From the IMG/VR virus record IMGVR_UViG_3300032007_000048, positions 1-64,000 of that record: a DNA stretch of 64,000 nucleotides. The stretch is one strand, 5' to 3'. Shown in pieces: positions 1 to 64,000 of the stretch. The stretch is from a virus. Lineage: Duplodnaviria > Heunggongvirae > Uroviricota > Caudoviricetes. The position numbers and the translations under genes are program-made. Within the stretch, counting starts at the first letter, position 1, and every line of letters starts with the position of its first letter. The notes beneath the pieces were generated by a model. That model ran no database searches. It saw only the letters and a list, made by a program, of their open reading frames with translations, and was not told the origin of the DNA.

Positions 1-417
1 ACTATCTCTGACGATGCAATTAGGGAGGGCGTTGCTCATTTCGGCATCACACAATATCAGATAGATAATTGGCTAAAAAAACACATCAATGTCATGGAGC
101 AGAAACCTACAGAATGGGGTGAGGAGGATAAAGATTTATTGCTGAGCACTAAATGCATAATTGATGAAGTATGGCACTCTGAAAATACTTTTGGTTATTC
201 AAAAGAAGAGTTAGAAGAAATTTGGAATTGGCTTAATGTGGCTTGGACTAGATTAGAATATCCGAAAGAAAATGATGAGTGGAGTGAGGATGACCTAAAC
301 AGGATTAGAAATCTTATTTTCCTTGTTGAAAACAGTAACGAAGGTAGTGAAACAAAGAAAAATTTTGTAAAATTTCTTCAACGTTTATATATAAAGTCAC
401 AAATAAAAAAAATATAA
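1..417 (+). CDS. hypothetical protein, 5' end probably outside window
   Basis: ORF 94..417 (107 aa). The same frame is open from nt 1 (TISDDAIREGVAHFGITQYQIDNWLKKHINV precedes the Met), so the true start may lie upstream of the window. Confidence 0.4.
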   Translation, partial: TISDDAIREGVAHFGITQYQIDNWLKKHINVMEQKPTEWGEEDKDLLLSTKCIIDEVWHSENTFGYSKEELEEIWNWLNVAWTRLEYPKENDEWSEDDLNRIRNLIFLVENSNEGSETKKNFVKFLQRLYIKSQIKKI

Positions 418-419
418 CT

Positions 420-608
420 ATGGCAAAAGAGAAAAAATTTTATGGTGTTAAGGAACTTGATGGTATGATTTGGAAAACCGAATTGGATGCCAAAGCAGTA
501 AAAGCGATATTTCACGAAGGTGCTGGTTGTGAAATGGGTACGGATGAAATCGTGATAGAATTCAACAATTATACAACGATTACCGTGGACAGAATAATTT
601 GTGAATAA
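420..608 (+). CDS. hypothetical small early protein
   Basis: 62-aa ORF tightly packed (2-nt gap) in a same-strand block; no motif recognised. Confidence 0.35.
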   Translation: MAKEKKFYGVKELDGMIWKTELDAKAVKAIFHEGAGCEMGTDEIVIEFNNYTTITVDRIICE

Positions 609-617
609 CATAACTGT

Positions 618-1046
618 ATGGATGATATAGAACAACAAATACTCGACTTGCTAAACCGCAATTACAGCAATATTACATTTGATACTCGCCTATACGAATT
701 ATTTTGTAAGCAGGATGAGGCTGTCAAGCAATACATCAAGGTAGGAAGAAAGTTTTGGCATTATGACGGTGAAAAAATGGCATGGAGAAAATTAACTGTC
801 ACATATGTTAGGTCTAATGTCATGTTTTTTACTTTTGATGATGAGCCTGATGTGGAACATGCTTGGTTTATGGGTAGTATGAATTGTTTGATGATGCATG
901 TTGCGGAAATATACCCGTATGAGATTGGGAATATCCTTTCTGAGTGGTATCCTGAGACAGCAAACGATTTTCCTGACATTTGCAAGCAATGCAAGTGGGA
1001 TGACTGTGATGGGGAAATAACAGTGGAAGTAATTTGGGAAAAATAA
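618..1046 (+). CDS. hypothetical protein
   Basis: 142-aa ORF in same-strand block; no motif recognised. Confidence 0.45.
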   Translation: MDDIEQQILDLLNRNYSNITFDTRLYELFCKQDEAVKQYIKVGRKFWHYDGEKMAWRKLTVTYVRSNVMFFTFDDEPDVEHAWFMGSMNCLMMHVAEIYPYEIGNILSEWYPETANDFPDICKQCKWDDCDGEITVEVIWEK

Positions 1047-1068
1047 AATTAGGGGCAACTGTTCATTT

Positions 1069-1084
1069 TGGCACGTTTTTTGTA
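1069..1084 (+). promoter_or_regulatory. sigma-54-like -24/-12 motif (TGGCACG-N4-TTGTA)
   Basis: tggcacgttttttgta lies 39 nt upstream of ATG 1123. Confidence 0.4.
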
Positions 1085-1122
1085 GATAGTGAACTACCAA
1101 TAAATTAAAAACTAAGAAAATT

Positions 1123-1380
1123 ATGGAGAAAAAGTTTTATCCGGTATTTAGTGTGGACATTTGTTTCACCGGTTATGCGATGCACTATGTTCTTATTGGT
1201 GCGGAGAGTGTGGAAGATTTGATTGCCCATATTCATGACATTCTAACAGATAATGACCTTGATTATGGTACTGTAAGTGTTGATGAACTTGCTTATGAGA
1301 CTTCTAGGTTTGAAGAAGTAAAGAATATGTACACTGATAAACCTTATGTTGTTCTTGACAGATATTCTTATTATGAATAA
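1123..1380 (+). CDS. hypothetical protein
   Basis: 85-aa ORF preceded by sigma-54-like motif at 1069..1084. Confidence 0.4.
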   Translation: MEKKFYPVFSVDICFTGYAMHYVLIGAESVEDLIAHIHDILTDNDLDYGTVSVDELAYETSRFEEVKNMYTDKPYVVLDRYSYYE

Positions 1381-1434
1381 TAAAAATTTAAAAGATAAGG
1401 ATTTATGAATAATAAAAATTTAAAAGATAAGGAT
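1373..1434 (+). repeat. 30-nt perfect direct repeat x2 (atgaataataaaaatttaaaagataaggat)
   Basis: Copies at 1373..1402 and 1405..1434. The first overlaps the stop of gene 1123..1380 out of frame; the second is the start of gene 1405..1650. Confidence 0.8.
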
Positions 1435-1650
1435 GTTAAAGTTGGATTGAGAATTAAATTCGCAATGCCAACAAAGTGGTGTCAGGTCGTTGACAGTTCC
1501 CCATTTATTTGGTTTAAAGGGAGAATTATTGAGCATCACAATGAAATGATTATAGTATGTGGTAAAAATAGGAAACACAAGATGTATCTTGATAGAATAA
1601 TGTGCTTTTCCAAAAACGGAGAATATCATAGAATAAAAAAACAAAAATGA
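1405..1650 (+). CDS. hypothetical protein
   Basis: 81-aa ORF; its first 30 nt are a perfect copy of 1373..1402. Confidence 0.4.
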   Translation: MNNKNLKDKDVKVGLRIKFAMPTKWCQVVDSSPFIWFKGRIIEHHNEMIIVCGKNRKHKMYLDRIMCFSKNGEYHRIKKQK

Positions 1651-2123
1651 TGGAAGAAGATTATGTAAGTTTTGAGATAGCCAAACTCTTGAAAGAGAAA
1701 GGATTTAAACGTTGGTGGTGTTATAAGAGTTATGGTACCGCGGTATATTATAAAGGTGTACCTTTAAGTGTTGATGAAGAATATGACCTAATATCAAAAG
1801 GTCATAAGAATGAAATTGAATACGTTGAAGGTGGGTATCTTTATGATTTCGGTAGTAACAATAATGATGATGACACGAAGGCATGGGCTGCTCCTACTCT
1901 TCAAAGGGCGATGAAATGGCTGAGGGAAATACATCATTACTATATTCAAGTAATGCTTGATTCTTGGGCTTGTGGAGGACATACAGGTTACTATGTTGTA
2001 ATTCAAAGAACTGACAATGATTTTGAAATGATGCTACAAGATGCTGTTGATGAGGTTTTTTATCAAACTTATGAGGAAGCCTGTGAAGCGGCAATTAGAT
2101 ATTGTTTAGAAAATTTGATTTGA
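1647..2123 (+). CDS. hypothetical protein, tandem paralog 1
   Basis: 158 aa. N-terminus MMEEDYVSFEIAKLLKEKGF and C-terminus YEEACEAAIRYCLENLI are shared with the next gene. Confidence 0.5.
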   Translation: MMEEDYVSFEIAKLLKEKGFKRWWCYKSYGTAVYYKGVPLSVDEEYDLISKGHKNEIEYVEGGYLYDFGSNNNDDDTKAWAAPTLQRAMKWLREIHHYYIQVMLDSWACGGHTGYYVVIQRTDNDFEMMLQDAVDEVFYQTYEEACEAAIRYCLENLI

Positions 2124-2125
2124 CT

Positions 2126-2509
2126 ATGATTGAAGAAGATTACGTTTCTTTCGAAACAGCCAAACTCCTTAAAGAAAAGGGGTTTGACATAATGGGTTAT
2201 GCCTCAATAAAAGTATTTGGTGGAAACACATATGAAGTAAACGAGGAATGGATAACTCCTACAGAAGACACTATAATTCCAACTCTCCAGATGGCAATGA
2301 AGTGGTTGAGGGAAATGCATCATATTGTCATTACGACAAATTATGCAAATATTTGTGGACTTGGATTTACATATGTCGCATCTGTTATTAAGATAAATGA
2401 CAATCATGAAATAGAAGAAGGCCCTGGTTTGAATGCTTGCATGTACGGTGCTTCTTATGAGGAAGCTTGTGAAGCAGCGATTAGATATTGTTTAGAAAAT
2501 TTGATTTAA
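2126..2509 (+). CDS. hypothetical protein, tandem paralog 2
   Basis: ORF track starts at 2102; the paralog alignment suggests the real start is ATG 2126 (MIEEDYVSFETAKLLKEKGF). The last ~55 nt are nearly identical to the 3' end of 1647..2123. Confidence 0.5.
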   Translation: MIEEDYVSFETAKLLKEKGFDIMGYASIKVFGGNTYEVNEEWITPTEDTIIPTLQMAMKWLREMHHIVITTNYANICGLGFTYVASVIKINDNHEIEEGPGLNACMYGASYEEACEAAIRYCLENLI

Positions 2510-2512
2510 AAT

Positions 2513-2749
2513 ATGTGTGATATTGAATTTCCGCATTTTGGCGCATCATATCCTGATGCCCATTGCATAGATGGTTATCTGTATGACATGGATTCTTATG
2601 AAAATGGTTTCTACACCATTGGTGGTGATGACCCATGTCCTTTTTGTAATACAGAGGAATGGTTAAAAGATGTTCTTGATGACGAAATCTTTGAGACAAA
2701 GGAAGAAGCACTTGAATGGGTAGAGAAAATGAGAAAAAAATATGAGTAA
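2513..2749 (+). CDS. hypothetical small Cys-containing protein
   Basis: 78-aa ORF with CPFC motif. Confidence 0.4.
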   Translation: MCDIEFPHFGASYPDAHCIDGYLYDMDSYENGFYTIGGDDPCPFCNTEEWLKDVLDDEIFETKEEALEWVEKMRKKYE

Positions 2750-2770
2750 TTGTCACAAAAATGATTAGTT

Positions 2771-2786
2771 TGGCATGAACTTTGTA
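2771..2786 (+). promoter_or_regulatory. sigma-54-like -24/-12 motif (TGGCATG-N4-TTGTA)
   Basis: tggcatgaactttgta lies 38 nt upstream of ATG 2824. Confidence 0.4.
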
Positions 2787-2823
2787 TGTATAGAAAAGTG
2801 TTATTTAAAAATAATGTGGAAAC

Positions 2824-3060
2824 ATGGTTACGGAAAAGCGATTAATATCTGTGTATAATAAGGTTCTTGAATATGAAAACAAATTATCAGGCGCATTGGG
2901 TGAACTTGGAAAACTTGTAAGTTCAATTTATGACGAGGAGATAACAGCAGACCTTTGTAACGATGGTGAGATAGAATTTCGCAAACTTTTTAGTCGTGAT
3001 GAAGATAAAATTGCTATTCGAATTGAAGATGTTATTGCAAAATTGAAGAAAATTGATTAG
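2824..3060 (+). CDS. hypothetical protein
   Basis: 78-aa ORF preceded by sigma-54-like motif 2771..2786; TAG stop. Confidence 0.4.
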   Translation: MVTEKRLISVYNKVLEYENKLSGALGELGKLVSSIYDEEITADLCNDGEIEFRKLFSRDEDKIAIRIEDVIAKLKKID

Positions 3061-3062
3061 TT

Positions 3063-3078
3063 TAGCACGGATTTTGTA
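3063..3078 (+). promoter_or_regulatory. sigma-54-like -24/-12 motif (TAGCACG-N4-TTGTA)
   Basis: tagcacggattttgta lies 35 nt upstream of ATG 3113. Confidence 0.35.
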
Positions 3079-3112
3079 AGTATGGAAAGTGTTTACAAAA
3101 AAAATATAAATT

Positions 3113-3400
3113 ATGACAATTAAAGACATTTTGGAACTTGGTTTTGGTATTGATTTTAATACCCTATCTTTCAATCTCATCAAAGATGATTTTGATAGTA
3201 AAACAACTGTAAACGATGTTAAGAACATGTTGGAAAACTACCCAATCACTATTTCTAAAGAGTACTTCAGTAAAGAGGACGAGGCTTTTGTTGATGAGGT
3301 GTTTGACCCTAATGATTTTATGATTGAAGATATGCTTGTACAACTATTTATTAGTGATGAAGATGAACTAAGTGATGAAGATGAACTAATCGACTGTTAA
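3113..3400 (+). CDS. hypothetical acidic protein
   Basis: 95-aa ORF preceded by sigma-54-like motif 3063..3078; acidic C-terminus. Confidence 0.4.
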   Translation: MTIKDILELGFGIDFNTLSFNLIKDDFDSKTTVNDVKNMLENYPITISKEYFSKEDEAFVDEVFDPNDFMIEDMLVQLFISDEDELSDEDELIDC

Positions 3401-3426
3401 AATTTGGAATATTAATAATTATTTTG

Positions 3427-3434
3427 TATATTTG
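3427..3434 (+). promoter_or_regulatory. Bacteroidetes-type -7 box TATATTTG with TTTG at -33 (3403..3406)
   Basis: ttttgtatatttgtaaaaaa is the reverse complement of the core of the minus-strand promoter element seen at 28580, 30311 and 31591. Confidence 0.4.
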
Positions 3435-3469
3435 TAAAAAAGATACTATTTATATATAAACATAGTATT

Positions 3470-3580
3470 TTTATAGAGGTGAAGGACTATAAAAATAAGA
3501 ATTATGGAAATCTAACGGATTGCAGTTATAGTATCCCTCCTTCACATTATGGTACTGACTGTTTTCCGTTTTTTTTTTAT
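3470..3580 (+). ncRNA. structured leader or small RNA candidate ending in a U-tract
   Basis: Long imperfect hairpin (gtgaagg...ccttcac outer stem 3479..3485 / 3539..3545, inner stem ctata/tatag), followed by a tttttttttt run at 3569..3579. It lies between the promoter at 3427 and the MTase start at 3613. Confidence 0.3.
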
Positions 3581-3612
3581 TGAAATTATTATACTAAAAA
3601 TGTTAAACAAAA

Positions 3613-4875
3613 ATGAAAACATTTAATAACCCAAACATCAAAGTTCCGCAGGGATTTGAACTCTTCTTCAACACTCTTACGGGTAATTGGGCACTCCGCC
3701 CCGTGAAGGGTTATTCTACCATCTACTATAAGAAGGATACATTTGTTCCGAAGAAGAAAGAAGAAGGGGCGAAAATCTTTTCCGAAGAAGAAGTAGAGGA
3801 GAAGAGCACAAGGAACTCCAATCTTACAAAGGCAAAGAAAGCAAAGAATGACGAATTTTACACTCGTCTTGCCGACATCGTGGATGAACTCAAACATTAT
3901 GAAGAACACTTTAAGGGTAAAGTAATCTATTGCCCTTGCGACAAGTTGTTCAATGAGGGACAGAGCAATTTCGGCAGGTATTTTATCTGCAAGTTTCATA
4001 AACTTGGGGTTAAGAAACTTATCTGTACCCAATGGAATCCCAATGGTGTCGGTGTGGTAAAGGAGTACGATTTTGAGAAGTGCGGAATCAAGTGGGAATA
4101 CAACGGAGAGAAAGAGGATAGTGAATATGTTGATGAAAGCGACATTGATACCTATTTCCTCAAGGGCAACGGCTCGTTTGATAGCGACGAGTGCAAGGAG
4201 ATTATGAGGAACTGCGACATCGTAGTAACGAATCCTCCGTTCAGTCTGTTCCGTCAGTTTGTGGAACAGATTATGACGATGGGTAAGAAATTCATCATTG
4301 TCGGCAACCACTCCGCAATCACCTATAAGGAGATTTTCCCTTACCTTAAAGACAATAAGATGTGGCTCGGCTACAAACCTCTCGGTGGAGAAATGTATTT
4401 CCACATTACTGACGAGTACAAGGAAGAAATCGTCAAGACGAAGAAAGAAGGAACTGGTTGGGTAGAGATTGGCGGAGAAGTTATGGCGAGGGTTACACAA
4501 GCTTGTTGGTTTACCAACCTTGAGCATAGCAAAAGAAGGGCGTTCATCGGCCTGACAAAGAAGTACAACCCTACTGACTATCCTAAATACGATAACTATG
4601 ATGCTATTGAGGTTGGCAGGGTTGAGGATATTCCGAAGGACTATGATGGGGTGATAGGTGTTCCTATTACTTATTTTGGCAAACACAATCCCAATCAATT
4701 TGAAGTCATTGGAATTACCGAAAAGTCTGAAGATATGAAGTCTCTATATATAGAAGGTAACGAAAAATATGATAGGCCATATCTAAATGGCAAAAGAATG
4801 ACTGCAAGGCTTCTCATTCGTAAGGTCAAAGAACTCCCTACAGAGGAAAAAGTAAAACCTCTGATGGAATCATAA
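3613..4875 (+). CDS. DNA amino-methyltransferase (N6-adenine or N4-cytosine), gamma-class like
   Basis: 420 aa. DIVVTNPPFS matches amino-MTase motif IV ((D/N/S)PP(Y/F) after a hydrophobic strand). Motif I is not clearly recognisable. Confidence 0.55.
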   Translation: MKTFNNPNIKVPQGFELFFNTLTGNWALRPVKGYSTIYYKKDTFVPKKKEEGAKIFSEEEVEEKSTRNSNLTKAKKAKNDEFYTRLADIVDELKHYEEHFKGKVIYCPCDKLFNEGQSNFGRYFICKFHKLGVKKLICTQWNPNGVGVVKEYDFEKCGIKWEYNGEKEDSEYVDESDIDTYFLKGNGSFDSDECKEIMRNCDIVVTNPPFSLFRQFVEQIMTMGKKFIIVGNHSAITYKEIFPYLKDNKMWLGYKPLGGEMYFHITDEYKEEIVKTKKEGTGWVEIGGEVMARVTQACWFTNLEHSKRRAFIGLTKKYNPTDYPKYDNYDAIEVGRVEDIPKDYDGVIGVPITYFGKHNPNQFEVIGITEKSEDMKSLYIEGNEKYDRPYLNGKRMTARLLIRKVKELPTEEKVKPLMES

Positions 4876-4933
4876 AATTTGGTACGATAATTGCAATATA
4901 CTTTATCAATATTAACAATTAAAATTTATTATT

Positions 4934-6319
4934 ATGACAAAGAGAAGAAAAAACATTGGTTTTTATGTTTATGAAGATTTTAACACTGATTCCGTTGCTA
5001 TTGAAGATAGGAATGACATTACCCTTGAGGAACTTGCAGAAGGGTACATTGACAATTCCGAAAACATTGAAGGAGGCGTTTTTGCGTGGAATGGCAAACT
5101 CAATATTCGTCCGAAATTTCAAAGAGCTTATGTTGTTGAAAATAATGAGGTGTGGAAGGCAGCTCTTGCGAGGAGTGTTGTTAACGGTCAACCAATAGGT
5201 ACAATCTATTTTGGTGAAACTGAAGAGGGTAAAAAGTATATCAATATTGATGGCCAACAGAGGCTTATGACCCTTCTATCATTCATTAACGGTCAAGATA
5301 CCATTAAAATGTTTGATGGAACAAAAGATAAAGATGTGATGTTTGAAGAACTTTCTGATAAAATGCAGAGAAGGTTTAAACTGTATCGACCGTCTATCAA
5401 GATTTGTAGAGGTACAGAAAAAGCACTCCTAGAGTGGTTCAAGACTATCAATCAACCCACAACTGTTCTTACCCCACAAGAACTGCGTAATGCTGCTTTC
5501 AATGGAATGTGGTGTGAACATATCAAGATGTATTTCTCAAAAGTCAAGGCATCTGCAACTGCAACTGAATATAATGCAGATTTTCTCTATAAGGGTGGCG
5601 AATATTTTTATGGTGATTTTTCCCTCCCTCTTGACCCTACAAGACAGGATGTTCTTGAAATGGCACTCGATTGGGCATCTATGCAAGTATTCGGTGTTAA
5701 TGCTGACCTTACAAAAGATGAACGAATTGAGTCTTATATGGCTATGTATGCGAACCCTGAAATATCTGTAAATGTTGAAGATAATGGAACTGACCTCGTT
5801 AATCGTTATAAGGCGGTTATAGATTGGGCAAGAAAGATGTTTTGTTCTGAGTATCTTGACCAAAAATGTGCAAAGAACGTTGAATGGGGTCGTCTTTATG
5901 CAACATATGGTGAAAATGAATATGACATCGTGAAACTCAATGCTGATGTTGACAAATATATTATGGATGAGGAAGTTACTGCTAACTCAGCTGTTTTTGA
6001 GTATGCATTGATGGGCTGCCCTATAGAGAAGCGCAGTATGCTTGTTCTCCGTTCTTTCAAAGTACCCGAAAAGATGAAGATGTATAAGATGCAGGGCGGA
6101 ATTGACCCCATTGATGGTTGTAAATATAAATTTGAAGATATGGATGCACATCACATTGTTGCGTGGGAAAATGGGGGTAAAACTGAAATTTCAAACGGCG
6201 TAATGATTTCCAAAACCAACCACAAGAAGGTTCTTCATGCAGAACTGACATATAATGCTGAACAGATTCGTCAGAAACGAGATGAACTTATTGAAAGGAT
6301 AAAATCCACCAAAAATTAA
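4934..6319 (+). CDS. DUF262/DUF1524 (GmrSD-like) nuclease
   Basis: 461 aa. The N-terminal DGQQR motif (NIDGQQRLMTLL) is typical of the DUF262 ParB-like domain. The C-terminal HHIVAWENGG...N...H HNH-like motif is typical of DUF1524. Confidence 0.65.
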   Translation: MTKRRKNIGFYVYEDFNTDSVAIEDRNDITLEELAEGYIDNSENIEGGVFAWNGKLNIRPKFQRAYVVENNEVWKAALARSVVNGQPIGTIYFGETEEGKKYINIDGQQRLMTLLSFINGQDTIKMFDGTKDKDVMFEELSDKMQRRFKLYRPSIKICRGTEKALLEWFKTINQPTTVLTPQELRNAAFNGMWCEHIKMYFSKVKASATATEYNADFLYKGGEYFYGDFSLPLDPTRQDVLEMALDWASMQVFGVNADLTKDERIESYMAMYANPEISVNVEDNGTDLVNRYKAVIDWARKMFCSEYLDQKCAKNVEWGRLYATYGENEYDIVKLNADVDKYIMDEEVTANSAVFEYALMGCPIEKRSMLVLRSFKVPEKMKMYKMQGGIDPIDGCKYKFEDMDAHHIVAWENGGKTEISNGVMISKTNHKKVLHAELTYNAEQIRQKRDELIERIKSTKN

Positions 6320-6333
6320 AAACAATAAAGCAT

Positions 6334-6681
6334 ATGAAAGAAGAACAAAGAAGAAGAATTGCAAGAGAATATCTTGAAAAAAATTTTGGTAAGTATGGTG
6401 TAAGATTTTACTCTTTTAATGATGTCACACTGCCTATTAGTAAACCACCATTTGAACTTTGGAAATGTTATGAATCAATGGAACCAGGTTCTTGGGAATC
6501 AAGGGCATTTCGTGTTATTGACGCTCCTTATATATCAAATTCAAGTAATCCTGTTATAATTGTTTCTGACAACAAAGAAGAGTTGTTTGAAATCGCTAAA
6601 ATCGTTATTTCCGAAGAAAGATGGGAAACGGGTTCACCTGAATTTGATAGATTTAAAAACTACTATGTTATGTTTGATTAA
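6334..6681 (+). CDS. hypothetical protein
   Basis: 115-aa ORF; last gene of the block before terminator 6704..6737. Confidence 0.45.
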   Translation: MKEEQRRRIAREYLEKNFGKYGVRFYSFNDVTLPISKPPFELWKCYESMEPGSWESRAFRVIDAPYISNSSNPVIIVSDNKEELFEIAKIVISEERWETGSPEFDRFKNYYVMFD

Positions 6682-6703
6682 AAATATTACTATTTAATAA
6701 TAA

Positions 6704-6737
6704 AAGCCGTAGATGTTTATTCTACGGCTTTATTTTT
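6704..6737. terminator. bidirectional intrinsic terminator between convergent blocks
   Basis: Stem agccgtaga / tctacggct with 7-nt loop, flanked by A-run and T-run. Confidence 0.6.
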
Positions 6738-6796
6738 AAAAGGGACTCTACAAATGCTATATATTATTTTGGGGAAAACAGTATACTCGTTTACAC

Positions 6797-7507
6797 CTAG
6801 TTATCCTGTTTAGCAATAAAAGCGAACCTATAACAATTGGCACCTTTGTGATTGATGTCGTTTTTCTCATAGAAAGAAGGTGATGTGCCTTCCATTGGAA
6901 CGCAGAAGTCACCTGCTGTAAGTCCATTATACAACTCACAAGTTCCGCCTTTAACAAAGTTTCTCTCAAATGCTTTCACATCAGCGATGTCCTCATCGTC
7001 AAGACCGCTGTAATCACCGTTGACAAGTGCGTTTAATGCCCACTCAGGGACAATGACATCATAATAGTTTTCACCGAATTTTGAAAGTTCCTCATCTGAG
7101 ATGTTATCAAATTGGTTTCCACTAAGGAAATCCTCATTAATCACCTCAGTGAGACATTCCTTGATAAGCGAGTTAAGTTTAGACTCAGACACCCTGATTT
7201 TAGACTCATTAAAGTAACCGTCAGAGGGTTGGAAATTTCCGTATTGTTCTTGGTATTCCCTGTTCAATTTGTCGGCATATTTCCAAGCGATTTCCTCGTT
7301 GTTTGTTGTTTTGATGATATCAAAATCGTCTATGGTATAGGATTTGTTCTCAATATATCTGCCGTTAGCGTCAAACATATCAGATGACAAGACATTATAA
7401 GTGCCACCGTCATCCACCACATAATATCTCACTAAAGATTCTTTTAGGATTTTTTTGACGGATTCCATTACCATATATTGTATATCGTTTTCAGTGAACT
7501 TTGCCAT
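6797..7507 (-). CDS. hypothetical protein carrying the shared N-terminal motif
   Basis: 236 aa. N-terminus ENDIQYMVMESVKKILKE matches the recurrent motif (see findings). Confidence 0.5.
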   Translation of the reverse strand: MAKFTENDIQYMVMESVKKILKESLVRYYVVDDGGTYNVLSSDMFDANGRYIENKSYTIDDFDIIKTTNNEEIAWKYADKLNREYQEQYGNFQPSDGYFNESKIRVSESKLNSLIKECLTEVINEDFLSGNQFDNISDEELSKFGENYYDVIVPEWALNALVNGDYSGLDDEDIADVKAFERNFVKGGTCELYNGLTAGDFCVPMEGTSPSFYEKNDINHKGANCYRFAFIAKQDN

Positions 7508-7508
7508 A

Positions 7509-8225
7509 CTAGTTACCCATTAAATAAACATTTATTTGTGACGCGTAGATTTGCATTTGTTTGATAACATCCCTTGATGTTGGTGTTATCCCATCTTCAT
7601 TGGTTTTGAAAATCACACCCAAACAAGCGGTTGGCAAACCGTTTTTACCATGCATGACAAACATACCCATGTAGGCGACATCCTCATTTTTAAGCCTGTA
7701 ATACAGTTCAGGGTCACTTTCCATACAGTCCTCAATAGGACCGAACCAATAACCGTGTTCTATGACATATGATGCCCATGGGTATCTTGATAGTCTGAAA
7801 TTCTTATATTCGGACTCAATATAGTCATATCTGTTTCTTGGGTCCATATAAGTAAGGTCTGCATATAAAAACGGAAGATTGTTAAGGTTTGTGCCACCAT
7901 TGTGTGCCTCAAGAATATATGCCCTGTCAGCGTTGACTGATGTCCTGAAATCAGCAAGAAGAACACGTATATGTGGGTCTGCCTCCAATCTTTGTTTTAT
8001 TCCTTCCTCGTGTTTTTCGATATTGTACTCTTGGAATTTCTCAAAAACAACGCCAGGATTAAGAACGAAAAAACCTATACAAGCGGCCACAAACATTATG
8101 AGTAATGTTGAGAATGTGCCTTTCAAACCATGTTTGTCAATAAAACCCCTGAAGCTTCTCATGTTACCAATTTGCTCGTCCATTTGCTCATTGGTGGTTT
8201 TCATTTTGTTATAAATCTCTTCCAT
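7509..8225 (-). CDS. hypothetical membrane-anchored protein
   Basis: 238 aa; one predicted N-terminal TM helix (FSTLLIMFVAACIGFFVL). Confidence 0.45.
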   Translation of the reverse strand: MEEIYNKMKTTNEQMDEQIGNMRSFRGFIDKHGLKGTFSTLLIMFVAACIGFFVLNPGVVFEKFQEYNIEKHEEGIKQRLEADPHIRVLLADFRTSVNADRAYILEAHNGGTNLNNLPFLYADLTYMDPRNRYDYIESEYKNFRLSRYPWASYVIEHGYWFGPIEDCMESDPELYYRLKNEDVAYMGMFVMHGKNGLPTACLGVIFKTNEDGITPTSRDVIKQMQIYASQINVYLMGN

Positions 8226-8445
8226 ATTTCTTAACTATTAATGCTTGTATACCAATTATTGTTAAAATAAGGGCTACCAACACTATTATGCCCAAAACAG
8301 GTTTAGCACTTATAAGCATACCCACCAAGAAAAACAACGTGAAAATAATGCCAAGTGTCGCCACACAGATTAAAAGGTTTCTCAAAAACTTTTTCCAACC
8401 GATACCTTTAAAAAAACCAACCAAAAATTTAAAAAATCTCTTCAT
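8209..8445 (-). CDS. small two-TM membrane protein (holin-like candidate)
   Basis: 78 aa with two hydrophobic helices. The holin assignment is only by size and topology. Confidence 0.35.
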   Translation of the reverse strand: MKRFFKFLVGFFKGIGWKKFLRNLLICVATLGIIFTLFFLVGMLISAKPVLGIIVLVALILTIIGIQALIVKKYGRDL

Positions 8446-8446
8446 A

Positions 8447-9331
8447 TTACATCAGTTTTCTAATTTTATTTAAAGTTTCTTGGAATTTCTCATCATTTTC
8501 GTTTAATCTTCCAGAAACACTTGTTTTTGTGTCTTTCACCTGATAAGACATAAGTTCTTTCATTCTGTTGAACTCATTGTTTGTCTGTGTCTTGTTTTCA
8601 TGCAGAAGGACATTCGCTTTGTTGTTTTTCCACTCAACAAGATATATGTTACCGTCCATATCCTTCATTTTGAACTTAAGGCCATTAACTTTAAAGTCAT
8701 CAGGAATTTTGTCAATCATATGGTTTTCGGTGATAAATTTTGTCCTTTTATAGAAGACGGTTTTGATGTTCTCATTTATTGGCTTGTTAGCCTCCACCTC
8801 AATTGATTTAAGGTGGTTCATCATCTGTCTCATGTTAAAACCCTCTTTACTTTCGTACATGTTGTCCCTATCAAATGTCTCATCAGGAAGTTCTCTTGCC
8901 TGTAAACCTGATTTTCTGAAGTCTTTCATGTTTTTCTGCATTTCCTCACCTGATTTTTTAAGACCCTGATAAATGTTCTCACCGTCAGAGTAGTCATTGG
9001 ATTTTTCAAGACCGTTGTTCATTTCCTGTTCAGATGTATAACCTTTAACTTGCGCGTGTACTCTTTTTTTGTACTCAGGCGTGACATTTTCAGGTTCATA
9101 GTCCAAAGTGGTCTTGTTCTCATCCTGTTTTTCGTATTTCGGTTTCTTTTCCAAAACCTCATCAGCCAAACCACCGTCAAAGTCCTTGGCTCTCTTTTCT
9201 GACTCTTTGTAAGCCTTACCGTTGATTTCCTTATCTTTTTCTTCAACACCTTGTCCAAGTTTTGCCTTGAACTCGTTTGAACTTTCCCTGATAAGTTTAT
9301 TCATCTCACTTTTAGTATAAGTCATTTCCAT
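8447..9331 (-). CDS. hypothetical highly charged (K/E-rich) protein
   Basis: 294-aa ORF; low-complexity charged composition. Confidence 0.45.
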   Translation of the reverse strand: MEMTYTKSEMNKLIRESSNEFKAKLGQGVEEKDKEINGKAYKESEKRAKDFDGGLADEVLEKKPKYEKQDENKTTLDYEPENVTPEYKKRVHAQVKGYTSEQEMNNGLEKSNDYSDGENIYQGLKKSGEEMQKNMKDFRKSGLQARELPDETFDRDNMYESKEGFNMRQMMNHLKSIEVEANKPINENIKTVFYKRTKFITENHMIDKIPDDFKVNGLKFKMKDMDGNIYLVEWKNNKANVLLHENKTQTNNEFNRMKELMSYQVKDTKTSVSGRLNENDEKFQETLNKIRKLM

Positions 9332-9346
9332 TTTATTACATTTTTA

Positions 9347-9823
9347 TTAGTTATTTTCGCTATTAAGGTAATTTACCGCTTCCTGGTGATTATATGTTAA
9401 CACCAATGTGTCATCATCATATTTACCATCTATTGTTCCGAACACACTGTATGTGCCGTATTTGTCTTTGGCTGCGGCTTCTATTGCCAAGTCTTCAGCA
9501 TCGCTTGATGTTTGTCTTTGTTTGTCCAAATCCGTTACTGTATCAACACTGAAAGACCCAATCAAAGAGCCATCAGAGTCATTGATGACGACATATGAAT
9601 CAAATTCTTCGTTCTCAATCCTTCTCTGTCTCTCATCAACAGGGTTTTCTTCTTCCTCCTCATCGTCCCATTCGTCACCGTCATAGTCATAATCACCGTT
9701 GGGTAATCTTCTGTAAATGGGTTTTCTTAGTTCCTTAAGAATCTTCTTAACAGATTCGTTAACCATATATTGTATGTCTTCAACTGTCAGTTTCATTTTT
9801 ACCAAGGTATATTTCTTCTCCAA
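9347..9823 (-). CDS. hypothetical acidic protein with shared N-terminal motif
   Basis: 158 aa. LTVEDIQYMVNESVKKILKE near the N-terminus; poly-E/D tract. Confidence 0.45.
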   Translation of the reverse strand: MEKKYTLVKMKLTVEDIQYMVNESVKKILKELRKPIYRRLPNGDYDYDGDEWDDEEEEENPVDERQRRIENEEFDSYVVINDSDGSLIGSFSVDTVTDLDKQRQTSSDAEDLAIEAAAKDKYGTYSVFGTIDGKYDDDTLVLTYNHQEAVNYLNSENN

Positions 9824-9999
9824 TTATTATATGTTCCGCTATTTAGTTCCATTCCCCTGTAAAGTTGTTGCATTTCCAATTCCAACAATTTTTTCTTATC
9901 TGGTTTGTCTGAGTTTCTTTCCTCTTCCATTTTTTCATGGATTTTCGACAAATCTTTTAAAACATCAGGGTTAAAATCACCATAGTTATTCATTTTCAA
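9799..9999 (-). CDS. hypothetical small protein
   Basis: 66-aa ORF overlapping both neighbours by a few codons, operon-style. Confidence 0.3.
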   Translation of the reverse strand: MKMNNYGDFNPDVLKDLSKIHEKMEEERNSDKPDKKKLLELEMQQLYRGMELNSGTYNNWRRNIPW

Positions 10000-11233
10000 T
10001 ACTTTTTTTAATCATGTTCTTATGGTCATACGCAGGGTCTTTTTTCCTTTTGAGAGGCGGTGCGTCATATCCAAAATCACCGAAGGCCGTATCCATCTCA
10101 ACCGCTTCTTTCAGTTTGTCAACTTGCTCTTGCGTTAAATAAACCGTTTTTCTTTTTATGGGTTTACCAAAGAGAGGTTGTACAAAAGCACCTGAGGCAT
10201 CAGCGGATGTGGCACCACCACCATCCTCTTCTGTCATCATGTCCTCTTGTTGTACGGGCATAATGTCTTTTTTATATTTAATATCAGACAAATCATTGAA
10301 CGCTTTTTTCAAAGTTGACTTCATTTCTTTTTTGTTATCCCATTGATTCAACCAGTCATTGTTGTGGTACAATCCTTTTAACTGTTCTTTCGCAAAATCA
10401 ATTGCCTGACTACACTCATCACTAAAAATCAGTTCATCTTCCTTATATTTCGTAATAAAATCAATTAATACACCCAGTTTAGCCCAAATATTATTAGCGT
10501 CCTGTTCTTGTTGTATGTCAGCCATCATTTTTTTGAGACTTTCAATGCCAAAAGCACTTTGGTAATCAAGTGCGGAGTCATTTTGTAATATTCCTGTTCC
10601 CCACGCTCCTTCCGTTATAGGTTCTGTTGACACCGTTAAATCATAGACATCATCAAGTGTGTCAATATTAGTCTTGTCAATATAAACATTATTGTTTTTG
10701 GATAGTTTCTTTATGTCTTTTCCGATTTTGATAAGTTCATCTGACAACCCCCAACCGTTTTTTCCAAACTCATAGGTAATTTTATTGTTGTTTGTTTTTT
10801 TTATGATTTTTGAGTCAAGAGTGTTGGCGTTCATCTCATTTAAAGTGTTACCGTCAATAATATGTGATTCGAAAGCGTTAATGTAAAGGTTTCTCATCTT
10901 TTTCATATAATCTTTCCTTGGTAACTTGTATTTGATGACAAATCTGTCTTTGGGTTTAACGCCGTTGTTAATATCTTCCTCTGACAGTTTCTGAGGTCTG
11001 ATTTTCTCAGTTCTGATAAGAACCGCGCTTGTCTCATCGGATGGGTCTGTTCTTTTAAGTAACAAAGACAACGCCTTGGGGGAATCAATGTTGTGTTTTG
11101 TGAGATATGAGTCAACCTTGGCTGTTTTGGGGTCAGTCAAGAGTTGTTTGATATACGATTCCATATGTGATATGAAACCGTATCTTGTCATCTCGTCCTC
11201 AGGATAATATGTCTCTATTAACAACTTTTCCAT
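9986..11233 (-). CDS. hypothetical protein
   Basis: 415-aa ORF; no motif recognised. Confidence 0.5.
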   Translation of the reverse strand: MEKLLIETYYPEDEMTRYGFISHMESYIKQLLTDPKTAKVDSYLTKHNIDSPKALSLLLKRTDPSDETSAVLIRTEKIRPQKLSEEDINNGVKPKDRFVIKYKLPRKDYMKKMRNLYINAFESHIIDGNTLNEMNANTLDSKIIKKTNNNKITYEFGKNGWGLSDELIKIGKDIKKLSKNNNVYIDKTNIDTLDDVYDLTVSTEPITEGAWGTGILQNDSALDYQSAFGIESLKKMMADIQQEQDANNIWAKLGVLIDFITKYKEDELIFSDECSQAIDFAKEQLKGLYHNNDWLNQWDNKKEMKSTLKKAFNDLSDIKYKKDIMPVQQEDMMTEEDGGGATSADASGAFVQPLFGKPIKRKTVYLTQEQVDKLKEAVEMDTAFGDFGYDAPPLKRKKDPAYDHKNMIKKSIENE

Positions 11234-11235
11234 AA

Positions 11236-11487
11236 TTAAATATTATTGTTCCAAGTTTGACTTCTTTGCCACAATGTCTTGAATAGGTTCTCAACTGATT
11301 TGGCGACAATTTTCTTAATCTCTTTTTCAATGTCCTTATCTTTTTTGACAGCATCAAGAGTGATGTCTTTGACTTCTTTTTTAAATTCCCTGTTTTTAAG
11401 GATGTCATCAACACCAGATTCATTTATGATACCCTCAGATACCAATCTTTTTGCCATTGATTCAGATATTATTATTTTTTTTGCCAT
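11236..11487 (-). CDS. hypothetical small protein
   Basis: 83-aa ORF; first gene of the minus-strand block. Confidence 0.4.
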   Translation of the reverse strand: MAKKIIISESMAKRLVSEGIINESGVDDILKNREFKKEVKDITLDAVKKDKDIEKEIKKIVAKSVENLFKTLWQRSQTWNNNI

Positions 11488-11596
11488 AAAACAATATATT
11501 TTTACTATGATAAATAGTCCAATGGTTTGAAAAAGAACATAAAATAGTTGTTTTTTTGAGTTTTATTTTGTATTTTTGCTAAAAATAAAATGCCTT

Positions 11597-11612
11597 TGGC
11601 ATGTTTTTTGTA
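11597..11612 (+). promoter_or_regulatory. sigma-54-like -24/-12 motif (TGGCATG-N4-TTGTA)
   Basis: tggcatgttttttgta lies 27 nt upstream of ATG 11639. It is one of five copies. Confidence 0.4.
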
Positions 11613-11638
11613 AATAAAAACAGCAAAAAATATAAAAC

Positions 11639-13231
11639 ATGAAAAATTTGTTTAAAATATCGGAAGGTAGTAATCCTAACTATCTGGCAACCATTTGCCG
11701 TATTGGTGAAACGTTCCCTATTGAGGGTGCTGACAGACTTCTCAGAACCACTGTTAACGGTGCTGACATTGTTATTGGTAACACAATGAAAACCAATGAT
11801 ATTGTGGTTTATGTACCTGTGGAAAGCGCGCTTTCTGAAAAGTTTTTGTCGGCCAACAATCTTTATGAGATTGGTGAATGGGAGAAAAATGCTAACGCTC
11901 CTGAAATTGGTATTATGATGGCGAAATACAATGACCTCAAAAACACCGGAAAAACCGATGAGGCTGACGAACTTTACAAGGAAATTAAGTCACAAGTCGG
12001 TTACTTTAACAAAAGGAACAGGGTAAGGATTATCACTCTTAGGGGTTGTGTTTCCAACGGTTTTATCGCAGGTGTTAACTCACTTGTCAACTATAATCCT
12101 GACCTTGCTGATGTTAATTGGGAGGAAATGGTTGGAACCTCATTTAATTATATTGGTGATGATGAATTTTGTAAAAAGTATATTCCACCAATTAAGACTT
12201 CTGAACAGAATACAGGACAGAAAGGTTTTAATAAGAGGATGAAGAAAATTAAGAGGTTTGATAAACTGGTCGAAGGTCAATTCACCTATCATTATGACAC
12301 ACAGCGTATTGATTCAACCAATATTAAGGGATTGCTTTCACCGGAGGATATTGTTACCATAACAGTCAAGGTCCATGGAACATCAGTAATTTTGTCCAAT
12401 ATTCTTGTTAATAAAAAACTTACTTTTTTTGAAAGAGTTAAGAAGTTTTTCGGTATGAATGTAAAAACAACTGAATATGGTAACATTTATTCAAGTAGGT
12501 CTGTAATTAAGAACAGATATATAACAGGTAAGGACAGTAATGATTTCTACGGTGTTGATATTTGGGGTTGTGTGAACAGGGATTTTTCACCTTATCTTTC
12601 AGAGGGTATGACTGTGTATGGTGAGATTGCAGGTTATCTTGAAGGGTCGGACAAGATGATACAGAAACGTCATGACTATGGTTGTGAGGTTGGACATTGG
12701 AAGTTTATGCCTTATCGTATAACTGAGACGGATGCCAATGGTAATGTTAAGGAATGGAATGTGCTTGATGTTGACAAGTGGACAAGAAACCTTGTTGCCG
12801 AACACCCTGAACTTAGTGACAAGGTTCTTAATCTTGAAGTGCTTTACCACGGTAAACTTTGTGATTTGTATCCTGACATTGTGGTTGACGACATGTGGTA
12901 CGACAATTTCCTTACAAGACTGCACAACGATGACAATTTCTATATGGAGCAAAAAGAGCCTATGTGTCATTTGTATGAAAAGGAAGCACTTGCGGCTAAG
13001 GCTGTTCTTGACAATGCCAAAAAGAAAGGCGAAAGTAAGAAAGTGATTTCAAAATTGACCAAGGACTATGAGAAATATGAGTCAATGAGGGCACCAAGAG
13101 AGGGTGTTGTCATTAGGATTGATGATGACCCTAAGTCTGAGGCTTTTAAAGTTAAAACTAATCTCCACTACGGATTAGTTGAATGTGCACAACATGATGC
13201 AGGTGAAGTTGATATTGAGGAGACAGCGTAA
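11639..13231 (+). CDS. ATP-dependent RNA ligase, Rnl5/DraRnl-like
   Basis: 530 aa. Motif I KVHGTS (the KxHG variant seen in the Deinococcus DraRnl family), motif III-like VYGEIAG, motif V-like REGVVIRID. There is an extra N-terminal domain. Confidence 0.55.
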   Translation: MKNLFKISEGSNPNYLATICRIGETFPIEGADRLLRTTVNGADIVIGNTMKTNDIVVYVPVESALSEKFLSANNLYEIGEWEKNANAPEIGIMMAKYNDLKNTGKTDEADELYKEIKSQVGYFNKRNRVRIITLRGCVSNGFIAGVNSLVNYNPDLADVNWEEMVGTSFNYIGDDEFCKKYIPPIKTSEQNTGQKGFNKRMKKIKRFDKLVEGQFTYHYDTQRIDSTNIKGLLSPEDIVTITVKVHGTSVILSNILVNKKLTFFERVKKFFGMNVKTTEYGNIYSSRSVIKNRYITGKDSNDFYGVDIWGCVNRDFSPYLSEGMTVYGEIAGYLEGSDKMIQKRHDYGCEVGHWKFMPYRITETDANGNVKEWNVLDVDKWTRNLVAEHPELSDKVLNLEVLYHGKLCDLYPDIVVDDMWYDNFLTRLHNDDNFYMEQKEPMCHLYEKEALAAKAVLDNAKKKGESKKVISKLTKDYEKYESMRAPREGVVIRIDDDPKSEAFKVKTNLHYGLVECAQHDAGEVDIEETA

Positions 13232-13434
13232 TGAAGAGAATAGTTAAATATACCGCAGTTGACCCTTATTATAGTGACCAAACATTGACTTATATTGGTT
13301 CGAACGCCGAAGAAATTGATAATATTCAATTTGAAACCGAAAAACACATGGCAAGGGAACATTGTAGTTTGTCAATGATATATAAATTAGAAATAATTTT
13401 TGACAATTCTGAAATTTTCTGTCATGATTTTTGA
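13231..13434 (+). CDS. hypothetical small protein
   Basis: 67-aa ORF; start overlaps the stop of the ligase gene. Confidence 0.3.
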   Translation: MKRIVKYTAVDPYYSDQTLTYIGSNAEEIDNIQFETEKHMAREHCSLSMIYKLEIIFDNSEIFCHDF

Positions 13435-13448
13435 ATGTACTAAAAATA

Positions 13449-13491
13449 ACAATAAAAACTAATAAAACTAAAACAATAAAAACTAATAAAA
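13449..13491. repeat. 18-nt direct repeat caataaaaactaataaaa x2 in intergenic region
   Basis: Copies at 13449..13466 and 13474..13491. Confidence 0.5.
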
Positions 13492-13494
13492 GCA

Positions 13495-14010
13495 ATGCGA
13501 CAAAAACTAATACTTACAGATGAGCATATCAAATTAATCAAGGCGATTAAATTTGATGAGTTTGACATGGGTGAGAATTTTAACACTGAGTTCATCACCA
13601 ATTCAATAGAAGAGATTGAGTCCACACCTGAAAACATGAAAAAGTATGGTCAGTTAAGAGACCAACTGATTAGGGCAAGGGACAAGATGAAAACCATATC
13701 TGATTTGAAGGAGTGTCATGCGTGGGGTGTTGACCAATGGAACCTTTTTGGTGGTACATATGTCATGGAAGATGTGGCTATGATTCTTGGACATTATGAG
13801 GATTTTATTGAAGGCACAGAGGAAAGTCCCATGGGCAAGCAATATCCCAAGGAATTGGAAGACCACTGGTGGGAGTTATATCTTTATATTGTTGCCAACA
13901 TGAAAAACATATTGTCTTTAATATTGGAATATGTTAATAAGGGTGGTTTGACACCAGGTGAGTATGTGTTTGACAATAAAAGTTATTCTTGGAAAAAAGT
14001 GGTGAACTAA
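13495..14010 (+). CDS. hypothetical protein
   Basis: 171-aa ORF. Confidence 0.45.
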   Translation: MRQKLILTDEHIKLIKAIKFDEFDMGENFNTEFITNSIEEIESTPENMKKYGQLRDQLIRARDKMKTISDLKECHAWGVDQWNLFGGTYVMEDVAMILGHYEDFIEGTEESPMGKQYPKELEDHWWELYLYIVANMKNILSLILEYVNKGGLTPGEYVFDNKSYSWKKVVN

Positions 14011-14011
14011 C

Positions 14012-14431
14012 ATGATATTACTGATAATTTTAATTGTTTTTGCTTTGTTTTGCCTTTGGGGGCTAATCAAAGTGTGTAAAGATAATGACGGTGCTATACC
14101 TTTTTTAATGTATTTTTGTATTATCTCTTTTTTCGTTTTTGGTTTTACAATTAATGGTTTGACCAATAATAATTCGGAACTAACATCTTTTAGGTTAGAA
14201 TATAAAAAAGTGGAATATCTGATTCAAACATATGACAAGGAAAAAGACGAAAAGGGAGACATTTTGTTTGATATTAAAAAACATGTTGATAATATCAACA
14301 GAAGGATAACACAAGAACAAAAAGGACTAAATAGAGTATTGGTAAAAGAGATGTATGTTAAAGAAATCGCTGAGACAGAACCAATAAAGTTTGATTTTAA
14401 TAATTTAATAAAAGAAGATAAACATGAGTGA
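14012..14431 (+). CDS. hypothetical membrane protein
   Basis: 139 aa; N-terminal TM helix, coiled-coil-like remainder. Confidence 0.4.
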   Translation: MILLIILIVFALFCLWGLIKVCKDNDGAIPFLMYFCIISFFVFGFTINGLTNNNSELTSFRLEYKKVEYLIQTYDKEKDEKGDILFDIKKHVDNINRRITQEQKGLNRVLVKEMYVKEIAETEPIKFDFNNLIKEDKHE

Positions 14432-14723
14432 AATTTGTGGAAGTGAAAAAATTGAGGGAAAATGCCCTAATGCTGAATCCCATTTGAAGAAAATGTGTAT
14501 TAACTGTATTTCATGTGATTGCACAAGTGAAGGTGAACATTTCTGTGCTAACGAACAGAATTTAAGTGATGCTGTTGAAAAACTTAAAGCGAATGTTCCA
14601 CCTGGTTATGCAATAGAAAATGTTGAACTTAAACCACTTGCGCTGAAAGACATCACAAAAAAATGTAAGAGGTGGTCAATAGACAAGCAAAAAGTTTTGG
14701 ATGAGTTTGATGCGCTGGTATAG
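14424..14723 (+). CDS. hypothetical Cys-rich protein
   Basis: 99 aa with CPNAESH...CINCISCDC...C cysteine cluster. Confidence 0.4.
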   Translation: MSEICGSEKIEGKCPNAESHLKKMCINCISCDCTSEGEHFCANEQNLSDAVEKLKANVPPGYAIENVELKPLALKDITKKCKRWSIDKQKVLDEFDALV

Positions 14724-15060
14724 TTTTTGCGGTAGTTTAATTGTTATATCTCTATTTTTCCCTAATAATTATCATTGGATAAGGGAAAGTCAAAATCCTT
14801 ATGGTAAAATTGTTTATACGATTGACCGTAATTTTATTAGAAAAGGTGAAACAATTTGGGGAAAAATAGAGTATAATATAGACGGAAAATATATTAGAGA
14901 GGGACAGACTTCTTACGGTAAAATTTTATATAATATAGATGGAAAATATATTAGAAAGGGTCAAAACCCTTATGGTAAAATTTTATATAATATAGATGGA
15001 AATTACATCAGAGAAGGCCAAACCTCTTATGGCAAAATTTTGTTTAATTTAAGTAAATAA
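14701..15060 (+). CDS. repeat protein (five 20-aa YGKILYNIDGKYIR.GQ repeats), signal/TM N-terminus
   Basis: 119 aa. Hydrophobic N-terminus, then tandem 20-residue repeats encoded by 60-nt DNA repeats. Confidence 0.45.
   Translation: MSLMRWYSFCGSLIVISLFFPNNYHWIRESQNPYGKIVYTIDRNFIRKGETIWGKIEYNIDGKYIREGQTSYGKILYNIDGKYIRKGQNPYGKILYNIDGNYIREGQTSYGKILFNLSK
14797..15045 (+). repeat. tandem repeat, 60-nt period, about 4 copies, coding
   Basis: The unit ccttatggtaaaattttatataatatagatggaaaatatattagaaagggtcaaaac is repeated with minor variation. Confidence 0.7.
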
Positions 15061-15078
15061 TTTTTTAAATTTTTATAT

Positions 15079-15942
15079 ATGGACATTAAGACTATTAAAG
15101 GGAATCTTATTGAGAGGAGTGACACACTTGCAAGGTATTTTAGGGAAATCAATAAATATCCCGTACTTTCAGCGGAGGAGGAGTATGACCTTATACTTAA
15201 AATAAAAAATGGGGACAATGAGGCGAAAGAAAAACTCATAAACAGTAATCAGAGATTTGTTGTGGCTATTGCGAAAAGGTATGCCAACAACGATAACATC
15301 ATGGATTTAATTGACGAGGGTAACCTCGGTCTTATGTCAGTCATAAATGATATTGACAAATATGATACTACTAAGGGAACAAGGTTTTTGTCATATGCTG
15401 TTTGGTACATCAGGAGAAGTATTCAGTATTACATAATGAACACCAATATGTTTGTCAGAAGAACAAACAACATTAAATTGGGTAACAAAATGACCAAGGT
15501 TAAAAACAAGTATTTTGGTCTTAATGGCAGGTATCCAACCGAAGATGAGATAATTGATATGTTGAAAAAAGATTTTGACATCACAATACTCAAACAGAGT
15601 GATGTGTTTGACATCACAACTGAGTCAGTTAATGAGTACATTGACGAAGACCAGAACACTTTGGAAGACACTAAAGCATTTACTGACAAAACCGCAAGTT
15701 ATAATGAGTATGAGGAGACAATTGACAAGGAATATACCAAAACACTTGTCAGCAAATTGTTGTCCATGCTTAATGAAAGAGATAGAACAATAGTCAAAAT
15801 GTACTTTGGCATTGGTTATGACAAAGAGTATAATAACTATGAAATCGGTGAGGAACTTGGACTGACATCGGAAAGGATTAGGCAAGTTATTAATGATGTG
15901 ACTAAAAAGTTGCATAGGGCACTTAGTTTTGTTAAAGTCTAA
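15079..15942 (+). CDS. RNA polymerase sigma-70 family factor
   Basis: 287 aa. Region 2 DLIDEGNLGLMSVINDIDKYDTTKGTRFLSYAVWYIRRSIQYYI and a region-4 HTH (YEIGEELGLTSERIRQVINDVTKKLHR). Confidence 0.8.
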   Translation: MDIKTIKGNLIERSDTLARYFREINKYPVLSAEEEYDLILKIKNGDNEAKEKLINSNQRFVVAIAKRYANNDNIMDLIDEGNLGLMSVINDIDKYDTTKGTRFLSYAVWYIRRSIQYYIMNTNMFVRRTNNIKLGNKMTKVKNKYFGLNGRYPTEDEIIDMLKKDFDITILKQSDVFDITTESVNEYIDEDQNTLEDTKAFTDKTASYNEYEETIDKEYTKTLVSKLLSMLNERDRTIVKMYFGIGYDKEYNNYEIGEELGLTSERIRQVINDVTKKLHRALSFVKV

Positions 15943-15981
15943 ACTATTTATTAAAAAATAAGCGACAAAAAAACCGAAACA

Positions 15982-16722
15982 ATGCAACGCATTATACTAA
16001 CAGAAAAACAATTAAACAAAATAATTACAGATTCTTTAGCGAAAATTTTAAAAGAAAATAGCGGTTGTTTTGTGAAATTAACTTTTGATAAAATTTCCAC
16101 CATTACTTACCAAAACAATAAATCCACACAAATAAACGAAGAAAGTAACTGGATATTAAAATCTAAAAATTGGGAAAAGAACAATTATGAGAGATTTCTT
16201 TCAATTGTTAATATGACACCTAAAAAATATAAAGGTTATCTCACATATCATGGTTTAGATGAGATTAAAGGTAATGATTGGATAACATACACATTGAAAG
16301 GACATAATGTCGCTTTTGCTTTACATTACATAGAACCAGGAAAAATTGATTTGTGTAATTTTGTTAACAACTCCGATTTAAAAGGAATTGGTGATTTGGT
16401 TCTGCAATTTGCCAAAAACCAAGGTGCGACACAAATGGACAACTATAGGGGCTTTCCATCTGAAAAAGACCCTGAAGGACATGGCAAACTTGGAAATCTA
16501 TATAGGAGAAACGGTTTCAATAAACAAACATGGCATGATGAGTTTAATCCTGAATTTCAACCTGCTGACGAAGAATGGCAGTTAGACAAATCAAATTTCC
16601 AAAATGGAAAAGGTCCTGATGTGGAAGGTTTGGAATTGTCAAGACATAGAGCGAAATATAATAACCCGCAAAGAGCATATAGAAAAAAATTTGATGATAG
16701 AATTGGTAGTAAATTTAAATAA
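15982..16722 (+). CDS. hypothetical protein with shared N-terminal motif
   Basis: 246 aa. N-terminus ILTEKQLNKIITDSLAKILKEN. Confidence 0.45.
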   Translation: MQRIILTEKQLNKIITDSLAKILKENSGCFVKLTFDKISTITYQNNKSTQINEESNWILKSKNWEKNNYERFLSIVNMTPKKYKGYLTYHGLDEIKGNDWITYTLKGHNVAFALHYIEPGKIDLCNFVNNSDLKGIGDLVLQFAKNQGATQMDNYRGFPSEKDPEGHGKLGNLYRRNGFNKQTWHDEFNPEFQPADEEWQLDKSNFQNGKGPDVEGLELSRHRAKYNNPQRAYRKKFDDRIGSKFK

Positions 16723-16728
16723 TATAAC

Positions 16729-17430
16729 ATGAGAAATATTGTTTTGAACATACCACATAGTTCAATTAACGGTGTGTATGACAAGAACTTTGGTAAATGG
16801 CAATGTAACCCATATTTTATGGATGATTGTCTTAAGAAATGGACAGATTGGTATACTGATATGCTGTTTAACCCTCTGTCAAGAAAAGAAAACGTGGAAA
16901 CCATTGTTTTTCCTTACTCACGCTTTGTTTGTGATGTCGAAAAACTTAAGAATGACCCTTTGGAAAATATTGGTCAGGGCATTATATATACCGAATTTGA
17001 CGGTTATAAACGTAACTTGACTGAAGAACAAAAGAAAAACATAATGGAACTTTGGGAAGAACACCAGGCAAATCTTCAGACAGCGATTAAGGACGAAAAT
17101 ACAGTTCTTATTGATTGTCACTCTTTTCCAAGTTACTTGGCTAACAATGACATTTGCATTGGGTATAATGAAGACTGGTCATATAACAAGAAACTTGTTG
17201 ATGGTATTGTAAAAAAATTTAAAAAGCAAGGTTATTCAGTTGAGGAAAATATACCTTATTCTAATTCCATTACACCTGAAAAAAATTTCTCATATTGTTC
17301 TGTAATGATTGAGGTTAATAAGCGTATATATATGAACGAAAACCTGATGGTTTTGGAAAAAAACGCAAGACAATGGATGAGGTGGAGCGGAACTTTGGAA
17401 AAAATTTATGATTTTATTCAAAATTTTTAA
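16729..17430 (+). CDS. N-formylglutamate amidohydrolase-family zinc hydrolase (putative)
   Basis: 233 aa. NIPHSSING and LIDCHSFPS resemble the two conserved His motifs of the FGase family. Confidence 0.4.
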   Translation: MRNIVLNIPHSSINGVYDKNFGKWQCNPYFMDDCLKKWTDWYTDMLFNPLSRKENVETIVFPYSRFVCDVEKLKNDPLENIGQGIIYTEFDGYKRNLTEEQKKNIMELWEEHQANLQTAIKDENTVLIDCHSFPSYLANNDICIGYNEDWSYNKKLVDGIVKKFKKQGYSVEENIPYSNSITPEKNFSYCSVMIEVNKRIYMNENLMVLEKNARQWMRWSGTLEKIYDFIQNF

Positions 17431-17434
17431 TTTT

Positions 17435-17450
17435 TGGCACGGTTGTTGTA
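17435..17450 (+). promoter_or_regulatory. sigma-54-like -24/-12 motif (TGGCACG-N4-TTGTA)
   Basis: tggcacggttgttgta lies 52 nt upstream of ATG 17502. Confidence 0.4.
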
Positions 17451-17501
17451 AGATAAAAAGATGTAATTTTAAATTTTTGTTTTTATAAATTTTATTTTAT
17501 T

Positions 17502-18362
17502 ATGACGGACACAATAATTTCTTTCAGGTCAAATGACATCAGTACACATTTTCTTTCCAATGATGAGCTTAGGGCTAAATGTCCTTATGCGTTCATGACC
17601 GAACCGACCAACCCAAATGTTTCTAACAGGTACACTATGGCCACAACAATTGATGTTGTCAATGACATGGAGAAACTTGGTTGGTATCCTGTTGAGGCTA
17701 AGCAGTGCAAGACAAAAAAGAATTCAAGCGGAATTAAATCTTTCCATATGATTGCGTTTCAGAATCCGAACATCAAGATTTTGAACGACAAGACAAATAA
17801 TGTAGAGGCGTTTCCAAGAATCATTCTTCAAAACAGTCATGACGGTTTCAATAGTTTTAAGTTTATGTGCGGCATCTATCGCGTTATTTGTGGCAATGGA
17901 CTCATCATTGCTGACGCTGAGTTTGCCAAACTGTCAATTAGACATATTAACTATGAGTTTGAGGAACTAAGGACTGTTGTCATTAAGATGATTGATGAAC
18001 TTCCCAATAAGATTAATGTTATTAACGCCATGAGAATGACAAATTTGTCTGAAGAGCAGAAGATTGATTTTGCTACAAAGATAGTTAAACTCAGAAAGAA
18101 TGTTCCTTTTGAGAAGACGCTTGAAATAAGCAGTAACACTATTCGTGATATTCTCACACCTGTCCGTAAAGAAGATGAGGGGAACTCATTGTGGAATGTG
18201 TTTAATATCCTGCAAGAGAAGGTGATGAAAGGTGGGTTCTCATATGCCAAGGACGACAATTCTAAGGCAAGAAAAATGAGGGTGATTACCAGTCCTATTA
18301 AGGACATAAATCTTAATACCGATATGTTTGCTTTGGCTAATACTTATTTGAAAACAGCATAA
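17502..18362 (+). CDS. hypothetical protein, possibly DUF932-like
   Basis: 286 aa. NSHDGFNSFKF...CGNG resembles the conserved core of the DUF932 phage/plasmid family. This is a weak motif-only call. Confidence 0.35.
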   Translation: MTDTIISFRSNDISTHFLSNDELRAKCPYAFMTEPTNPNVSNRYTMATTIDVVNDMEKLGWYPVEAKQCKTKKNSSGIKSFHMIAFQNPNIKILNDKTNNVEAFPRIILQNSHDGFNSFKFMCGIYRVICGNGLIIADAEFAKLSIRHINYEFEELRTVVIKMIDELPNKINVINAMRMTNLSEEQKIDFATKIVKLRKNVPFEKTLEISSNTIRDILTPVRKEDEGNSLWNVFNILQEKVMKGGFSYAKDDNSKARKMRVITSPIKDINLNTDMFALANTYLKTA

Positions 18363-18366
18363 AAAC

Positions 18367-19020
18367 ATGGAAAATAATTTTAAGGAAATAATTAGGAAAA
18401 GGATTGATAGATTTAACAATCTTTGGAACACCGCTGTTGGTTATTCATTTGAGGACAGTGATGATATTCTCAAAAAGAAATTCAATGAAGAAAATGAGGG
18501 GTGGTTGGTAAAGGCTAATGAAGCCGCCAAAAACCATGGTTTTGGTTCATTTGAGGATTACCTTGACTGTAAGTATGACGATGACCCATGCGAATCAATT
18601 GATGAGTTAGACGCGCTTGAAAACATCAGGCCAAGATATAGTGGCGGTTTGTATCATTATGAAATGGCCGTAATTAACCAAGCGGAAAGTATCGCCAATT
18701 TTATTCTCAAAAAGTTTAATGAACTTAGTGAGGATTTACCAGATGAACTTGGTGTGGATTTGGATTATGCTTGGGACAGGTATGCCAAGGGCAGTAACGG
18801 TGATTATGTTGACGCGTTTACGTTTGTTAAAAAGATGAAAAACGATGGGTACAATGAGTGGGACGAGGGACACAGTGGTAACAGTGGTGGTATGGCTGTG
18901 ATGTTTGCAAATTGCCTTTTGTTTAAACCTGAAATCTTTCCATATCTGCATGGTGCGTTGTCTCCTTTGGTTGGTGATGAAGGCTACTATGATGACAGGA
19001 AAGATGTACCCCAATTTTAA
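18367..19020 (+). CDS. hypothetical protein
   Basis: 217-aa ORF. Confidence 0.45.
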   Translation: MENNFKEIIRKRIDRFNNLWNTAVGYSFEDSDDILKKKFNEENEGWLVKANEAAKNHGFGSFEDYLDCKYDDDPCESIDELDALENIRPRYSGGLYHYEMAVINQAESIANFILKKFNELSEDLPDELGVDLDYAWDRYAKGSNGDYVDAFTFVKKMKNDGYNEWDEGHSGNSGGMAVMFANCLLFKPEIFPYLHGALSPLVGDEGYYDDRKDVPQF

Positions 19021-19701
19021 ATGAAAAAACATATGAAAAACAAAGAGGATGTTTTTAAGAAAGCGGTGATTTGGTACTCTAAAGGTGGTGACTATAGAAA
19101 AGCGGCACTTGAACTGTATGATGAGGACAAACTTAAAAAAGAACTGCAAAATGTGGAAAAAGAACAACACAATATTGTTGTAAAAAACAGGGAAAAGGAA
19201 CTTAAGGAAAAATTAGATAGATGTACGAAACTTTTTCCAATTGGCACACTTATTGATAGTGATGATGGGAGTGACAAGTGTCTTAATATTGTGGTTGGAA
19301 AACCGTATATTGGAGAGGAGGATTACCACTGGCCAAACTATTGTAATGTTCCAACATGGGAACTTGGAAATCATAAAACTGTTCTGATTAAAACAGTTCG
19401 TGTTTCGTTCAATGAAGTTATTGGTAAATCAATTGTATGCCTTGAAAATCTTCTTCAGTTTATGGATAATCCCTCAAAAGATTTTTTACCAAAAAGAGGT
19501 ATAGTCAATTTGAAGGATTATGTGAATCAGAAAAACGAAATGAGAAGGAAAGAAATTGACAGGATTAATAAGGAGATTGATAAAGTCGAAATGGAAGTTA
19601 GTCTTCTTAAGTCTGAATTTTCTTTATACGATTCTTATAAACCGGAAGAATTTACCCAAGAAAAGATTGATGAAATTGTAAAAAAATACAAAAATTTTTA
19701 A
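19021..19701 (+). CDS. hypothetical protein, coiled-coil C-terminus
   Basis: 226-aa ORF. Confidence 0.45.
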   Translation: MKKHMKNKEDVFKKAVIWYSKGGDYRKAALELYDEDKLKKELQNVEKEQHNIVVKNREKELKEKLDRCTKLFPIGTLIDSDDGSDKCLNIVVGKPYIGEEDYHWPNYCNVPTWELGNHKTVLIKTVRVSFNEVIGKSIVCLENLLQFMDNPSKDFLPKRGIVNLKDYVNQKNEMRRKEIDRINKEIDKVEMEVSLLKSEFSLYDSYKPEEFTQEKIDEIVKKYKNF

Positions 19702-19702
19702 T

Positions 19703-20011
19703 ATGGATAATTATAGAAAAAAAACTTTTTTTGTTGACAATCGCGGTGTGCATTATGGTGTAAGGTCTCTTAATCCCAAATGGTACAAACAGTTTAGAGA
19801 AGAAGCCATTAAAAACATACAAATTTGGAAAAAGCCAAATGGATACTATGTGGCAAGAAATGTGATTGATGACAGTGGAAGACAGTATGCGGAAGAGACA
19901 ATATTTTTCGGTAACAACCTTAACAAAGCCAAAGATTATTGTAATGAGTTGAGAAGAGAATATATTTTGTCTGAGGTAAGGTATAAAAAAAGAAATAAGG
20001 TGGTTTATTAA
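19703..20011 (+). CDS. hypothetical protein
   Basis: 102-aa ORF. Confidence 0.4.
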   Translation: MDNYRKKTFFVDNRGVHYGVRSLNPKWYKQFREEAIKNIQIWKKPNGYYVARNVIDDSGRQYAEETIFFGNNLNKAKDYCNELRREYILSEVRYKKRNKVVY

Positions 20012-20023
20012 AACAACGCTAAA

Positions 20024-20425
20024 ATGTATAAGAAACTGACAGAAGAAGAGAAGAAACTCCTTGAGAAATATCCCAAGTATGACGATACTAAACCTGAGAT
20101 TTGGGTTGGAAGTAGGGATTATTATGAGGCTGTTTTTGAAACAGAAACTAATCGTGACCCTGAACTTCATGACGCGTTTTCTGATTTGCATGAGCAAATA
20201 GTTAACCTTGTAATCAATTTTTGTAAGGAACATAATCTTACTGATGTAGATGAATTCACTGTTGGTGCTGATGGAATTAAAGGTAGTATTCCTTATGGTG
20301 TATGGTGCCCTTGTACCGATTCTAATATGAGTATTATCAAATTGGTTGAAAATACCGAAGAAGCATCTAAAGAACATTGGCCTGAATTACCAGACAGAGA
20401 ACACCCTTTTCTTTATGAGATTTAA
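20024..20425 (+). CDS. hypothetical protein
   Basis: 133-aa ORF. Confidence 0.4.
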   Translation: MYKKLTEEEKKLLEKYPKYDDTKPEIWVGSRDYYEAVFETETNRDPELHDAFSDLHEQIVNLVINFCKEHNLTDVDEFTVGADGIKGSIPYGVWCPCTDSNMSIIKLVENTEEASKEHWPELPDREHPFLYEI

Positions 20426-20436
20426 AAATAAAATAT

Positions 20437-20895
20437 ATGGAAACAATACCTGAAATCGGAAAATATTATTATTTTTGGGACGATGGTAAGTCATCACCCT
20501 CAAGACATTACATTTGTAAATGTGAAAGGGTCATCACACCTGATGAGGCGAAAAACATTATGGTTAATGTTCCTTATGATGATGACCTGACAATAGAGAC
20601 AACATTGTATGACCATTGGCTTGAGTCAGAAATGCCTGAACATGATTGGCTATATGCCAAAGAGACAGATTATTTCGTTGAGTGTTCATGTCCAAAATAT
20701 GATGAGAATAACCTTTGGTTCGTGAGGACAAGGGATGGGGGATGGTTCAGCATGAATATACAAAACTGGTGGCAAGGTGGTACACTTGATGTGGATGAAA
20801 AAATACTTGACGGAATAATTGAAAATATCAAAAAATATCCTGAGTGGTATCCTAACCAAGAGGAATGGATAAAAAAATATACTTGTTTATACTAA
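20437..20895 (+). CDS. hypothetical Cys-containing protein
   Basis: 152-aa ORF with CKCE...CSCP pairs. Confidence 0.4.
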   Translation: METIPEIGKYYYFWDDGKSSPSRHYICKCERVITPDEAKNIMVNVPYDDDLTIETTLYDHWLESEMPEHDWLYAKETDYFVECSCPKYDENNLWFVRTRDGGWFSMNIQNWWQGGTLDVDEKILDGIIENIKKYPEWYPNQEEWIKKYTCLY

Positions 20896-20908
20896 ATAAG
20901 AAATATTA

Positions 20909-20924
20909 CCCATTGGTGTGTGGG
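20909..20924 (+). other. GC hairpin CCCA-N8-TGGG just after the stop of the upstream gene
   Basis: cccattggtgtgtggg. It is related in form to the hairpins at 22331..22348 and 31337..31356. Confidence 0.5.
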
Positions 20925-20960
20925 TTAATGCTCGGAAAATCAATTTGATAGAACGAGAAA

Positions 20961-21124
20961 GTTGTAATTCCATTTAATTTATGGTTGACTAACACCTAGT
21001 CTAACAAACCTAAAAAGCCTGACAGGTTGTAATTCCATTTAATTTATGGTTGACTAACATCTGCCATGAGGCATCTTGACAAGAACAGAAGTTGTAATTT
21101 TATTTACTTTTTTACATTAATAAA
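20961..21124 (+). CRISPR. CRISPR-like mini-array: three 34-nt repeats (third degenerate), two 31-nt spacers
   Basis: R1 20961..20994 and R2 21026..21059 are identical (GTTGTAATTCCATTTAATTTATGGTTGACTAACA). The spacers 20995..21025 (cctagtctaacaaacctaaaaagcctgacag) and 21060..21090 (tctgccatgaggcatcttgacaagaacagaa) are unique and equal in length. R3 from 21091 keeps GTTGTAATT and then diverges. The array lies 51 nt upstream of the TnpB-like gene on the same strand. Confidence 0.6.
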
Positions 21125-21162
21125 CTATTTATAAATAGAAAAAATAAAAATCTATTCATCTT

Positions 21163-22323
21163 ATGACAAGAGCATATAAATATAAACTTAAACCAACTGT
21201 GAAACAACAAAAATTGTTTTCACAAGCCTTTGGTAATGCTCGCTTTATCTATAATTGGGGACTTAATCGTAAAAAAGAAACCTGGGAAAAGGAACATAAA
21301 AATGTTACATATATACAACTGGCCAAAGAACTTACTTTACTTAAAAAAGACGGTGAACATGATTGGCTGAAACAATGTGCTAACGTTTGTCTACAACAAT
21401 CACTTAGAAACCTTGATAATGCCTATACCAGATTCTTTAAAGCAAAAAAAGGCTTTCCTAAATTTAAATCAAAGAAAAATAGTGTTGATTCTGTTAAATA
21501 CATTGCTGCTGTTCACTTTGATTTTGAAACCATGAGAGTATCAGTGCCATGTATAGGTAAAGTTAAATTTCTTAAAAATTGCGAATTTGATGTAAACACA
21601 GTAAAATTGGGTACTTTAACTGTTACAAAAGATAAATGTGGTGATTATTGGTGTACCATAGTAGTTGATGACAATAAACCAAACGTATCGAAAACCAAGA
21701 TATGTGAGGAAAAAACTGTTGGCATTGACTTAGGTGTTAAAGATTATGCAATTCTATCTGACGGTACAAAGTACGGAAATCCTAAGTATCTTGAAGCAAA
21801 ACAACAACAGTTAGCAAAAGCACAACAATGGCTTTCCAGAACACAAAAAAATAGTAAACGTCATGAAAAAGCAAAATTATATGTAGCAAAGTTACATAGA
21901 AAAATTGCTAACAGAAGAAATGATTTTCTTCATAAGTTAACAACCATGTTGATTAATGGTGAATATGACACATTTTGTATGGAGAATCTTAACATTACTG
22001 GTATGACACAGAATCATAATCTTGCAAAGAGTATAAATAGTGTTGCATGGAATGAATTTGTTAGACAATTGACATACAAGTGTGAATGGTGTGGAAAGAA
22101 CATTGTATTCATTGGTAGATATGAACCAAGTAGTAAGACATGTAACAAATGTGGATACATTGACAAGGAACTGAAGTTATCTGATAGAGAATGGATATGT
22201 CCAATATGTGGTGAACATCATGATAGAGATGTAAATGCAGCAATTAATATTAAGAACATGGGGTTACATCCACAGGCATTAATTGGCATTGAACAAAAAA
22301 TAGAAGAAATTAATAATAAATAA
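21163..22323 (+). CDS. TnpB-like RuvC/zinc-finger nuclease (IS605 OrfB family; candidate compact type V effector)
   Basis: 386 aa. RuvC-I VGIDLGVKDYA, RuvC-II FCMENLNITGM, zinc finger CNKCG...CPICG, RuvC-III HDRDVNAAINI. The OrfB-type N-terminus is present. No TnpA gene is nearby. Confidence 0.8.
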   Translation: MTRAYKYKLKPTVKQQKLFSQAFGNARFIYNWGLNRKKETWEKEHKNVTYIQLAKELTLLKKDGEHDWLKQCANVCLQQSLRNLDNAYTRFFKAKKGFPKFKSKKNSVDSVKYIAAVHFDFETMRVSVPCIGKVKFLKNCEFDVNTVKLGTLTVTKDKCGDYWCTIVVDDNKPNVSKTKICEEKTVGIDLGVKDYAILSDGTKYGNPKYLEAKQQQLAKAQQWLSRTQKNSKRHEKAKLYVAKLHRKIANRRNDFLHKLTTMLINGEYDTFCMENLNITGMTQNHNLAKSINSVAWNEFVRQLTYKCEWCGKNIVFIGRYEPSSKTCNKCGYIDKELKLSDREWICPICGEHHDRDVNAAINIKNMGLHPQALIGIEQKIEEINNK

Positions 22324-22446
22324 ATGGAATCCCCATCGGGAAGTGGGGCTATGAACGGAATCGAAAGTAAACGTTAAGATAGTAAATCTTGTGCAAACAA
22401 GTATATCATTCCCTAAAAAAGTATAAAGAAAAAAAAATATTAGTAT
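22324..22446 (+). ncRNA. candidate guide-scaffold RNA region (omegaRNA or tracrRNA-like) downstream of the TnpB-like gene
   Basis: A 123-nt non-coding gap begins with the GC hairpin ccccatcgggaagtgggg (22331..22348) immediately after the stop codon. Its position is analogous to TnpB right-end omegaRNA. This is inference only. Confidence 0.3.
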
Positions 22447-23160
22447 ATGGGAAAATTAAAGGTAATCGTTACCAGTGATTTACACGGAAATTTACCGGTG
22501 ATTATATCACCATTTGATTTGTTTCTTATATGTGGTGATAATTGTCCAGCACATAGTCATTACTACTCATTTCAATCAGAGTGGTTTAAAACTGATTTCG
22601 CTGATTGGATAAACACACTTCCATTTAAAAACGAATGGAGTAAAGTTGTGATGATTTGGGGTAACCATGATTACGTTGGCAAAAGACTTCATGAGGAGGA
22701 TTTGCATATATTCAACGAAAAAACAAAAAACAGGGTTGTTATATTGAACAATAACACATACGATTATGAGTATCTGACCGATAACGGTATTGAGACACTA
22801 AAAATATTTGGGACACCGTATTGTAAAATATTCGGTAATTGGGCTTTCATGGTTAATGATGAGCAACTTGGATATTATTATAACGAAATGCCTTACGATT
22901 GTGATATTGTGATTTCACATGACTCCCCATCAATAAATGGATTGGGAACCATTAACCAAGGTTGGAACAATGGTTATGACGCTGGAAATGAGGTGCTTGA
23001 TGAGTACATAAAACAACGAAAACCGAAATATTTTTTCAGCGGCCATATCCATAGTGGAAACCATAACTTTGAGGATGTCAATGGCACTATGATGGCAAAT
23101 GTCTCATATATTGATGAACATTATAAGCCAAAATATCTGCCACTTGAATTTGAAATCTAA
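22447..23160 (+). CDS. calcineurin-like metallophosphoesterase
   Basis: 237 aa. Motifs DLHGN, GDN, GNHDY and GHIHSG match the D-x-H / GD / GNH(D/E) / GH-x-H set. Confidence 0.75.
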   Translation: MGKLKVIVTSDLHGNLPVIISPFDLFLICGDNCPAHSHYYSFQSEWFKTDFADWINTLPFKNEWSKVVMIWGNHDYVGKRLHEEDLHIFNEKTKNRVVILNNNTYDYEYLTDNGIETLKIFGTPYCKIFGNWAFMVNDEQLGYYYNEMPYDCDIVISHDSPSINGLGTINQGWNNGYDAGNEVLDEYIKQRKPKYFFSGHIHSGNHNFEDVNGTMMANVSYIDEHYKPKYLPLEFEI

Positions 23161-23172
23161 AAGAAAAGAAAA

Positions 23173-23203
23173 AGAGAGATAGATACCTATCTCTCTTTTT
23201 TTG
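23173..23203. terminator. bidirectional intrinsic terminator
   Basis: gagagatag / ctatctctc stem with 4-nt loop, followed by TTTTTTT and preceded by an A-run. Confidence 0.65.
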
Positions 23204-23222
23204 TCTTTTATTGTTTGTTAAC

Positions 23223-23984
23223 CTAAACATTATCCTGTACTGTCCAACCTGTCGGAATACCACTTGTACCTGTTGTCCAAGATGCCATTGATGAGTGTTT
23301 AACAAATGTACCTGTACTTGCTACACTATTTACCCAATTATATGTACAATTACTTGCTGATATATCAGTTGCAAGACATTTAATATAGTTAAGATTTGTA
23401 CAACCTTCGAACATCTGATAATAACAATAATCTGTTAATGTTGTTGCAGGTAATTCAGGTGCTGTGGTTAGATTTGTACAACCAATGAACATTTCATAAT
23501 AACAGCCTTCTGTTAATGTAGTTGCAGGTAACGAAGGTGCTGTAGTTAAACTTTCACAACCTTGGAACATACTACCATAACAACTCTGTGTCAATGTTGT
23601 TGCAGGTAACAGTAGTTCACTTGCATCGGTTAAACCTGTACAATGAGTAAATAATCCATAAAATGTATAAGCATTTTCCAATGTGGTTAATGTACCAAAA
23701 TTAATACTATTAATCAACGACATTATATTACCTTTTACTTTGAATCCTGCCGTACTACTCATGAATCCGTTAAATGATATTTTTTTTCCCCCTGAAGGAT
23801 ATGTTGCATAATTTGCGTTATTTCCACGGAATTGTAAGGTGTCACCTGAAACAACTTGTATAAGTGTTTCACCTCTTGTGGAAGTTATGGATGTCCATGT
23901 TGAGCCATTATCTTTACTATACTCAATAGTTCTGGTAAAACCGGTGCCCAGTGTCCCCCAATAGATTATACCGTCATTAGTTAT
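23223..23984 (-). CDS. LRR (BspA/LRR_5-like) receptor-binding module B, in frame with upstream gene across a TAG codon
   Basis: The ORF track gives 23223..23762 (179 aa, starts MSSTAGF). A further 74 sense codons (23763..23984, ITNDGIIYW...FRGNNANYATY...) continue upstream in the same frame, with no ATG/GTG/TTG, back to the TAG stop of the 424-aa gene. The extension is homologous to the N-domain of paralogs. The frame was verified base by base. Confidence 0.5.
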   Translation of the reverse strand: MTNDGIIYWGTLGTGFTRTIEYSKDNGSTWTSITSTRGETLIQVVSGDTLQFRGNNANYATYPSGGKKISFNGFMSSTAGFKVKGNIMSLINSINFGTLTTLENAYTFYGLFTHCTGLTDASELLLPATTLTQSCYGSMFQGCESLTTAPSLPATTLTEGCYYEMFIGCTNLTTAPELPATTLTDYCYYQMFEGCTNLNYIKCLATDISASNCTYNWVNSVASTGTFVKHSSMASWTTGTSGIPTGWTVQDNV

Positions 23985-25259
23985 CTAAAATGTTAAAGGT
24001 TGGGATTTTTCATTTATTCTATTCCAATTAACAGGTATACCGTTAACACCTATTGTCCAATCAACACCGTCATTTGCCGCAACAAATGTACCTGATGATG
24101 CCACACTTTCTACCCAATCCAATGTACAATCAGTTGCTGATATATCAGTAGCAAGACATTTAATATAATTAAGTTCAGTACACCATCCGAACATACCTCT
24201 ATAACATTCATTTACTAATGTTGTTGCAGGTAACTCAGGTGCGGTTGTAAGACTTGTGCAACCATAGAACATCCTATAATAACAACCATCAGCTAATGTA
24301 GTCGCAGGTAACTCAGGTGCAGTGGTTAAGCCTGTACATTCCCTGAACATATAATAATAACATCTATTAGCTAATGTGGTCGCAGGTAATTCAGGTGTTG
24401 TTGTTAGACTTGTACAACCCCTGAACATCTGACTATAACAATTATTTGCTAATGTTGTTGCAGGTAATACTAACCCACTTGCGTCAGTTAAACCAGTGTC
24501 AGACGCAAACATAAAATCATAACAGTTACTTGCTAATGTTGTCGCAGGTAGTTCAGGTACTGTGGTAAGATTTGTACAATCATGGAACATACCGTTGTAA
24601 CAACCTTCACCGAGGTTCATTGCAGGTAGTTTAGGCACACCAACAAGGTTTGAACAATTTGCGAACATTTCCCTATAACATTCAACGGTCAAGTTATCTG
24701 CCGGTAAAATAAGTTTACTTGCATCAGTCAAACCCGTACAATACCTGAACAAACAAGTAAAAACCAAGGAAGCTGTCAACGAGGACATCGTGCTGAAATT
24801 ATTTGCGTCAAGCAGTGACATAACATTACCTTTAACGTTGAAAGTGCAAGTACAACCGCTAAAAAAATTAGCTTTTTCATATGTGTCACTTAATGTTGTA
24901 TATGTAACACCTTGCGGTGCTCTAAAAAGCACTGTATCGCCTGACGACACCGTGATAGAGGTACCACCAGTGCTTGAGGTGATTGTTACCCAATCCTCAT
25001 CGTTTTTTTTGTATTCTATTGTTCGTAAACTGTTATCTGATTTTGCTTTCCAATAAATATCACCATCACCTGTTATTTCAAATGTAAGCGGTGTTGAGAA
25101 TTTTCTTTCTTCCTCAGTCATATTATAATTAACCTTGGTGTTATCCTCAGTATAACTTACCCAAGGCTCAAGATAATCAAAATTTCTTTTTGTATTATAT
25201 TCGTTTTCAGTTTCAAATAAATGGATGTATTCTTTTACTTCTCCCATATAATTTAACAA
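23985..25259 (-). CDS. LRR (BspA/LRR_5-like) tail/receptor-binding protein, module A
   Basis: 424 aa. An N-terminal beta-rich domain (YLEPWVSYTEDNTKV...PLTFEITGDG), then about seven 23-aa repeats (LPATTLAxxCYxxMFxxCTxLTTAPE), then the conserved C-terminus NYIKCLATDISA. The annotated start codon is TTG; ATG 25247 is a more likely start. Confidence 0.6.
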   Translation of the reverse strand: MLNYMGEVKEYIHLFETENEYNTKRNFDYLEPWVSYTEDNTKVNYNMTEEERKFSTPLTFEITGDGDIYWKAKSDNSLRTIEYKKNDEDWVTITSSTGGTSITVSSGDTVLFRAPQGVTYTTLSDTYEKANFFSGCTCTFNVKGNVMSLLDANNFSTMSSLTASLVFTCLFRYCTGLTDASKLILPADNLTVECYREMFANCSNLVGVPKLPAMNLGEGCYNGMFHDCTNLTTVPELPATTLASNCYDFMFASDTGLTDASGLVLPATTLANNCYSQMFRGCTSLTTTPELPATTLANRCYYYMFRECTGLTTAPELPATTLADGCYYRMFYGCTSLTTAPELPATTLVNECYRGMFGWCTELNYIKCLATDISATDCTLDWVESVASSGTFVAANDGVDWTIGVNGIPVNWNRINEKSQPLTF

Positions 25260-25260
25260 T

Positions 25261-25305
25261 TTTTCCTTATTATTATAATATTAAATATTACAATAATAAG
25301 GAAAA
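25261..25305. repeat. near-perfect 21-bp-arm palindrome
   Basis: ttttccttattattataatat taa atattacaataataaggaaaa, one mismatch. It sits between the stop of 25350..25799 and the start of the LRR gene. Confidence 0.7.
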
Positions 25306-25349
25306 ATCACTACTCTCACGAAAAATATTCTTTGGTTTTTTTAAAACTT

Positions 25350-25799
25350 TTAGTCCTTCAAAAAAGTCCTCTCTATTCTTTTAGAAAGCCAGTCCACAGC
25401 TTCTTCTCTTGTCTTGTAGTTGTCGAATAATTCGTCAAGACAGTCACCAACACCATGTCTTTTTTTCGAAACCAAATCCACAATGTCATCAGCATCAAGT
25501 TCATCGAAAACATCAGACGCAAGGCCATTACTCAACACATATTCGACTACATCGTAGTCAGAATTAACCAAATCAAGCAATTCACCATCGGTATAGTTTT
25601 CTTTGATGTAATCTTCGATTTCGTCAGTATCATTCACGTTAAGATAACCGCGTTCTTTTAATGTGGTTTGTTCGTCAAACTCATAATCATCAATGATGTT
25701 GTCAGTTAACACATCTAAAAAGTCGGCTTTGTCCCATGGAGTCAAATTTTCTATTTTCTCCATTATTTCCTTAATTTCTTTTTTCTCTAAAATATCCAT
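25350..25799 (-). CDS. hypothetical acidic protein
   Basis: 149-aa ORF, D/E-rich. Confidence 0.45.
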   Translation of the reverse strand: MDILEKKEIKEIMEKIENLTPWDKADFLDVLTDNIIDDYEFDEQTTLKERGYLNVNDTDEIEDYIKENYTDGELLDLVNSDYDVVEYVLSNGLASDVFDELDADDIVDLVSKKRHGVGDCLDELFDNYKTREEAVDWLSKRIERTFLKD

Positions 25800-25805
25800 A
25801 TGCTT

Positions 25806-27023
25806 TTATTTTTTGTATGCTATTTTTCTTGCTTCCAGCAAAAGATTATTAACGAAGTCAACATTAATTTCACTTGGAAGTTTTGTTGTTTTCACGGCTT
25901 CATCAAACTTGTTTTTTAACAATGTCGCCTCAGCCATCACCTCATCGTAAGAGAACTCATGATTTCTTATGGCAAGAAGGTGTTTGACATCATCACCTGT
26001 TCTTCTGACATTAAATCCCTTACCCTCAGCAAGTTCAACACCCATTTCCATTAGTCTAATCATGTGAAGGAAGTTTTTGCTGTCATAGTTATAACCTCTA
26101 TTGTTTTCATATCTCACAGGATTTCTATGTTTTTTCCACTCTGTCCAATCCTTGTAATCTTTACAGTGTTTGGTATATGCGTCCTTATTATATACCATAT
26201 AACAAATGGGCAGTTCACCCTTAGGTATTGATGACAATCTAACCTCATTTGATTTGGTAATCTCATCCGGATAAACAATACCTGAGTAATGGAAAAACTC
26301 TTTATTGTTGATTCTGTCTATGATGGACTGTTTGTCCATACCTTCACCAATTATTCTACAAAAAGGATACTTAACACCTTCAATCTGAAAATCAGCGCAG
26401 TACCAATCAATACCCTCAAATTTAAAATAAGCAGCAAAATCATAGTACACACCATAGGTGTCTTTCATGTTGGGTATGTTAACAAGGCCACAATATCTTT
26501 GGTCAAGATGGTATTCATCAAGAAATTCCTTTATTGGTTGGCTACCTTGATTTTTAAAGGTATAACAAAAATCAAGAATATCTTTTCTTTGGAAATCCTC
26601 AGGTATGTTACATTTCTTGTTATATCCACTTGCTTTTTGCAGTTGTTGAAACGCGTATCCCAAAATAGGATTGAGGCATTGTTTAGTTAAAAAGGCTTCC
26701 TTATGATTAAGAATATGTTGCACGGCAGGATGTATATCACCTATAATGCAATCATCAGGAATAAACAATGACTCCATGGATGTGGGGTTTGATTTAAGAA
26801 GTAACTCAACCCACCTTCCCAACTCATAAAAAACGACATCAGATTTTTCATCATTGACTTGTTCAACATATTTGTCTCTTAAACCGTACAAATCGGTCTC
26901 AGGGCAAATAAAAACGCCACCAATGTCCTTGTCACTGGTTTCAGTAAATGTACCATATGCATGTGAACCTCTAATATATTCGTATGCGATTAGGTTATTT
27001 TCTCTAAGATAGTCAATTGTCAT
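25806..27023 (-). CDS. nucleotidyltransferase (pol-beta superfamily) domain protein
   Basis: 405 aa. N-terminal GSHAYGTFTETSDKDIGGVF matches the hG[GS]x9-13Dh[DE]h NTase motif. Confidence 0.55.
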   Translation of the reverse strand: MTIDYLRENNLIAYEYIRGSHAYGTFTETSDKDIGGVFICPETDLYGLRDKYVEQVNDEKSDVVFYELGRWVELLLKSNPTSMESLFIPDDCIIGDIHPAVQHILNHKEAFLTKQCLNPILGYAFQQLQKASGYNKKCNIPEDFQRKDILDFCYTFKNQGSQPIKEFLDEYHLDQRYCGLVNIPNMKDTYGVYYDFAAYFKFEGIDWYCADFQIEGVKYPFCRIIGEGMDKQSIIDRINNKEFFHYSGIVYPDEITKSNEVRLSSIPKGELPICYMVYNKDAYTKHCKDYKDWTEWKKHRNPVRYENNRGYNYDSKNFLHMIRLMEMGVELAEGKGFNVRRTGDDVKHLLAIRNHEFSYDEVMAEATLLKNKFDEAVKTTKLPSEINVDFVNNLLLEARKIAYKK

Positions 27024-27129
27024 GTTTCAAAATTTTAATTGTACTCATTTTTTTTTTACAAATAAACAAAAATATTTTCATTAATAAAAATCTTCGGAAT
27101 AAATCATTCTGTATTTAAACTGTCCATAG

Positions 27130-28383
27130 TTAATTTCTAAAAATGTATAAATTATTACCACACTCAAAAAAATCTGGCCAGTCAAAGTTCTCAATCATTT
27201 TTTCAAATGTCTCTTTACTGAAACCGTCATTTTTTCTTCTTTCAATGTTTTTTTCGATACCCTTAGCCTCAACATATAAGTAATCGGTTATAACGTTATA
27301 CTCTTTTGAGAGTGTGTTAACTATTTCTTCCCTGTATTTCTTTTTAAGGTTTATGTTATTGATAACAATATCATGGCCACATGATGCCGCATGTAACATT
27401 CTTTGGTTGAAAATTTCGGTTACCTTATCTTCCTGTTCCTTTGTGCCGACAATTTTTTGACCATCAGCGCAAAATCCCAATTCTGCTCTAATATCATCCC
27501 TTGACAGGATTTCAGTCTTCCCTTCTTGGAACCTATATAGAAACTCATCACCGTCATACAACGTTATTGTTTTATTATCATCAAACAAATCATCAATAAG
27601 GGTGTTTTTTCCTGAACCAGGCAAACCAATCATCATGAACAAATTAACACTTGGTTTTTTGATGTTAAGTTCATAATCATTAAGATTAAAAAGATACTTG
27701 TTACAAAAATATGGCTTAGTCTCTGAAAGTTTTAAAAAATCAACCAACCTAGTGAAATGGTTTAAAATTCTCATTTCATCGCACTTGATTTCAGAACTAT
27801 GTTCAGACCCCATACAGTCAGCATATTTAAGTCTATATAGTTGCAACAGATTGACTTGACAAGACAACCTTATAATCTCCTCTATATAGTTCTTATGTTT
27901 GATTATATTAAGTGGAAGCATGTGGTATTTAACTAACGCGCATACTTTTTCCCTAAAAGACAAATCCTCATCCCATAACAATCTTCTTGTTATTTTCTCA
28001 CCCTCAAATTCGTGACCATAACTGTGCCAATTACCATCCTTACCTATTTTTGTGGTTACGCCTTTACCGATGTCATGAAAAAGGGCGGCAGTCAAAAGAA
28101 CATCAGCGTCCTCAATCTCAGCGGCTAAACATCTTCCCCTCCAATTTAGTATCATGTCAATGACAACATCACAAACCTTCATAGTATGTGTCATGACATC
28201 GCCTTCACTATGCCATTTAGGATTTTGCTCACAGTTTTTCAAAACGGCAAATTCAGGAACCTGCTCTACCGCTTCCCAATTTATAGAACAATTGGTAAAA
28301 TCAATTAAATCTGATGCTTTCATTTTTTTTTCTTTAAATAACCTGACAAAAAATACCGTAGTCATAATACAAAGTATCCTCAA
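27130..28383 (-). CDS. HD-domain phosphohydrolase / P-loop kinase fusion (polynucleotide kinase-phosphatase-like)
   Basis: 417 aa. An H...HD motif (KWHSEGDVMTH ... ALFHDIGK) is in the N-terminal half, and Walker A GLPGSGKNT is in the C-terminal half. Confidence 0.55.
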   Translation of the reverse strand: MRILCIMTTVFFVRLFKEKKMKASDLIDFTNCSINWEAVEQVPEFAVLKNCEQNPKWHSEGDVMTHTMKVCDVVIDMILNWRGRCLAAEIEDADVLLTAALFHDIGKGVTTKIGKDGNWHSYGHEFEGEKITRRLLWDEDLSFREKVCALVKYHMLPLNIIKHKNYIEEIIRLSCQVNLLQLYRLKYADCMGSEHSSEIKCDEMRILNHFTRLVDFLKLSETKPYFCNKYLFNLNDYELNIKKPSVNLFMMIGLPGSGKNTLIDDLFDDNKTITLYDGDEFLYRFQEGKTEILSRDDIRAELGFCADGQKIVGTKEQEDKVTEIFNQRMLHAASCGHDIVINNINLKKKYREEIVNTLSKEYNVITDYLYVEAKGIEKNIERRKNDGFSKETFEKMIENFDWPDFFECGNNLYIFRN

Positions 28384-28558
28384 GGTCTTCTATGTTTTTG
28401 CATGAGTACTTCTCAAGGTACTTGTTGACATTTTCTGAATAAATTCTCATAACGCCATTGTCCAAATCAATGAAATCCTGATGAGAGATAATGTCATTTT
28501 TAAACTCACTGTTATTAATAAGTGTTTCTTTAAACGCGTCAAGTGTAAATGTTTTCAT
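28334..28558 (-). CDS. hypothetical small protein
   Basis: 74-aa ORF; a Bacteroidetes-type promoter motif lies immediately upstream on the minus strand. Confidence 0.4.
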   Translation of the reverse strand: MKTFTLDAFKETLINNSEFKNDIISHQDFIDLDNGVMRIYSENVNKYLEKYSCKNIEDLEDTLYYDYGIFCQVI

Positions 28559-28582
28559 GTTTTTTTACTTTTGTTACAATTA

Positions 28583-28590
28583 CAAATATA
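28583..28590 (-). promoter_or_regulatory. Bacteroidetes-type -7 box TATATTTG (minus strand)
   Basis: Plus-strand caaatata within the conserved element ttacaaatatacaaaaatcgtgccgaaaaacaaaa, about 25 nt upstream of ATG 28558. Confidence 0.45.
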
Positions 28591-28612
28591 CAAAAATCGT
28601 GCCGAAAAACAA

Positions 28613-28640
28613 AAATGTCTCAGATTATTCTGAGACATTT
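28613..28640 (-). terminator. hairpin terminator of gene 28625..28858; the stop codon is in the loop
   Basis: aatgtctcaga ttat tctgagacatt (11-bp stem), followed on the minus strand by a T-rich stretch. Confidence 0.55.
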
Positions 28641-28858
28641 TCAACATAGTCACCGTTAAAGTCCTTGTCCATTTCCTCAACAACATGTTCAGCAAGTTCA
28701 AGTCCCTGTCTGAATCTGCTACTTGGTCCCAAGTCAACCAAACGATGTTCGAACTCCGCTCTCACCTTATGTAACTCATGGTGCTCAGCATAGTGCCATG
28801 TGGTAAAACACCCCACAATCAAAATAACAATAAAAAGAACAATCCAAAACATAATCAA
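28625..28858 (-). CDS. small membrane protein (N-terminal TM)
   Basis: 77 aa; MIMFWIVLFIVILIVGCF hydrophobic helix. Confidence 0.45.
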   Translation of the reverse strand: MIMFWIVLFIVILIVGCFTTWHYAEHHELHKVRAEFEHRLVDLGPSSRFRQGLELAEHVVEEMDKDFNGDYVENVSE

Positions 28859-28864
28859 TATATT

Positions 28865-29707
28865 TTACTTTTGCTTAATGTCCCACATTTGTGTGGAATT
28901 GCCAAGAAGAACATCCACATTCACATTTTCCTTGTTCTTAATCATCTCAACTTTCTCCAACTCAATCTCAGCATATCTTAGTTTGATAAAAGCGTCAGAG
29001 GACAATCCCATTGAGTTCATATATGACTTATCAGCATAAGCCCTTTTTTGTTCGGTAATGGCACGTTGCTCCTCCATTTCCTGTTGTCTTTCCTGAGTGA
29101 TTTTCTGCTGAGCCATGGCAGCGGTCTTGTTAAGTTCCTCAAGAACCATATCGTTCGGCTTAGCCTTGTCCACAACAACGTTCACAATCTCAATTGGAAA
29201 TTCAGCGATACCGTTAAGTTTGTCAAAATATGCTTGCATCTTCTGAGTAATATCAAGTTTTACTTGGTCATATACTTCCCTATCAGAAACAAGTGTATAC
29301 ATATTGTATGTACTGATAAAGTTTCTAACAATTTCTCTGAAATTTTCTTTAACATTATTGTTATACCAATCAGTACCGTAATTCTTGTGTAGAATCGGTG
29401 ACTTACCGTCCTTAATTTTAAGTGTGATATGCGCGCTCAAATCAAGTGGTGTGTTGTCATCACAGAAAACATCATCAAACTGTTCGGTATATTTGACAGG
29501 GATTTTCTTGTACCTGACAAAACTTGTTGTCCATACTCTCCACTCCGAACCTTGCGTAAGTGCCCTTTCCTGAACACCACCATGTCCGAAAAACATGGGC
29601 TTCATGATAAACACACCTTCCTCATCACCATCAACAGTTGACAAAGAACAACTGTTTACTGTAAACATCGCCATAACCATGGCCAAAAAGCAAAAAATTC
29701 TCTTCAT
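28865..29707 (-). CDS. lipoprotein, SPFH/band-7-like (putative)
   Basis: 280 aa. Signal peptide with lipobox (FTVNSC). The Q/E/R/A-rich C-terminal helix is reminiscent of SPFH/HflK proteins. Confidence 0.4.
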   Translation of the reverse strand: MKRIFCFLAMVMAMFTVNSCSLSTVDGDEEGVFIMKPMFFGHGGVQERALTQGSEWRVWTTSFVRYKKIPVKYTEQFDDVFCDDNTPLDLSAHITLKIKDGKSPILHKNYGTDWYNNNVKENFREIVRNFISTYNMYTLVSDREVYDQVKLDITQKMQAYFDKLNGIAEFPIEIVNVVVDKAKPNDMVLEELNKTAAMAQQKITQERQQEMEEQRAITEQKRAYADKSYMNSMGLSSDAFIKLRYAEIELEKVEMIKNKENVNVDVLLGNSTQMWDIKQK

Positions 29708-29727
29708 AATAAATGTTTTTTAAAAAT

Positions 29728-30306
29728 TTAAATTCTTTTGTACTTTTCCTTTTCAATGGCATACGCAAGCTCGTTTGCCTGTCTCACAACTGTAGCCAAT
29801 ACGCATTCAAAATATTTACCACCTTTTTCTTCATTTTCCTTGTCAAGACATCTGATAGCTTCAAATTCTTCCGCTGACAAGGTTATGCCCCTGTTCATGG
29901 CGTTAAGGATACTTCTCTCACCGAACTTCAACTTACCCTCAGTTTCGGCGAATTTGTAATTCAAACCTCTCTTGTCAATTTCCCATTGGTTGTCATTAGG
30001 CTCAAACATCTCTATTTTTGACAAATGCATAAGCAAACATACCCTTAACAATGAGATGGTGTTTATATTAAATGTCCCACTAATCATTTTCGCAATTCTT
30101 GTTGCCAACGCAGTTATCAGATTAATGTGAACAATTAACGCACCAGGATATGCGCATCCTGTGTCATCACTTAAGGCACATGACGCAATTTTCAATTGTG
30201 CTTTCAGTGTCTCAATGTCATAGAACCTGTCAAGACCTACCTCTCTTATATTATTATAAAAGGTAGTCCATTCTTTTTCAAAATCACTTGTAAGTACTGT
30301 TTTCAT
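29728..30306 (-). CDS. hypothetical protein
   Basis: 192-aa ORF. The -7 box caaatata (plus 30318..30325) lies 12 nt upstream of its ATG on the minus strand. Confidence 0.45.
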   Translation of the reverse strand: MKTVLTSDFEKEWTTFYNNIREVGLDRFYDIETLKAQLKIASCALSDDTGCAYPGALIVHINLITALATRIAKMISGTFNINTISLLRVCLLMHLSKIEMFEPNDNQWEIDKRGLNYKFAETEGKLKFGERSILNAMNRGITLSAEEFEAIRCLDKENEEKGGKYFECVLATVVRQANELAYAIEKEKYKRI

Positions 30307-30330
30307 CTTTTTTTTTACAAATATATAAAA

Positions 30331-31179
30331 CTATTTTTTTAAAGCAAAATAATCAAGAACAATTTCGTTGTTGTCATAGTATTTCACATTACCTTCGTCA
30401 TCACAATAAAAAGCTGTTCTCAAATCAACACAGTATCTTTGGTTTTTAAGGTTAATGGCAAAATTTTTCAAATATGTGTGACCAAAAACTTGCACATAAT
30501 TCAATTTGCTTTCAAAATCAGGATTGGACAACTCAAAATAGTGCTCATTTACATCAGCCCATATTAGACTACCATAACGGTCATAACCACCCCTGCTATA
30601 TGACATTTCTTTCATTAAAGCCCAAAATTGTAGGTATTCCTCATCATCTTTAAATGATAAAAAGTATTTGTTGTTAATAAAGTCACATATATTATCAGCC
30701 TTTAAATCATGGGACTTTAGCCAACCGTCAGTTATACCTGCGTGTGAGAACAAAAAATCCTTACCACCTATTTTTTTCTGAAAACAAATTTGAAACTGTT
30801 CCTGATTTTTACAGTAAAGACTGATATTTCTTCCTTGGTTCTCATAGTCATAACGGCATTCACAAACACTAAGGGGTCCAATACAACAACCATCATGATT
30901 ACCAACTAACAAATGGATTCTTTCTGGATTTTGTTTCTTTAAATCAATTATTTCCTTAAGATATTCAAAACCATTGTCCAAACACTCTTTTCTTAATTTG
31001 TTGTCCCATGTACCGGTAAATGTGTCGTAACCATCCCATTCAAATGGGTATGGTGACAGATAATCACCCAAAAACACTATATCGGACTCAGGGTGATTAG
31101 ACAGTGTGTCATATACAGGTTTTCTCCAAAAATCCCTGCAATGGACATCAGGTATTATCAATGTGTTTATTTTTCTCAT
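30331..31179 (-). CDS. calcineurin-like metallophosphoesterase
   Basis: 282 aa. DVHCRDF, FLGDY and LVGNHD motifs. Confidence 0.65.
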   Translation of the reverse strand: MRKINTLIIPDVHCRDFWRKPVYDTLSNHPESDIVFLGDYLSPYPFEWDGYDTFTGTWDNKLRKECLDNGFEYLKEIIDLKKQNPERIHLLVGNHDGCCIGPLSVCECRYDYENQGRNISLYCKNQEQFQICFQKKIGGKDFLFSHAGITDGWLKSHDLKADNICDFINNKYFLSFKDDEEYLQFWALMKEMSYSRGGYDRYGSLIWADVNEHYFELSNPDFESKLNYVQVFGHTYLKNFAINLKNQRYCVDLRTAFYCDDEGNVKYYDNNEIVLDYFALKK

Positions 31180-31307
31180 TTGTTTCTAACAAAATATGTA
31201 TTGTGTATACTCGGTAACCTTAAAACTTTCAGGATATCTTTTCTCAAAATATTCAATTTGTTCCATTTCTGACAGCCAATTGAAAATATAACCTTCAAGT
31301 ATGTCAT
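31176..31307 (-). CDS. small ORF (43 aa) not in the supplied track
   Basis: MTYLKVIFSIGCQKWNKLNILRKDILKVLRLPSIHNTYFVRNK. Its stop overlaps the ATG of 30331..31179 (ATGA). Translated by hand. Confidence 0.25.
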   Translation of the reverse strand: MTYLKVIFSIGCQKWNKLNILRKDILKVLRLPSIHNTYFVRNK

Positions 31308-31336
31308 TATTAGTTATTTCTGTGTTATGTGAACTA

Positions 31337-31356
31337 CCCCCACTTAAAGTTGGGGG
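31337..31356. other. GC hairpin CCCCCA-N8-TGGGGG
   Basis: cccccacttaaagttggggg. It has the same architecture as the hairpins at 20909 and 22331. Confidence 0.5.
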
Positions 31357-31475
31357 CTTCTGTTTTCAATGGCATCAAAAAAATTTCGGACATTGTAACC
31401 TTTTTTAATATTGTTAATATATTTTGTGAAATCAATTCCATCAAGAATTTTAATGTTGTCTTCTGTTTTGTCCAT
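31344..31475 (-). CDS. small ORF (43 aa) not in the supplied track
   Basis: MDKTEDNIKILDGIDFTKYINNIKKGYNVRNFFDAIENRSPQL. Its stop codon lies in the loop of the GC hairpin 31337..31356. Confidence 0.25.
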   Translation of the reverse strand: MDKTEDNIKILDGIDFTKYINNIKKGYNVRNFFDAIENRSPQL

Positions 31476-31596
31476 AATTTATTTTTCTTTTTTAATTATG
31501 TTTTTAGTCACTACAAAGTACACCACACACAGACTGCCCACAATAACGGTAACCGATGTCGTTAAATGTTTTCATAATAATATTTTTACTTTTTTA

Positions 31597-31604
31597 CAAA
31601 TATA
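31597..31604 (-). promoter_or_regulatory. Bacteroidetes-type -7 box TATATTTG (minus strand)
   Basis: Plus-strand caaatata within tttttacttttttacaaatatataaaaatcatgcagaaaaacaaaa, a copy of the 28561..28616 element. It lies upstream of the small minus-strand ORFs. Confidence 0.4.
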
Positions 31605-31659
31605 TAAAAATCATGCAGAAAAACAAAAACAATGGTAAAAATAATAAGGAATATTTTTC

Positions 31660-32649
31660 GTGAGGATGATGATTTTCCTTATTGTTAAAATATTTATTAT
31701 TATAATAACAAGTAAAATTACTAAATTAATTATGAGTAGATACATCCACAAATTTGACACAGTTACCGAATATACAACGGCAAGAAATAATAATTATCTT
31801 GAGCCTTGGGTATCTTATACTGAGGAAAATACCAAAGTTGATTATAATAAAGAAAAGTGGCCTTTTGGTTTACTTGAGACACCACTTACATTTGAGATAA
31901 CGGGTGGCGGTAATATTGTTTGGAATGCACGTAACACCGCATTAACTAAAACCATTGAATATAGTAAAGATAATGGTGCGACATGGACATCCATTACAAG
32001 TAATACCGGCTCATCAGTACCAAGTATATCAGTTGTGTCAGGTGACACCTTACAGTTCCGTGGAAATAACACCACATATGGCACATCATCTTATTATAAC
32101 ACATTCAGCGGTAGTACTGCACAATTCAAGGTTAAGGGTAATATAATGTCTTTGATTAACTCAACTAATTTCAGTGGACTGACCACATTCGAAAGTGATT
32201 ATACATTTTATATCTTATTTGCTGCTTGTACCGGTTTAACTGATGCAAGTAAACTACTGTTACCTGCAACTACATTAACAGAAAGTTGTTATAATGGTAT
32301 GTTCCAAGATTGTACAAGTCTAACAACAGCACCACAGTTACCTGCAACAACATTAGCAAAGATTTGTTATAGTAGTATGTTCTATGGTTGTACAAGCCTT
32401 ACCACCGCGCCTGAACTTCCTGCTACTACATTGGCAAATTATTGTTATAGTAGTATGTTCCAAGGTTGTACTAATCTTAATTATATTAAATGTCTTGCCA
32501 CAGATATATCAGCAAGTGATTATACAATGTATTGGGTACAAGGTGTCCAAACATCAACAGGTACATTTGTCACCCCATCAACTACCGATTGGTCATCAAA
32601 AACAGGTACAAGTGGTATTCCAAATGGTTGGACAAGGGTTGATGCTTAG
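31660..32649 (+). CDS. LRR (BspA/LRR_5-like) tail/receptor-binding protein
   Basis: 329 aa. N-terminal TM/signal, the N-domain (YLEPWVSYTEENTKV...PLTFEITGGG), three or four 23-aa LPATTLxxxCYxxMF repeats, and the C-terminus NYIKCLATDISAS. TAG stop. Confidence 0.6.
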   Translation: MRMMIFLIVKIFIIIITSKITKLIMSRYIHKFDTVTEYTTARNNNYLEPWVSYTEENTKVDYNKEKWPFGLLETPLTFEITGGGNIVWNARNTALTKTIEYSKDNGATWTSITSNTGSSVPSISVVSGDTLQFRGNNTTYGTSSYYNTFSGSTAQFKVKGNIMSLINSTNFSGLTTFESDYTFYILFAACTGLTDASKLLLPATTLTESCYNGMFQDCTSLTTAPQLPATTLAKICYSSMFYGCTSLTTAPELPATTLANYCYSSMFQGCTNLNYIKCLATDISASDYTMYWVQGVQTSTGTFVTPSTTDWSSKTGTSGIPNGWTRVDA

Positions 32650-32660
32650 TATATAGTAAA

Positions 32661-32696
32661 AAGAGAGGTAAGTAATTACCTCTCTTTTCTTTTGAT
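32661..32696. terminator. bidirectional intrinsic terminator
   Basis: agagaggtaa / ttacctctct 10-bp stem with gtaa loop, followed by tttcttttg. Confidence 0.65.
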
Positions 32697-32699
32697 TAG

Positions 32700-33863
32700 T
32701 TAAATAATCTTTTTTCTTTCCTTAATATATGAGTCATCCTCATAGTTATAAATGTCGGCAAGGGTAAGACCCTTATTTGAGTGTGGTGCGACAAAATCCT
32801 TAGGAAGTTCAGGTATTCCGTTCTCATCCTCATTATCCTCCTCCTTCGCTTTTTCACTATAAATAAATTCAAGAAGATTGTTTGTTTTCTCAACAGTAAG
32901 TGGTTTGAACTCATACTTGCTCACAAGTCTGCCTTTCCTCATAAGGGCACTGTCAATATCATTGACATCAGCGTTAAACGTGCAAATGAATTTAATGCCA
33001 AGGTCATCAGCAAGGAGACCGTCAGACATATTAAGTATGGTTGACACACCTGAGGTCATGCCTGTGTTTTTCCTGTCCCTGATAACTTCCTCACAGTCCT
33101 CAAGAATCACGATATGGTCATTAAGTGTGTTAATGAAGGTCGTAAAGGCAGGTTGTCCAAGAAGGGGAACCAAGTCAGGTGTGACATACACAAATTTTCT
33201 ATCTGGGTTCGTGTTAATAAGGTTCCTGATATAAGTTGTTTTTCCTGTGCCTTTTTCTCCATGAAGGATAATCAGACCACTTTTATCCTTATCAGCGACA
33301 AACCTTCTGATTTTCTCATCCTCATGGGCGAAATCATCATTATATTGTCTTTCTATGGAAAAGTTCTTAACTTCCTTGATTTTGCTTTTTTGAAGGTAAA
33401 AACCAGCGGAAGACTGCGCGATTTTCCAAATGTTACCTTTTTCCTCCTCAGGTGAGACATAAAAGTCATACAGCAAGTTCGTGAAGTTTTTAAGTGACTC
33501 AACATTGTCATGGCCATAAAGAATATAAGACTCATTTATCTGTTTCTCAAACCTTGCGTAGATGTTTTCTTTGAGCAGTTGGATACAGAAACCGAAATTA
33601 TCTTCCTTAGTGTCAATGTTATGTGTCACATATTGAATGTAAGACATCTCTTCTTCATTATATTTCTCTTTCAGAAAATCGAAGAACTTTGCCACATCAA
33701 AATACTTGTCATTGTTCTTATAGTCTTTGGTGAACATATAACAATTGGGGAAGTAGCCGTTGTTGGTGTAGAAAAGGTTCTGCAATGACAGACCGTCAAC
33801 CTCATTGTAAACGCTTGACATTGTTTGGTCAAGCCTCAAATTTTTAAAATTACTATCCTTCAT
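32700..33863 (-). CDS. AAA+ ATPase
   Basis: 387 aa. Walker A GEKGTGKT and Walker B HIVILEDCEE. A -7 box caaatata (plus 33893..33900) lies 30 nt upstream on the minus strand. Confidence 0.65.
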   Translation of the reverse strand: MKDSNFKNLRLDQTMSSVYNEVDGLSLQNLFYTNNGYFPNCYMFTKDYKNNDKYFDVAKFFDFLKEKYNEEEMSYIQYVTHNIDTKEDNFGFCIQLLKENIYARFEKQINESYILYGHDNVESLKNFTNLLYDFYVSPEEEKGNIWKIAQSSAGFYLQKSKIKEVKNFSIERQYNDDFAHEDEKIRRFVADKDKSGLIILHGEKGTGKTTYIRNLINTNPDRKFVYVTPDLVPLLGQPAFTTFINTLNDHIVILEDCEEVIRDRKNTGMTSGVSTILNMSDGLLADDLGIKFICTFNADVNDIDSALMRKGRLVSKYEFKPLTVEKTNNLLEFIYSEKAKEEDNEDENGIPELPKDFVAPHSNKGLTLADIYNYEDDSYIKERKKII

Positions 33864-33924
33864 ATTTTAACAAATTATTGATTTTTCTGTTGCAAATATA
33901 TGACAAAAAAATTAAAAAACAAAA

Positions 33925-34197
33925 CTAAATTTTATCAAAATCAGATTTAATACAGTCAACAGATGCCGTGTACCATGGGTCTTCTTCTGGAACATATGTT
34001 CTGTCAGTGAACTCACTGGTATAGACAACACTTTCCCAATTATTAATATCGTCCCTGTAATCGTCCTCATAATGATGATAATATTGAAGGTTCCATATGT
34101 CACAGGAATAACCTTCAGTGACAAAATCACCATTTTCTTCGTTATATCTCACATTTCTGTAAAGAGTATCAGGTCTCATAAATCTGTTCTTTGACAT
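33925..34197 (-). CDS. hypothetical small protein
   Basis: 90-aa ORF, overlaps the helicase gene by 29 nt. Confidence 0.35.
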   Translation of the reverse strand: MSKNRFMRPDTLYRNVRYNEENGDFVTEGYSCDIWNLQYYHHYEDDYRDDINNWESVVYTSEFTDRTYVPEEDPWYTASVDCIKSDFDKI

Positions 34198-35809
34198 TTT
34201 CTCTTATAGCGTTTAATTCCTTATAAAGCACATCAGTACCTGAATAACTTTTATCCGGTGGAAATTCTTTCTCACTAATAAAATTCAATGTTTTTTTCGC
34301 CCTTGTCCAAGCCACATACACCAAGTTCTTTTCAGATATTATTTCCCAATCTTTTTTGGCCAGTTTGTTTGGCATCAAAGATGGACATAATATGAACACA
34401 TTGTCATTCTCCAAACCTTTCGCCCTATGGACTGTGGACAAATGCACGAAGTTTTTATCTTCAGAACTGATATTTTTTGGTTTGTCAATAAATAGTGTCT
34501 TGATTTTGTTTATCAGTTCATTTTTGTCATTAACACCTTCCGACAACAAATCCAATGTAAGAATCTCATCATATATTGTCACTACATCTGACTCACCCAC
34601 AACACTTTTCAAGTCGGTTTGGTATAGTTCAGCGACATCTTCCCATGTTTTCACCAGGTTTTCTTTAAGTGACAATTTAACTTTATCCAAGTCATCGGTT
34701 TGGAAAGAGTTGATGCTGTTAATGAATTCTTTTCCGATTTCCACACCTTTTATATATACAGGGACATTCTTGTCAATCAGGTTAAGATAGAGTTTAACCA
34801 ATGGTGCCGTAAGTCTACATAAAACCATGTCACCTGGTTTGATTTCAGACAGGCTCACATTATAATTAATGCTTCCTTCTATGGCATTGGAATATGCCTC
34901 AAAATCAGGCACGATTTCCCTTGCTTTCTCAGCGATTGTCTTAGGACATCTATAAGATATGTTCAACACGAATTTCTTGACATTGGCTCTTTTGTTAAAG
35001 GTTTTGAAAGCATCCTCATCACTTCCTGCCCAAGCGTTAATCATTTGGAAACTGTCACCGAACAGGAAAAACCTTGAGTTTCTTTTCATACAGAAATCAA
35101 TAAGGTGTTGTTGAGCCAAAGATGAGTCTTGTGCCTCATCAATAAAAAGATAATCAAATTTGAAATAATTGGCGGTGACTATGCCTTTTTCGTATGGAAG
35201 CCAAATCATATCCGTATAGTCAACACAATCCGTATTCTCACATCCCCATTTCATTAGTTTTCTCACAACTTCACATTCGTTTGAAAAGGTTTTCACACCG
35301 TATTTTACAGCCATTTTAGCGATTTCTTTTTCTGATTGCATCAGGTTGTACCTTGAGTAGTCCAATAGCTTTTCCAAATTTTTAATATATCTACCTTTTT
35401 CCGCATTTGAAAAATCGTCAAAATTTCCAAGGAGTTCACTAATATGTGTGTTGATATATCTTATGTATTTGTTTTCATCCACTTTAATTTCCTTGTTTAA
35501 TGTTGATGTCAACAATCTGTAGCCCAAACTGTGATATGTGTAAACCACCACATTACTCAGTGGTTTTAGTTTTTGTTTCAGATTGTTCGCTATATGGACA
35601 TTATATGCCAATATCAAGACTTTTTTACTTGACGGTATGAAATAAGTTGACAGTTCTATGGTTTTGGATTTGCCACTTCCTGCCCTTGACTCAATGGAAC
35701 CGTTACCTATTCCGTATTTCACGAAATTGAATATTTCCAACTGTGAGGGTGACGGTTCAAAACCGTCACCGCAAACGCGTTTGAATATCTCATTATTTTT
35801 GTCAATCAT
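34169..35809 (-). CDS. SF1 DNA helicase (UvrD/Dda-like)
   Basis: 546 aa. Walker A RAGSGKSKT, motif II FIDEAQDS, motif VI-like TVHRAKGLENDNVFIL. Confidence 0.65.
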   Translation of the reverse strand: MIDKNNEIFKRVCGDGFEPSPSQLEIFNFVKYGIGNGSIESRAGSGKSKTIELSTYFIPSSKKVLILAYNVHIANNLKQKLKPLSNVVVYTYHSLGYRLLTSTLNKEIKVDENKYIRYINTHISELLGNFDDFSNAEKGRYIKNLEKLLDYSRYNLMQSEKEIAKMAVKYGVKTFSNECEVVRKLMKWGCENTDCVDYTDMIWLPYEKGIVTANYFKFDYLFIDEAQDSSLAQQHLIDFCMKRNSRFFLFGDSFQMINAWAGSDEDAFKTFNKRANVKKFVLNISYRCPKTIAEKAREIVPDFEAYSNAIEGSINYNVSLSEIKPGDMVLCRLTAPLVKLYLNLIDKNVPVYIKGVEIGKEFINSINSFQTDDLDKVKLSLKENLVKTWEDVAELYQTDLKSVVGESDVVTIYDEILTLDLLSEGVNDKNELINKIKTLFIDKPKNISSEDKNFVHLSTVHRAKGLENDNVFILCPSLMPNKLAKKDWEIISEKNLVYVAWTRAKKTLNFISEKEFPPDKSYSGTDVLYKELNAIRENVKEQIYET

Positions 35810-35825
35810 TCATAAAAACTTTTTC

Positions 35826-35833
35826 CAAAAATA
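35826..35833 (-). promoter_or_regulatory. Bacteroidetes-type -7 box TATTTTTG (minus strand)
   Basis: Plus-strand caaaaata lies 17 nt upstream of helicase ATG 35809. Confidence 0.3.
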
Positions 35834-35937
35834 CGAAAATAACTTGTACTTTCCAAACCTTGATACTAATTATAGGAAAACAATTTGATTTGAGGATATA
35901 TTTTTCGGTTACTGAGTCCCATTTCTAACAGTTTTTT

Positions 35938-35970
35938 ATGGTGGAAACGCAAAATCCACCATTTTTTTCT
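35938..35970 (+). terminator. hairpin plus T-run upstream of the structural operon (terminator or attenuator)
   Basis: ggtgga aacgcaaaa tccacc followed by atttttttct. There is no plus-strand gene immediately upstream. Confidence 0.4.
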
Positions 35971-36019
35971 ATTCTATAACTATTTATATTAAAATATTGT
36001 ATAAAATTAATATTGGATT

Positions 36020-36619
36020 ATGAGCAAGGTAATTTACAACAAAAATACAAGAACCTCAAGTGAGATTAGTGGTATGTTTGAACCTGGATATCAGTTAGGT
36101 GAAATAGTACTTGATAACAATTCAAACGCGCCTGGTTTGTGGATGACAAAACTTCTTGGCGGTACTCCCACACCGTTCAAACTTAATGATATTAAAAACA
36201 TGGTAGTGGACAGCGCGTTAGACAATACAGCCACCGGTGATGTGGCGGCAGGTGACACTGTTTTCAATGCTTTGTCAAAAGTAGCCAATGGTGCGGAAAA
36301 TAGAAAATTCACTAAGGTCAACACCCTTTCCAACTTAACTTTCAACACATTTTTAACAATAGCCACAATAAACACAGACACAACTTTGACCATATCAACA
36401 GACAGTTTGGTTTCAGTGCCTAACGGCTGTGTCAGGGAAGGACACTTGCTTATAAACAATACCGGTGCGTCAAACATTGCCATAACAATTGGGTCTGACA
36501 GTAGGGTCAGGACAACCAACGGCACGACATTTTCTGTTGAGGCAGGTGGTATAGGTGAGTTAAACGCCCTTGTCATTAATGACAACGGAACTTACACCAT
36601 CTACATTATCACATCATAA
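36020..36619 (+). CDS. hypothetical virion protein
   Basis: 199 aa, T/N/S-rich beta-type composition, first gene of the structural block. Confidence 0.45.
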   Translation: MSKVIYNKNTRTSSEISGMFEPGYQLGEIVLDNNSNAPGLWMTKLLGGTPTPFKLNDIKNMVVDSALDNTATGDVAAGDTVFNALSKVANGAENRKFTKVNTLSNLTFNTFLTIATINTDTTLTISTDSLVSVPNGCVREGHLLINNTGASNIAITIGSDSRVRTTNGTTFSVEAGGIGELNALVINDNGTYTIYIITS

Positions 36620-36677
36620 TTTAAGGATGTGATTTTTGTTTTTTTAAAAGAATTATGCAAAAGAAATTTAAAATATT

Positions 36678-39600
36678 ATGGCAAGAAGAAGGTTATTGTT
36701 CTCATATTTTTATTTAACATATAACAATCAGAAATATGGTGCTGAGTTCACGATATTACCGTTTAGTGAGGACGGTGATAACGCGGTTTTTTCAGTGACA
36801 TCAAGTAAACCTTGGGTATTGGTAAGTAAACCTGAGTGGGTCACATTATCAGCCAATGAGGGTGGAAAAGGTGAGACAACTGTTAATGTCTCTGTGGGTG
36901 TTAATCCTGAAACAGATATCAAAGAGGGTGACATCATCATAAGAACTATTGACGGTAGGTACAACGCAATCGCCCATGTGTCACAAAACGCCAATGTACC
37001 TTATATCCTTATTGATGGTGTTGACGGTGACAAACAGGTTGAGACCGATTTCAGAAGTGTCAGCAGCGCGTTTAACATTGTTGCTAAAGGCGGTTGGGAC
37101 ATTGTATGCACAAACTGTGAATGCGATGTTGACGAGGTGACGGAAACCGCCGTGACAACAACACCTATTATTATAACATATAACCAAAACACTGACACCG
37201 CATCAACTAAGACGCTTACAGCGGTTCTTACAAATAAAACCGACAACAGTATAGTAAGGACAATCACTATAACACAAGCACCTCAATCCTATATTGACTT
37301 AAACAGAACCGCCACCGCCAAAATACCTTACAACGGTGGAACAACAACATTTACGGTTGACACAAATATTGAAAGCACATTGACTGTTCCAAGCAATATC
37401 AGTTTGGATAAAACAAGTGTGTCATCAAGTGACACAATCACAATGACTGTTCCTGCGTTGACAACAGCACAGACAAGTGATATCACATACACCGTTACCG
37501 GTAATACAAGTGATTACAGTATTGTTGACGGTATAGCACAAGACACACTGCAAATCACACAAGAGGCTTATCCTTATTTGGATATAACAAATCTTACGGT
37601 TAACAGCGCAACAACATCAGGTAATATACCTTTTAGCAGTAACTATGGTCTTGTTATTACACTGTCTGACCCAAATCTAAGTAATGTGACAGTAAACAAC
37701 AACAATGTTTCTTTTACAATAAGTGAGGCACCTGCATGGACTGCGCAAACATATACATTAAGAGTTGCCACCACAGGTACTGTCGGTCCTGCGATAAGAA
37801 AGGACATTTCAATAACAAGAGACGCTAAAACCGCATATTTAACAGCGACAGCCAGCACAACAAATAAAAATTACGGGTCTACCTACATTCCAATCTCAAC
37901 TAATGATGATGTCACTGTTGAGATTTTGAGTGGTGGTGACTGGCTTACATTTAAAAATGTGTCTAATGGTAAAGCAAATTTCACTGTACAAGAAAATACG
38001 GGTACTGATGAAAGAGTAGCAAGGATAAGGATAACCACACAACATAACGGCTCAAATGGTGAGCCTGTTGTTGTTGAGACAACGTTAACGCAAACGGGTA
38101 AAGAGATATTATATAAAACCATTAATCTTCTTTTCGAACAAGACAGTAATGGTGATTGGTATGTGACATCAAGTTCAGATATAAGTGACACAATATCTGT
38201 TACTATAAGATATAACTCATATACCACTGTAATTACTGAAAACACAACATCATCAACGAAAGTTATGGGGGTCAATACAGCAACAGGTACTTCCATAGAA
38301 GGACTGTTGACATTTTCACCAGACAGGTATAGTGCCGCTGACTATGTTTATATCTTAACATATAATGACGCATATGTAACTTACACCGCAGTCAGGGAAG
38401 ATATCACAGTCACTTATAACTTAAAACAAGACAGTGACGGTATTTGGTATGTGCAGACATCTTCATCACCTAATGTCAGTATTCCTGTCAATTTCAAATC
38501 AGGCTCTACCACAAGTAGTAACATAAGTAGTGTGTCAAACACATATGTGAGTACCGGTTTTAAAAACAGTGTGGGTAACAACAACCCCAACATTGTCGGT
38601 GGTGTGTCATCATATCTTGACACGGCGGCAAGTAAATTGTATGTTATAACATATAACAAGGGTACAGTCACACCTTATAGTGAGACCCTTACCAATGTAG
38701 TGGCTGATAGCATAACATTACGATATAGTGACACTGATTTCCTTGCCAATGGTTCAGCGTCAACATCATCTATGTACTGTACACCAGAATTGTTTAGTGT
38801 AAATTATACGGCGACATACAGCAATAGTTTTGACAGCACCACAAGAACAGAAGCAGGTAGTACATATGGTAACAATTTAATAAATGAAATTAAATATACA
38901 CTTGCGGCCACTGGAAGAGGCGGTATTCGTGATACTTATAAGGTTTATGCCGCCAATAGAGGTACAACAACAGGTGACCCAAGAAACATTTTAACTATTA
39001 CAGGTGTGTCCTTCACTGTTTTAGGACGGACACTTAGCGGTACTGTGACACCAATCACTTTCACACAGGAAGCAAACAGAGTACAAAGAACTTATGTGGA
39101 AAGCGCAAGTACCGTTACAAGTGCGGCCACAGGCTCACCAACAACAACCTATTCCGATATTGGTTTTACTGTGTCAACAGATTCACCAGGTAATACTTTT
39201 GACGCGGCAGGAAAGGTTGTGGGTAAAACTTGGAGTTCAATTGACTTAACCGTCACTGAGACCGGTAAAACAAATGTTACACAAACTTATCAATACAATA
39301 GTACAAGTGCATTTACCCTAAGTTATACTTCAGGTGCTAAAGGTAATGACACCACAACAGATGCTTGGACTGATAGCATTACAACAGAAGGTCCGAATTA
39401 TTCCAATAGGGCGACATTTGACACCACATCAAAACCAAGTTGGCTTACTGTTTCAACCAAAGGTACTGATAAGTATAATATAACGGCTCTAAATAGAGGT
39501 ACAACAACAGGTGATGAAAGGAGCAAGGAATTAAAATTCAAAAGCACCAAAGATTCTTCTAAAACAACCGGTGTCACAATCACACAGTTACAAAACTACT

Positions 39601-41414
39601 ATGAGACTTCAACATCCACTTCAACAAGAGTTGTCTCTGGAACTACAGTTGATTCAACAACATATAGTGGTGTGACAATTGACCTTGTTTTGACTGAGCA
39701 TAATATTAACGCTGATGGTAACACGCCCAACGGTAAGTCTTCCATTTCAGGTACAGCGACTGAAACAGGCGCGGAAATTAAACATTATGTACAAACAAGA
39801 TACACAGACACAGGTTATACATATACATTTGATTCAGGTGAGATAAGTGCAGGAACAAAAACTGACATAACAGGCGTACGTATTGAAGATAAACTTGTCA
39901 CCTCACCTTATACACTTGATAGAACAAGTTCGATTACTGAAAGTAGTAACCCCACAAGCAGTTTTACTATTTCTTCAACTAGTCCAAGAAGGATTACGGC
40001 ACCGAATAGAGGTACAACGGTAGGTTCGGCAAGAAGTGCAACGTACAAAGTTACAGCACTTCATGATAGTAGTGTGTCCGACAGTGAAACAATTACACAA
40101 CAGAAAAACGAAGTTATAAATAGTGGTGTTACCCCAACCACCGCAACAACACCATATAACACAACATATAGTAATGTGAACATTGTTCTTACATTATCAG
40201 AAAACACATTTAAGGCTGATGGTAATACTTTAAATGGAAACACTGCTGTGACTGCGACCGCAACAGAAACAGGTAACGCTGTTAACCACTATAAGGTGAC
40301 ACGAACAACCGCATATACTTACACTTCAAACGCCACAAGCAGTAGCACAGAATCGTTATCTGATAAAACAGTCACATCTACTTATACGCTTGATAGGACA
40401 AGTGATATTTCCAAAAGTAGTGGTAATAGTAATTTTAGTATTTCTTCAACCAGTGATAACCCAAGAAAAATTACTGTTCCAAGTAGATTTACAACGGTAG
40501 GTTCAGCAAGAAGTGCGACATATAAAGTTACGGCATCGGGTGATAGCAGTGTATCAGACAGCAAGACTGTTACACAACAAGCGAATGAAGTTGTTGGTGA
40601 GAAATACATTGATATTAGAAGTGGTGTTGAAATCAGTGCGGCGACCGCAACCAATTGTCATTTTGAATTAAATTCTAATTCATTTACCGCTAAAACAGGT
40701 AATTTGTCAACAAGTGTGGTTGTTAAATCTTCTATTGATACCCAAAGAATTACAGGTGTTACCGCTGATAGATATGATGTTTACTCATCTAACGCAAGTG
40801 CGTTAACTCATAATGATATGGTGGTATCAGCAAATACTGTTAATCAATATTATGTGCCTATTCAACCGACAGTAACAAAATACGGTTCATACAGTAGCAG
40901 TATTAGTGTCAGTAATCCTACTGTAAGTACAAGTAGTTACACTTATACAATTACTTGTCCAAATTTATCAACTGAAAGTGTAGTTACATTAGGAAATGTG
41001 GAATTTTCAAGTCCTTCCGGTTCATGCAGTAATAGAATTAATTTGTATTACTCTGGTGCCACAAGTACAGTTTATCCAACAGTATCAGCTTCTATGTACA
41101 TAGCCGATGGTTATTGGGGTGTAAATTTAATTTTTGATGCTTTGGACGCAACTACAGGTGTTTCATGGACTTGTGGCGGTTCGTACCAAGTAACAATTAC
41201 TGATGGTGGTAATGATTATCCTTACAGTGGTTACTTTAATGTTACTGGTCATTGTGATGATACGGAACAAGTGGTTATTGACGATGCAAGTGGTGATTTT
41301 TTATCCCACAAAAGAAAGGGCAATTCTATATTTTTAAGAAGTAACCATACAGTAAGTTCAACTGCATATTATTCACATGAAAATGTTTCTTGTAGCCAAC
41401 CAAGTGGCGTATAA
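36678..41414 (+). CDS. giant BACON-domain repeat protein (virion/tail associated)
   Basis: 1578 aa, S/T-rich. Multiple BACON-type repeats (for example PSWLTVSTKGTDKYNITALNRGTTTGDERSKELKF; SPRRITAPNRGTTVGSARSATYKVTA; KPWVLVSKPEWVTLSANEGGKGETTVNVSV). Confidence 0.65.
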   Translation: MARRRLLFSYFYLTYNNQKYGAEFTILPFSEDGDNAVFSVTSSKPWVLVSKPEWVTLSANEGGKGETTVNVSVGVNPETDIKEGDIIIRTIDGRYNAIAHVSQNANVPYILIDGVDGDKQVETDFRSVSSAFNIVAKGGWDIVCTNCECDVDEVTETAVTTTPIIITYNQNTDTASTKTLTAVLTNKTDNSIVRTITITQAPQSYIDLNRTATAKIPYNGGTTTFTVDTNIESTLTVPSNISLDKTSVSSSDTITMTVPALTTAQTSDITYTVTGNTSDYSIVDGIAQDTLQITQEAYPYLDITNLTVNSATTSGNIPFSSNYGLVITLSDPNLSNVTVNNNNVSFTISEAPAWTAQTYTLRVATTGTVGPAIRKDISITRDAKTAYLTATASTTNKNYGSTYIPISTNDDVTVEILSGGDWLTFKNVSNGKANFTVQENTGTDERVARIRITTQHNGSNGEPVVVETTLTQTGKEILYKTINLLFEQDSNGDWYVTSSSDISDTISVTIRYNSYTTVITENTTSSTKVMGVNTATGTSIEGLLTFSPDRYSAADYVYILTYNDAYVTYTAVREDITVTYNLKQDSDGIWYVQTSSSPNVSIPVNFKSGSTTSSNISSVSNTYVSTGFKNSVGNNNPNIVGGVSSYLDTAASKLYVITYNKGTVTPYSETLTNVVADSITLRYSDTDFLANGSASTSSMYCTPELFSVNYTATYSNSFDSTTRTEAGSTYGNNLINEIKYTLAATGRGGIRDTYKVYAANRGTTTGDPRNILTITGVSFTVLGRTLSGTVTPITFTQEANRVQRTYVESASTVTSAATGSPTTTYSDIGFTVSTDSPGNTFDAAGKVVGKTWSSIDLTVTETGKTNVTQTYQYNSTSAFTLSYTSGAKGNDTTTDAWTDSITTEGPNYSNRATFDTTSKPSWLTVSTKGTDKYNITALNRGTTTGDERSKELKFKSTKDSSKTTGVTITQLQNYYETSTSTSTRVVSGTTVDSTTYSGVTIDLVLTEHNINADGNTPNGKSSISGTATETGAEIKHYVQTRYTDTGYTYTFDSGEISAGTKTDITGVRIEDKLVTSPYTLDRTSSITESSNPTSSFTISSTSPRRITAPNRGTTVGSARSATYKVTALHDSSVSDSETITQQKNEVINSGVTPTTATTPYNTTYSNVNIVLTLSENTFKADGNTLNGNTAVTATATETGNAVNHYKVTRTTAYTYTSNATSSSTESLSDKTVTSTYTLDRTSDISKSSGNSNFSISSTSDNPRKITVPSRFTTVGSARSATYKVTASGDSSVSDSKTVTQQANEVVGEKYIDIRSGVEISAATATNCHFELNSNSFTAKTGNLSTSVVVKSSIDTQRITGVTADRYDVYSSNASALTHNDMVVSANTVNQYYVPIQPTVTKYGSYSSSISVSNPTVSTSSYTYTITCPNLSTESVVTLGNVEFSSPSGSCSNRINLYYSGATSTVYPTVSASMYIADGYWGVNLIFDALDATTGVSWTCGGSYQVTITDGGNDYPYSGYFNVTGHCDDTEQVVIDDASGDFLSHKRKGNSIFLRSNHTVSSTAYYSHENVSCSQPSGV

Positions 41415-41427
41415 TGATTTTAATGTT

Positions 41428-41462
41428 AATTCCCTCCTAAAATTAGGAGGGAATTTTTATTA
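41428..41462. terminator. bidirectional intrinsic terminator
   Basis: aattccctcct aaaatt aggagggaatt followed by ttttat. Confidence 0.7.
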
Positions 41463-41690
41463 AATAATACTATTACCGACATTTGTTTTTATTGGACTCA
41501 GGTATTTCCATCCGTTTTTTTCCTCTGTTTCCACAAGTTTATCAAAGTCCTCCTGATAAGCAGGTGGAAGAAGTCCACCGTCCATATAATAGTTTCCGTG
41601 TATTCTGTAAATATCAGTGTTTACTCTGATGCTTCCACCTTCATTAAGGGGAATTTCTTTCACTACAATAAATTGACAATCTTTTTTCAT
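41460..41690 (-). CDS. hypothetical small protein
   Basis: 76-aa ORF. Confidence 0.4.
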   Translation of the reverse strand: MKKDCQFIVVKEIPLNEGGSIRVNTDIYRIHGNYYMDGGLLPPAYQEDFDKLVETEEKNGWKYLSPIKTNVGNSII

Positions 41691-41728
41691 GCTTTTTTGT
41701 TTTTATTTTTTTATTATTCGTGAAGCAT

Positions 41729-42370
41729 TTAATCAACCAATATCAAAGTCACATAATATTGAGGTTTTCCTGTGTGTGAAATATCCATCTCAACACTATC
41801 AATTTTAAATGAGTTAGCTATGACATATGTGTTTAACAATTTGTCATCAACATAAACATCCATCAATATTGTTTTGAAAAATCTGTCCTGAACGGTGGGG
41901 GTATTAGTCAAAAGAAGTCCAAAAAACTCGTTGTAAAGATTATAATGGGGGGATACGGTAAACATCATTTTTCTTCTTAAATTGTTCTCGTACTTGAAAC
42001 TGATGTCATGTATTTCGTCAATTGACGGATATGTGTTTATATCCATTGTTGGCGTGTCGTCAAAATACACCTTACATTTGTACTTTTTTTCCTTGTTGTC
42101 TTTAAGTATTTCGGTGATGGTATCGTCAGAAACATCATAAGTCTCAGGTTTAGTGTAAGTGCAGTTTTCCTTGTTTTCAAACTTTTCTTTTGAGATATTG
42201 TTGGTTAATAGATTTTCATCTATAGTTGTTTCTATGTTATTTTTGGCTGTTTTATCTTTAGCAATATTAGTTCCAATATGCCTGATTTTAATACTGTCAC
42301 TTGTGTTTTCGTGATTGTTTTTGTTACGAATTGTGTCATTCATCTTTTTTATAAATCTTTTGTCATCCAT
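41729..42370 (-). CDS. hypothetical protein
   Basis: 213-aa ORF. Confidence 0.45.
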   Translation of the reverse strand: MDDKRFIKKMNDTIRNKNNHENTSDSIKIRHIGTNIAKDKTAKNNIETTIDENLLTNNISKEKFENKENCTYTKPETYDVSDDTITEILKDNKEKKYKCKVYFDDTPTMDINTYPSIDEIHDISFKYENNLRRKMMFTVSPHYNLYNEFFGLLLTNTPTVQDRFFKTILMDVYVDDKLLNTYVIANSFKIDSVEMDISHTGKPQYYVTLILVD

Positions 42371-42390
42371 AATAATTTAAATTTAATTTG

Positions 42391-43254
42391 TTATTTTATT
42401 ATTTTTTTAATTAAATCAGTTTTATCTGTTGTTGGGATTATCTCATAAGTCCCGTCATCTTTAAGCCAAATAATCCTTCTCCCCAAGACCTTTAAACCAA
42501 TATCTTTGAGACATAGATTATATGCGGACAACTGTATTGTATATCCTCCGAACGGTTCATCATACAAATCATCGAACGGATAATATAACATTTTATGATT
42601 GGTTCTTGAATATTCTTTATATAGTTCCCTATTGGTTTTCCAATCCATGATGATTAAACCGCTTTTACTATCATCAGTTGGATGTTTAAAATAAACCAAC
42701 AAATCAAATGTACCTGCAAAGTTTTTACTATATTGTATATTTGGATTAGCACTTGTGTAAACTTTTGTCTCAGGCAAAACAACCCACATATTGTCAGGAA
42801 ATTCGTTCCAGAATTTTAATGCCGCTTCTTCTTTTGTTCTTGTCGGTATTAACCAATTTTTATCGGCAATGTACTTATACTTATTATCATCAGTAATGTT
42901 TTCAGGATGACCCATATGAAGCCAAGCAAGTGACTCACCGTAACTATGTACTTGTGTTCCGGAAATAGTCGCTTTTAAATTCGTGAATTTCCATTGGTCT
43001 AACCAGTATTCAGGTGTCTCACCGTTTTTTTCGGCATAGGCGATTGCTTTTTGTACCGAATCAAATTCTTCCTCAAATTGTGACACAAATAATGAGACAG
43101 AAATTAGTTCCTTATCACCCAAAAAATATTTGTGTCCCTCATCTATAAACACCAAATTATCGAAAGTGTCTAATATCTTGTTTCTGATATCAGTCACTTC
43201 CTGTGGTTCACCAATAACCTTTACCCTATATTTATCTTCATTCCTTAACGGCAT
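42391..43254 (-). CDS. putative PD-(D/E)XK-family nuclease
   Basis: 287 aa. GTFDLLVY ... IIMDWKTN resembles motifs II and III (D ... D-x-K). This is a weak call. Confidence 0.35.
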   Translation of the reverse strand: MPLRNEDKYRVKVIGEPQEVTDIRNKILDTFDNLVFIDEGHKYFLGDKELISVSLFVSQFEEEFDSVQKAIAYAEKNGETPEYWLDQWKFTNLKATISGTQVHSYGESLAWLHMGHPENITDDNKYKYIADKNWLIPTRTKEEAALKFWNEFPDNMWVVLPETKVYTSANPNIQYSKNFAGTFDLLVYFKHPTDDSKSGLIIMDWKTNRELYKEYSRTNHKMLYYPFDDLYDEPFGGYTIQLSAYNLCLKDIGLKVLGRRIIWLKDDGTYEIIPTTDKTDLIKKIIK

Positions 43255-43420
43255 TCTGTTCTCCTTTTTCCAATTCAGTTATTAATGCGTCAGCCATTCT
43301 AATTGATAATTTGGCAACAATTTTTGGAGCGGCCTCCAATGCGGTACCAAATGTACCACTTTCCAAAATACCTTGCATTGCGTTTACAGCAGCGGTAAAT
43401 CTTTTGTCATCAACACTCAT
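43238..43420 (-). CDS. hypothetical small protein
   Basis: 60-aa ORF overlapping neighbours. Confidence 0.3.
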   Translation of the reverse strand: MSVDDKRFTAAVNAMQGILESGTFGTALEAAPKIVAKLSIRMADALITELEKGEQNAVKE

Positions 43421-44265
43421 TGAATTTTAAATTTGTTCTTTATTGTTATTACGGATGGTGAAACATTGTCAAATGTATAAACAGCGTTTTTCATCCTTGG
43501 GTCAATGTACAGTTTAATGTTTTTGTCTAGTTTAGTTTTATCAATTTCTAACAAGCAATATTCATTTGTTTGTTGTTTGTCGTCTCTTGAGTTATTAAAA
43601 CTATTTGAAATTATAGAAGCGGTGTAATTATCAATTTCTTTAATGAAAAAATAAATTCTGTCAGGATTTGTGAAATCATTTCTTTCTGTATATTTAGGCA
43701 CTATGCCATTTTTAAGTATCTTTTTTATATTTTTACTATTTGTTAAATGATAAAGAAATTTTATACTTTTGTCATTAAAAATATATTCAGTTACATCCGT
43801 ACCGTATTTTTCTTCGTACTGTAATATAATCCAATCATTATATGGTTTTCCTTTAAATGTTAATGTTTTGGAAGCACTATAAAACCATCCATATTTGTTC
43901 ATTTTTTTATCAATTTGTTCTTTGTTAACATCAAGATACTCATTATTGGGCAGGATAATGACGATAACATCTTCTTTTGTTGTAGGTACGGTAGTTTTAT
44001 CTATTAAACCGTCATATTTTGTTTTGTTAGTTAAAAAATCACCTAAATAACACAGTCCAAGTTCTAAATTGTAAATGTCGGCTAATGTGGTAACAACTTT
44101 CTCAATATCATATGTTTCAATTAAACCTTCATTAATAAAAAACGGTACGTCAAAAATAATGGAATCCATTATTTTTGTTTCCACTAAAATTGGTTTCTTT
44201 TTATATTTTTTGTTACCAAATGTTTCTTTAACTATTTCACTAAAAAGTGTTTTTTCTCTTTTCAT
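43417..44265 (-). CDS. hypothetical protein
   Basis: 282-aa ORF. Confidence 0.45.
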   Translation of the reverse strand: MKREKTLFSEIVKETFGNKKYKKKPILVETKIMDSIIFDVPFFINEGLIETYDIEKVVTTLADIYNLELGLCYLGDFLTNKTKYDGLIDKTTVPTTKEDVIVIILPNNEYLDVNKEQIDKKMNKYGWFYSASKTLTFKGKPYNDWIILQYEEKYGTDVTEYIFNDKSIKFLYHLTNSKNIKKILKNGIVPKYTERNDFTNPDRIYFFIKEIDNYTASIISNSFNNSRDDKQQTNEYCLLEIDKTKLDKNIKLYIDPRMKNAVYTFDNVSPSVITIKNKFKIQ

Positions 44266-44597
44266 TATGCTTTCTTTTTTCTCCTATTTATTTCTTCGAC
44301 AACCAACTCATGAAATGTTTTTTCTTCCCTCATGACATAATGGCCAAATTGGTCTTTTCCGTGTATAGGCTTACAATGGTGTTCCATTTCAAGTCTCTTC
44401 GCAAAAACATCCAATAAGAAACGGTTACCGACTTCGTATGGATAATGGTCAGCAAAATGTATTTTTGTTCCGACAGGTGAAGAAAAAAAATCTTGTATAA
44501 GTTCGTCAACAATTCTTGTTGTTCTACCTGTGGCTCTACTGTTAAGTATCATCAGAAGTTCTTCGTCAGACACATATTTCAAACTACTATCTTTCAT
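44265..44597 (-). CDS. hypothetical protein
   Basis: 110-aa ORF. Confidence 0.4.
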   Translation of the reverse strand: MKDSSLKYVSDEELLMILNSRATGRTTRIVDELIQDFFSSPVGTKIHFADHYPYEVGNRFLLDVFAKRLEMEHHCKPIHGKDQFGHYVMREEKTFHELVVEEINRRKKKA

Positions 44598-44958
44598 TTC
44601 TTTTACGTATTGCTTTTATTTTTTCTTTTATTAAGCGTTCCTCTAATTTTTTCTTTATCACATCCCCATGACAAGTTTTGGGCTTACAGAAACAACCAAG
44701 ATAAACTTCCTCACCGTTTTTGTATTTTTCAAAAATCTCATCAACAATATCAGTAAACTCCTTGTTATGGCCATACATAATGTCAAAATATTCACCATAT
44801 TTTTCTATTGTTTCTTCCCTATCAGAACACTGAAACAAAGCAAGTGTTTTCTCAACATCCAAATAAGTGTAAGGATTGGATAAAATACTTGGCCTCCCTA
44901 TATAATAATAGTTCGGATAAGTTGTTTTATCTGTGTTTATGTTTATGATGTTAATCAT
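44587..44958 (-). CDS. hypothetical protein
   Basis: 123-aa ORF. Confidence 0.4.
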   Translation of the reverse strand: MINIININTDKTTYPNYYYIGRPSILSNPYTYLDVEKTLALFQCSDREETIEKYGEYFDIMYGHNKEFTDIVDEIFEKYKNGEEVYLGCFCKPKTCHGDVIKKKLEERLIKEKIKAIRKRNER

Positions 44959-45039
44959 TTTTTACAAAAATACAAATTATTACGGAATTAAACAATACTT
45001 TTATTAAGATTTTGATATTTATGGTTATATAATGTTTTT

Positions 45040-45681
45040 ATGAGTAGAGTAGTTGATATACAGAGTGCCGCGACATTTGCGCCAACATCATATAGTGATA
45101 ATACTTTTACATCAAGCTATTATCAAAATCTTGATAATGGTTTGAATTCGCATGATGGTACCAACAATTATGCAAGGTTTACAATGCGAAATACTGATTA
45201 TCATATTTATTATGATTTTTCAGTAACTGATATTCCGGAAATTGCGACAATAAACTCTGTTACATGTCAAGTAAAAGGGTATGTACAAAACACATCATAT
45301 TACCCGTCCGTTCAACTATACACAAACACAACAGCGAAAGGTTCTGCAACAAGCATAACAAGTACATCTACAAGTAATGTTGTTAACCTCAATGTTGGCT
45401 CTTGGACTTTATCCGAATTACAAAATGCAAGGTTGTACATAAATACAGTTAATGTAACTACAAGGCAAAACCGTTATTTTTATTTTTATGGCGCAACCTT
45501 GACAGTAAACTACTCAGTAAACGGTACAATGTACGAAATCACAACTTCAAGTGAAACTGATTTGGCAACAATTGAACCTGCTTCACAAGAGATATTTGAA
45601 GGTGGTGATGGTACTGTTAAAATAGAAACAGATAATGTTGGTGATATTGTTGTTGAAGAGTATTTCAAGAAATATATTTGA
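45040..45681 (+). CDS. hypothetical virion (fibre-like) protein
   Basis: 213 aa, S/T/N/Y-rich. Confidence 0.45.
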   Translation: MSRVVDIQSAATFAPTSYSDNTFTSSYYQNLDNGLNSHDGTNNYARFTMRNTDYHIYYDFSVTDIPEIATINSVTCQVKGYVQNTSYYPSVQLYTNTTAKGSATSITSTSTSNVVNLNVGSWTLSELQNARLYINTVNVTTRQNRYFYFYGATLTVNYSVNGTMYEITTSSETDLATIEPASQEIFEGGDGTVKIETDNVGDIVVEEYFKKYI

Positions 45682-45706
45682 CACAACAAAAGTATATAAA
45701 ACAGAA

Positions 45707-45738
45707 AAGGTGACAGATTAATCTATCACCTTTTTTGT
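45707..45738. terminator. bidirectional intrinsic terminator
   Basis: ggtgacagat ta atctatcacc followed by ttttttg and preceded by an A-run. Confidence 0.65.
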
Positions 45739-46191
45739 TTAGAGCATGTTGTTATATTCTTCGACTGCGAAGTAAACATTGACCTCAACACAATGGTTAA
45801 AGTCATCAGGTTCGTCATCCATAGGCTCATAAATTTTATATGACACAGTAAAGCCACCTGAACTGATTTCATTACATCTATCTTCAAACAGTTCACAAAG
45901 CAAATTTAATAGGTTTTCTTTGATTTGTTTAATCGTTGGCACTTGGTCACCCGTACAATACCAATGCCAATCAAGTGCTTCCATTGTGTCATGTATTTTC
46001 TGAAAATCAATGGTGTTCATTATCTCTTTTATACAATCAAGCATTTGTCTTTCACCTTCAGGTGTTGAGATGTAGTCGTCAATTGTTTTTAAGACCCTAA
46101 ATGGTTCTGGTTCATTACCTTCTTCTTCAAATGCTTCGTTTTTTTTGTCTAAGTATCTTTCATAATACTTGTCTTTAAGTGTTTTAGCCAT
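45739..46191 (-). CDS. hypothetical protein
   Basis: 150-aa ORF. Confidence 0.45.
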   Translation of the reverse strand: MAKTLKDKYYERYLDKKNEAFEEEGNEPEPFRVLKTIDDYISTPEGERQMLDCIKEIMNTIDFQKIHDTMEALDWHWYCTGDQVPTIKQIKENLLNLLCELFEDRCNEISSGGFTVSYKIYEPMDDEPDDFNHCVEVNVYFAVEEYNNML

Positions 46192-46213
46192 TTTTCTATT
46201 TATGTTTTAGTTA

Positions 46214-46807
46214 TTATTGTTGTTTTCCGCTAATGTTTATAGCAAAATCATATAAGGAAGGATATCTCATTATTTTTTCGCAATTGCTTTTTACCTTCAA
46301 CTCTTCTAAAGAAATGTTCTTGTTATATGGGGCATCTATTATCACACCATATTTTGCGTTACATCCTTCAAAGTTCCAATCATTGTCATCAACAAAATAT
46401 GTTGGGTGTAACAATGTTTTGTCTTTTAAAAAACAAATGCCGTTAGGTATAATGTCATGTTTTTCCAACCATTCCAATGTGTCCTTCTTGTTTTTGTAAC
46501 TTTTTTGATATGTCACTATAATAACATCACCATATTCTTTCAAAATGTCAATAGCCTCTTTTATTTTTGGTAATGCCTCCGATTCAAGAAACAGTTCCGT
46601 GCTATGTTTTTGAAAAAACCATTGAGAGCCAGTCATTCCTGTTTCTGATTTTATTCTTGGGAATGAGTTATCTACCACAAAGTCCGTGATGTCATCATAA
46701 GTAAGGTTATCTTTAAATTCTTTGTTGTACAAAGACACCATATTACTTAATAGTGCCCTAAGTACTTCATCACAATCAATTGCGAATGTTATTTTATTTT
46801 TCGTCAT
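46214..46807 (-). CDS. HAD-superfamily hydrolase, 5'(3')-deoxyribonucleotidase-like (putative)
   Basis: 197 aa. The N-terminal FAIDCDEVL matches HAD motif I DxDx(V/T) in an NT5C-like context. Confidence 0.4.
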   Translation of the reverse strand: MTKNKITFAIDCDEVLRALLSNMVSLYNKEFKDNLTYDDITDFVVDNSFPRIKSETGMTGSQWFFQKHSTELFLESEALPKIKEAIDILKEYGDVIIVTYQKSYKNKKDTLEWLEKHDIIPNGICFLKDKTLLHPTYFVDDNDWNFEGCNAKYGVIIDAPYNKNISLEELKVKSNCEKIMRYPSLYDFAINISGKQQ

Positions 46808-47690
46808 TTTCTATAATGTTTCTAAAATCAATATTGTGTTCTTGTAAAATTTTAATAAGTTTTCTTGTGTACGCTAAATTTTCCCTTATTGTTTCGTTGG
46901 CATAATCTAACTCTTTACTTTTTTTGCTCCAACATTCTTCCCAATATTCATGACTTTCCTTTTCTTTTTCATATTTTTTCATTAAATCAAAATAAGACAA
47001 TTTCTCATTTTCAGGTTTGTTCACCACTTCGTTTAATTGTTCTTTTACTTTGTCTGTTTTTTCTTTTTCATCACCGGCTTTAGTTCTCCAATCTCTGTAA
47101 TTGTAATAAAATTTGTCTGTGAGATTAAGACCCTCAACAGTGTTTTTCTTAGTCGTGAGTTTGGGTGCTGTTTTAACTATCTTAAAATATGGATAATAGG
47201 AAATCATATATATCAAACCGCTGTATTCAGGAACCTCATCTTCTGTAACCAAGTTCTCAGGTACGGCATAATAAAAATATGTGGGTAACATTATCTCACT
47301 GTACTTATATTGTTCAGGATGTTTATCAACAAATTTTGTAAACATTTCCTCATCGTATATTGAATAATTCTTGTATTTTTCCAACATACTATAATATTTT
47401 GGTGTGTACCCATCCAAGTTTTTATATTTGCCTTCAAACAATTGATGCTTGTCAGTCTTATGTTTGAAATCGTTTTTAAAGTCCGCTTTGGATATTTTAA
47501 TCTCAAACTCATAAGTCACGTCAGATTTTGTCATTATCCACAAGTCAGATTCCCATCCATATAGATAAAGATTCTCAGCAATGTACTTAATATTGTTAGG
47601 TGACATGAAATAATTAGACAATCTTTTTTGTATTAATTCTTCCGTATATATAGTTTTTTTAAGGATTCCCATTATTTTGTCTTTTTCCAA
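46794..47690 (-). CDS. hypothetical protein
   Basis: 298-aa ORF. Confidence 0.45.
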   Translation of the reverse strand: MEKDKIMGILKKTIYTEELIQKRLSNYFMSPNNIKYIAENLYLYGWESDLWIMTKSDVTYEFEIKISKADFKNDFKHKTDKHQLFEGKYKNLDGYTPKYYSMLEKYKNYSIYDEEMFTKFVDKHPEQYKYSEIMLPTYFYYAVPENLVTEDEVPEYSGLIYMISYYPYFKIVKTAPKLTTKKNTVEGLNLTDKFYYNYRDWRTKAGDEKEKTDKVKEQLNEVVNKPENEKLSYFDLMKKYEKEKESHEYWEECWSKKSKELDYANETIRENLAYTRKLIKILQEHNIDFRNIIENDEK

Positions 47691-47726
47691 AAATACTGAA
47701 AAAAAACATAAAAATCAAAAAAAAAA

Positions 47727-48527
47727 ATGAATTCAATAGACTATTTATATGTAAAATGTTTAATAATGACAATACAGGAAATTTTTAATAAAATACTTGT
47801 TTTTTTAGGTTTTTCATTTTCAGAAAACAAAAAAAATGAGACAATTGAAGAGACAGTTGAGTCTAATGCCGGTATTGTGGAAAATAGTAAGGAAGATATG
47901 TACAATTATAATGGTAAAGTGATTCTTTTAGACAATGGTCACGCGAGGTCAACAGTGGGGAAAAAAGGACCTTTTTTTGAAGATGGAACAAGATTCTATG
48001 AGTATGAGTTTAATAGGGACATTGTTAAAAGGATTACCGAAAAATTAGATAAATTAGGTGTTAAATATCATGTTATAGTACCTGAGTTGGAAGAGGATAT
48101 ACCGTTGTCCACAAGAGCGAACAGAGCAAACAAATATTGTAACCAATATGGGAAAAATAATTGTTTGTTCATATCTGTTCATTCAAATGCGGCTGGAAAT
48201 GGAAAGGAATGGAAAAACGCAAGGGGTTGGTCAGTATATACAACCAAGGGTATAACCAAATCAGATGATATAGCGACCGTGTTCTGGAATGAGGCAAACA
48301 AATTGTTACCTGAGTATGGTATGACCATGAGAAAAGATATGACCGATGGTGACCCAGATTATGAGGCTAATTTCACTGTGATATATAAGACATTATGTCC
48401 TGCGATATTAACTGAAAATTTATTTTTCGACAATAAGAAAGATTGTGAGTTTCTTATGTCTGACGAGGGTAGAGATGTTATTGCTCAAATACATGTCAAT
48501 GCAATAAAAAGAATATGTTTTGAATAA
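47727..48527 (+). CDS. N-acetylmuramoyl-L-alanine amidase (Amidase_3-type endolysin)
   Basis: 266 aa. DNGHARST, ISVHSNAAG and LTENLFFDN correspond to the His/His/Glu zinc-site motifs of the CwlV/AmiC family. Confidence 0.7.
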   Translation: MNSIDYLYVKCLIMTIQEIFNKILVFLGFSFSENKKNETIEETVESNAGIVENSKEDMYNYNGKVILLDNGHARSTVGKKGPFFEDGTRFYEYEFNRDIVKRITEKLDKLGVKYHVIVPELEEDIPLSTRANRANKYCNQYGKNNCLFISVHSNAAGNGKEWKNARGWSVYTTKGITKSDDIATVFWNEANKLLPEYGMTMRKDMTDGDPDYEANFTVIYKTLCPAILTENLFFDNKKDCEFLMSDEGRDVIAQIHVNAIKRICFE

Positions 48528-48544
48528 AAAAATAACAATATATT

Positions 48545-48919
48545 ATGGGAATAATAGAAAGAATTGGTAAAACACTTTTGATTAAAAGTAATCAGTTAGT
48601 TGGAGGAAAAGCTAAACTGCCTACTACAAGCCAAATTGAGGTGGGTGAGTTAGCTATTAATTATCATAATGGCTATGAGACAATTTCAACCATTAATGAC
48701 AACAATGAAATTGCCACATTCTCATCTGATAGTCAAGTTAAAGATTGGCTTGCTCATGTTAGTGGTTTGCCGGCTGTTACAACTGAGGATAACGGTAAAA
48801 TATTGATTGTTTCCGAAGGTGAGTGGATATTGGCAACACCTTCAACAATTTATACCGGTTCAGGTACACCGGCACAAAACTTGGGAAAAGATGGTGATAT
48901 TTTCTTACAAACTTCATAA
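48545..48919 (+). CDS. hypothetical protein
   Basis: 124-aa ORF between the endolysin and the tailspike. Confidence 0.4.
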   Translation: MGIIERIGKTLLIKSNQLVGGKAKLPTTSQIEVGELAINYHNGYETISTINDNNEIATFSSDSQVKDWLAHVSGLPAVTTEDNGKILIVSEGEWILATPSTIYTGSGTPAQNLGKDGDIFLQTS

Positions 48920-48938
48920 TTTCTAAAACAAAAGCAAA

Positions 48939-51900
48939 ATGGATTATCAGAAAGTAAATAATACATGGAAACCTGTTTCCGGTTATTATAGAAAAAATAA
49001 TGGCGTTTGGGAAACAATAGATGCTACCACATTTGAAAATTTTGTATCATCAAATGTGGTAATGTTTGGTGGTTCTGTTGACGGAAACCACACCTTGACT
49101 ATAGGTGGTATCACAAGCATAAGTGGTGTGTCATGTTCTTTTACCGCAATATATGATAATATGACAAACGTGACAACTGCTGCGACTTGGAGTATTGTTA
49201 GTGGTTCTTCTTATGCCACAATAAGCGCACATACAGGTGAAGTTGAAATTTTGTCTACAGCAAATGAAAGCAATGTTATTATACAGGCATCATATCTTAA
49301 TGTGGCAACCACACAAGAATTAACATTAACTTATTATACAGGTTCAACAAGTGAGACTGAAACTGAAATTGATATAGATGAAAGTGGTAACACAACCACA
49401 ACCACAACAACCACCACAACAAACGAGGATGGTTCATCATCTGTTATCACAACAACAGTTGTCACAGATGAAAGTGGTAACACAATCGGTTCAAGTGAAA
49501 GTAATAAAGATATTAATTCTGATGGTTCATTTAATGCCACAACAACCAACTATGATAGTGAAGGTAATGCCACCGATGGTATTAATCAAAGTGGTGATAC
49601 AAGCGGTAATGTGAGTAGTCAGGAAGTTGAGTACGATGAAAGTGGTAATACAACTGTGACAGGTTATCAAATTGACACTTCAGGTAATCCAGATGGTACT
49701 AAAGAATTTAACGGTGATGGTGTCAACACTGAATACTATGCTTTTGATGTGACACAAGGATTTATCGCTGACATACATTTTGTTATCAATTGTAATAACA
49801 GTCCAACTGGACAAAACGAAAATCACCATAATATACTGACAGCGAAAAGAAGTTCACCTTCACCTTGGTACGGATTCCAATTAAGACAAACACTCACAGC
49901 AAAAACAATTACGTTGGGTACACAGTTCTCTACTGGAAGTAATATTAATACTACAATACAACCAATGCCTACAACAGGTAATAACCTTGAATATAACCTT
50001 AGAATTATATACAACCCTACCGTTTCAACAAATTCTTTTATTTGTAGAAACATGGCAACAGGACAAAATGTATATACAAGTAATGGAAAATTCCCAGACA
50101 TTGATGACCTTAGATATATTAAGGTCACAATTGGTTATGCTATGGATGAGAATGGAGACCCGTTCAGATATTCGGATATTGATGTGAAAAATTTCTCAAT
50201 CAGAAGACTTGAGCAACTTTATACTCCTGTTATATCTTGTAGTCATAATGTTGTTACCATTTCTTGTGAAACAACAGGTGCTGATATATATTACAAACTA
50301 AATCAAACCGGAAGTTTTATGCAATATACATCAGCATTCACAATAAGTGCTGACACAATTGTTGATGCTTATGCGGTATATTGTGATGTTAATAGTGATA
50401 CTGTCACTGAGGTTTGTAGATATGAAGAAGAAGGCGTGAAAGCACCTGTTATTACTTGTGACGGAACAGGTGTTACCATTACTTGTGAAACCGAAGGTGC
50501 AACCATTTATTATAAATGTAACCATGTTGGTGGATACAGTGCATATACACAAACATTCCCAATAACTGCCGATACTTTTGTGGAATCATACTCTATGTTA
50601 GATGAGGAAACAAGTCAGGTTGTCAGTGAAATGTGTATTTATAGTGAAACACATGATTATTCTCTTGACTATCTTACCTTTAGGGTTAAATCTGGCGGAA
50701 CAATTTCTTGGAATTCTGTTGGCACACAACAAGTGAAGGCAATTCAGTATAGTCTAAACAATGGTTCATGGACATATTTAGTGCCATCATCTGTTGGTTC
50801 ATCTGTTTCAATAACTGTGTCTGAGGATGATGTGGTAAGAATCAAGGGTTCTAATGCATCTTATGGTACAACCAATGAGGATTACATGGGATTCAGTGGT
50901 GGAACTGCGGTGTTTGATGTCGAAGGTAACATAATGAGTCTTGTTTACGGTGATAACTTTGTTGGAAATACCGCACTTACAGGAACATTTAACTTCTGTT
51001 CATTGTTTAAGCAAGCAAATGTTATATCAGCAGAAAACCTCGTCTTACCAGCAACCACTTTGACACCATACTGTTATCGTGCATTATTTGCCAATAGTGA
51101 AACAGTAGCAATTGCACCTGCGTTACCGGCAACAACACTTGCGGAAGGTTGCTATCGTTATATGTTCCAATATAATGCAATAAGAACCGCACCTGAACTT
51201 CTTGCACCTGTGTTGGTTTATGATTGTTATGAAGGAATGTTTAACAATTGTCATAACTTGAATTATATTAAATGTTTAGCCACTGATATTTCTGCATCAG
51301 CAGCAACTGCTAATTGGGTTACAGGTGTGGCATCATCAGGTACATTTATTAAAAATGCCAGTACAGAATGGGTTCTTGGTATTAGTGGTATTCCTACAAG
51401 ATGGGATGTTATTGATGAGGGACTTCAAGCACCTGTCATATCTTGTGATGGTCTCCATATAACTTTGGTATGTTCAACACAAGGTGCAAGCATTTATTAC
51501 AAATTGAATAGTCAAGGTGATTACGCATTATATTCCACACCTATATCAATTTCTGCTGATACTTTCATTGAAGCATACTCTATGTTAGATGAGGAAACAA
51601 GTGAGGTTGTCAGTGAAACTTGTATATATGATGATGGAATTGATGAACCTGTTATATATTGTGATGGTGAGTATGTCACCATATCTTGTGCAACAGGAGG
51701 TGCGTCAATCTATTATAAGTTTGATTTAGACCCTATTTATAATCCATATGATTCAGCAATTGCGATTTCAGCAGACACAGTATGTTATGCATATTCTGAA
51801 ATTGACGGTAGACAAAGTGAAGTTGTCTCAGCCACTTGTGTTTATGATGATTCACTTAAAGCACCTATCATTGAATGCAATGGAACTGTAGTTACAATTA

Positions 51901-54900
51901 CATGTCACACAGTAGGTGCTGATATAAACTATAGATTAAACGAAGAAGGAACATATTCCTTATATAATGCACCAATAGTTATTTCAGCAGACACAATAGT
52001 TGAGGCATATTCTGAGAAAGATAGTGTAGTAAGTACTATCGTAAGTGCATTTTGTGAATATAGTGATGTTCATGACTATTCCCTTGATTATCTTACGTTC
52101 AGAGTTCTTTCAGATGGTACAATCGGTTGGAATTTAGTTGGAACCGGTTTTTCTAAAACAATTCAATATAGTAAAAATGATGGTGCATGGACAACTTTAA
52201 CACCAAGTACTTCAACTACAATATCGGTTGTAACAGGAGATGTTATAAGGTTCAAAGGAACTAACATATCATACGCAAATGATAAATCAAATTATTCAGC
52301 GTTTGGTTCATCCGAAGCCAATGTAGGTGGTGGAACCGGCGCAACATTTAATATAGAAGGTAACATAATGAGTCTTGTTTACGGTGATAACTTTGTTGGA
52401 AACACCGCACTTACAGGAACATATAACTTCTGTTCATTGTTTAAATTAACAAATGTTGTATCAGCAGAAAACCTCGTCTTACCTGCAACCACATTAAAAG
52501 AGTATTGCTATCGTGCAATGTTTAGTAGATGTTATGAGTTAGTTAAAGTTGTCGAATTACCGGCAACAACGTTAGCAAAAGGTTGTTATTGGTATATGTT
52601 TGACAAATCAGCATCATTTGAGGTAGCACCTGAATTACCTGCCACAACACTTGTTGCGGAATGTTATGGACATATGTTCGAGGAATGTACAAGTCTTAAT
52701 TATATTAAATGTATGGCAACTACAGGATTTACCGCAAATAATTGTAAAGCATCATGGACAAGTGGTGTTTCCGCTACAGGTACATTTGTTAAAGACAGTT
52801 CTGCATCCACATCCACTTGGTCTAAAGGTGCAAGCGGCATTCCTACAGGTTGGTTAGTATATGATGATGTGGCAATTGATGCTCCTGTCATTTCCTGTGA
52901 CGGATATAACAACGTAACCATTACTTGTGATACAACAGGTGCTACAATTTATTACAAACTTAATGGCGAAGATAATTATGCCACATATAACACACCAATA
53001 GTCATATCTGCAACCACTGTTGTAGAGGCATATTCTGAAAAAGATGGCCAAGAAAGTAGAGTTGTTTCACAAACTTGCGAATACATAAGTGATGTTCCTT
53101 TGGAAGCATGTAACAGGGATTTAACCAAATGGACTTACAGCAATCAGGAAATAACAACACCATATTCTGTTAATAGAATAGATGGCCATAGTGCAAGTTA
53201 TGCAAAGGGAACATTCAATTTTGAGACAAGTTTCGCTTTGCGTGAGGTACAGCCAACATATTTATGGTTCCAACATGCAGACCAATCTGCCACAATATAT
53301 GTGGATGATGTTTTAGTGGAAAAACACTGGGGTGGTTATGCTGCGTTTTCAGTTGACATATCAGAGTTTGTTCATAGCGGAACAAACAGAGTAAAGGTTG
53401 CTCTTAAAAATAATGAGGGAAACAACCTTGCTCCTGCGAGTGCTGACTTTAACTTCAACGCCACACTTGGTAATGTTAAACTTTATACAAGTCCTGTAGT
53501 ACCTGATATGATTTATGGATATGACGGATTCCATGTCACTTCGGATGTGGCGTTATCTTCCGCAACCATTGAAGTTAAAACAAGTGTTCCTACAGGTGCA
53601 ACCGTAACTTGTGAGATAAGTGATGGTACATATCATTATGGTGCGTCAGGTAGTAGTACAGGTGAAGAAATGATATTTAGTGCAACTGTTACCAATCCTC
53701 ATCTATGGAATGGTACAACTGACCCTCACTTATATAACATAACACTTAATGTTTATCATAATGGTGATTTGTATCACACATATCAAAGACCTTATGGTTT
53801 GAGATTCTATAGTTATGTAATCAATGAAACTGTCAATGGAGACACATATACAGGCTTCTTACTTAATGGGCAACCATATTTGTTAAGGGGTTGCTGTATG
53901 CATGATGATATTGATGGAAAGGCTAACGCATTGGATGATGATGATTATACACAGACATTCAGCATTATTCAAGAACTTGGTGCTAATTTCCTACGCCTTG
54001 CACACTATCCACATCCAAAGGAAACCTATGATTGGTGTGATAGATTAGGTATTATTGTACAGACAGAAGGACCTTGTGTTAATAAAATGCAGTCAACAAT
54101 GCCAGCTGATTATTATACACACCTTATTGGACAATATAATGACATGGTAAATCAGCATTATAATCACCCATGTATTTGCTTCTGGGGATTAAGTAACGAA
54201 ACCACAACTGATGATAAGGCTTTTGCAAAAGAAAAGATAAATGGTTATATTGCACAAATTAAAGCCTTAGATTCAGAGCGTATGGTAGGTTATGTTATGG
54301 CTCAAGGTCCTGGTTCTGACCCAAGTGCATATTATAATAATCCAGATGCTGATTGGTTCGGTTGTAACATTTACGAAGGTTGGTATAGTAGCCCCAATTC
54401 AAATAATCCATCAACTCAGATAAACACTCGTGTTAAGAACGTTATAACCAATAAGAGTAAGGCTCTTGCTTATTCAGAGTATGGTTGTGGCGGTACGCAA
54501 CATTGTCACTCTGACGATTATATGACAACAACAACAAGGGGTAATCGTGAAAGGCATGATATTGAGTATATGATGTGGTTACATGAAGGTCATATAGCGG
54601 CAATTAAGAACTATCCTCAACTATTATTCACTTCACAATGGCAATTATTTGATATCGCAGTGTCTAACAGAAATGAAGGTTATACTGTATGTCTTGACGG
54701 TGTTATTACATCTACAAATGATAATTTAAGGAGATTAAATGACAAGGGTCTTGTTGAAAGAGACCATCGTACAAAGAAGGATGTTTTCTATCTTTACAAG
54801 GCATGGTGGAACACAACAGATATATTTGTACATATTTGTGGTAAAGACTATACCAAGATGACAGATAGGGTTATTAAATGTTATACTAACTATAATAATA

Positions 54901-55046
54901 GTTTATCACTTTATGTAAATGATACTTTTGTTGAGACTGTTTCCGTAACTGACAATATTGCAACATTTACTGCAAGAACTTTCAGTGCAGGTGATGTGGT
55001 TAGAGTTGAAGGTGGTTCAATTAATGACACATTCACTTTTAAATAA
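48939..55046 (+). CDS. giant tail/tailspike protein: Ig-like (CHB_HEX_C/Fn3-like) repeats, two LRR modules, C-terminal GH2-type glycoside hydrolase
   Basis: 2035 aa. Thr-run and DESGNT low-complexity region. About 7 repeats of APVI(S/T)CDG..VTI(T/S)C.T.GA.IYYK. Two LPATTL..CY..MF modules, each ending NYIKC(L/M)AT. C-terminus: GH2 sugar-binding signature IYVDDVLVEKHWGGYAAFSVDISEFV, TIM-barrel signature FLLNGQPYLLRGCCMHDDIDG...GANFLRLAHYPHPKETYDWCDRLGIIVQTE, and acid/base WGLSNE. Confidence 0.7.
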   Translation: MDYQKVNNTWKPVSGYYRKNNGVWETIDATTFENFVSSNVVMFGGSVDGNHTLTIGGITSISGVSCSFTAIYDNMTNVTTAATWSIVSGSSYATISAHTGEVEILSTANESNVIIQASYLNVATTQELTLTYYTGSTSETETEIDIDESGNTTTTTTTTTTNEDGSSSVITTTVVTDESGNTIGSSESNKDINSDGSFNATTTNYDSEGNATDGINQSGDTSGNVSSQEVEYDESGNTTVTGYQIDTSGNPDGTKEFNGDGVNTEYYAFDVTQGFIADIHFVINCNNSPTGQNENHHNILTAKRSSPSPWYGFQLRQTLTAKTITLGTQFSTGSNINTTIQPMPTTGNNLEYNLRIIYNPTVSTNSFICRNMATGQNVYTSNGKFPDIDDLRYIKVTIGYAMDENGDPFRYSDIDVKNFSIRRLEQLYTPVISCSHNVVTISCETTGADIYYKLNQTGSFMQYTSAFTISADTIVDAYAVYCDVNSDTVTEVCRYEEEGVKAPVITCDGTGVTITCETEGATIYYKCNHVGGYSAYTQTFPITADTFVESYSMLDEETSQVVSEMCIYSETHDYSLDYLTFRVKSGGTISWNSVGTQQVKAIQYSLNNGSWTYLVPSSVGSSVSITVSEDDVVRIKGSNASYGTTNEDYMGFSGGTAVFDVEGNIMSLVYGDNFVGNTALTGTFNFCSLFKQANVISAENLVLPATTLTPYCYRALFANSETVAIAPALPATTLAEGCYRYMFQYNAIRTAPELLAPVLVYDCYEGMFNNCHNLNYIKCLATDISASAATANWVTGVASSGTFIKNASTEWVLGISGIPTRWDVIDEGLQAPVISCDGLHITLVCSTQGASIYYKLNSQGDYALYSTPISISADTFIEAYSMLDEETSEVVSETCIYDDGIDEPVIYCDGEYVTISCATGGASIYYKFDLDPIYNPYDSAIAISADTVCYAYSEIDGRQSEVVSATCVYDDSLKAPIIECNGTVVTITCHTVGADINYRLNEEGTYSLYNAPIVISADTIVEAYSEKDSVVSTIVSAFCEYSDVHDYSLDYLTFRVLSDGTIGWNLVGTGFSKTIQYSKNDGAWTTLTPSTSTTISVVTGDVIRFKGTNISYANDKSNYSAFGSSEANVGGGTGATFNIEGNIMSLVYGDNFVGNTALTGTYNFCSLFKLTNVVSAENLVLPATTLKEYCYRAMFSRCYELVKVVELPATTLAKGCYWYMFDKSASFEVAPELPATTLVAECYGHMFEECTSLNYIKCMATTGFTANNCKASWTSGVSATGTFVKDSSASTSTWSKGASGIPTGWLVYDDVAIDAPVISCDGYNNVTITCDTTGATIYYKLNGEDNYATYNTPIVISATTVVEAYSEKDGQESRVVSQTCEYISDVPLEACNRDLTKWTYSNQEITTPYSVNRIDGHSASYAKGTFNFETSFALREVQPTYLWFQHADQSATIYVDDVLVEKHWGGYAAFSVDISEFVHSGTNRVKVALKNNEGNNLAPASADFNFNATLGNVKLYTSPVVPDMIYGYDGFHVTSDVALSSATIEVKTSVPTGATVTCEISDGTYHYGASGSSTGEEMIFSATVTNPHLWNGTTDPHLYNITLNVYHNGDLYHTYQRPYGLRFYSYVINETVNGDTYTGFLLNGQPYLLRGCCMHDDIDGKANALDDDDYTQTFSIIQELGANFLRLAHYPHPKETYDWCDRLGIIVQTEGPCVNKMQSTMPADYYTHLIGQYNDMVNQHYNHPCICFWGLSNETTTDDKAFAKEKINGYIAQIKALDSERMVGYVMAQGPGSDPSAYYNNPDADWFGCNIYEGWYSSPNSNNPSTQINTRVKNVITNKSKALAYSEYGCGGTQHCHSDDYMTTTTRGNRERHDIEYMMWLHEGHIAAIKNYPQLLFTSQWQLFDIAVSNRNEGYTVCLDGVITSTNDNLRRLNDKGLVERDHRTKKDVFYLYKAWWNTTDIFVHICGKDYTKMTDRVIKCYTNYNNSLSLYVNDTFVETVSVTDNIATFTARTFSAGDVVRVEGGSINDTFTFK

Positions 55047-55123
55047 TTGACACTATTTATAATAAAACTAAATTGTTAAATATAGATTTTTATGACACAA
55101 ATTAAACTAACAGAACAACAATA

Positions 55124-55281
55124 AGAAAGATTGTGAATTTCTTATGTCTGATAAGGGTAGGGATGTGATAGCGCAAATACATGTTAAAGGAAGAAACGGT
55201 TGGTACACAATAGAAGATTATAGTATTTTGAGTGAATTGTTACCAAAAGATAGGATTTACAAAACCAAAAAATTAGAATGA
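55124..55281 (+). pseudogene. remnant of an amidase gene 3' end
   Basis: 55124..55185 is 89 percent identical to the endolysin 3' end 48435..48496 (both encode KKDCEFLMSD.GRDVIAQIHV). The open frame continues to the TGA at 55279..55281 without a plausible start. Confidence 0.45.
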
Positions 55282-55400
55282 GAATATTTTTTTTAAGGTA
55301 ACACTTAATCTGACTAAGTATGACTATAAAATACTAACATTTAGTGGTGTTTTTTCTTTTATTTAACTATTTATAATATAACAAAAAAGTTTTTATTATT

Positions 55401-55853
55401 ATGGAGTCAGTTAAAATTAGTGAGAAACAATTGTATTCGATAATATCTGAATCAATAGTAAAGATATTGAGAGAAGAAAGAAGTGAAAACATAGATAATG
55501 ATATTATTGAACTAATATCATATTTACACAATATGCAAAAACCTTTAAGGGAAATTCATTGGAATACCAATGAGTATTCCACACATATGGTAACTGATGA
55601 GACCATTGATGATGTCATTGAATGGGAAGACACATTAGCTGAAGCCTTTGTCAGTAACACTAATATTGAATTAACTATTAGTGATGTGAAACCTTCATCA
55701 GATTACAAAACATTAATGGAGGAATTAATCAATAAGGCAAGCACAATTAAAGACAATATTTCAGATAACAAGGAATATGACAGTATATGTGCTGTTTTGG
55801 ATGAGATTATTGAGAAATCAAATCAATTGTTATATAAGAGTCAATTAAAATAG
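55401..55853 (+). CDS. hypothetical protein with shared N-terminal motif
   Basis: 150 aa. N-terminus ISEKQLYSIISESIVKILREE. Confidence 0.45.
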   Translation: MESVKISEKQLYSIISESIVKILREERSENIDNDIIELISYLHNMQKPLREIHWNTNEYSTHMVTDETIDDVIEWEDTLAEAFVSNTNIELTISDVKPSSDYKTLMEELINKASTIKDNISDNKEYDSICAVLDEIIEKSNQLLYKSQLK

Positions 55854-55860
55854 TAATATC

Positions 55861-56577
55861 ATGCCAGCGAAAAGCAAATCACAACAAAGGTTGTTCGGAA
55901 TGGTACATGCTTATCAAAAAGGTGAGTTGAAAAATCCATCGTCAGAGATAAAGTCAATTGCGAAATCAATATCCAAAAAAGACGCGGAAGATTTTGCGGA
56001 AACAAAACATAAAGGTTTACCAAACAAGGTTAAAACCAAGAAAAATGAGGAAAGGAATATGGGTAAAAATAAAGTTAATGAAAGCTATGGAATTGGTTAT
56101 AAAGGACAATTCATCAAAAAAGGTGGATGGGGACCGACATTTACATCATTTCCTGAGGATGCCATAAAGTTCAGAACACCTGAACAAGCACAGCAATATA
56201 TGGAAGAAAATCTTGGTGATGACTTTGGCGCATCAGTTGTCTCTTTACCTTTACAAGAAAACAAGAATGTGGTTAGAATCAATGAAAACCAGTTACATAG
56301 TTTAATTGCTGAATCAATAAAAAGAGTTCTTAAAGAACAATGGGATTTTGATGACGAAGACGATACATTCACACCTCAGGGGTACAAAACTGATTCCAAT
56401 TGGGGAGGTACTGAAATACAGATAAACAAAAACGGTGATGCCGCAAGACTTAGAGACAATCACGGTACACCAGGAACACCTACTGATTGGATGGAGATTC
56501 AGTTTGATGAAAACGGTGTCGCATATGTTGAGACTGAGAATGGGACAGTTCGATTAGATGAGTTTATGAGAGTATAA
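55861..56577 (+). CDS. hypothetical protein with internal copy of the shared motif
   Basis: 238 aa. INENQLHSLIAESIKRVLKEQ occurs at residue ~145. The N-terminus is basic. Confidence 0.45.
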   Translation: MPAKSKSQQRLFGMVHAYQKGELKNPSSEIKSIAKSISKKDAEDFAETKHKGLPNKVKTKKNEERNMGKNKVNESYGIGYKGQFIKKGGWGPTFTSFPEDAIKFRTPEQAQQYMEENLGDDFGASVVSLPLQENKNVVRINENQLHSLIAESIKRVLKEQWDFDDEDDTFTPQGYKTDSNWGGTEIQINKNGDAARLRDNHGTPGTPTDWMEIQFDENGVAYVETENGTVRLDEFMRV

Positions 56578-56580
56578 AAA

Positions 56581-56611
56581 AAGCCACTGAATATTCAGTG
56601 GCTTTTTTTAT
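56581..56611. terminator. bidirectional intrinsic terminator
   Basis: Perfect palindrome aagccactgaata tattcagtggctt, flanked by aaaaa and ttttt. Confidence 0.7.
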
Positions 56612-56625
56612 TAACATAGCATATT

Positions 56626-57714
56626 TTAATCAACATCAAACTCTTCGATAGTAAGAACAGCGGCTCTTGATGTCTGAACACTGTTACCTGCATCAAAACT
56701 TGTTGAAAGTCTAAAAGTACTCGCAGGGACATTAAGTTCATAAATAAGCACATCCTTAACTGCCTTAGCCCTGTTCTCAGCAAGTGTGGTGTTTCTGCTC
56801 TCAGTACCTGTTCCACTGTCTGCTGAGCCAACGATATGGACAACCATATTGTCCTTAATCTGCTTTGAGAACTCAACAATCTTAGCATGTTCGGTAGGTG
56901 AAAGCACATCACTGTTCAAGTCAAAAGTAATGAAAGTCTTACCAACAAATGTGGGGATAGGGGTCTCTACCTGCTTCTCAACAACCCTCTCAGTCACAAC
57001 TTCCTTAACAACAGGCTCCTTATTCAAAGCCTCATTAAGCTTAGCCTGAAGAGCGTCATAATCGGCCTGACTGTACCTATAGTCGTTGGTCACAAAATTA
57101 TGGGAATTGACCCTATGGTTCTTAAACTTGTAAGTAAAACCAACCTCACAAACAAAGATAGCCCTTGTTCTGTTAAGATTATAGAAATTGTCGTAAGTCA
57201 ACCAAGTAACGGTAGGCTTGAAATTAATCTGTGCAGCCCTTGCCTTTCCAAGATTAACATTAAGTTCACCACCAAGGTTATAGTTCAAGGTATTGTGATG
57301 TGTGACAGGCTTGCCATAACCATGTCCCCAACCAAAACCAGGAACAGCAACAACCTCTACCCTTCTTGGTGCGCCCTTATAACCGCCAAAGAAATTGGAC
57401 ATATTAACCTTTGCGTTGGCGATAACATTACTCTCATCAAAGAAAGTGTATGAACCTGTGGTGTTAAAGAAGCCTCTACCAACAACGCTGAAACCGTAAA
57501 CAGGGGTAACCCAAGTACCAATCTCAACTGATGCGGTTGGTCTGAAAGCGTCAATAAAATCACCGAAACTGTCAGCACTCAAAGGTGACGCTCCACCAAA
57601 ATTAACGCTAAAATAAGGCATTCCAAATGAGCCTACATACTCATAATTCTGATTCTGTGCAAATCCCATAATCCCTATGGTAAATGCGATAATTAAACTA
57701 ATAATTTTCTTCAT
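56626..57714 (-). CDS. OmpA-family outer-membrane protein
   Basis: 362 aa. Signal peptide MKKIISLIIAFTIGIMGFA, a beta-rich middle, and a C-terminal OmpA-like peptidoglycan-binding domain (VVHIVGSADSGTGTESRNTTLAENRAKAVKDVL). Confidence 0.6.
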   Translation of the reverse strand: MKKIISLIIAFTIGIMGFAQNQNYEYVGSFGMPYFSVNFGGASPLSADSFGDFIDAFRPTASVEIGTWVTPVYGFSVVGRGFFNTTGSYTFFDESNVIANAKVNMSNFFGGYKGAPRRVEVVAVPGFGWGHGYGKPVTHHNTLNYNLGGELNVNLGKARAAQINFKPTVTWLTYDNFYNLNRTRAIFVCEVGFTYKFKNHRVNSHNFVTNDYRYSQADYDALQAKLNEALNKEPVVKEVVTERVVEKQVETPIPTFVGKTFITFDLNSDVLSPTEHAKIVEFSKQIKDNMVVHIVGSADSGTGTESRNTTLAENRAKAVKDVLIYELNVPASTFRLSTSFDAGNSVQTSRAAVLTIEEFDVD

Positions 57715-57742
57715 TTTTTCTTTTCTTTTTTTTGATTTTTAT

Positions 57743-58156
57743 TTAGTATCTTTTATTAAATAACTCATTTTTAATTTCATCCTTTATTGAATCTCTAAAA
57801 GAAGAACCCCATATAATATTATTCATACCATTAAGTAATATGTCCATAAAAAGACTTTTCATTAGTTTTTCAATATTTTCATCTTTCTTTAGATATTCTT
57901 TAATGGTATTCGTCACTTCATTAAATTCTTCCTTAAAATCTATTTTGTTTATTGTGCTTTCTAATAGATAAGAGGGTTTTTTGTTACCCCAACTGTCACA
58001 AGTAACTAATAAATTTTTTATGTTGTTCTCATCTATCAGATATTGTTTCATTGCGTCAAGTATTATTTGGCGTATGTCTTCTGATGTTATTTTACTAATC
58101 TCATCATTTAATAGTGCGGCGAATTTTTCTTCATTTAAATCAAACTTTACTTCCAT
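57743..58156 (-). CDS. hypothetical protein
   Basis: 137-aa ORF. Confidence 0.4.
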   Translation of the reverse strand: MEVKFDLNEEKFAALLNDEISKITSEDIRQIILDAMKQYLIDENNIKNLLVTCDSWGNKKPSYLLESTINKIDFKEEFNEVTNTIKEYLKKDENIEKLMKSLFMDILLNGMNNIIWGSSFRDSIKDEIKNELFNKRY

Positions 58157-58201
58157 GGTTTTGCAAATCTAATATTTTTATTTTAAAAAGTCAAATATTT
58201 T

Positions 58202-58747
58202 TTAAGAAATTTTAATATGACATGATTTCATGACCTCAATCGCAGCGTCATTATTTTCTTTACTTAAACCTGCGATACAATTTGAATCAACTGAAATTTC
58301 AGCCCTGTCAAATAACGCTGTTTTAAGTAACAAAGCGTTGGTAACAACACAGATACTGCTAACAAAACCAACAATCTCAATGTCCAAATTACCTTGGATA
58401 TTTCTTATTTTTTCCATTAATTCAGTTGAACCGAATGTAGGTTTATTCACATAGTGAATTATCACACCTGATTCAGATAACTCATGTTTGTGCAATGCCT
58501 CTGTTATTCGTTTATCAATAAACCAACCGTTTGTTTTGAATATACAGTGTTCAATAGGTAAATGCTTACCTTCAATTGTGTCAAGATAATCCTCATCATG
58601 TGTGTCTCTTGTTACAAAAATATAATCACCATCAAAGTCAGTTATTTTTTTGACTATGTTTGGGACTTTCTTGTCAGCTTCTTCATTGGCTAATGACCCG
58701 TTTATGAAGTCAACTTGTGGGTCAATGACTATTAGAATCTTTTTCAC
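58202..58747 (-). CDS. isochorismatase-family cysteine hydrolase (nicotinamidase-like)
   Basis: 181 aa. KKILIVIDPQVDFINGSLA matches the N-terminal signature with the catalytic Asp. VGFVSSICV matches the catalytic Cys motif. Confidence 0.6.
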   Translation of the reverse strand: MKKILIVIDPQVDFINGSLANEEADKKVPNIVKKITDFDGDYIFVTRDTHDEDYLDTIEGKHLPIEHCIFKTNGWFIDKRITEALHKHELSESGVIIHYVNKPTFGSTELMEKIRNIQGNLDIEIVGFVSSICVVTNALLLKTALFDRAEISVDSNCIAGLSKENNDAAIEVMKSCHIKIS

Positions 58748-59529
58748 GGCTTTATATATTTTAAAATATTATTTATTTTGGTCACATCAATATAGTTTGT
58801 TTTTCTGTAATTTACAATACTACAACCTGTAATACCTAAATAATGATGTTCATGCGGAAAGTCCAAAATAAACCTTATTTGGGTTTTGTCATCATTATAT
58901 TCATAAGAGACAATGTTGAAATCATCAATAAATGGATTGATAAAATTGTTGTAATATGTCGCAGTATTAAAATCGGATGAACTTTTTCTTTTTTCATCTT
59001 CTTTAATAAGGTCTTTTTCCTTGTCGGTCAGAGTATCATAAATTTCATTTCTGAGCATTGAGACAAACTCTTTTTCGTTTTTGAGAATTTCAGATAATGT
59101 TTCTTTGAATCTTTCCTTCAAATCTTGTTGTTTTTTTATCTCGTTCTCACAAAAACGTATTGAATCAATACAATGAGTTATATCATTAACCGTGTTTTTT
59201 ACCGGTTCACCCAGTTCAAACAATAGTTTTTTGTTTTCTCTTTTTATATTTATAATGTAAAAATCATTACATTTAAACCCAACAGATAAAAAAGGTCCAC
59301 CTGATGGGTCAATCGCAGTTGGGTTATCATAAGAACCGATTAACCTGTAAGGCATCTCCGTGTTACCTAAAACTAATTCGTATTGGTTTTTTTTAACTTT
59401 TTTTAAAATGTTCACATCACCATACCTATTATATGGTATTAAATACTGATTTTTCATCTTTTTTTTTGCAAACATACACATAAAAAAAATAAAAAACAAA
59501 ACCAAAACGAAAAAATATACAAAAAACAA
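58744..59529 (-). CDS. hypothetical membrane-anchored protein
   Basis: 261 aa, N-terminal TM helix. Confidence 0.45.
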   Translation of the reverse strand: MFFVYFFVLVLFFIFFMCMFAKKKMKNQYLIPYNRYGDVNILKKVKKNQYELVLGNTEMPYRLIGSYDNPTAIDPSGGPFLSVGFKCNDFYIINIKRENKKLLFELGEPVKNTVNDITHCIDSIRFCENEIKKQQDLKERFKETLSEILKNEKEFVSMLRNEIYDTLTDKEKDLIKEDEKRKSSSDFNTATYYNNFINPFIDDFNIVSYEYNDDKTQIRFILDFPHEHHYLGITGCSIVNYRKTNYIDVTKINNILKYIKP

Positions 59530-59683
59530 ATAACTAGTAATTAATATAAGTAATTTATTATTAACAATTTATATATTTTTTAAAAGAAATTTTTTATTTA
59601 ATAAAATTAATTACCAGGACCTATAAGTTACTTATTAACAGAAATTTCATTATAAAATTTTTGTTTTTAGGAAATATAATTAG

Positions 59684-59691
59684 TATTTTTG
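59684..59691 (+). promoter_or_regulatory. Bacteroidetes-type -7 box TATTTTTG
   Basis: tatttttg lies 17 nt upstream of ATG 59708 in the AT-rich divergent region. Confidence 0.35.
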
Positions 59692-59707
59692 TAAAAAGAT
59701 TTTGAAA

Positions 59708-60412
59708 ATGAATTACAAATTAAAAAGGTTTTTGACTTGGCCTTACAGGGCAACTAAGTCAAGTTATTTATGTATTAGATTTCCGTTTCTATATCCAAGA
59801 AACAGATTTACGGGTAACCATTACGATTGTTGGGCTTTAGTTGACTATCATAGAGATAATTATCAAAAGGCATACAGATTTGGCGGTAAAGATGAGGGTT
59901 TTAAAGCGATTTGTATTGACAAATGGTGGGCATTTAAGATAAAGGTCGCTGATTTTCTAAATGATTGGGTGTTACAGATTTTCCATTGTGTTCCAACATA
60001 TACTGAGTTAAATGGTATGGATGGTGGTTGGAGAAAGGCATTTGGAATACAGATGTGTAAAGAGATTAAGAGAGCCTTGTTGGACGCAGGTGGAAGAAAA
60101 GCGTTACATAGATATAGGATAATGCAGATTAAAGAGAAATATGGTTCTTTAAGGTGGTATGACCAAGGTGCGCCTAAAGATGTTAATAAAATAGTGGAAA
60201 AATATGGGTATATCTCAGAACATACTTGTGTGAATTGTGGTAGACCTGCTGATTATATAACATCCGGTTATATATTACCTTATTGTGAGAAATGTATTCC
60301 TGAAAAGGCCAAAGAAAGTGCCGATAAATTTTATTATGACATACCTTTTTATGGTATTAAAACTGTGAGGTTTGACAAAAAAGAAGAAGAAAAAGGAGGT
60401 TGTAATGACTAA
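59708..60412 (+). CDS. hypothetical Cys-rich protein
   Basis: The ORF track starts at TTG 59702; the first ATG is at 59708. Contains CVNCG...CEKC. Confidence 0.45.
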   Translation: MNYKLKRFLTWPYRATKSSYLCIRFPFLYPRNRFTGNHYDCWALVDYHRDNYQKAYRFGGKDEGFKAICIDKWWAFKIKVADFLNDWVLQIFHCVPTYTELNGMDGGWRKAFGIQMCKEIKRALLDAGGRKALHRYRIMQIKEKYGSLRWYDQGAPKDVNKIVEKYGYISEHTCVNCGRPADYITSGYILPYCEKCIPEKAKESADKFYYDIPFYGIKTVRFDKKEEEKGGCND

Positions 60413-61400
60413 TTTTTACGATAAACTTTTATTGTTTCACTTAATACATGAGTTTACTTACGGAAATGTAAGCAAGAAAATCTTGTCTGAAACAAGAGGT
60501 ATTGTACCTAATATTGATAATATAGTGAAAACATTTGTGTCTAATATTGGTATGCAAATTTATTCGGCGTTCAATGATGAAAATTACTTTTCAAATGTTG
60601 TGACTTCTGAATACACAGAAAAAGAAATACCATTGCCAAAAGATTGCTTTTTTAACCAATTTTATTTGAAAATAAGTATTGAGAAAAACAACGAAGTTAC
60701 ATATCATGGCGGTATGTATCCCATTAAGTCTTTTATTATAAACAAAAATGGTGATGGTTTTGTTTTTAGACCATATATAGTTTTACATATAGAAGGGGAA
60801 TCAATACAAACTGTTGTGAACAAATTGTCTATAGCGTTATCGCATGAACTGACACATGCGTATGACTATTATATGTATTTTCAAAAAAATGGTTTCCCAC
60901 AATCAGTGGATGATATTGAAAAAAGTGGTACTAAAAGATTCACGGATGCCATGCGTGGAAATCACAGTATTGAAAGAGTAATTGGTGACATAATGTACAG
61001 GTTGTCACAAAAAGAATTAAATGCATATTTAGGGCAATTAAGAACAGAGTTAAAATTTGTTGCAACAAAAATACAAGATGCTAAAACAGCATTTAAAGCA
61101 ATAAAAGAAACTTCATCATACCAAAAAACATACAAGTTTTTAGAGGACGAAATATCTTATATTGTTAACAATGTTGAACGTGAAGATTATCAACACTTAA
61201 TTATTAAATATACTAATAGTGTGGCAAACAAAAACTTTACTAACTATCAGCAAGTAGTTAAATACTATTTTAACAGGTGGTATAAATGGTCAGAAACATA
61301 TCTAACAAAAGCAAGTAAAATTGCCTTTGATGTTTTTAGTGAATCCAGTAATATTGGTTATGAGGATGATAAAACAAATAGTTTGAAAGATACTATTTAA
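60372..61400 (+). CDS. hypothetical protein, possible HExxH metallopeptidase
   Basis: 342 aa. Single HELTH motif (ALSHELTHAYDY). Weak call. Confidence 0.35.
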   Translation: MTKKKKKKEVVMTNFYDKLLLFHLIHEFTYGNVSKKILSETRGIVPNIDNIVKTFVSNIGMQIYSAFNDENYFSNVVTSEYTEKEIPLPKDCFFNQFYLKISIEKNNEVTYHGGMYPIKSFIINKNGDGFVFRPYIVLHIEGESIQTVVNKLSIALSHELTHAYDYYMYFQKNGFPQSVDDIEKSGTKRFTDAMRGNHSIERVIGDIMYRLSQKELNAYLGQLRTELKFVATKIQDAKTAFKAIKETSSYQKTYKFLEDEISYIVNNVEREDYQHLIIKYTNSVANKNFTNYQQVVKYYFNRWYKWSETYLTKASKIAFDVFSESSNIGYEDDKTNSLKDTI

Positions 61401-61800
61401 CAAATAACCATACAAGAACACCAACAATGTTATATAATATATTTACCTTTTTTTCCTGAGGGTAATTTAAATCAACATCTTTGGTTCTATTACGTTCAAA
61501 GTTGATTTTATAACAGAAATTATGTGTTGCCCATTCAAGCATCATACTTTTAATTTTTCTGTTTTTAAATACAATATTGTCTGGATACTCAGATTTTATA
61601 GTATTGAGTATTTCTTTGAAATTCTTTTTGGAGACTAAATAACTATCTTTAATATTAATATTGTTAGTAGATACTGTATAATTTATGTTTTCCATATTTT
61701 TAACATTTTTATATAAATATTTTGTTTTTATTAAAAATGTATGTATATTTGCATTGGTAATTTGTGAAAGGAAAAAAATGTGGCTCAATTCCACACACAA
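61393..61800 (-). CDS. hypothetical protein
   Basis: 135-aa lone minus-strand ORF between plus-strand genes. Confidence 0.3.
   Translation of the reverse strand: MCVELSHIFFLSQITNANIHTFLIKTKYLYKNVKNMENINYTVSTNNINIKDSYLVSKKNFKEILNTIKSEYPDNIVFKNRKIKSMMLEWATHNFCYKINFERNRTKDVDLNYPQEKKVNILYNIVGVLVWLFVK
61743..61750 (+). promoter_or_regulatory. Bacteroidetes-type -7 box TATATTTG
   Basis: tatatttg upstream of the SSB gene. Confidence 0.35.
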
Positions 61801-61833
61801 ATCAAATTAAATTTTTTAAAACTTTTATTTTTT

Positions 61834-62325
61834 ATGATTAATGTTGTAATTGGTCGGCTTGGAAAGGATGCCGAAATTGGTGAAACCAGTGGTGGAACCA
61901 AGTATGTAAAGTTTACTGTTGCGGAAAACAATTATCGTAATGGAGAAGACAAGACCACATGGTATGATGTTACTTCTTATGACAATTTTGTTGTTAATAC
62001 GCAAATTAAAGTACTAAAAAAGGGTGCTTTTGTTGTAATTGTTGGTGATGTTGATAGCAAGATTAATGTTGGTAAGAACGGAAAGATTTATCTTAACCAT
62101 AACATTACTGCTTCGGCAATCAAAGTTCCGAATCTTGGAAATAATAACAGGACAAGTGAACCTGAAAACAACGTAACCAAAACTACAATCGAAAGTGTTT
62201 CAGTTGGGAACTTGCCTCCAACTACCACATCAACACCTCAGGTGGCTGTACCTGAAGTTCATCCGGTTGTACAGCAGGTTATAAACGAAGTTATTCCTGA
62301 TGATGGTGATGACCTTCCTTTTTAA
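61834..62325 (+). CDS. ssb: single-stranded DNA-binding protein
   Basis: OB-fold start MINVVIGRLGKDAEI and the acidic C-terminal tail DDGDDLPF typical of SSB. The ORF track begins at GTG 61780; ATG 61834 fits the SSB N-terminus. Confidence 0.75.
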   Translation: MINVVIGRLGKDAEIGETSGGTKYVKFTVAENNYRNGEDKTTWYDVTSYDNFVVNTQIKVLKKGAFVVIVGDVDSKINVGKNGKIYLNHNITASAIKVPNLGNNNRTSEPENNVTKTTIESVSVGNLPPTTTSTPQVAVPEVHPVVQQVINEVIPDDGDDLPF

Positions 62326-62342
62326 TTTTTAACTTTGTTACT

Positions 62343-62380
62343 ATTATTTTGGAAAAGCAAGTAAAATCACTTGCTTTTTC
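62343..62380 (+). terminator. intrinsic terminator
   Basis: aaagcaagt aaaatc acttgcttt followed by ttcttttttttat. Confidence 0.65.
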
Positions 62381-62417
62381 TTTTTTTTATTAGTATTTTA
62401 GTAAAAAAAAATATATT

Positions 62418-62729
62418 ATGGTTACAATTAAAAAGATTAACTCATTAGATGAGTATAAGAGTATGATTAAAGGGTGCGCAGTGATAAAGTTTTCAGCGGT
62501 GTGGTGCGCTCCTTGTAGGTTTTTGGCTGAAACAATAAAAGGTTTGGACACAACAGTTCCATTTGGGGAAATTGATGTGGATGATGAATTTGCCGATGCT
62601 ATCACGGCAGACCTTAATATAAGAGGTATTCCGGTACTTATTTTCTTTAAGGACGGAAAAGAGGTAAGTAGGACTGTCGGCGCGGTACCTGTTGATAAAA
62701 TAATTGAGAACCTTAAAGGACTTGAATAA
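62418..62729 (+). CDS. trx: thioredoxin
   Basis: 103 aa with the WCAPC active site (FSAVWCAPCRFLAE). Confidence 0.8.
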   Translation: MVTIKKINSLDEYKSMIKGCAVIKFSAVWCAPCRFLAETIKGLDTTVPFGEIDVDDEFADAITADLNIRGIPVLIFFKDGKEVSRTVGAVPVDKIIENLKGLE

Positions 62730-62935
62730 TGTTTGCATTAAAATATATTTGCGCTATTATTGCGGTGTTTTGCACACTATTGTTCGTGAGTAACATTATT
62801 ACTAATATGACATCTTCACAAGTGATATTTAGTAAGGATGATAATGTCACCAATAATAACATGTACTATGCCGCACTCAGACTTATTTTAATATTAATAA
62901 TGTCAATAACCTGGCCATTGGTCTTTATGTTATAA
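62729..62935 (+). CDS. small two-TM membrane protein
   Basis: 68 aa, two hydrophobic helices. Confidence 0.4.
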   Translation: MFALKYICAIIAVFCTLLFVSNIITNMTSSQVIFSKDDNVTNNNMYYAALRLILILIMSITWPLVFML

Positions 62936-62938
62936 AAT

Positions 62939-63184
62939 ATGGAATGGTTAAACGATATTATTAAAGATGTTCCAAGTAAAAAGAAATTCTATTTGTTTAT
63001 TAAATTGTTTCTTTTTAAATGGAAAGGTTTGCGTTATAAAGAAATGTATTTGATTTTAAAAACATTATATAAAACCAAACAGATTGATGAGGAAATAGCC
63101 AATAAAAAGGCGTTTGAGGAAATAGTCAGAATATATTATTATAATAATAATAAATCTTATCCAAAAGGACTAAATAATGAGTGA
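62939..63184 (+). CDS. hypothetical small protein
   Basis: 81-aa ORF. Confidence 0.35.
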   Translation: MEWLNDIIKDVPSKKKFYLFIKLFLFKWKGLRYKEMYLILKTLYKTKQIDEEIANKKAFEEIVRIYYYNNNKSYPKGLNNE

Positions 63185-63923
63185 TGATTACAACTTTTTC
63201 ACCGCAATTGTCGCAGGTGAAAAACCTGAAGACATCATTAATGAATATGATAAAAATAAAACGGTGACACCATATGTGGTTTATCATTATAAGGACGCGC
63301 ATAACTTGAAAAACATTTATGTTGATTCTTGTAAAGACGAACTTAACGAAAATGGTATATCTGATAGTGAGAAAGATGTCATTAATGATGAAATCAATTA
63401 TGTCAATTCGTTGTCAGATGATGAGTTTTTTGACTATTTCACCGTTGAATACGACCTTGATAATGAAGGTAACGCTGTAACGGACAAAAACAAAAAAGGC
63501 AAATACTCATATCATCAAATAGGAAAAATGTTTTGTGTGCCGTTCATTACTCTTGACGGTAATGAGGTCTTCCAAGCAAGAAAAAAAGATATTGATTGGA
63601 ACAGAATACATTTATTTGGGCAGGAAATTTACCGAAGGGCATGGGAAATGGTTATGGAAAAAAGTGAACCTATGACAGACCAGGAAAAAAACATATTTGA
63701 AAACATGAAAAACAGGACAGCCTATTTTGAAAAGTTCAAAGACAAAAAGAGATATGTCACTTATGCGACCGCTTTTTGGGGCTATGCTTTTGTTGATGAT
63801 AACAAATGGATTGACATGGATTCGGAAAAGGATGGTTATGATTGGGTATCCAATTTCTATGAGCGTTTTATTGTCCCACTTGACGACAATACATTATTAA
63901 CAATGTATGAATGTCGTAAATAA
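63177..63923 (+). CDS. hypothetical protein
   Basis: 248-aa ORF. Confidence 0.45.
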   Translation: MSDDYNFFTAIVAGEKPEDIINEYDKNKTVTPYVVYHYKDAHNLKNIYVDSCKDELNENGISDSEKDVINDEINYVNSLSDDEFFDYFTVEYDLDNEGNAVTDKNKKGKYSYHQIGKMFCVPFITLDGNEVFQARKKDIDWNRIHLFGQEIYRRAWEMVMEKSEPMTDQEKNIFENMKNRTAYFEKFKDKKRYVTYATAFWGYAFVDDNKWIDMDSEKDGYDWVSNFYERFIVPLDDNTLLTMYECRK

Positions 63924-63963
63924 CAAAAAAAGAGAGGCTGTTTCCCAACCTCTCTTTTTTATT
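63924..63963. terminator. intrinsic terminator
   Basis: agagagg (11-nt loop) cctctct followed by tttttt and preceded by aaaaaaa. Confidence 0.6.
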
Positions 63964-64000
63964 ATAGTGTTTTTATTATCCCTGTGGCTCCTCACCGAAA

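Follow-up and report, generated by a model that had tools for sequence, protein, structure and literature searches.

An in-frame TAG codon in a two-module LRR-type gene of a jumbo phage as a probable recent nonsense allele

The split locus and its protein family

On the minus strand of the 64-kb window (the whole stretch of DNA analysed in this work, which comes from a rumen-type jumbo phage), a first open reading frame runs from TTG 25259 or ATG 25247 to a TAG at 23985-23987, coding for 424 aa from the TTG or 420 aa from the ATG. The start codon in the relatives is ATG (MGEVKE...), and the exact 420-aa protein, called from the ATG, is present in a public collection. The domain limits of this 420-aa product (coding sequence 23988..25247) were taken from the AlphaFold model of its ortholog P0001 (pLDDT 91.6), which exhibits an LRR-type solenoid fold. 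According to the model, the protein should embed a small N-terminal alpha/beta domain (approximately aa 1-52; 25247..25092), a first beta-sandwich (approximately aa 53-141; 25091..24825), and a series of 26-residue repeats, resembling the TIGR02167 repeat, with a C-cap (approximately aa 142-412; 24824..24012); an eight-residue tail (...KSQPLTF) follows the C-cap and closes the protein.

The TAG (23985..23987), whose next base is A, corresponds to the GAA codon of Glu421 in the orthologs of three related contigs (L002, L006, and L038), and the translation across the junction reads ...EKSQPLTF-TAG-ITNDGIIYW. It is followed, on the same strand, by 222 nt (23763..23984) representing 74 in-frame sense codons with no ATG, GTG, or TTG, which account for most of the beta-sandwich of the second module; the counterpart of this start-less stretch in P0001 (residues 417-508) is modelled as a beta-sandwich. 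Translation of these 74 codons is not expected unless the TAG is read through. They lead into a 179-aa ORF (23223..23762, minus strand; from ATG 23762 to TAG 23223-23225), which contributes to module 2 the last sandwich strand, four repeats, and the C-cap, and whose exact product was found on four contigs. Taken together, the 253 residues 3' of the TAG make up a complete second module (beta-sandwich, four repeats, and C-cap). The anatomy originally described from the letters of the DNA, that is, the in-frame TAG, the 74 start-less codons, and the 179-aa ORF, is confirmed by both the sequence and its translation. If the TAG were decoded, the junction peptide would be SQPLTF-X-ITNDGIIYWGTLGTGFTR, and the peptides of the module-2 beta-sandwich would include TIEYSK and DNGSTWTSITSTR. 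A strong bidirectional hairpin terminator (23167..23202), shared with the convergent metallophosphatase gene, lies 3' of module 2. Since no terminator-like site was found between the premature TAG and this hairpin, one transcript should cover both modules.

The repeat (LPATTLxxxCYxxMFxGCTSLTxAPE) resembles that of PARCEL (TIGR02167) and BspA-type LRR proteins (LRR_5, PF13306; PDB 4fdw, BACOVA_01565, and 4h09), and so do the solenoid with its LRR-type matches and the existence of thousands of metagenome homologs, many of them multi-module. In Foldseek, the highest-ranking structures comprise LRR proteins and phage "BspA family LRR surface proteins", together with 4fdw and 4h09. However, the truncated proteins of the window do not reach the curated cut-off of either TIGR02167 or PF13306: the ortholog P0001 scores 56.8 bits with TIGR02167 (cut-off 30), whereas the window proteins score 22.6, 16.3, and 21.4. 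No Pfam match was obtained for either the window proteins or P0001, while PF13306 is precomputed for many homologs. The module composed of beta-sandwich, repeats, and NYIKCLATDISA cap, as well as the N-terminal YIHLFET...EPWVSY domain, are described in neither the PARCEL nor the BspA-type family. As for the function, neither a location in the tail module nor homology to known receptor-binding proteins or tail fibres was found for the split gene; it lies among genes for RNA repair, phosphatase, and sigma factor functions, and its sole PHROG match is a family of unknown function. A literature search covering readthrough of stop codons in phages, as well as BspA-type LRR proteins in phage receptor binding, listed no title of obvious relevance. 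The BACON domains of a neighbouring gene and the lipoprotein signal peptides of some family members suggest that the host range is likely to lie within the Bacteroidota.

Two other loci of the window, both on the plus strand, harbor modules of the same family. A single-module paralog of 329 aa (31660..32649), which has an N-terminal domain, beta-sandwich, repeats, and cap, and ends with a TAG of its own, shows that proteins with one module are normal for this phage. Two homologous modules (50673..52871) are embedded in a 2035-aa protein (48939..55046) that additionally bears glycoside hydrolase family 2 domains. The 253 residues following the TAG share 65% identity with the module of the single-module paralog and approximately 46% with both modules of the 2035-aa protein. 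The idea that two modules in one polypeptide are normal in this phage is well founded, the 2035-aa protein being the case in point, and at least two modules are present in 107 of 247 family proteins. The glutamate that had been regarded as conserved at the junction deserves a more cautious wording. The first module of the split gene, the 329-aa paralog, and the orthologs all have PLTFE (with GAA as the codon in module 1 and in the orthologs), whereas LTFR stands at the equivalent point in both modules of the 2035-aa protein; among the 247 family members, the residue following PLTF is E in 45, N in 35, K in 17, and R in 8, so that glutamate is the commonest residue but not an invariant one.

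The locus in close relatives

The contigs L002 and L006 are syntenic with the window, at approximately 96-97% nucleotide identity, and in both of them a single 864-aa gene, flanked by the 149-aa gene and the metallophosphatase gene, reads ...SQPLTF-E(GAA)-ITGDGTIYW at the junction. L038 (ERZ919318) matches L002 apart from an apparent 86-nt deletion in module 1 that shifts the frame and leaves two pieces of 127 aa and 711 aa, and in L005 (ERZ932019/ERR2027927) a likewise apparent 256-nt frameshifting deletion spans the junction; both deletions lie in short or scaffolded metagenome contigs. Decay of the homologs by frameshift, which the sequence-only reading had named as a sign against its own proposal, was in part observed in these two deletions. 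Among these relatives, the stop is not conserved, the site being GAA in L002, L006, and L038 and deleted in L005. The comparison shows that the ancestral state was one two-module gene of 864 aa and not two tandem genes.

The TAG allele was seen only in contigs that are 100% identical to the window (L003, 12,540 nt, and L004, 3,133 nt), and it thus belongs to one strain. A distant blastn search of the locus against GenBank phages gave no match, nor did exact-pattern scans of viral and metagenome contigs with the junction and with the conserved 37 nt 5' of it, so that no further alleles were retrieved.

The comparison with L002 revealed a mismatch density of 1.9% on one side of the junction and 10.5% on the other; the step coincides exactly with the junction itself, where six changes are clustered within 15 nt. 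Since the GAA of the nearest relatives and the TAG differ by two substitutions, and these fall in such a cluster at a mosaic boundary, the change was not a lone G-to-T. Omega is 0.32 (dS 0.04) upstream of the TAG and 0.75 (dS 0.12) downstream of it. When the changes in module 2 are assigned to branches, the synonymous/non-synonymous counts are 4/11 in this strain versus 6/13 and 5/12 in the lineages with an intact module 2, so this strain exhibits no extra relaxation; as the three-lineage polarisation gives the same pattern where module 2 is intact, dN/dS is uninformative on readthrough. Neither further stops nor frameshifts are present in the 253 codons 3' of the TAG; this open state fits a very recent lesion, and functional readthrough would predict it just as well. 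A search for a nearer source of module 2, with the 253-aa segment as a query, gave no match above 73% identity.

Gene conversion from a visible paralog was rejected, because the 21-mer and 30-mer of the junction are absent from the paralogs in the window or in the related loci. Also rejected was the 329-aa gene adjoining RlaP in L002 as an ortholog of the 329-aa paralog of the window, the two being unrelated. Module 2 has also shortened, in register, from 12 repeats to 4.

Use of TAG and rival explanations

The window uses the standard genetic code, and TAG is an ordinary terminator in it. Of the 81 genes, 12 end in this codon, among them the paralog at 31660..32649 and the ORF of module 2; the standard code gives a coding density of 93.5%, and reading TAG as a sense codon (code 15) raises it to 93.7%, a gain that comes solely from this locus. 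No other gene with an in-frame TAG and no other stop-joined pair of ORFs with homology were found in the 64-kb window, and in further stretches of the same genome long genes, structural-type ones among them, are intact under the standard code. The base after the other 11 TAG terminators is T (nine cases) or G (two cases), and the premature TAG alone is followed by A. TAA is the usual stop in this AT-rich genome, and yet the GAA-type codon became TAG and not TAA, which would have been one step away; this, together with the following A, speaks against a recent nonsense change. No tRNA and no Rfam family was detected in the 64-kb window plus approximately 68 kb more from the same genome (L007, L011, L036, and L037), for a total of about 130 kb, i.e., approximately 36% of the ~363-kb genome. 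No unusual RNA structure emerged when 143 nt spanning the TAG and the region 3' of it were folded (z = +0.84 versus shuffles), and we know of no readthrough context rule specific to Bacteroidota.

On these grounds, neither programmed readthrough giving two isoforms nor a suppressor tRNA recoding TAG, both of which had been put forward by the sequence-only reading, found support. According to such models, a leaky TAG or an amber suppressor of phage or host would yield a major 420-aa form and a minor two-module form of approximately 674 aa, as in the case of the coat and A1 proteins of Qbeta, and we regard this as very unlikely here. In Qbeta, UGA readthrough of the coat gene yields the A1 minor capsid protein, a long form that the phage cannot do without, and conservation extends to the stop as well as to the extension. 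Our locus resembles Qbeta in that the stop precedes a long in-frame extension without a start codon of its own; moreover, module 2 is intact, in frame, and joined through a start-less beta-sandwich, no terminator separates the modules, and the TAG-A context departs from the TAG-T and TAG-G of the other 11 terminators. In contrast to Qbeta, however, the nearest relatives do not share the stop, since they carry GAA at 96-97% identity or have lost the link by frameshift; the stop is limited to one clonal sequence, it is UAG and not UGA, and neither a context nor a structural signal was found with it. In addition, the window's own protein is the only one of the 247 family proteins that ends at ...PLTF (0 of the 246 others), and a motif scan of the module junction in viral contigs gave 0 stops versus 25 sense codons, a scan whose power is low because of these few sense matches, so that the census of 247 proteins is the better guide. 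As for suppression, amber-suppressing gut Bacteroidota phages are documented (PMC9523058, PMC10607447, PMC11210395), and the tRNA scan covered about 36% of the genome. In phages using genetic code 15 (crAss-like phages, phAss-1, and others), TAG is decoded as Gln by suppressor tRNAs, and in-frame TAGs occur in many ORFs, 41 of them in phAss-1 (PMC9523058, PMC10607447, PMC11210395, PMC10879173). The likely Bacteroidota host range and the in-frame TAG in a surface-type gene recall these phages, but a single in-frame TAG in 64 kb, the ordinary use of TAG as a terminator (at the end of paralogous genes and of the long isoform itself), and the lack of any tRNA or Rfam match in ~130 kb set our phage apart from them. 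There is thus very little chance that the amber codon is a newly arisen functional leaky stop, served by a near-cognate tRNA or by a suppressor tRNA of the phage or the host. If this were nonetheless the case, a single gene would supply one strain with a mixture of surface proteins, some with one module and others with two, and the locus would be a snapshot of how Qbeta-like systems of short and long isoforms originate at domain boundaries; its bearing on the evolution of dual-isoform surface proteins depends on a demonstration of readthrough.

A different possibility, which we consider unlikely, is that the gene underwent fission and that its distal part is expressed from ATG 23762 as a 179-aa protein of repeats and cap, devoid of the N-terminal domain and the beta-sandwich. 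This ATG is specific to the strain (the codon is Ile in L001 and L002), the change from Ile to Met (FIGST to FMSST) falling in a cluster of four strain-specific amino-acid changes; an A-rich tract lies immediately 5' of it, the ORF belongs to the same transcript, and gene callers do annotate it. Its product, however, would begin in the middle of a domain, at the last sandwich strand according to the structural model, and would lack the N-terminal domain common to the stand-alone members of the family; no promoter-like site above chance was found, and 0 of the 247 family members examined exhibit such a truncated architecture. Finally, the sequence-only reading had also allowed for an assembly or base-call error, the true base being G in a sense codon. 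The change affects a single codon in metagenome-derived data, and all the TAG-bearing contigs may share one project. Nevertheless, identical TAG and flanks come from different pipelines, namely an ENA assembly (L003, ERZ27256887) and a Logan assembly made independently from run SRR9008757 (L004), which excludes an assembly error, and the 179-aa ORF is present in JGI/IMG as well; furthermore, the codon departs from the GAA of the relatives at two bases, and neighbouring codons differ too. An artefact is hence exceedingly improbable, and this suggestion was not borne out.

Interpretation of the amber allele

The split locus is most probably the outcome of a recent nonsense change in an often-broken two-module gene, which left a young remnant, and not a recoding device. 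The closest relatives carry a sense codon within an uninterrupted syntenic gene, and what appear to be independent lesions are found elsewhere, as would be expected for a nonsense allele. The initial suggestion of a very recent G-to-T nonsense mutation in a tandemly duplicated gene can be retained as far as the recent nonsense change is concerned; it has to be amended in that the ancestor was a single 864-aa gene and that two substitutions separate TAG from GAA.

The locus is the ortholog of a single gene whose protein has an N-terminal domain and then, twice over, a unit made up of a beta-sandwich, a solenoid of 26-residue repeats with an LRR-type fold, and a cap. In the sampled strain, the codon for Glu421, located in the first strand of the second beta-sandwich, has become TAG. 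Translation would then stop there, probably with efficient termination, giving a 420-aa one-module protein whose architecture is natural to this phage and which may well be functional. Module 2 would persist as a very young, uninterrupted remnant on the same transcript, either untranslated or reached by traces of spontaneous amber readthrough. Since the stop lies approximately 10 residues or less from the module boundary, the allele mimics a designed pair of short and long forms.

This scenario is similar to the nonsense and frameshift polymorphism of accessory, fast-evolving phage genes of the surface or tail-fibre type, in which a sense codon is maintained in close relatives and the lesion affects one clonal lineage, while different lesions occur in other lineages, the complete set of domains is kept, and the locus is mosaic. 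It differs from the usual pseudogenisation of phage surface genes in that the remnant is fully open for 253 codons.

If this reading is correct, the annotation of the locus should be that of a two-module gene disrupted by an amber codon, neither that of two genes nor that of evidence for an alternative code. From a more general viewpoint, it represents a repeat-protein gene that, in natural populations of a jumbo phage, has been repeatedly broken (by the nonsense change and by the 86-nt and 256-nt deletions) and remodelled (from 12 to 4 repeats, with a mosaic module 2). Such repeated breakage and remodelling suggest an accessory gene with a fast turnover, possibly a fast-evolving surface or host-interaction gene in which module 2 may be dispensable.

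The interrupted gene and its protein family

The minus-strand gene at 23223-25259 comprises an upstream ORF of 420 aa (424 aa from an upstream TTG) ending at TAG 23985-23987, a start-less stretch of 74 sense codons at 23984..23763, free of any ATG, GTG or TTG, and a downstream ORF of 179 aa that runs in the same frame from ATG 23762 to TAG 23223-23225. The minus-strand sequence of 23100..25400, the ORF table and the translation of 23223..25259 agree on this anatomy, which is the one described by the sequence-only reading. The minus-strand translation of the junction is ...NEKSQPLTF-TAG-ITNDGIIYWGTLGTGF..., and tblastn against the window revealed that the 253 residues past the TAG (module 2) represent a complete copy of the module forming most of the upstream protein (module 1). 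Module 2 shares 65% identity over its whole length with the module of the paralog at 31660..32649, ~50% with module 1 and ~46% with the two modules of a 2035-aa protein (48939..55046). The idea that the TAG replaces a conserved Glu stands for module 1, the 329-aa paralog and the orthologs, all of which read PLTFE, and does not extend to the 2035-aa protein, which reads LTFR; among 247 relatives, the residue after PLTF is E in 45, N in 35, K in 17 and R in 8. Inside the module-2 beta-sandwich lies a G5A8 homopolymer run (GGGGGAAAAAAAA, coding for SGGKK; 23779..23791, minus strand), a potential slippage-prone tract, which is kept in L001 (an IMG/VR relative) and L002 (the contig encoding the intact ortholog) and is in frame in every sequence seen.

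A Pfam search of the window's proteins of this family gave no matches. NCBIfam detects the 26-residue 'PARCEL' surface-protein repeat TIGR02167 (consensus LPATTLxxxCYxxMFxGCTSLTxAPE); its cut-off is exceeded by the intact ortholog but not reached by the shorter proteins of the window. Each module combines a beta-sandwich (PLTFxI..G.I.W ... GNIMSL) with consecutive repeats and a cap carrying the motif NYIKCLATDISA..C..WV..V...GTFVK.......GIP.GW. For the intact ortholog P0001, AlphaFold with an alignment of 46 relatives gave a model (mean pLDDT 91.6) in which two modules come after a small alpha/beta domain at the N terminus; the TAG site (residue 421) is predicted to be part of the opening strand (417-422) of the second sandwich, ~10 residues past the module-1 cap. 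The label LRR has support from the fold, since Foldseek groups the solenoid among LRR proteins, its PDB matches including 4fdw (BACOVA_01565) and 4h09, and its top viral matches being labelled 'Bacterial surface protein 26-residue repeat', 'Leucine rich repeat 5' and 'BspA family leucine-rich repeat surface protein'. Members of the family are very numerous (at least 8000 candidates per search, nearly all below the E-value limit applied), and a multi-module layout is common among them, two or more caps occurring in 107 of the 247 family proteins. Some members carry lipoprotein signal peptides, others a common phage-type N-terminal motif (YIHLFET...EPWVSY). The sole PHROG match of the gene is a family with unknown function, and its neighbours are RNA-repair, phosphatase and sigma-factor genes.

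Genomic setting

The genome around the window measures ~363 kb, as three ENA contigs from one sample (112,376, 45,139 and 209,768 bp) together match a 363,317-bp JGI contig; the phage is probably a jumbo phage. Sample names (PRJEB21624, 'STEW19') suggest the cow rumen as source. IMG/VR relatives with ~70% nucleotide identity are contigs of 94-113 kb. Paralogs of the repeat protein are numerous in this genome (329, 334, 435, 521 and 2035 aa). The largest (48939..55046, plus strand) joins its two repeat modules to glycoside hydrolase family 2 (sugar-binding, Ig-like, TIM barrel) and CHB_HEX_C/Fn3-associated domains, which would suit a putative glycan-degrading surface or tail appendage; a neighbouring 1578-aa protein (36678..41414) contains BACON domains. 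The RNA-repair-like genes, located at 25806..28383 (minus) and 11639..13231 (plus), encode a protein with HD-domain and AAA_33 kinase (polynucleotide-kinase-like, 417 aa), the RNA repair pathway nucleotidyltransferase RlaP (405 aa) and an RNA ligase (530 aa), a predicted set that likely counters host tRNA- or RNA-cleaving defences.

An IS605/TnpB-type element of ~1.5 kb (20882..22413; TnpB ORF 21163..22323, plus strand), with HTH_OrfB_IS605, OrfB_IS605 and Cas12f1-like TNB domains, sits between a 152-aa gene and the metallophosphatase gene, ~800 bp from the locus; it is missing in L001, L002 and L006 (a second contig with the intact gene), whose alignments skip from 20881 to 22414. Further TnpB-like genes occur in L002 (3733..5373, beside a resolvase) and in L036, a stretch of the window's own genome (15778..17004). 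Intein/Hint-domain signatures, with faint or weak Pfam matches, were found in L002 (21043..22005) and L036 (11494..14256), including an IMPDH-like gene whose parts flank a 375-aa ORF (weak Pfam signal). Lastly, ~5.9 kb of extra small ORFs missing from the window are present in this strain's 112-kb ENA contig (L011 11451..17488); the flanking alignment blocks share 54 nt (window 2068-2121), and this overlap points to loss or gain of DNA between direct repeats, or else to differing assemblies.

Alleles of the gene and origin of the TAG

A database search with the read-through product gave P0001 (864 aa, 91% identical) as its top match. In L002 and L006 the gene order is that of the window (HD-kinase, RlaP, a 149-aa gene, this gene and the convergent metallophosphatase), the surrounding genes are ~96-97% identical to it, and the locus is a single uninterrupted 864-aa gene with GAA at the TAG site (...CCT TTA ACT TTT GAA ATA ACG GGT GAC...). 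These two intact genes show that, ancestrally, both modules were fused in one gene with Glu at this codon. The TAG allele is carried by L003 (ENA ERZ27256887) and L004 (Logan assembly of SRR9008757), which match the window at 100% identity over 12,540 and 3,133 nt, respectively, and the exact 179-aa ORF is present on two more contigs, one being the 363,317-bp JGI contig. Since independent ENA and Logan assemblies carry the same TAG, an assembly artefact appears to be ruled out as its source, and we regard this explanation as extremely improbable; their complete identity to the window also indicates that the TAG is known from one clonal strain only.

Mismatches to L002 rise from 1.9% through module 1 to 10.5% from the junction on, with the change point at the junction itself, where six differences fall within 15 nt (ACA TTT TAG ATA ACT AAT in the window versus ACT TTT GAA ATA ACG GGT), and dS is 0.12 downstream and 0.04 upstream. 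Given this jump in mismatch density and the higher downstream dS, the junction is a mosaic (recombination) boundary, module 2 having a history different from that of module 1. GAA to TAG requires two substitutions. The TAG may have entered as part of the recombined tract or through two successive changes, and no visible paralog matched as donor of the tract. Specific to the window's strain are an in-register loss of repeats in module 2 (12 down to 4), a cluster of changes (NTFIGSTAQ to NGFMSSTAG) that creates ATG 23762, and the nearby TnpB-type insertion.

Other relatives carry different lesions. L005 (ERZ932019), 96% identical to the window through module 1, lacks 256 nt (at L005 1772) covering the junction and the second beta-sandwich, so that its gene stops 8 codons past the deletion and the rest of module 2 is out of frame. 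The gene of L038 (ERZ919318) equals that of L002 save for an 86-nt deletion in the first beta-sandwich (L038 6358), which splits it into ORFs of 127 and 711 aa. L001 starts 63 nt past the junction, and its module 2 is intact and longer. Thus, two of the five distinct alleles with a visible 5' part are intact and three bear disruptive lesions, the two deletions resting on contigs, not reads. Because each disrupted allele is disrupted differently, the pattern points to a dispensable, fast-turnover gene rather than a conserved recoding site.

Termination, readthrough or separate expression

We consider it quite probable that the recently acquired amber codon causes plain termination; the product would be a 420-aa protein with one module and a short tail (...KSQPLTF), and module 2 would be left as a fresh remnant. 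A one-module architecture occurs naturally in the window (paralog 31660..32649), and in its behaviour the locus matches ordinary nonsense polymorphisms of accessory phage genes. Functional readthrough or suppression, giving a two-module product, appears quite unlikely. Indeed, stop conservation, the defining test of programmed readthrough, gives a negative outcome here, as the site is GAA in L002 and L006. From the code-15 recoding of gut phages, in which TAG is read as Gln (PMC9523058, PMC10607447, PMC11210395), the locus departs in two of three tests. TAG is not special in this genome: coding density by greedy gene call is 93.5% under the standard code and 93.7% with TAG as sense, the gain coming entirely from this locus; 12 of the 81 genes end in TAG, among them module 2 itself and the one-module paralog 31660..32649; and distances to the next in-frame stop do not set TAG apart from TAA or TGA. 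The one other TAG-joined ORF pair (30331..31179 and 29728..30306) corresponds to two separate genes in relatives too. Neither a tRNA nor any other RNA family turned up in the window with ARAGORN and Rfam, and no tRNA occurs in four further stretches of the same genome (L007, L011, L036 and L037; ~68 kb), whose long genes are uninterrupted when read in the standard code. The suggested search for a suppressor tRNA and for other TAG-interrupted genes yielded neither a tRNA in these sequences nor a second such gene in the window; a suppressor tRNA is unlikely, the scan having covered the window and ~68 kb, ~36% of the ~363-kb genome. In the 143-nt stretch around and beyond the TAG, folding is no stronger than in shuffled sequences (z = +0.84). 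The base following the premature TAG is A, as expected of a stop not evolved as a terminator, and among the 12 TAGs it is the only A, the others being followed by T (9) or G (2); this could raise its leakiness a little.

That the distal 179-aa ORF is expressed separately is likewise improbable, though a little less so than readthrough. No terminator was found between the TAG and a strong bidirectional hairpin after module 2 (23167-23202); on these grounds, the module-2 remnant would be transcribed together with module 1. Polarised changes over 151 shared module-2 codons (synonymous/non-synonymous) number 4/11 for the window, 6/13 for L002 and 5/12 for L001, with omega ~0.7 in every lineage and no added relaxation on the window branch, which fits a very recent stop, although module 2 may still be in use.

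The observation of two modules joined across a TAG is accurate and useful for annotation; biologically, it would be of low interest unless proteomics reveals a junction-spanning peptide.

Follow-up and report, generated by a model that had tools for sequence, protein, structure and literature searches.

The endolysin–DUF5856 slot and its genes

The window analysed here, a 64,000-nt stretch of DNA from a phage of the class Caudoviricetes, carries an endolysin gene and a resident DUF5856 gene, the latter being the conserved right-hand anchor of a variable slot between the two. In the window, this slot is occupied by a cassette of two genes.

47727..48527, plus strand: intact endolysin (N-acetylmuramoyl-L-alanine amidase, Amidase_3; Pfam PF01520, E 5e-22)
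48545..48919, plus strand: p124, first gene of the incoming cassette (tblastn)
48939..55046, plus strand: 2035-aa multidomain protein, second gene of the same incoming cassette (Pfam, PDB, NCBIfam)
55401..55853, plus strand: resident DUF5856, ferritin/Dps-like (Pfam PF19174, conserved synteny)

The endolysin ends in the usual C-terminus of its family, IHVNAIKRICFE followed by the stop codon, and HVNAIK or a close variant terminates all of the inspected endolysin homologues (33/33). In the related contig L130, the endolysin ORF starts with MTIQEIF, at the equivalent of window position 47766.

The first cassette gene, p124, displayed no match in Pfam, PHROG, or NCBIfam, nor to GenBank phages by tblastn, and its single-sequence AlphaFold model (pLDDT 50) was unusable. 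By tblastn, its first 70 aa and last 50 aa matched the two ends of the 599-aa and 654-aa genes that occupy the first position of the slot in relatives.

The second gene encodes a protein with two BspA-type LRR blocks and repeated CHB_HEX_C/Fn3-associated domains (Pfam), followed at the C-terminus (aa ~1400-2025) by a complete enzyme resembling GH2 beta-glucuronidases and galactosidases. The sugar-binding, Ig-like, and TIM barrel domains of the GH2 core (PF02837, PF00703, and PF02836) each exceed the gathering score, the PDB beta-glucuronidase 7kgz matches aa 1400-2002 with E 1.7e-64, and the NCBIfam LacZ4-like family matches with E 4e-74, under its curated cut-off. By its domain matches, the C-terminal region is thus classified as a member of glycoside hydrolase family 2. 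The N-terminal part displayed no match in Pfam or NCBIfam, its first 500 aa none in PHROG, and its first 430 aa none among GenBank phages (tblastn). Among relatives, the GH2 C-terminus is conserved and the middle LRR region is variable.

Proteins encoded at the same slot in relatives resemble tail fibres. The 67-aa p124-like ORF of L130 matches the N-terminus of the tail-fibre family phrog_10316 (E 7e-4), and 727-aa and 654-aa proteins match the tail families phrog_27373 and phrog_7389 (E 1e-8 to 1e-10). These neighbours point indirectly to p124 and the 2035-aa protein as candidate tail-fibre or tailspike proteins.

The repeat pair and the three-part scar

A repeat search of the window identified 48430-48508 and 55118-55196 as a direct repeat of 79 nt (86% identical, spacing 6688), and a blastn search of the entire window with the junction returned this pair with E = 1.8e-21. 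At the left edge, the two copies match perfectly over a run of 19 nt, whereas the final ~10 nt of the alignment reflect the chance similarity of A-rich sequence; when relatives were compared, the true endolysin-derived patch proved to be 55118-55187. An earlier note on this DNA had reported 55 of 62 identical positions over 48435..48496, a figure that the codon table reproduced (seven mismatches, at 48449, 48464, 48465, 48473, 48479, 48482, and 48485). It had also placed the repeats on either side of the 124-aa and 2035-aa genes, which is where they lie. Its second-copy coordinates, 55124-55185, were one base too high and should read 55123-55184; the offset of 6689 that they imply was rejected in favour of 6688, as just 14/62 bases match in that register. 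The frame that it had described as running on from the second copy is open as far as 55281, with an internal ATG at 55144 that yields a 45-aa ORF, but this frame proved to be chimeric, with an endolysin fragment followed by the last part of a 307-aa gene. A template and variable repeat pair of a diversity-generating retroelement was considered for the two copies and rejected, since the mismatches (G>A, C>T, A>G, T>G, and T>A) are not confined to adenines.

Between the GH2 gene (2035 aa) and DUF5856 lies a scar of three parts, the second copy being the middle one.

48430..48508, plus strand: repeat copy 1, resident endolysin codons 235-261 (repeat search)
55047..55091, plus strand: donor-type (A) DUF5856 upstream region (colinear with L125 and L126)
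55092..55122, plus strand: DUF5856 stub of a foreign allele, ATG plus nine codons, MTQIKLTEQQ (L125, P0128)
55118..55122, plus strand: junction 1, 5-nt microhomology ACAAT (three-way alignment of L125, window, and resident amidase)
55118..55187, plus strand: repeat copy 2, fragment of the endolysin (codons 236-258) from another allele, putatively that of the recipient (B) (codon comparison, L130-L133)
55181..55187, plus strand: junction 2, deletion join in ATGTTAA, 7-nt perfect (L130 against window)
55188..55281, plus strand: geneX remnant, the last 31 codons and stop of a 307-aa gene (intact in L129 and L130-L137)
55282..55400, plus strand: recipient-type (B) intergenic region with the promoter-like motif of the resident DUF5856 at 55366-55377 (L129, L130)

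The first part of the scar (55047-55122) comes from a foreign DUF5856 allele and consists of a promoter-like region and the 10 codons at the start of the gene. The promoter-like motif, ACTATTTATAAT, is found at 55052-55063 and again at 55366-55377 before the real DUF5856 gene; it is enriched and sits 35-40 nt ahead of start codons. The region 55047-55091 matched the DUF5856 upstream regions of L015, L014, and L011 (blastn E 1e-7 to 2e-4). The stub that follows is identical to P0128 at 9 of 10 aa and to L125 at 30 of 31 nt, and in L125 the sequence runs on into an intact DUF5856 gene; the resident allele of the window starts with MESVKISEKQ instead. The stop codon of the stub is a TAA made by the junction. 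The earlier note had missed this stub, which lies directly upstream of the second copy and is key to the mechanism.

Junction 1 falls in ACAAT, which is common to codons 9-10 of the donor-type DUF5856 and codons 235-236 of the endolysin, and homology to L125 and L126 stops exactly at 55122. The endolysin fragment that starts here differs from the resident copy by seven synonymous codons and one non-synonymous codon (P = 4e-5). Such mostly synonymous differences indicate that the fragment diverged as part of a working gene in another genome.

Junction 2 falls in ATGTTAA, inside a 15-nt imperfect repeat, GCAAATA[C/T]ATGTTAA (14/15 match). It joins the endolysin fragment in frame to the remnant of geneX, the last gene of an older cassette, so that the 45-aa ORF at 55144-55281 is itself a chimera. 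When this ORF and the 56-aa orphan frame were searched against 5.8 billion proteins, only self-matches were returned. From 55173 onward, the window is 96% identical to L129 and 95% to L130. These two contigs also gave the origin of 55197-55349, a segment for which searches of the early loci with 55047-55400 (sensitive blastn and tblastx) had given no explanation. No intrinsic terminator was predicted in 54900-55500.

Layouts of the slot among relatives

All relatives are metagenome contigs, and the comparison set comprises 137 loci. Those from IMG/VR were reached with an alignment of endolysin homologues, a search of that database with the single endolysin protein having returned no matches. 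Megablast of 46000-57000 against GenBank phages gave no match, and a back-translated GWYTIEDY pattern found two unrelated GC-rich chance matches in JGI metagenomes. The contents of the slot differ by relative, and the earlier note had proposed to look for variability between the repeats. In L016 the slot is empty, with 16 nt from endolysin to DUF5856; L017 has a single gene there, on the reverse strand, and L011, L014, and L015 have three other genes.

Two contigs displayed a donor layout, in which the GH2 gene is followed directly by an intact DUF5856 gene. L125 matches window 52372-55122 at 98.4% identity and L126 matches window 53169-55122 at 88.6%. On the left side, high identity to L009 starts at ~48468, inside the endolysin 3′ end: there are nine mismatches to this contig in 48430-48467 and none in 48468-48535. 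Identity to L009 climbs from ~70% to at least 94% across 48327-48468, and the breakpoint at ~48468 may belong to either lineage. Over the cassette, identity is 92-100% to L009 and 98.4% to L125, with flanks at ~66-75%. The two donor ends come from two contigs of one sample, L009 (left) and L125 (right), which may not be one genome. On this sequence comparison, the 3′ half of copy 1 (from ~48468) is assigned to the horizontally shared cassette.

Four contigs (L130-L133) displayed an insertion intermediate. They carry both cassettes, with an endolysin fragment that reaches the normal endolysin end, HVNAIKKITNTNI and the stop codon, and then three more genes. In L130, these genes encode 67, 727, and 307 aa and are different genes from those of p124 and the GH2 protein. 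Positions 3596-6453 of L130 correspond to window 52327-55187 (98.3% identity) and positions 9752-15968 to window 55173-61370 (95.4%), the 15-nt overlap in the window being the deletion repeat. The window thus lacks L130 6454-9751, a segment of 3298 nt. L130-L133 retain both copies of GCAAATA(C/T)ATGTTAA, 3298 nt apart, and the window has one hybrid copy: the left copy of L130 reads GCGCAAATACATGTTAA followed by TGCG, the right copy CAGCAAATATATGTTAA followed by AGGA, and the window GCGCAAATACATGTTAA followed by AGGA.

Junction 1 is identical in L130-L133 and all window-type contigs. Window-type contigs, obtained from a number of independent samples and by different assemblers, were the only ones with junction 2. 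A pure B-type genome, with an intact endolysin directly followed by the old cassette, was not found among the relatives; for this reason, the assignment of the fragment to the recipient allele is indirect. The most recent exchange involved near-identical phages: comparison of the window with the WOLF17 contigs L007 and L095 places its edges within the 5′ region of the amidase and within the GH2 gene.

A probable two-step cassette replacement and its relation to known systems

Based on these findings, it is very probable that the second copy has no function and is a fossil, left when a tail-fibre-type cassette of a large Bacteroidota-type phage was replaced in two steps. The recipient (B) would have had the order endolysin, older cassette (67-aa p124-like ORF, 727-aa gene, and 307-aa geneX), DUF5856, and the donor (A) the order endolysin, p124, giant GH2 protein, DUF5856. 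In the first step, donor DNA may have entered through a homologous or homeologous exchange on its left side, located in the endolysin gene or upstream of it, and joined illegitimately on the right at ACAAT, linking donor DUF5856 codon 10 to recipient endolysin codon 236. In the product, the two cassettes would have been present together and the endolysin 3′ end duplicated, a state that persists in L130-L133. In the second step, a deletion of 3298 nt between the GCAAATA(C/T)ATGTTAA copies, one in the duplicated endolysin end and one near the end of geneX, would have removed the remainder of the duplicated end and nearly all of the old cassette. This would leave 70 nt of endolysin fused to the last 31 codons of geneX, as in the window. 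By parsimony, the events probably took place in this order. A phage or host recombinase, or template switching, may have performed the joins; the left crossover would lie in the endolysin gene or upstream of it, and the scar is presumably neutral.

In our first readings, the second copy was taken for a displaced 3′ end of the recipient gene that had been cut by some event, or for template-switch filler; L130-L133 favour an insertion followed by a separate deletion. The earlier note had argued for a recombination scar rather than a decaying paralogue, and this stands, as every second copy starts at the same junction in codon 236 and none of the relatives carries a full second amidase. Its proposal that a cassette was swapped or inserted behind the lysis gene is essentially right as well: p124 and the GH2 gene come from another lineage, the identity of the cassette being far above that of its flanks. 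The right-hand joins are not homologous, however. The second copy is bounded by two illegitimate joins, at microhomologies of 5 and 7 nt, and the insertion was only the first of two steps, the 3.3-kb deletion of the older cassette being the other. Nor do the repeats mark the edges of the most recent exchange, which lie elsewhere. For the 2035-aa protein, which the note had called a tailspike, support is indirect and comes from the tail-fibre-like proteins that relatives carry in this slot.

A single complex template-switching event could in principle have yielded the window state, but it must coexist with the observed intermediate. It is unlikely that the 3.3-kb segment of L130-L133 is instead a mobile insertion into a window-type genome, since this segment completes the endolysin frame with the canonical C-terminus of the family.

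The scar might also have been co-opted, with the 45-aa chimeric ORF acting, for instance, as a small peptide related to lysis or regulation, or the duplicated promoter-like element altering DUF5856 expression. The stub does retain the enriched motif at 35-40 nt before start codons, and the scar of the window displayed no mismatch to that of L095 and L096 over 354 nt, against a background divergence of ~1%; yet only ~3.5 mismatches would be expected, so that their absence is weak evidence. The ORF has no homologues besides itself, and its sequence is fully accounted for by two gene fragments fused by the deletion. We regard such a function as very improbable.

An intragenomic tandem duplication from the endolysin 3′ end to the DUF5856 5′ end, followed by deletion and divergence, would produce the order of DUF5856 5′ end and endolysin 3′ end that is seen at junction 1. 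Nevertheless, the stub is L125-like at 30/31 nt and clearly different from the resident DUF5856 allele, and the downstream genes of L130 (67, 727, and 307 aa) are not diverged copies of p124 and the GH2 gene. In addition, the 12%, mostly synonymous, divergence between the repeat copies is set against 95-100% identity among all scar-carrying contigs. This makes such a duplication very improbable.

A once-complete second endolysin at 55.1 kb, eroded to a fragment, is extremely improbable. The second copy is longer in L130-L133 and ends at a proper stop, but even this longest version starts at codon 236. In all copies, ACAAT joins this codon to the beginning of a DUF5856 gene, colinear with donor-type phages, a second amidase body was found in 0 of 137 loci, and differences that are nearly all synonymous do not fit neutral decay. 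Site-specific integration, with the repeats as attL and attR of a mobile element that targets and restores the endolysin 3′ end, is hardly credible: the layout does resemble integration at a gene's 3′ end with an element-borne replacement, and the 19-nt run would suit it, but the cassette genes contain no integrase or transposase family (Pfam, PHROG, and NCBIfam scans), the copies differ at 11/79 positions, the right copy is preceded by the DUF5856 stub and truncated by a separate deletion, and the TnpB-like genes of the window (21163-22323) are not adjacent.

The two-step replacement is a well-documented example of a known process rather than a new kind of system. Its interest lies in the record: phage mosaicism is usually inferred from end products, with debate over illegitimate joins plus selection against recombination of diverged homologues, and here one locus keeps the donor layout, the two-cassette intermediate, and the trimmed product, with both junctions at single-base resolution. 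The series would consist of a homology-anchored insertion with a 5-nt microhomology join, then a deletion at a 7-nt microhomology. The endolysin-to-DUF5856 slot emerges as a turnover site of candidate receptor-binding genes, including the giant GH2-bearing protein, and is useful for predicting host-range variation in these phages. A more tentative idea, which we consider possible but rather doubtful, is that the stretch from the endolysin 3′ end to the p124-like N-terminus is a preferred docking site, where receptor-binding cassettes are added and later pruned. If so, L130-L133 would be viable phages with two different fibre sets and possibly a wider range of hosts, with the window-type phage as their streamlined successor, and the repeat would mark a recurrent, selectable route of host-range evolution instead of a one-off accident.

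The first step is reminiscent of homology-facilitated illegitimate recombination (HFIR), in which a segment anchored in homologous sequence, here putatively the endolysin, is joined on its other side at a short microhomology, here of 5 nt, resulting in an insertion with partial duplication. As in HFIR, the segment is far closer to a foreign lineage than its flanks are, and there is a microhomology join at 55122. HFIR was originally defined for bacterial chromosomes that take part in transformation and conjugation, whereas this case would involve two co-infecting or prophage-resident phage genomes. The second step corresponds to microhomology-mediated deletion, with an undeleted state in L130-L133, endpoints in a short direct repeat, and one copy left.

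For the C-terminal displacement that yields "orphan" modules in Rhs, CDI, and T6SS effector loci, HFIR-like insertion has been proposed to shift old modules downstream (PMC5361080). There too, the incoming module carries its own copy of the conserved upstream end, and the displaced older module stays downstream, starting with a fragment of the conserved gene, as in L130-L133. In our case, however, the anchor is a neighbouring gene (the endolysin) instead of the 5′ portion of the toxin gene itself, considerations of immunity genes do not apply, and the orphan cassette was later deleted.

Phages also exchange tail-fibre and receptor-binding cassettes, for example with a conserved N-terminal anchor and a variable distal part. 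The slot described here is similarly variable, with tail-fibre-like proteins in relatives and a conserved N-terminal p124-like module. It differs in that the C-terminus of the GH2 protein is conserved and its LRR middle is variable; p124 and the GH2 protein would be candidate virion components.

In the model attributed to Hendrix, phage mosaicism reportedly arises from random illegitimate joins filtered by selection. High-identity patches bordered by diverged "shoulders" of ~70-78% identity have been described in mosaic phages (PMC2327257). The cassette fits a picture of illegitimate combined with homeologous recombination, as a 92-100% patch in a ~70% backbone, with its left edge in a ~70% shoulder, the endolysin, and an illegitimate right edge. 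These phages are large and uncultivated, not lambdoid, and their donor layout, intermediate, and trimmed product have all been sampled, so that the joins can be read directly instead of being inferred.

The repeat pair and the slot behind the endolysin

The window, AT-rich at 34% G+C, was taken from a 112-kb metagenome contig. It contains a direct repeat of 79 nt and 86% identity (48430-48508 and 55118-55196, spacing 6688, repeat search; E 1.8e-21, blastn inside the window), whose first copy is the end of the resident endolysin gene.

47727-48527, endolysin gene, an Amidase_3 enzyme (Pfam E 5e-22)
48545-48919, 124-aa gene (p124), between the repeats
48939-55046, 2035-aa gene, between the repeats

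An earlier note had reported 55 identical bases of 62 and two genes flanked by the repeats. The codon table bears out the identity (7 differing positions over 48435-48496) and the ORF map the flanking; the note's coordinates for the second copy were wrong, with only 14/62 bases matching in that register, and should read 55123-55184. The note also missed a DUF5856 stub and the tail of a 307-aa gene (geneX).

The gene order common to relatives is NT5C, a ~292-aa gene, endolysin, a variable slot, DUF5856, (DUF3008) and OmpA-like. Alignment with related phages, the check proposed in that note, revealed that the slot contents differ among them.

Contents of the slot between endolysin and DUF5856 on relatives' contigs
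L016: empty, endolysin and DUF5856 16 nt apart
L017: one 161-aa gene, opposite strand
L011/L012: 599-, 216- and 824-aa genes
L014: 654-, 218- and 820-aa genes
L015: 514-, 282- and 823-aa genes

Each of the 33 endolysin homologues inspected closes with ...IHVNAIK(R/K)I..., or a sequence very like it, and a few more residues; the second copy diverges from this shared ending after HV. The endolysin 5' end is variable too (window region 47727-47896): L007 (at 9022-10017) carries a version with a different N-terminus and an extra 331-aa ORF overlapping its start. Because the endolysin ORF of L130 (466-1227) begins at MTIQEIF, translation in the window may really start at 47766 and not at 47727.

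Donor, intermediate and the two junctions

The 70 nt directly 5' of the second copy (55052-55122) match the DUF5856 upstream region and first codons in L015, L014 and L011 (E 1e-7 to 2e-4). This stub reads ATG ACA CAA ATT AAA CTA ACA GAA CAA CAA TAA, or MTQIKLTEQQ-stop; the resident DUF5856 protein begins MESVKISEKQ and, among 120 DUF5856 homologues, P0128 begins MAQIKLTEQQL. In the scar, the DUF5856 start precedes the endolysin end, which reverses the backbone order and is thus the mark of a novel joint.

P0128 is encoded on L125, a contig from the same sample as L009. L125 is 98.4% identical to window 52372-55122 over 2751 nt, a match that ends exactly at 55122; past the equivalent point L125 runs on as an intact DUF5856 gene, and further on its identity to window 55366-56262 is only 74%. 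L126 displays the same pattern (88.6% over 53169-55122). In a three-way alignment (slash at the join), L125 reads ...GAACAACAAT/TAAACAG, the window ...GAACAACAAT/AAGAAAG and the resident endolysin ...TTCGACAAT/AAGAAAG, and the microhomology at this junction 1, between stub and endolysin fragment, is ACAAT. On the left side, L009 is ~70% identical to the window across the endolysin body, with mismatches dense to 48326, moderate to 48467, absent over 48468-48535 and rare after. Judging from the right edge in L125/L126 and the left mismatch profile of L009, the transferred block would reach from the 3' end of the endolysin gene as far as codon 10 of DUF5856. Over codons 236-257 the copies show 7 synonymous and 1 non-synonymous codon differences; random single changes there are synonymous in only 18% (P = 4e-5), and we infer that the endolysin fragment comes from another working allele.

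A 97%-identical DUF5856 protein, P0130, is encoded on L129, which is 96% identical to the window from position 55173 on and, 5' of there, has the last part of a real gene (...QQIYVKGRNSWYAMEDYSYRVLSELLPKDRIYKTKKLDDEGQE-stop). A cluster member, P0242, is found on L130-L137. Among these, L130-L133 display endolysin, p124, GH2 protein and the same DUF5856 stub and ACAAT junction as the window, with an endolysin fragment extending to HVNAIKKITNTNI-stop, then a 67-aa p124-like ORF, a 727-aa gene, geneX and DUF5856. Since L130 3596-6453 corresponds to window 52327-55187 (98.3%) and 9752-15968 to 55173-61370 (95.4%), the window lacks L130 6454-9751, or 3298 nt. The endpoints of this segment are two copies of a short repeat: L130 reads GCGCAAATACATGTTAA/TGCG at the left and CAGCAAATATATGTTAA/AGGA at the right, and the window reads GCGCAAATACATGTTAA/AGGA at junction 2, between endolysin fragment and geneX. 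Deletion is the favoured direction, as the 3.3-kb segment supplies the rest of the endolysin frame, up to the ending that is canonical for the family. A census of diagnostic strings divides the contigs cleanly.

Contigs carrying each diagnostic string
Junction 1: window-type contigs and L130-L133
Junction 2: window-type contigs only (L003-L006, L095, L096, source contig)
Intact donor site: L125, L126
Intact endolysin-fragment end: L130-L133
Intact geneX site: L129-L137

Cassette proteins and other features of the phage

A complete GH2 enzyme is predicted in the last 630 aa of the 2035-aa protein. Neither p124 nor the tested N-terminal parts of this protein had a match in Pfam, PHROGs, NCBIfam or GenBank phages, and the p124 structure model was unusable. 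A tailspike cassette has indirect support: the 67-aa p124-like ORF matches the N-terminal end of one tail-fibre PHROG (E 7e-4), and the 727-aa and 654-aa proteins of the same slot match PHROGs of tail proteins and tail fibres (E 1e-8 to 1e-10). The p124 and GH2 pair is also present in other genomic contexts on IMG/VR contigs, several of 360-412 kb. A receptor-binding or depolymerase role for the cassette is plausible.

p124 appears to consist of the two 'bookends' of a larger protein: residues 1-70 match the N-terminus, and residues 75-124 the C-terminus, of relatives' 599-aa and 654-aa first-slot genes. Together with a version of intermediate size (151 aa) on L097, this points to a family in which the frame is conserved and the central insert varies or can be removed (window 48545-48919; L011 6574-8373; L014 10631-12595; L097 424-876). 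Mosaicism extends to the GH2 gene. L007 and L095, the WOLF17 contigs, are only 68% identical to the window across 49763-53280, against ~99% to either side; an internal duplicated module of ~1.4 kb has ends 88% identical (50913-51089 vs 52347-52523); and the L130 version (1557 aa) lacks window 51167-52326.

BspA-type leucine-rich repeats with a 78-nt period are common to three genes (23323-23772, 32097-32546; also 51116-51296 and 52475-52733). The first two stretches (minus and plus strand) form a 450-nt inverted repeat (79%, ~8.3 kb between) that might serve as a substrate for inversion. An IS605/TnpB-type gene lies in the window at 21163-22323 (phrog_506, E 6e-117). The near-identical L007 has a further OrfB_IS605/Cas12f-like gene (5062-6246), absent from the window, in an interval replacing window 44631-45023. 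These genes suggest that TnpB elements were recently active in this phage lineage.

The motif ACTATTTATAAT, at <=1 mismatch, occurs 8 times vs 1.6 expected (0/100 shuffles reached 8). Four sites (55052-55063, 55366-55377, 21124-21135, 35979-35990) lie within ~60 nt 5' of an ATG, at 35-40 nt in the three measured, and a T-run usually precedes the motif. It is a candidate phage promoter element, and the scar holds a duplicated copy. A ~22-aa peptide motif, (K/R)(L/I)xExQLxx(I/L)IxES(I/L)x(K/R)(I/V)LKE, is present three times: at the DUF5856 N-terminus (55401-55470), at an ORF N-terminus (15982-16060) and inside the 238-aa DUF3008 protein (56275-56340, residues ~139-160). Four tandem 57-nt units at 14789-15051 encode a 19-aa repeat (…GQxxYGKILYNIDGKYIRxG…), the frame being open to ~15055.

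A very large phage is the probable source of the window. Contigs that carry relatives of its endolysin and GH2 genes are IMG/VR contigs of 350-412 kb (L017, L023, L032, L097, L100), a 363-kb database contig is listed for the window's own 45-aa ORF (55144-55281) and DUF5856 protein, and endolysins of Prevotella Lak megaphages share 46-49% identity with the one in the window. Nucleotide-metabolism genes are abundant (RNA ligase, helicase, PNK-like, NT5C, SSB).

Origin of the scar and known systems

The two copies differ by substitutions of mixed type, so they do not make up a DGR pair. The earlier note had held that a full second amidase in relatives would point to a decaying paralog; no relative's locus contained a second amidase body. 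The orphan frame running from the second copy to 55281 matched only itself among 5.8 billion proteins.

That a cassette was gained behind the lysis gene, as first claimed, is in essence right. Homologous recombination does not account for the second copy: the joins there are illegitimate, and a deletion came afterwards. We propose that a foreign cassette was inserted by a homology-anchored event with an illegitimate right-hand join, and that the old cassette was then removed by microhomology-mediated deletion. The scar is identical in L095 and L096 (0/354 mismatches) on a background divergence of ~1%, which is weak evidence against neutrality; it is most likely neutral.

The locus is a clear example, documented in unusual detail, of an evolutionary process already known rather than an element of a new kind. 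The proposed two steps correspond to HFIR (PMC3240628), match the logic of "orphan displacement" put forward for T6SS and Rhs loci (PMC5361080), and fit phage mosaics, in which identity patches have diverged shoulders (PMC2327257).

Follow-up and report, generated by a model that had tools for sequence, protein, structure and literature searches.

A conserved peptide motif shared by unrelated proteins of large T4-like phages: a candidate prohead-core targeting and processing leader

Motif-bearing genes in the window

The window analysed here is a 64,000-nucleotide stretch (positions 1 to 64,000) of a Caudoviricetes record in IMG/VR, IMGVR_UViG_3300032007_000048. It contains five genes whose proteins, which we call A to E, share a peptide motif of about 20 residues. 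Genes A and B are neighbours on the plus strand. Gene A (55401-55853) encodes a 150-aa protein with the motif at residues 6-25 (ISEKQLYSIISESIVKILRE, 55416..55475; found with both a regular expression and an HMM), and gene B (55861-56577) encodes a 238-aa protein with an internal copy at residues 140-159 (INENQLHSLIAESIKRVLKE, 56278..56337). Gene C (15982-16722), also on the plus strand and directly downstream of a sigma-factor gene (15079-15942), encodes a 246-aa protein with the motif at residues 6-25 (LTEKQLNKIITDSLAKILKE, 15997..16056). The remaining two are on the minus strand: gene D (6797-7507) encodes a 236-aa protein with the motif at residues 4-23 (FTENDIQYMVMESVKKILKE, 7439..7498), and gene E (9347-9796) a 149-aa acidic protein with the motif at residues 3-22 (LTVEDIQYMVNESVKKILKE, 9731..9790), followed by the acidic tract DEWDDEEEEENPVDE. 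Several carriers sit in early-looking gene arrays.

An earlier note, made from the letters of this DNA alone, had described the motif as an N-terminal tag. That placement is right for A, C, D and E but not for B, where the copy is internal, as the note itself listed it, nor throughout the relatives. For E, the note was correct about the motif but not about the gene, which it had started at an upstream TTG (9347..9823); the public gene call begins at the ATG at 9796, and this start makes the motif N-terminal in E, as in the other N-terminal carriers.

Chance occurrence was assessed with an HMM trained on 19 sequences, all from outside the window, with 30 codon-shuffled windows as the null. This external-only HMM scored D at 36.9 bits, B at 33.9, C at 31.0, E at 29.4 and A at 18.0, compared with a mean top match of 6.5 bits and a maximum of 13.0 in the shuffled windows. 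All five copies are where the earlier note had put them; they are real and well above chance, and the motif is far commoner than composition predicts. The note's sixth, weaker version (in 11236-11487) did not survive, as it scored 5.5 bits with the same HMM and is indistinguishable from shuffle noise. A possible degenerate second copy in protein D (residues 106-125; VSESKLNSLIKECLTEVINE, 7133..7192, minus strand) is borderline because its 8.8 bits falls within the shuffle range.

The motif is conserved as a peptide and not as DNA, since synonymous codons vary freely. The D and E copies, for example, are alike at 16 of 20 residues but use an identical codon at only 6 of those 16, which rules out a DNA repeat or RNA element, and DNA identity among the window copies is only 47-70%. 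We also considered a promoter unique to motif genes, ACTATTTAT(A/T), found 30-40 nt upstream of A, C and a weak ORF (F). We rejected it because the same string occurs 5' of a transposase gene and of one other gene, with no overall enrichment.

Carrier proteins

The carriers are otherwise unrelated, as the earlier note had proposed. Pairwise BLASTP likeness among them is limited to the motif, and their Pfam domains differ (DUF5856 in A, DUF3008 in B, DUF6926 in D, none in C or E), so they are not paralogs sharing a whole domain. DUF5856 and DUF3008 are, moreover, known without the motif in other phages.

Protein A scores 37.2 bits against DUF5856 (cut-off 34.6), and its AF2 model (pLDDT 83.8) has Dps/MrgA as top Foldseek matches, so its cargo portion is predicted to be a DUF5856, Dps-like four-helix bundle. 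In this model, the motif extends helix 1 at its N-terminal end, with lower confidence than the core; it protrudes from the fold and runs into helix 1 without a linker. A has more than 120 full-length homologues, and the motif is present in 24 of the 24 that were aligned. Protein B scores 32.3 bits against DUF3008 (cut-off 24) and is laid out as DUF3008 (residues 3-57), an inserted domain, the motif and a C-terminal beta domain; its homologues are mosaics with the motif at module junctions. The AF2 model of B has a low pLDDT (56) and can be read for secondary structure only. It places a helix at 142-159 between segments of pLDDT below 50, so the motif in B may, with low confidence, be an isolated helix between disordered segments. 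Protein D matches DUF6926 at residues 153-182 (29 bits, cut-off 27), and the cargo of C matched no Pfam or PHROG family. The hydrophobic moment of the motif (0.41-0.55) exceeds that of shuffles, bearing out the suggestion that the shared peptide is an amphipathic helix.

Distribution of the motif

The motif has the consensus MKKxIRLTESDLHRIVKESVKKILKE. A 31-position profile scanned against 1.84 billion proteins matched 6,419 representatives (each standing for a cluster) at E<=1e-3, nearly all from large phage contigs; tightening the threshold to E<=1e-10 left 222. Only two motif loci were found among 185,579 species genomes, both in metagenome-assembled genomes. Viral contigs with the motif are 35-349 kb long and often carry several copies per 20 kb. 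In these relatives, the motif can be N-terminal, internal or C-terminal, and there are often 2-3 copies per protein. It is all but confined to phage contigs, is modular and is selected at the peptide level.

No entry in Pfam, PHROGs or the PDB covers the motif. Literature searches with motif strings and DUF3008 yielded nothing relevant, and a comparative review of jumbo phages is silent on such a leader. A tblastn search of the window copies and consensus against 50,697 GenBank phage records gave no usable match, either because the lineage is absent from them or because the query peptide is short. In the putative antitoxin family PF25734 (RelB_like_antitoxin), positions 2-23 of the profile bear a weak likeness to the motif helix. 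Weak matches occur in 7 of 147 proteins; D scored 13.2 bits and P0061 19.4 bits, and the borderline second copy in D has a sub-threshold match to these positions. As the scores are below the gathering cut-off of 27, we rejected membership of this family.

Head modules of related phages

The lineage that carries the motif has a T4-type portal, an S77 (gp21-family) protease and a Gp23 capsid protein. In one related locus (L106), the Pfam matches are Portal_T4 at E=8.6e-89, Peptidase_S77 at E=2.1e-21 and Gp23 at E=6.9e-74, and in another (L022), the gene at 412-2445 has T4 gp23 as a PDB match (E=5e-29). The L106 protease gene is at 6142-6840 on the minus strand, and a scaffold candidate is at 7032-8582; the S77 protease clade to which the motif is tied has an inverted head-module layout. 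Capsid proteins of the lineage share a conserved HLIYE|ATASD in an N-terminal propeptide-like region, about 11 residues ahead of the first block shared with T4 gp23. Scaffold candidates are rich in [LI]xE (z=3.1, 2.3 and 1.9, compared with 5.0 for T4 gp22).

Head modules were fetched via protease homology, which is independent of the motif, giving 43 distinct modules. In 40 of these, at least one motif gene lies between portal and protease. The portal-protease gaps contain 68 motif copies in 173 kb and the flanks only 2 in 417 kb, an enrichment of approximately 80-fold. Across the clade, this gap has expanded to hold 1-5 motif genes with diverse C-terminal parts, one of which, in L106, overlaps the protease stop codon. 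Nine outgroup head modules contain no motif genes. In T4, the same gap is occupied by the prohead-core genes 67 and 68. A position like that of gp67/gp68 is found in the relatives but not for the five genes of the window. The motif HMM matched none of T4 gp67, gp68, gp21, gp22 and gp24.

Genes for portal, protease, scaffold and capsid are all absent from the 64 kb of the window, whose five motif genes are surrounded by non-structural genes; the S77 protease and T4-type head were found in related motif-bearing contigs. A search for the head module of the window genome in a further 5 kb upstream found small genes, and a comparison of contig names between A homologues and protease-bearing loci gave no overlap among the loci listed. 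The window does share many genes with motif-bearing contigs of the lineage, at 30-65% amino-acid identity, and we infer that its own genome has the same head module as its relatives.

Conserved glutamates and the prohead-protease rule

A logo of 287 motif copies, numbered back from the terminal Glu, has E(-17) at 0.94, [IV](-10) at 1.00, E(-8) at 0.87, S(-7) at 0.95, L(-2) at 0.93 and E(0) at 1.00. E(0) is followed by G, S, N or A and then by a stretch rich in D, E and G. The pattern is that of three tandem hydrophobic-x-Glu|small sites, with the terminal Glu invariant. Each of the five copies in the window has L-[KR]-E as its last three residues. The last Glu is likewise invariant in two independent sets of homologues (E25 in the A set, E159 in the B set), and the first is nearly invariant in both (E8 and E142, respectively). 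The middle Glu is more variable: E151 is nearly invariant in the B set (23 mosaic homologues) but drifts in the A set, where the middle Glu-Ser is frequently missing.

T4 gp21 cuts after L/I-X-E, its giant-phage homologues cut after S/A-X-E, and both types of system make several cuts within propeptides (PMC9026906; PMC5694885). The motif ends in L/I-X-E and has two more hydrophobic-x-Glu-Ser sites upstream, so that, as judged from sequence, its three candidate sites match the gp21 rule. However, hydrophobic-x-Glu is a short pattern, and a Lys/Glu-rich amphipathic helix could yield it partly by chance.

A candidate capsid-loading leader

The reading we favour, with a little more confidence than doubt, is that large T4-like phages of one clade, with gut and rumen Bacteroidota as hosts, use the motif as a leader for prohead-core targeting and processing. 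The functional unit would be approximately 25 residues: a short basic, strand-like stretch (KKxIRL) and then one capped amphipathic helix, TESDLHRIVKESVKKILKE. This helix would dock its carrier onto the scaffolding core during prohead assembly, after which the S77 protease would cut behind the three glutamates (L-T-E|S, [IV]-K-E|S and L-[KR]-E|small), breaking the leader into peptides of 8-9 residues and freeing the cargo within the capsid. In multi-module proteins such as B, the same cuts would separate the domains of a polyprotein. The freed cargo would remain with the DNA and probably be ejected into the host, while some motif proteins of the head module may be core components, like T4 gp67/gp68. 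Core binding, cleavage, packaging and ejection are all steps that we infer.

The earlier note had raised capsid or virion targeting, with or without processing, as one possible role. The head genes of the lineage, the gp21-like sites and the concentration of copies between portal and protease speak for it indirectly and make it the best-supported reading. On the other side are the window without head genes, the spread of the motif beyond N-termini, its lack of homology to the T4 targeting sequence and the loss of the sixth copy. Internal and C-terminal copies mean that a capsid leader would need polyprotein processing, and the strong acidity of many cargos does not obviously fit packaging alongside DNA. 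The linker-free run into helix 1 in A and the frequent loss of the middle Glu-Ser among its homologues also count against it. The motif is also far longer and more conserved than a T4-style targeting sequence needs to be, which suggests a more specific partner or an extra role.

The closest parallel is the T4 capsid targeting sequence of IPI, IPII, IPIII and Alt, which gp21 removes. There too, a short N-terminal peptide ending in hydrophobic-x-Glu, the protease site in T4, is the only shared part of unrelated, fast-evolving proteins, and the carrier genes are scattered over the genome; in related motif-bearing contigs, as in T4, a gp21-family protease accompanies a T4-type portal and capsid protein. 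However, the motif does not resemble MKTYQEFIAE (the comparison with T4 internal proteins was made by eye). The T4 sequence is 10-20 residues long, whereas the motif is about 25, is much more conserved and offers three candidate cut sites in tandem. Copies are also found internally, C-terminally and several to a protein, on thousands of protein clusters. We therefore regard the candidate leader as analogous, not homologous, to the T4 one. T4 gp67 and gp68 resemble the motif proteins of the head modules in being encoded by small genes between portal and protease. Recurrent motif proteins of 110-128 aa share with gp67 a helical N-terminal part and then a very acidic tail. Both T4 proteins are gp21 substrates but have no detectable homology to the motif proteins.

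In phiKZ, 201phi2-1 and SPN3US, a gp21 homologue processes many head proteins after Glu, with multi-site propeptides, but those propeptides exceed 100 residues, share no single motif, follow the S/A-X-E rule and belong to a different lineage. SPN3US gp53 and gp54 are diverged paralogs with conserved N-termini (PMC5694885).

Outside phages, the encapsulation peptides of bacterial microcompartments and the cargo-loading peptides of encapsulins likewise bring diverse cargo to a shell by means of a short amphipathic helix and linker, placed terminally or between domains. These serve cellular compartments, are uncleaved and are unrelated in sequence to the motif, so the likeness is one of analogy only.

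Alternative explanations

A general docking or oligomerisation helix, by which small phage proteins form pairs among themselves or with a hub (e.g., a chaperone, host factor or condensate) and no capsid loading or proteolysis takes place, is an unlikely alternative but one that accounts for several observations: the motif is an amphipathic helix that projects from the fold in A, the 2-3 copies in many proteins could pack together, and none of the five window genes is in a head module. It leaves unexplained the portal-protease concentration and why the motif keeps to a single T4-like clade that has an S77 protease, and the positions of top conservation are the Glu and the small residue that follows it, not the hydrophobic face alone. 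We give appreciably less credence to another sorting or turnover signal read by a machine outside the core, such as a compartment tag or a degron that times early proteins. Strongly conserved linear peptides on diverse small proteins are typical of such signals, and the early-looking arrays noted above would suit them, but the internal and C-terminal copies speak against an N-degron, no candidate machinery was found, and the enrichment in head modules would again have no explanation.

The mosaic homologues of B, with the motif at their junctions, raise the thought that it is a module-junction linker, a cassette seam kept by recombination with little function of its own. In keeping with this, Met occupies the 'start' position in approximately 22% of internal copies when approximately 9% is expected, an excess that points to gene fusion and fission, and the protein of one related locus (L004) ends in the motif immediately ahead of the next motif gene. 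We nevertheless judge it improbable, slightly more so than a sorting signal: conservation is at the peptide level with synonymous change free, the DNA identity of the window copies is too low for efficient homologous recombination, and strong purifying selection on specific polar residues implies a function at the protein level. The shuffling is better viewed as a consequence. Paralog families of the ordinary kind, with conserved N-termini, do occur in the window phage, so ordinary paralogy had to be considered, as did chance arising from the Lys/Glu/Ile-rich composition of an AT-rich phage. Both are refuted by the differing Pfam domains (two of them also motif-free elsewhere), the motif-limited BLASTP likeness and the shuffle test, and we give them hardly any weight.

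Significance

The capsid cargo that huge phages inject is largely unknown, and almost none of those from gut and rumen have been cultured. If the leader does mark capsid cargo, the proteins that hundreds of uncultivated phages inject could be listed with a simple profile search; they would be candidate effectors of anti-defence and host takeover, almost none of them with a known fold. T4's strategy of one label for many cargos would then have been reinvented, using a peptide that is different and far more elaborate, and there would be a ready-made tag with which to package foreign proteins into Bacteroidota phages. A bolder version, which we hold only tentatively and think more probably wrong than right, is that the motif acts as a universal 'load and cut' label. 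It would then define all the capsid-packaged, host-injected proteins of this large clade of huge, uncultivated T4-like phages from gut and rumen. Small, diverse effectors could be read straight from sequence in their thousands, and many of them would be made as polyproteins and cut by the prohead protease within the capsid, at triple-Glu leaders. Should the capsid reading be wrong, a peptide of 25 residues that is conserved in more than 6,000 clusters is still an unannotated functional element that deserves a family entry.

Tail genes

A region of Flavobacterium phage immuto, searched for a capsid gene, contained tail genes only. Another related locus (L013) has a weak precomputed Pfam match to T4 gp19, the tail tube protein, and the tblastn relatives of its tail sheath include many Escherichia and Synechococcus phages.

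Motif copies in the window

A regular expression and an HMM agreed on five strong copies of the motif, and no more, in the window, which is large-phage DNA with a GC content of 33%. The copies lie in proteins A (gene 55401-55853, + strand, motif at residues 6-25), B (55861-56577, +, residues 140-159, internal), C (15982-16722, +, residues 6-25), D (6797-7507, -, residues 4-23) and E (9347-9796, -, residues 3-22), with the start codon of E taken from the public gene call. To avoid circularity, the scoring HMM was built from 19 sequences, all from outside the window. It gave 36.9 bits for D, 33.9 for B, 31.0 for C, 29.4 for E and 18.0 for A, against a mean best match of 6.5 and a maximum of 13.0 bits in 30 codon-shuffled windows, so the motif reported in five window proteins is real. 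The heading of the earlier note had also placed it at the N-terminus, which holds for A, C, D and E; in B it is internal, as the note itself listed it. The note had seen a weaker version at 11236-11487, which scores 5.5 bits with this HMM and is noise. A possible second copy in D (residues 106-125) is borderline at 8.8 bits.

Carrier proteins

Outside the motif, the five carriers all differ. A has DUF5856, and its AF2 model is a four-helix bundle (pLDDT 83.8) whose closest structural matches are Dps/MrgA; B has DUF3008 at its start, D contains a DUF6926 segment, and C and E match no family in Pfam or PHROG. In BLASTP between carrier pairs, likeness ends at the motif, so their description as otherwise unrelated stands and paralogy of the carriers was ruled out. 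Between D and E, 16 of 20 motif residues are identical and 6 of these 16 use the same codon, while copies share 47-70% DNA identity with one another. This rules out a DNA repeat and shows that selection works at the peptide level.

A has over 120 full-length homologues, located on contigs that reach 369 kb in length; each of the 24 aligned has the motif, which is more variable than the Dps-like core. Homologues of B form a mosaic family with the motif in approximately 70 of 120, mostly straight after DUF3008 and with variable cargo behind. DUF3008 by itself is a small protein in T4-like cyanophages. The DUF3008 part of B (window 55863-56033) is a second portable N-terminal module, also present in homologues P0305-P0424; it heads large, unrelated proteins, one of which (P0405) has an HEVGHH metallopeptidase signature.

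Distribution beyond the window

Searching 1.84 billion representative proteins with a profile of 31 positions gave 6,419 matches at E<=1e-3, of which 222 reach E<=1e-10, with the consensus M-K-K-x-I-R-L-T-E-S-D-L-H-R-I-V-K-E-S-V-K-K-I-L-K-E. In 184 retrieved proteins, a list in which additive scores favour multi-copy proteins, 163 copies were N-terminal, 143 internal and 26 C-terminal; 124 proteins had two copies and 12 had three (median spacing 94 residues). Internal copies have Met at the 'start' position in ~22% of cases (~9% expected), a sign that tandem genes have fused and split. At L004/L005:7964-9976, a 670-aa protein has the motif at its N-terminus and its extreme C-terminus (…KLTENYLHRVINESIKKILRELNQ*), and the next gene, starting one base later, is itself headed by the motif.

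The motif occurs at only two loci in a set of 185,579 species-representative genomes, both in metagenome bins (one a Prevotella bin from yak reticulum). On viral contigs of 35-349 kb it is easily found, often in several genes per 20 kb. No entry in Pfam, PHROG or PDB covers it (PF25734 gives sub-threshold matches only), its strings are absent from the searchable literature, and the cargo parts of motif proteins are nearly all without annotation.

A T4-like lineage with motif genes in its head module

Sequence matches indicate that the motif-bearing lineage is T4-like. One motif-gene locus has a weak precomputed Pfam match to T4 gp19 (tail tube), a B-family DNA polymerase and a 1,164-aa sheath; many Escherichia and Synechococcus phages are among the sheath's relatives by tblastn. 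L022:412-2445 matches T4 gp23 (E=5e-29), and locus L106 matches Portal_T4 (E=8.6e-89), the gp21-family prohead protease Peptidase_S77 (E=2.1e-21) and Gp23 (E=6.9e-74). The window has no head genes within its 64 kb. It has many genes in common with motif-bearing contigs (30-65% amino-acid identity), and the C-terminal domain of B recurs beside the tail-tube gene of one of them.

The strongest result is the position of motif genes in the gap between protease and portal. The 80 loci sampled were retrieved through their similarity to the S77 protease, which keeps the sampling independent of the motif. Of these, 43 distinct loci (protease identity 64-100%) are arranged as capsid(-), scaffold(-), protease(+) ... 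portal(-), and 40 of the 43 have at least one motif gene in the gap. Motif copies number 68 in 173 kb of gap versus 2 in 417 kb of flanks, a difference of ~80-fold, and the gap holds no motif genes in nine distinct outgroup loci of colinear layout (protease 50-56% identical). The T4 prohead-core genes 67 and 68 have the same position. In L106, the protease gene and a motif gene overlap at the protease stop codon. A recurrent head-module protein of 110-128 aa, in which a very acidic tail rich in aromatic residues comes after the motif, resembles T4 gp67 in its helical N-terminus and acidic tail.

T4 gp21 cleaves after L/I-X-E and its giant-phage homologues after S/A-X-E, and propeptides often have several cut sites, letting fragments exit the head (PMC9026906 section 2.5; PMC5694885). 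The lineage's capsid proteins have a conserved HLIYE|ATASD within their N-terminal propeptide-like region, ~11 residues ahead of the first conserved block shared with T4 gp23. [LI]xE is enriched in its scaffold candidates (z=3.1, 2.3 and 1.9; T4 gp22, z=5.0). Both features are consistent with a T4-like cleavage rule.

Motif anatomy and candidate cleavage sites

A logo was made from 287 copies, numbered backwards from the last Glu, E(0). Its conserved positions are L at -19 (0.67), E at -17 (0.94), S at -16 (0.65), L at -14 (0.88), I or V at -10 (1.00), E at -8 (0.87), S at -7 (0.95), L at -2 (0.93) and E at 0 (1.00). Position -18 is T, N or S (together 0.87) and is followed by E-S-D, a pattern that looks like a helix N-cap. 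E(0) is followed by G, S, N or A (together 0.54) and then a D/E/G-rich stretch. The hydrophobic moment (0.41-0.55) exceeds that of shuffles. In the AF2 model of A, the motif extends helix 1 at its N-terminus with lower confidence and protrudes past the bundle; in the low-confidence model of B, it is a lone helix (142-159) with disordered stretches either side.

We read the conserved polar residues as three hydrophobic-x-Glu|small sites in tandem, L-T-E|S, [IV]-K-E|S and L-[KR]-E|G/S/N/A, with spacings of 9 and 8 residues. Two independent homologue sets, one of A and one of B, both have an invariant last Glu (E25 and E159) and an almost invariant first Glu (E8 and E142), and the middle Glu is almost invariant in the B set (E151) and drifts in the A set.

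Interpretation

The best explanation, which we hold to be somewhat better than an even bet, is that the motif serves as a leader for prohead-core targeting and processing. Its helix would dock the carrier onto the scaffolding core, and the S77 protease would then cleave at the three glutamates within the capsid, releasing cargo or dissecting a polyprotein there; some head-module motif proteins may be core components themselves. Such a role would be like that of the T4 capsid targeting sequence. The two are not homologous, and the motif exceeds the T4 sequence in length and conservation and can repeat within one protein. An address label with a protease site is a concept already known from T4; what appears to be undescribed is the peptide itself, with its triple-site build, its placement at internal junctions and its scale. 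If the leader reading is true, the packaged and injected content of uncultivated huge phages could be read from sequence.

Main weaknesses of the leader reading are that the window has no head genes, that hydrophobic-x-Glu is a short pattern and that the motif in the A model appears to join the fold without a linker. A helix that docks with no capsid connection would share the amphipathic build but leave the clustering between protease and portal unexplained; we consider it unlikely. A different sorting or turnover signal is more doubtful still, and internal and C-terminal copies speak against an N-degron. Slightly less probable again is a recombination seam, for which the mosaic B family speaks and against which the differing codons do. 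Paralogy or chance, with likeness confined to the motif and shuffled windows scoring below all five strong copies, is very improbable.

Other genes of the window

Besides a sigma factor, a helicase and an endolysin, the window encodes, at 11639-13231, 25806-27023 and 27130-28383, an RNA-repair-type set of RNA ligase, CCA-type nucleotidyltransferase and polynucleotide kinase. The nucleotidyltransferase is 39-40% identical to its counterparts in Lak megaphages and a 635-kb uncultured phage. Directly upstream of A and B, 48939-55046 (+) encodes a 2,035-aa protein, probably a tail fibre or a glycosidase carried on the virion. Some of its segments are repeated internally, a glycoside hydrolase family 2 domain lies at the C-terminal end, and a protein on contig IMGVR_UViG_3300028886_000064 matches it at 64-67% identity. 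The product of 56626-57714 (-) has a signal-peptide-like N-terminus and an OmpA-family C-terminal domain (PF00691). The adjoining genes 3613-4875 (+) and 4934-6319 (+) have Pfam matches EcoRI_methylase and GmrSD_N, the latter from a family of type IV restriction enzymes. The T4 internal protein IPI acts against GmrSD, which makes it noteworthy that a phage encodes a GmrSD-like protein.

A TnpB-like transposase (21163-22323, +; phrog_506, E=5.9e-117) has homologues in several related contigs, and its gene is preceded at 21119-21145 by the palindromic AACTATTTATAAATAGAAA, which includes the promoter-like element ACTATTTAT. The 9-mer ACTATTTAT(A/T) occurs at 11518, 15943, 21124, 35979, 55052, 55366 and other positions, lying 30-40 nt upstream of the starts of A, C, the 11236-11487 ORF, the transposase gene and 36020-36619. 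It is probably a phage promoter class, with GATATTTAT at the matching place in related contigs; its presence before the transposase gene and 36020-36619 rules out specificity to motif genes.

Three tandem genes at ~1376-2509, with further copies upstream at L116:733-1206 and L116:5362-5763 on the same contig, encode proteins of ~120-157 aa with a common N-terminal EDYVSFETAKLLKEKGF and C-terminal YEEACEAAIKYCLENLI; unlike the motif carriers, they are ordinary whole-length paralogs. At L116:1908-4977, ~0.1-3.2 kb before the window start, six tandem paralogs start with MTQEEKQLLIKDLCARLPYGV and end with FDFRGLIEKGLALEAPEGMY, and L116:1461-1835 is a seventh, more diverged member. They make up a further multigene family, set in an early-looking small-gene array.
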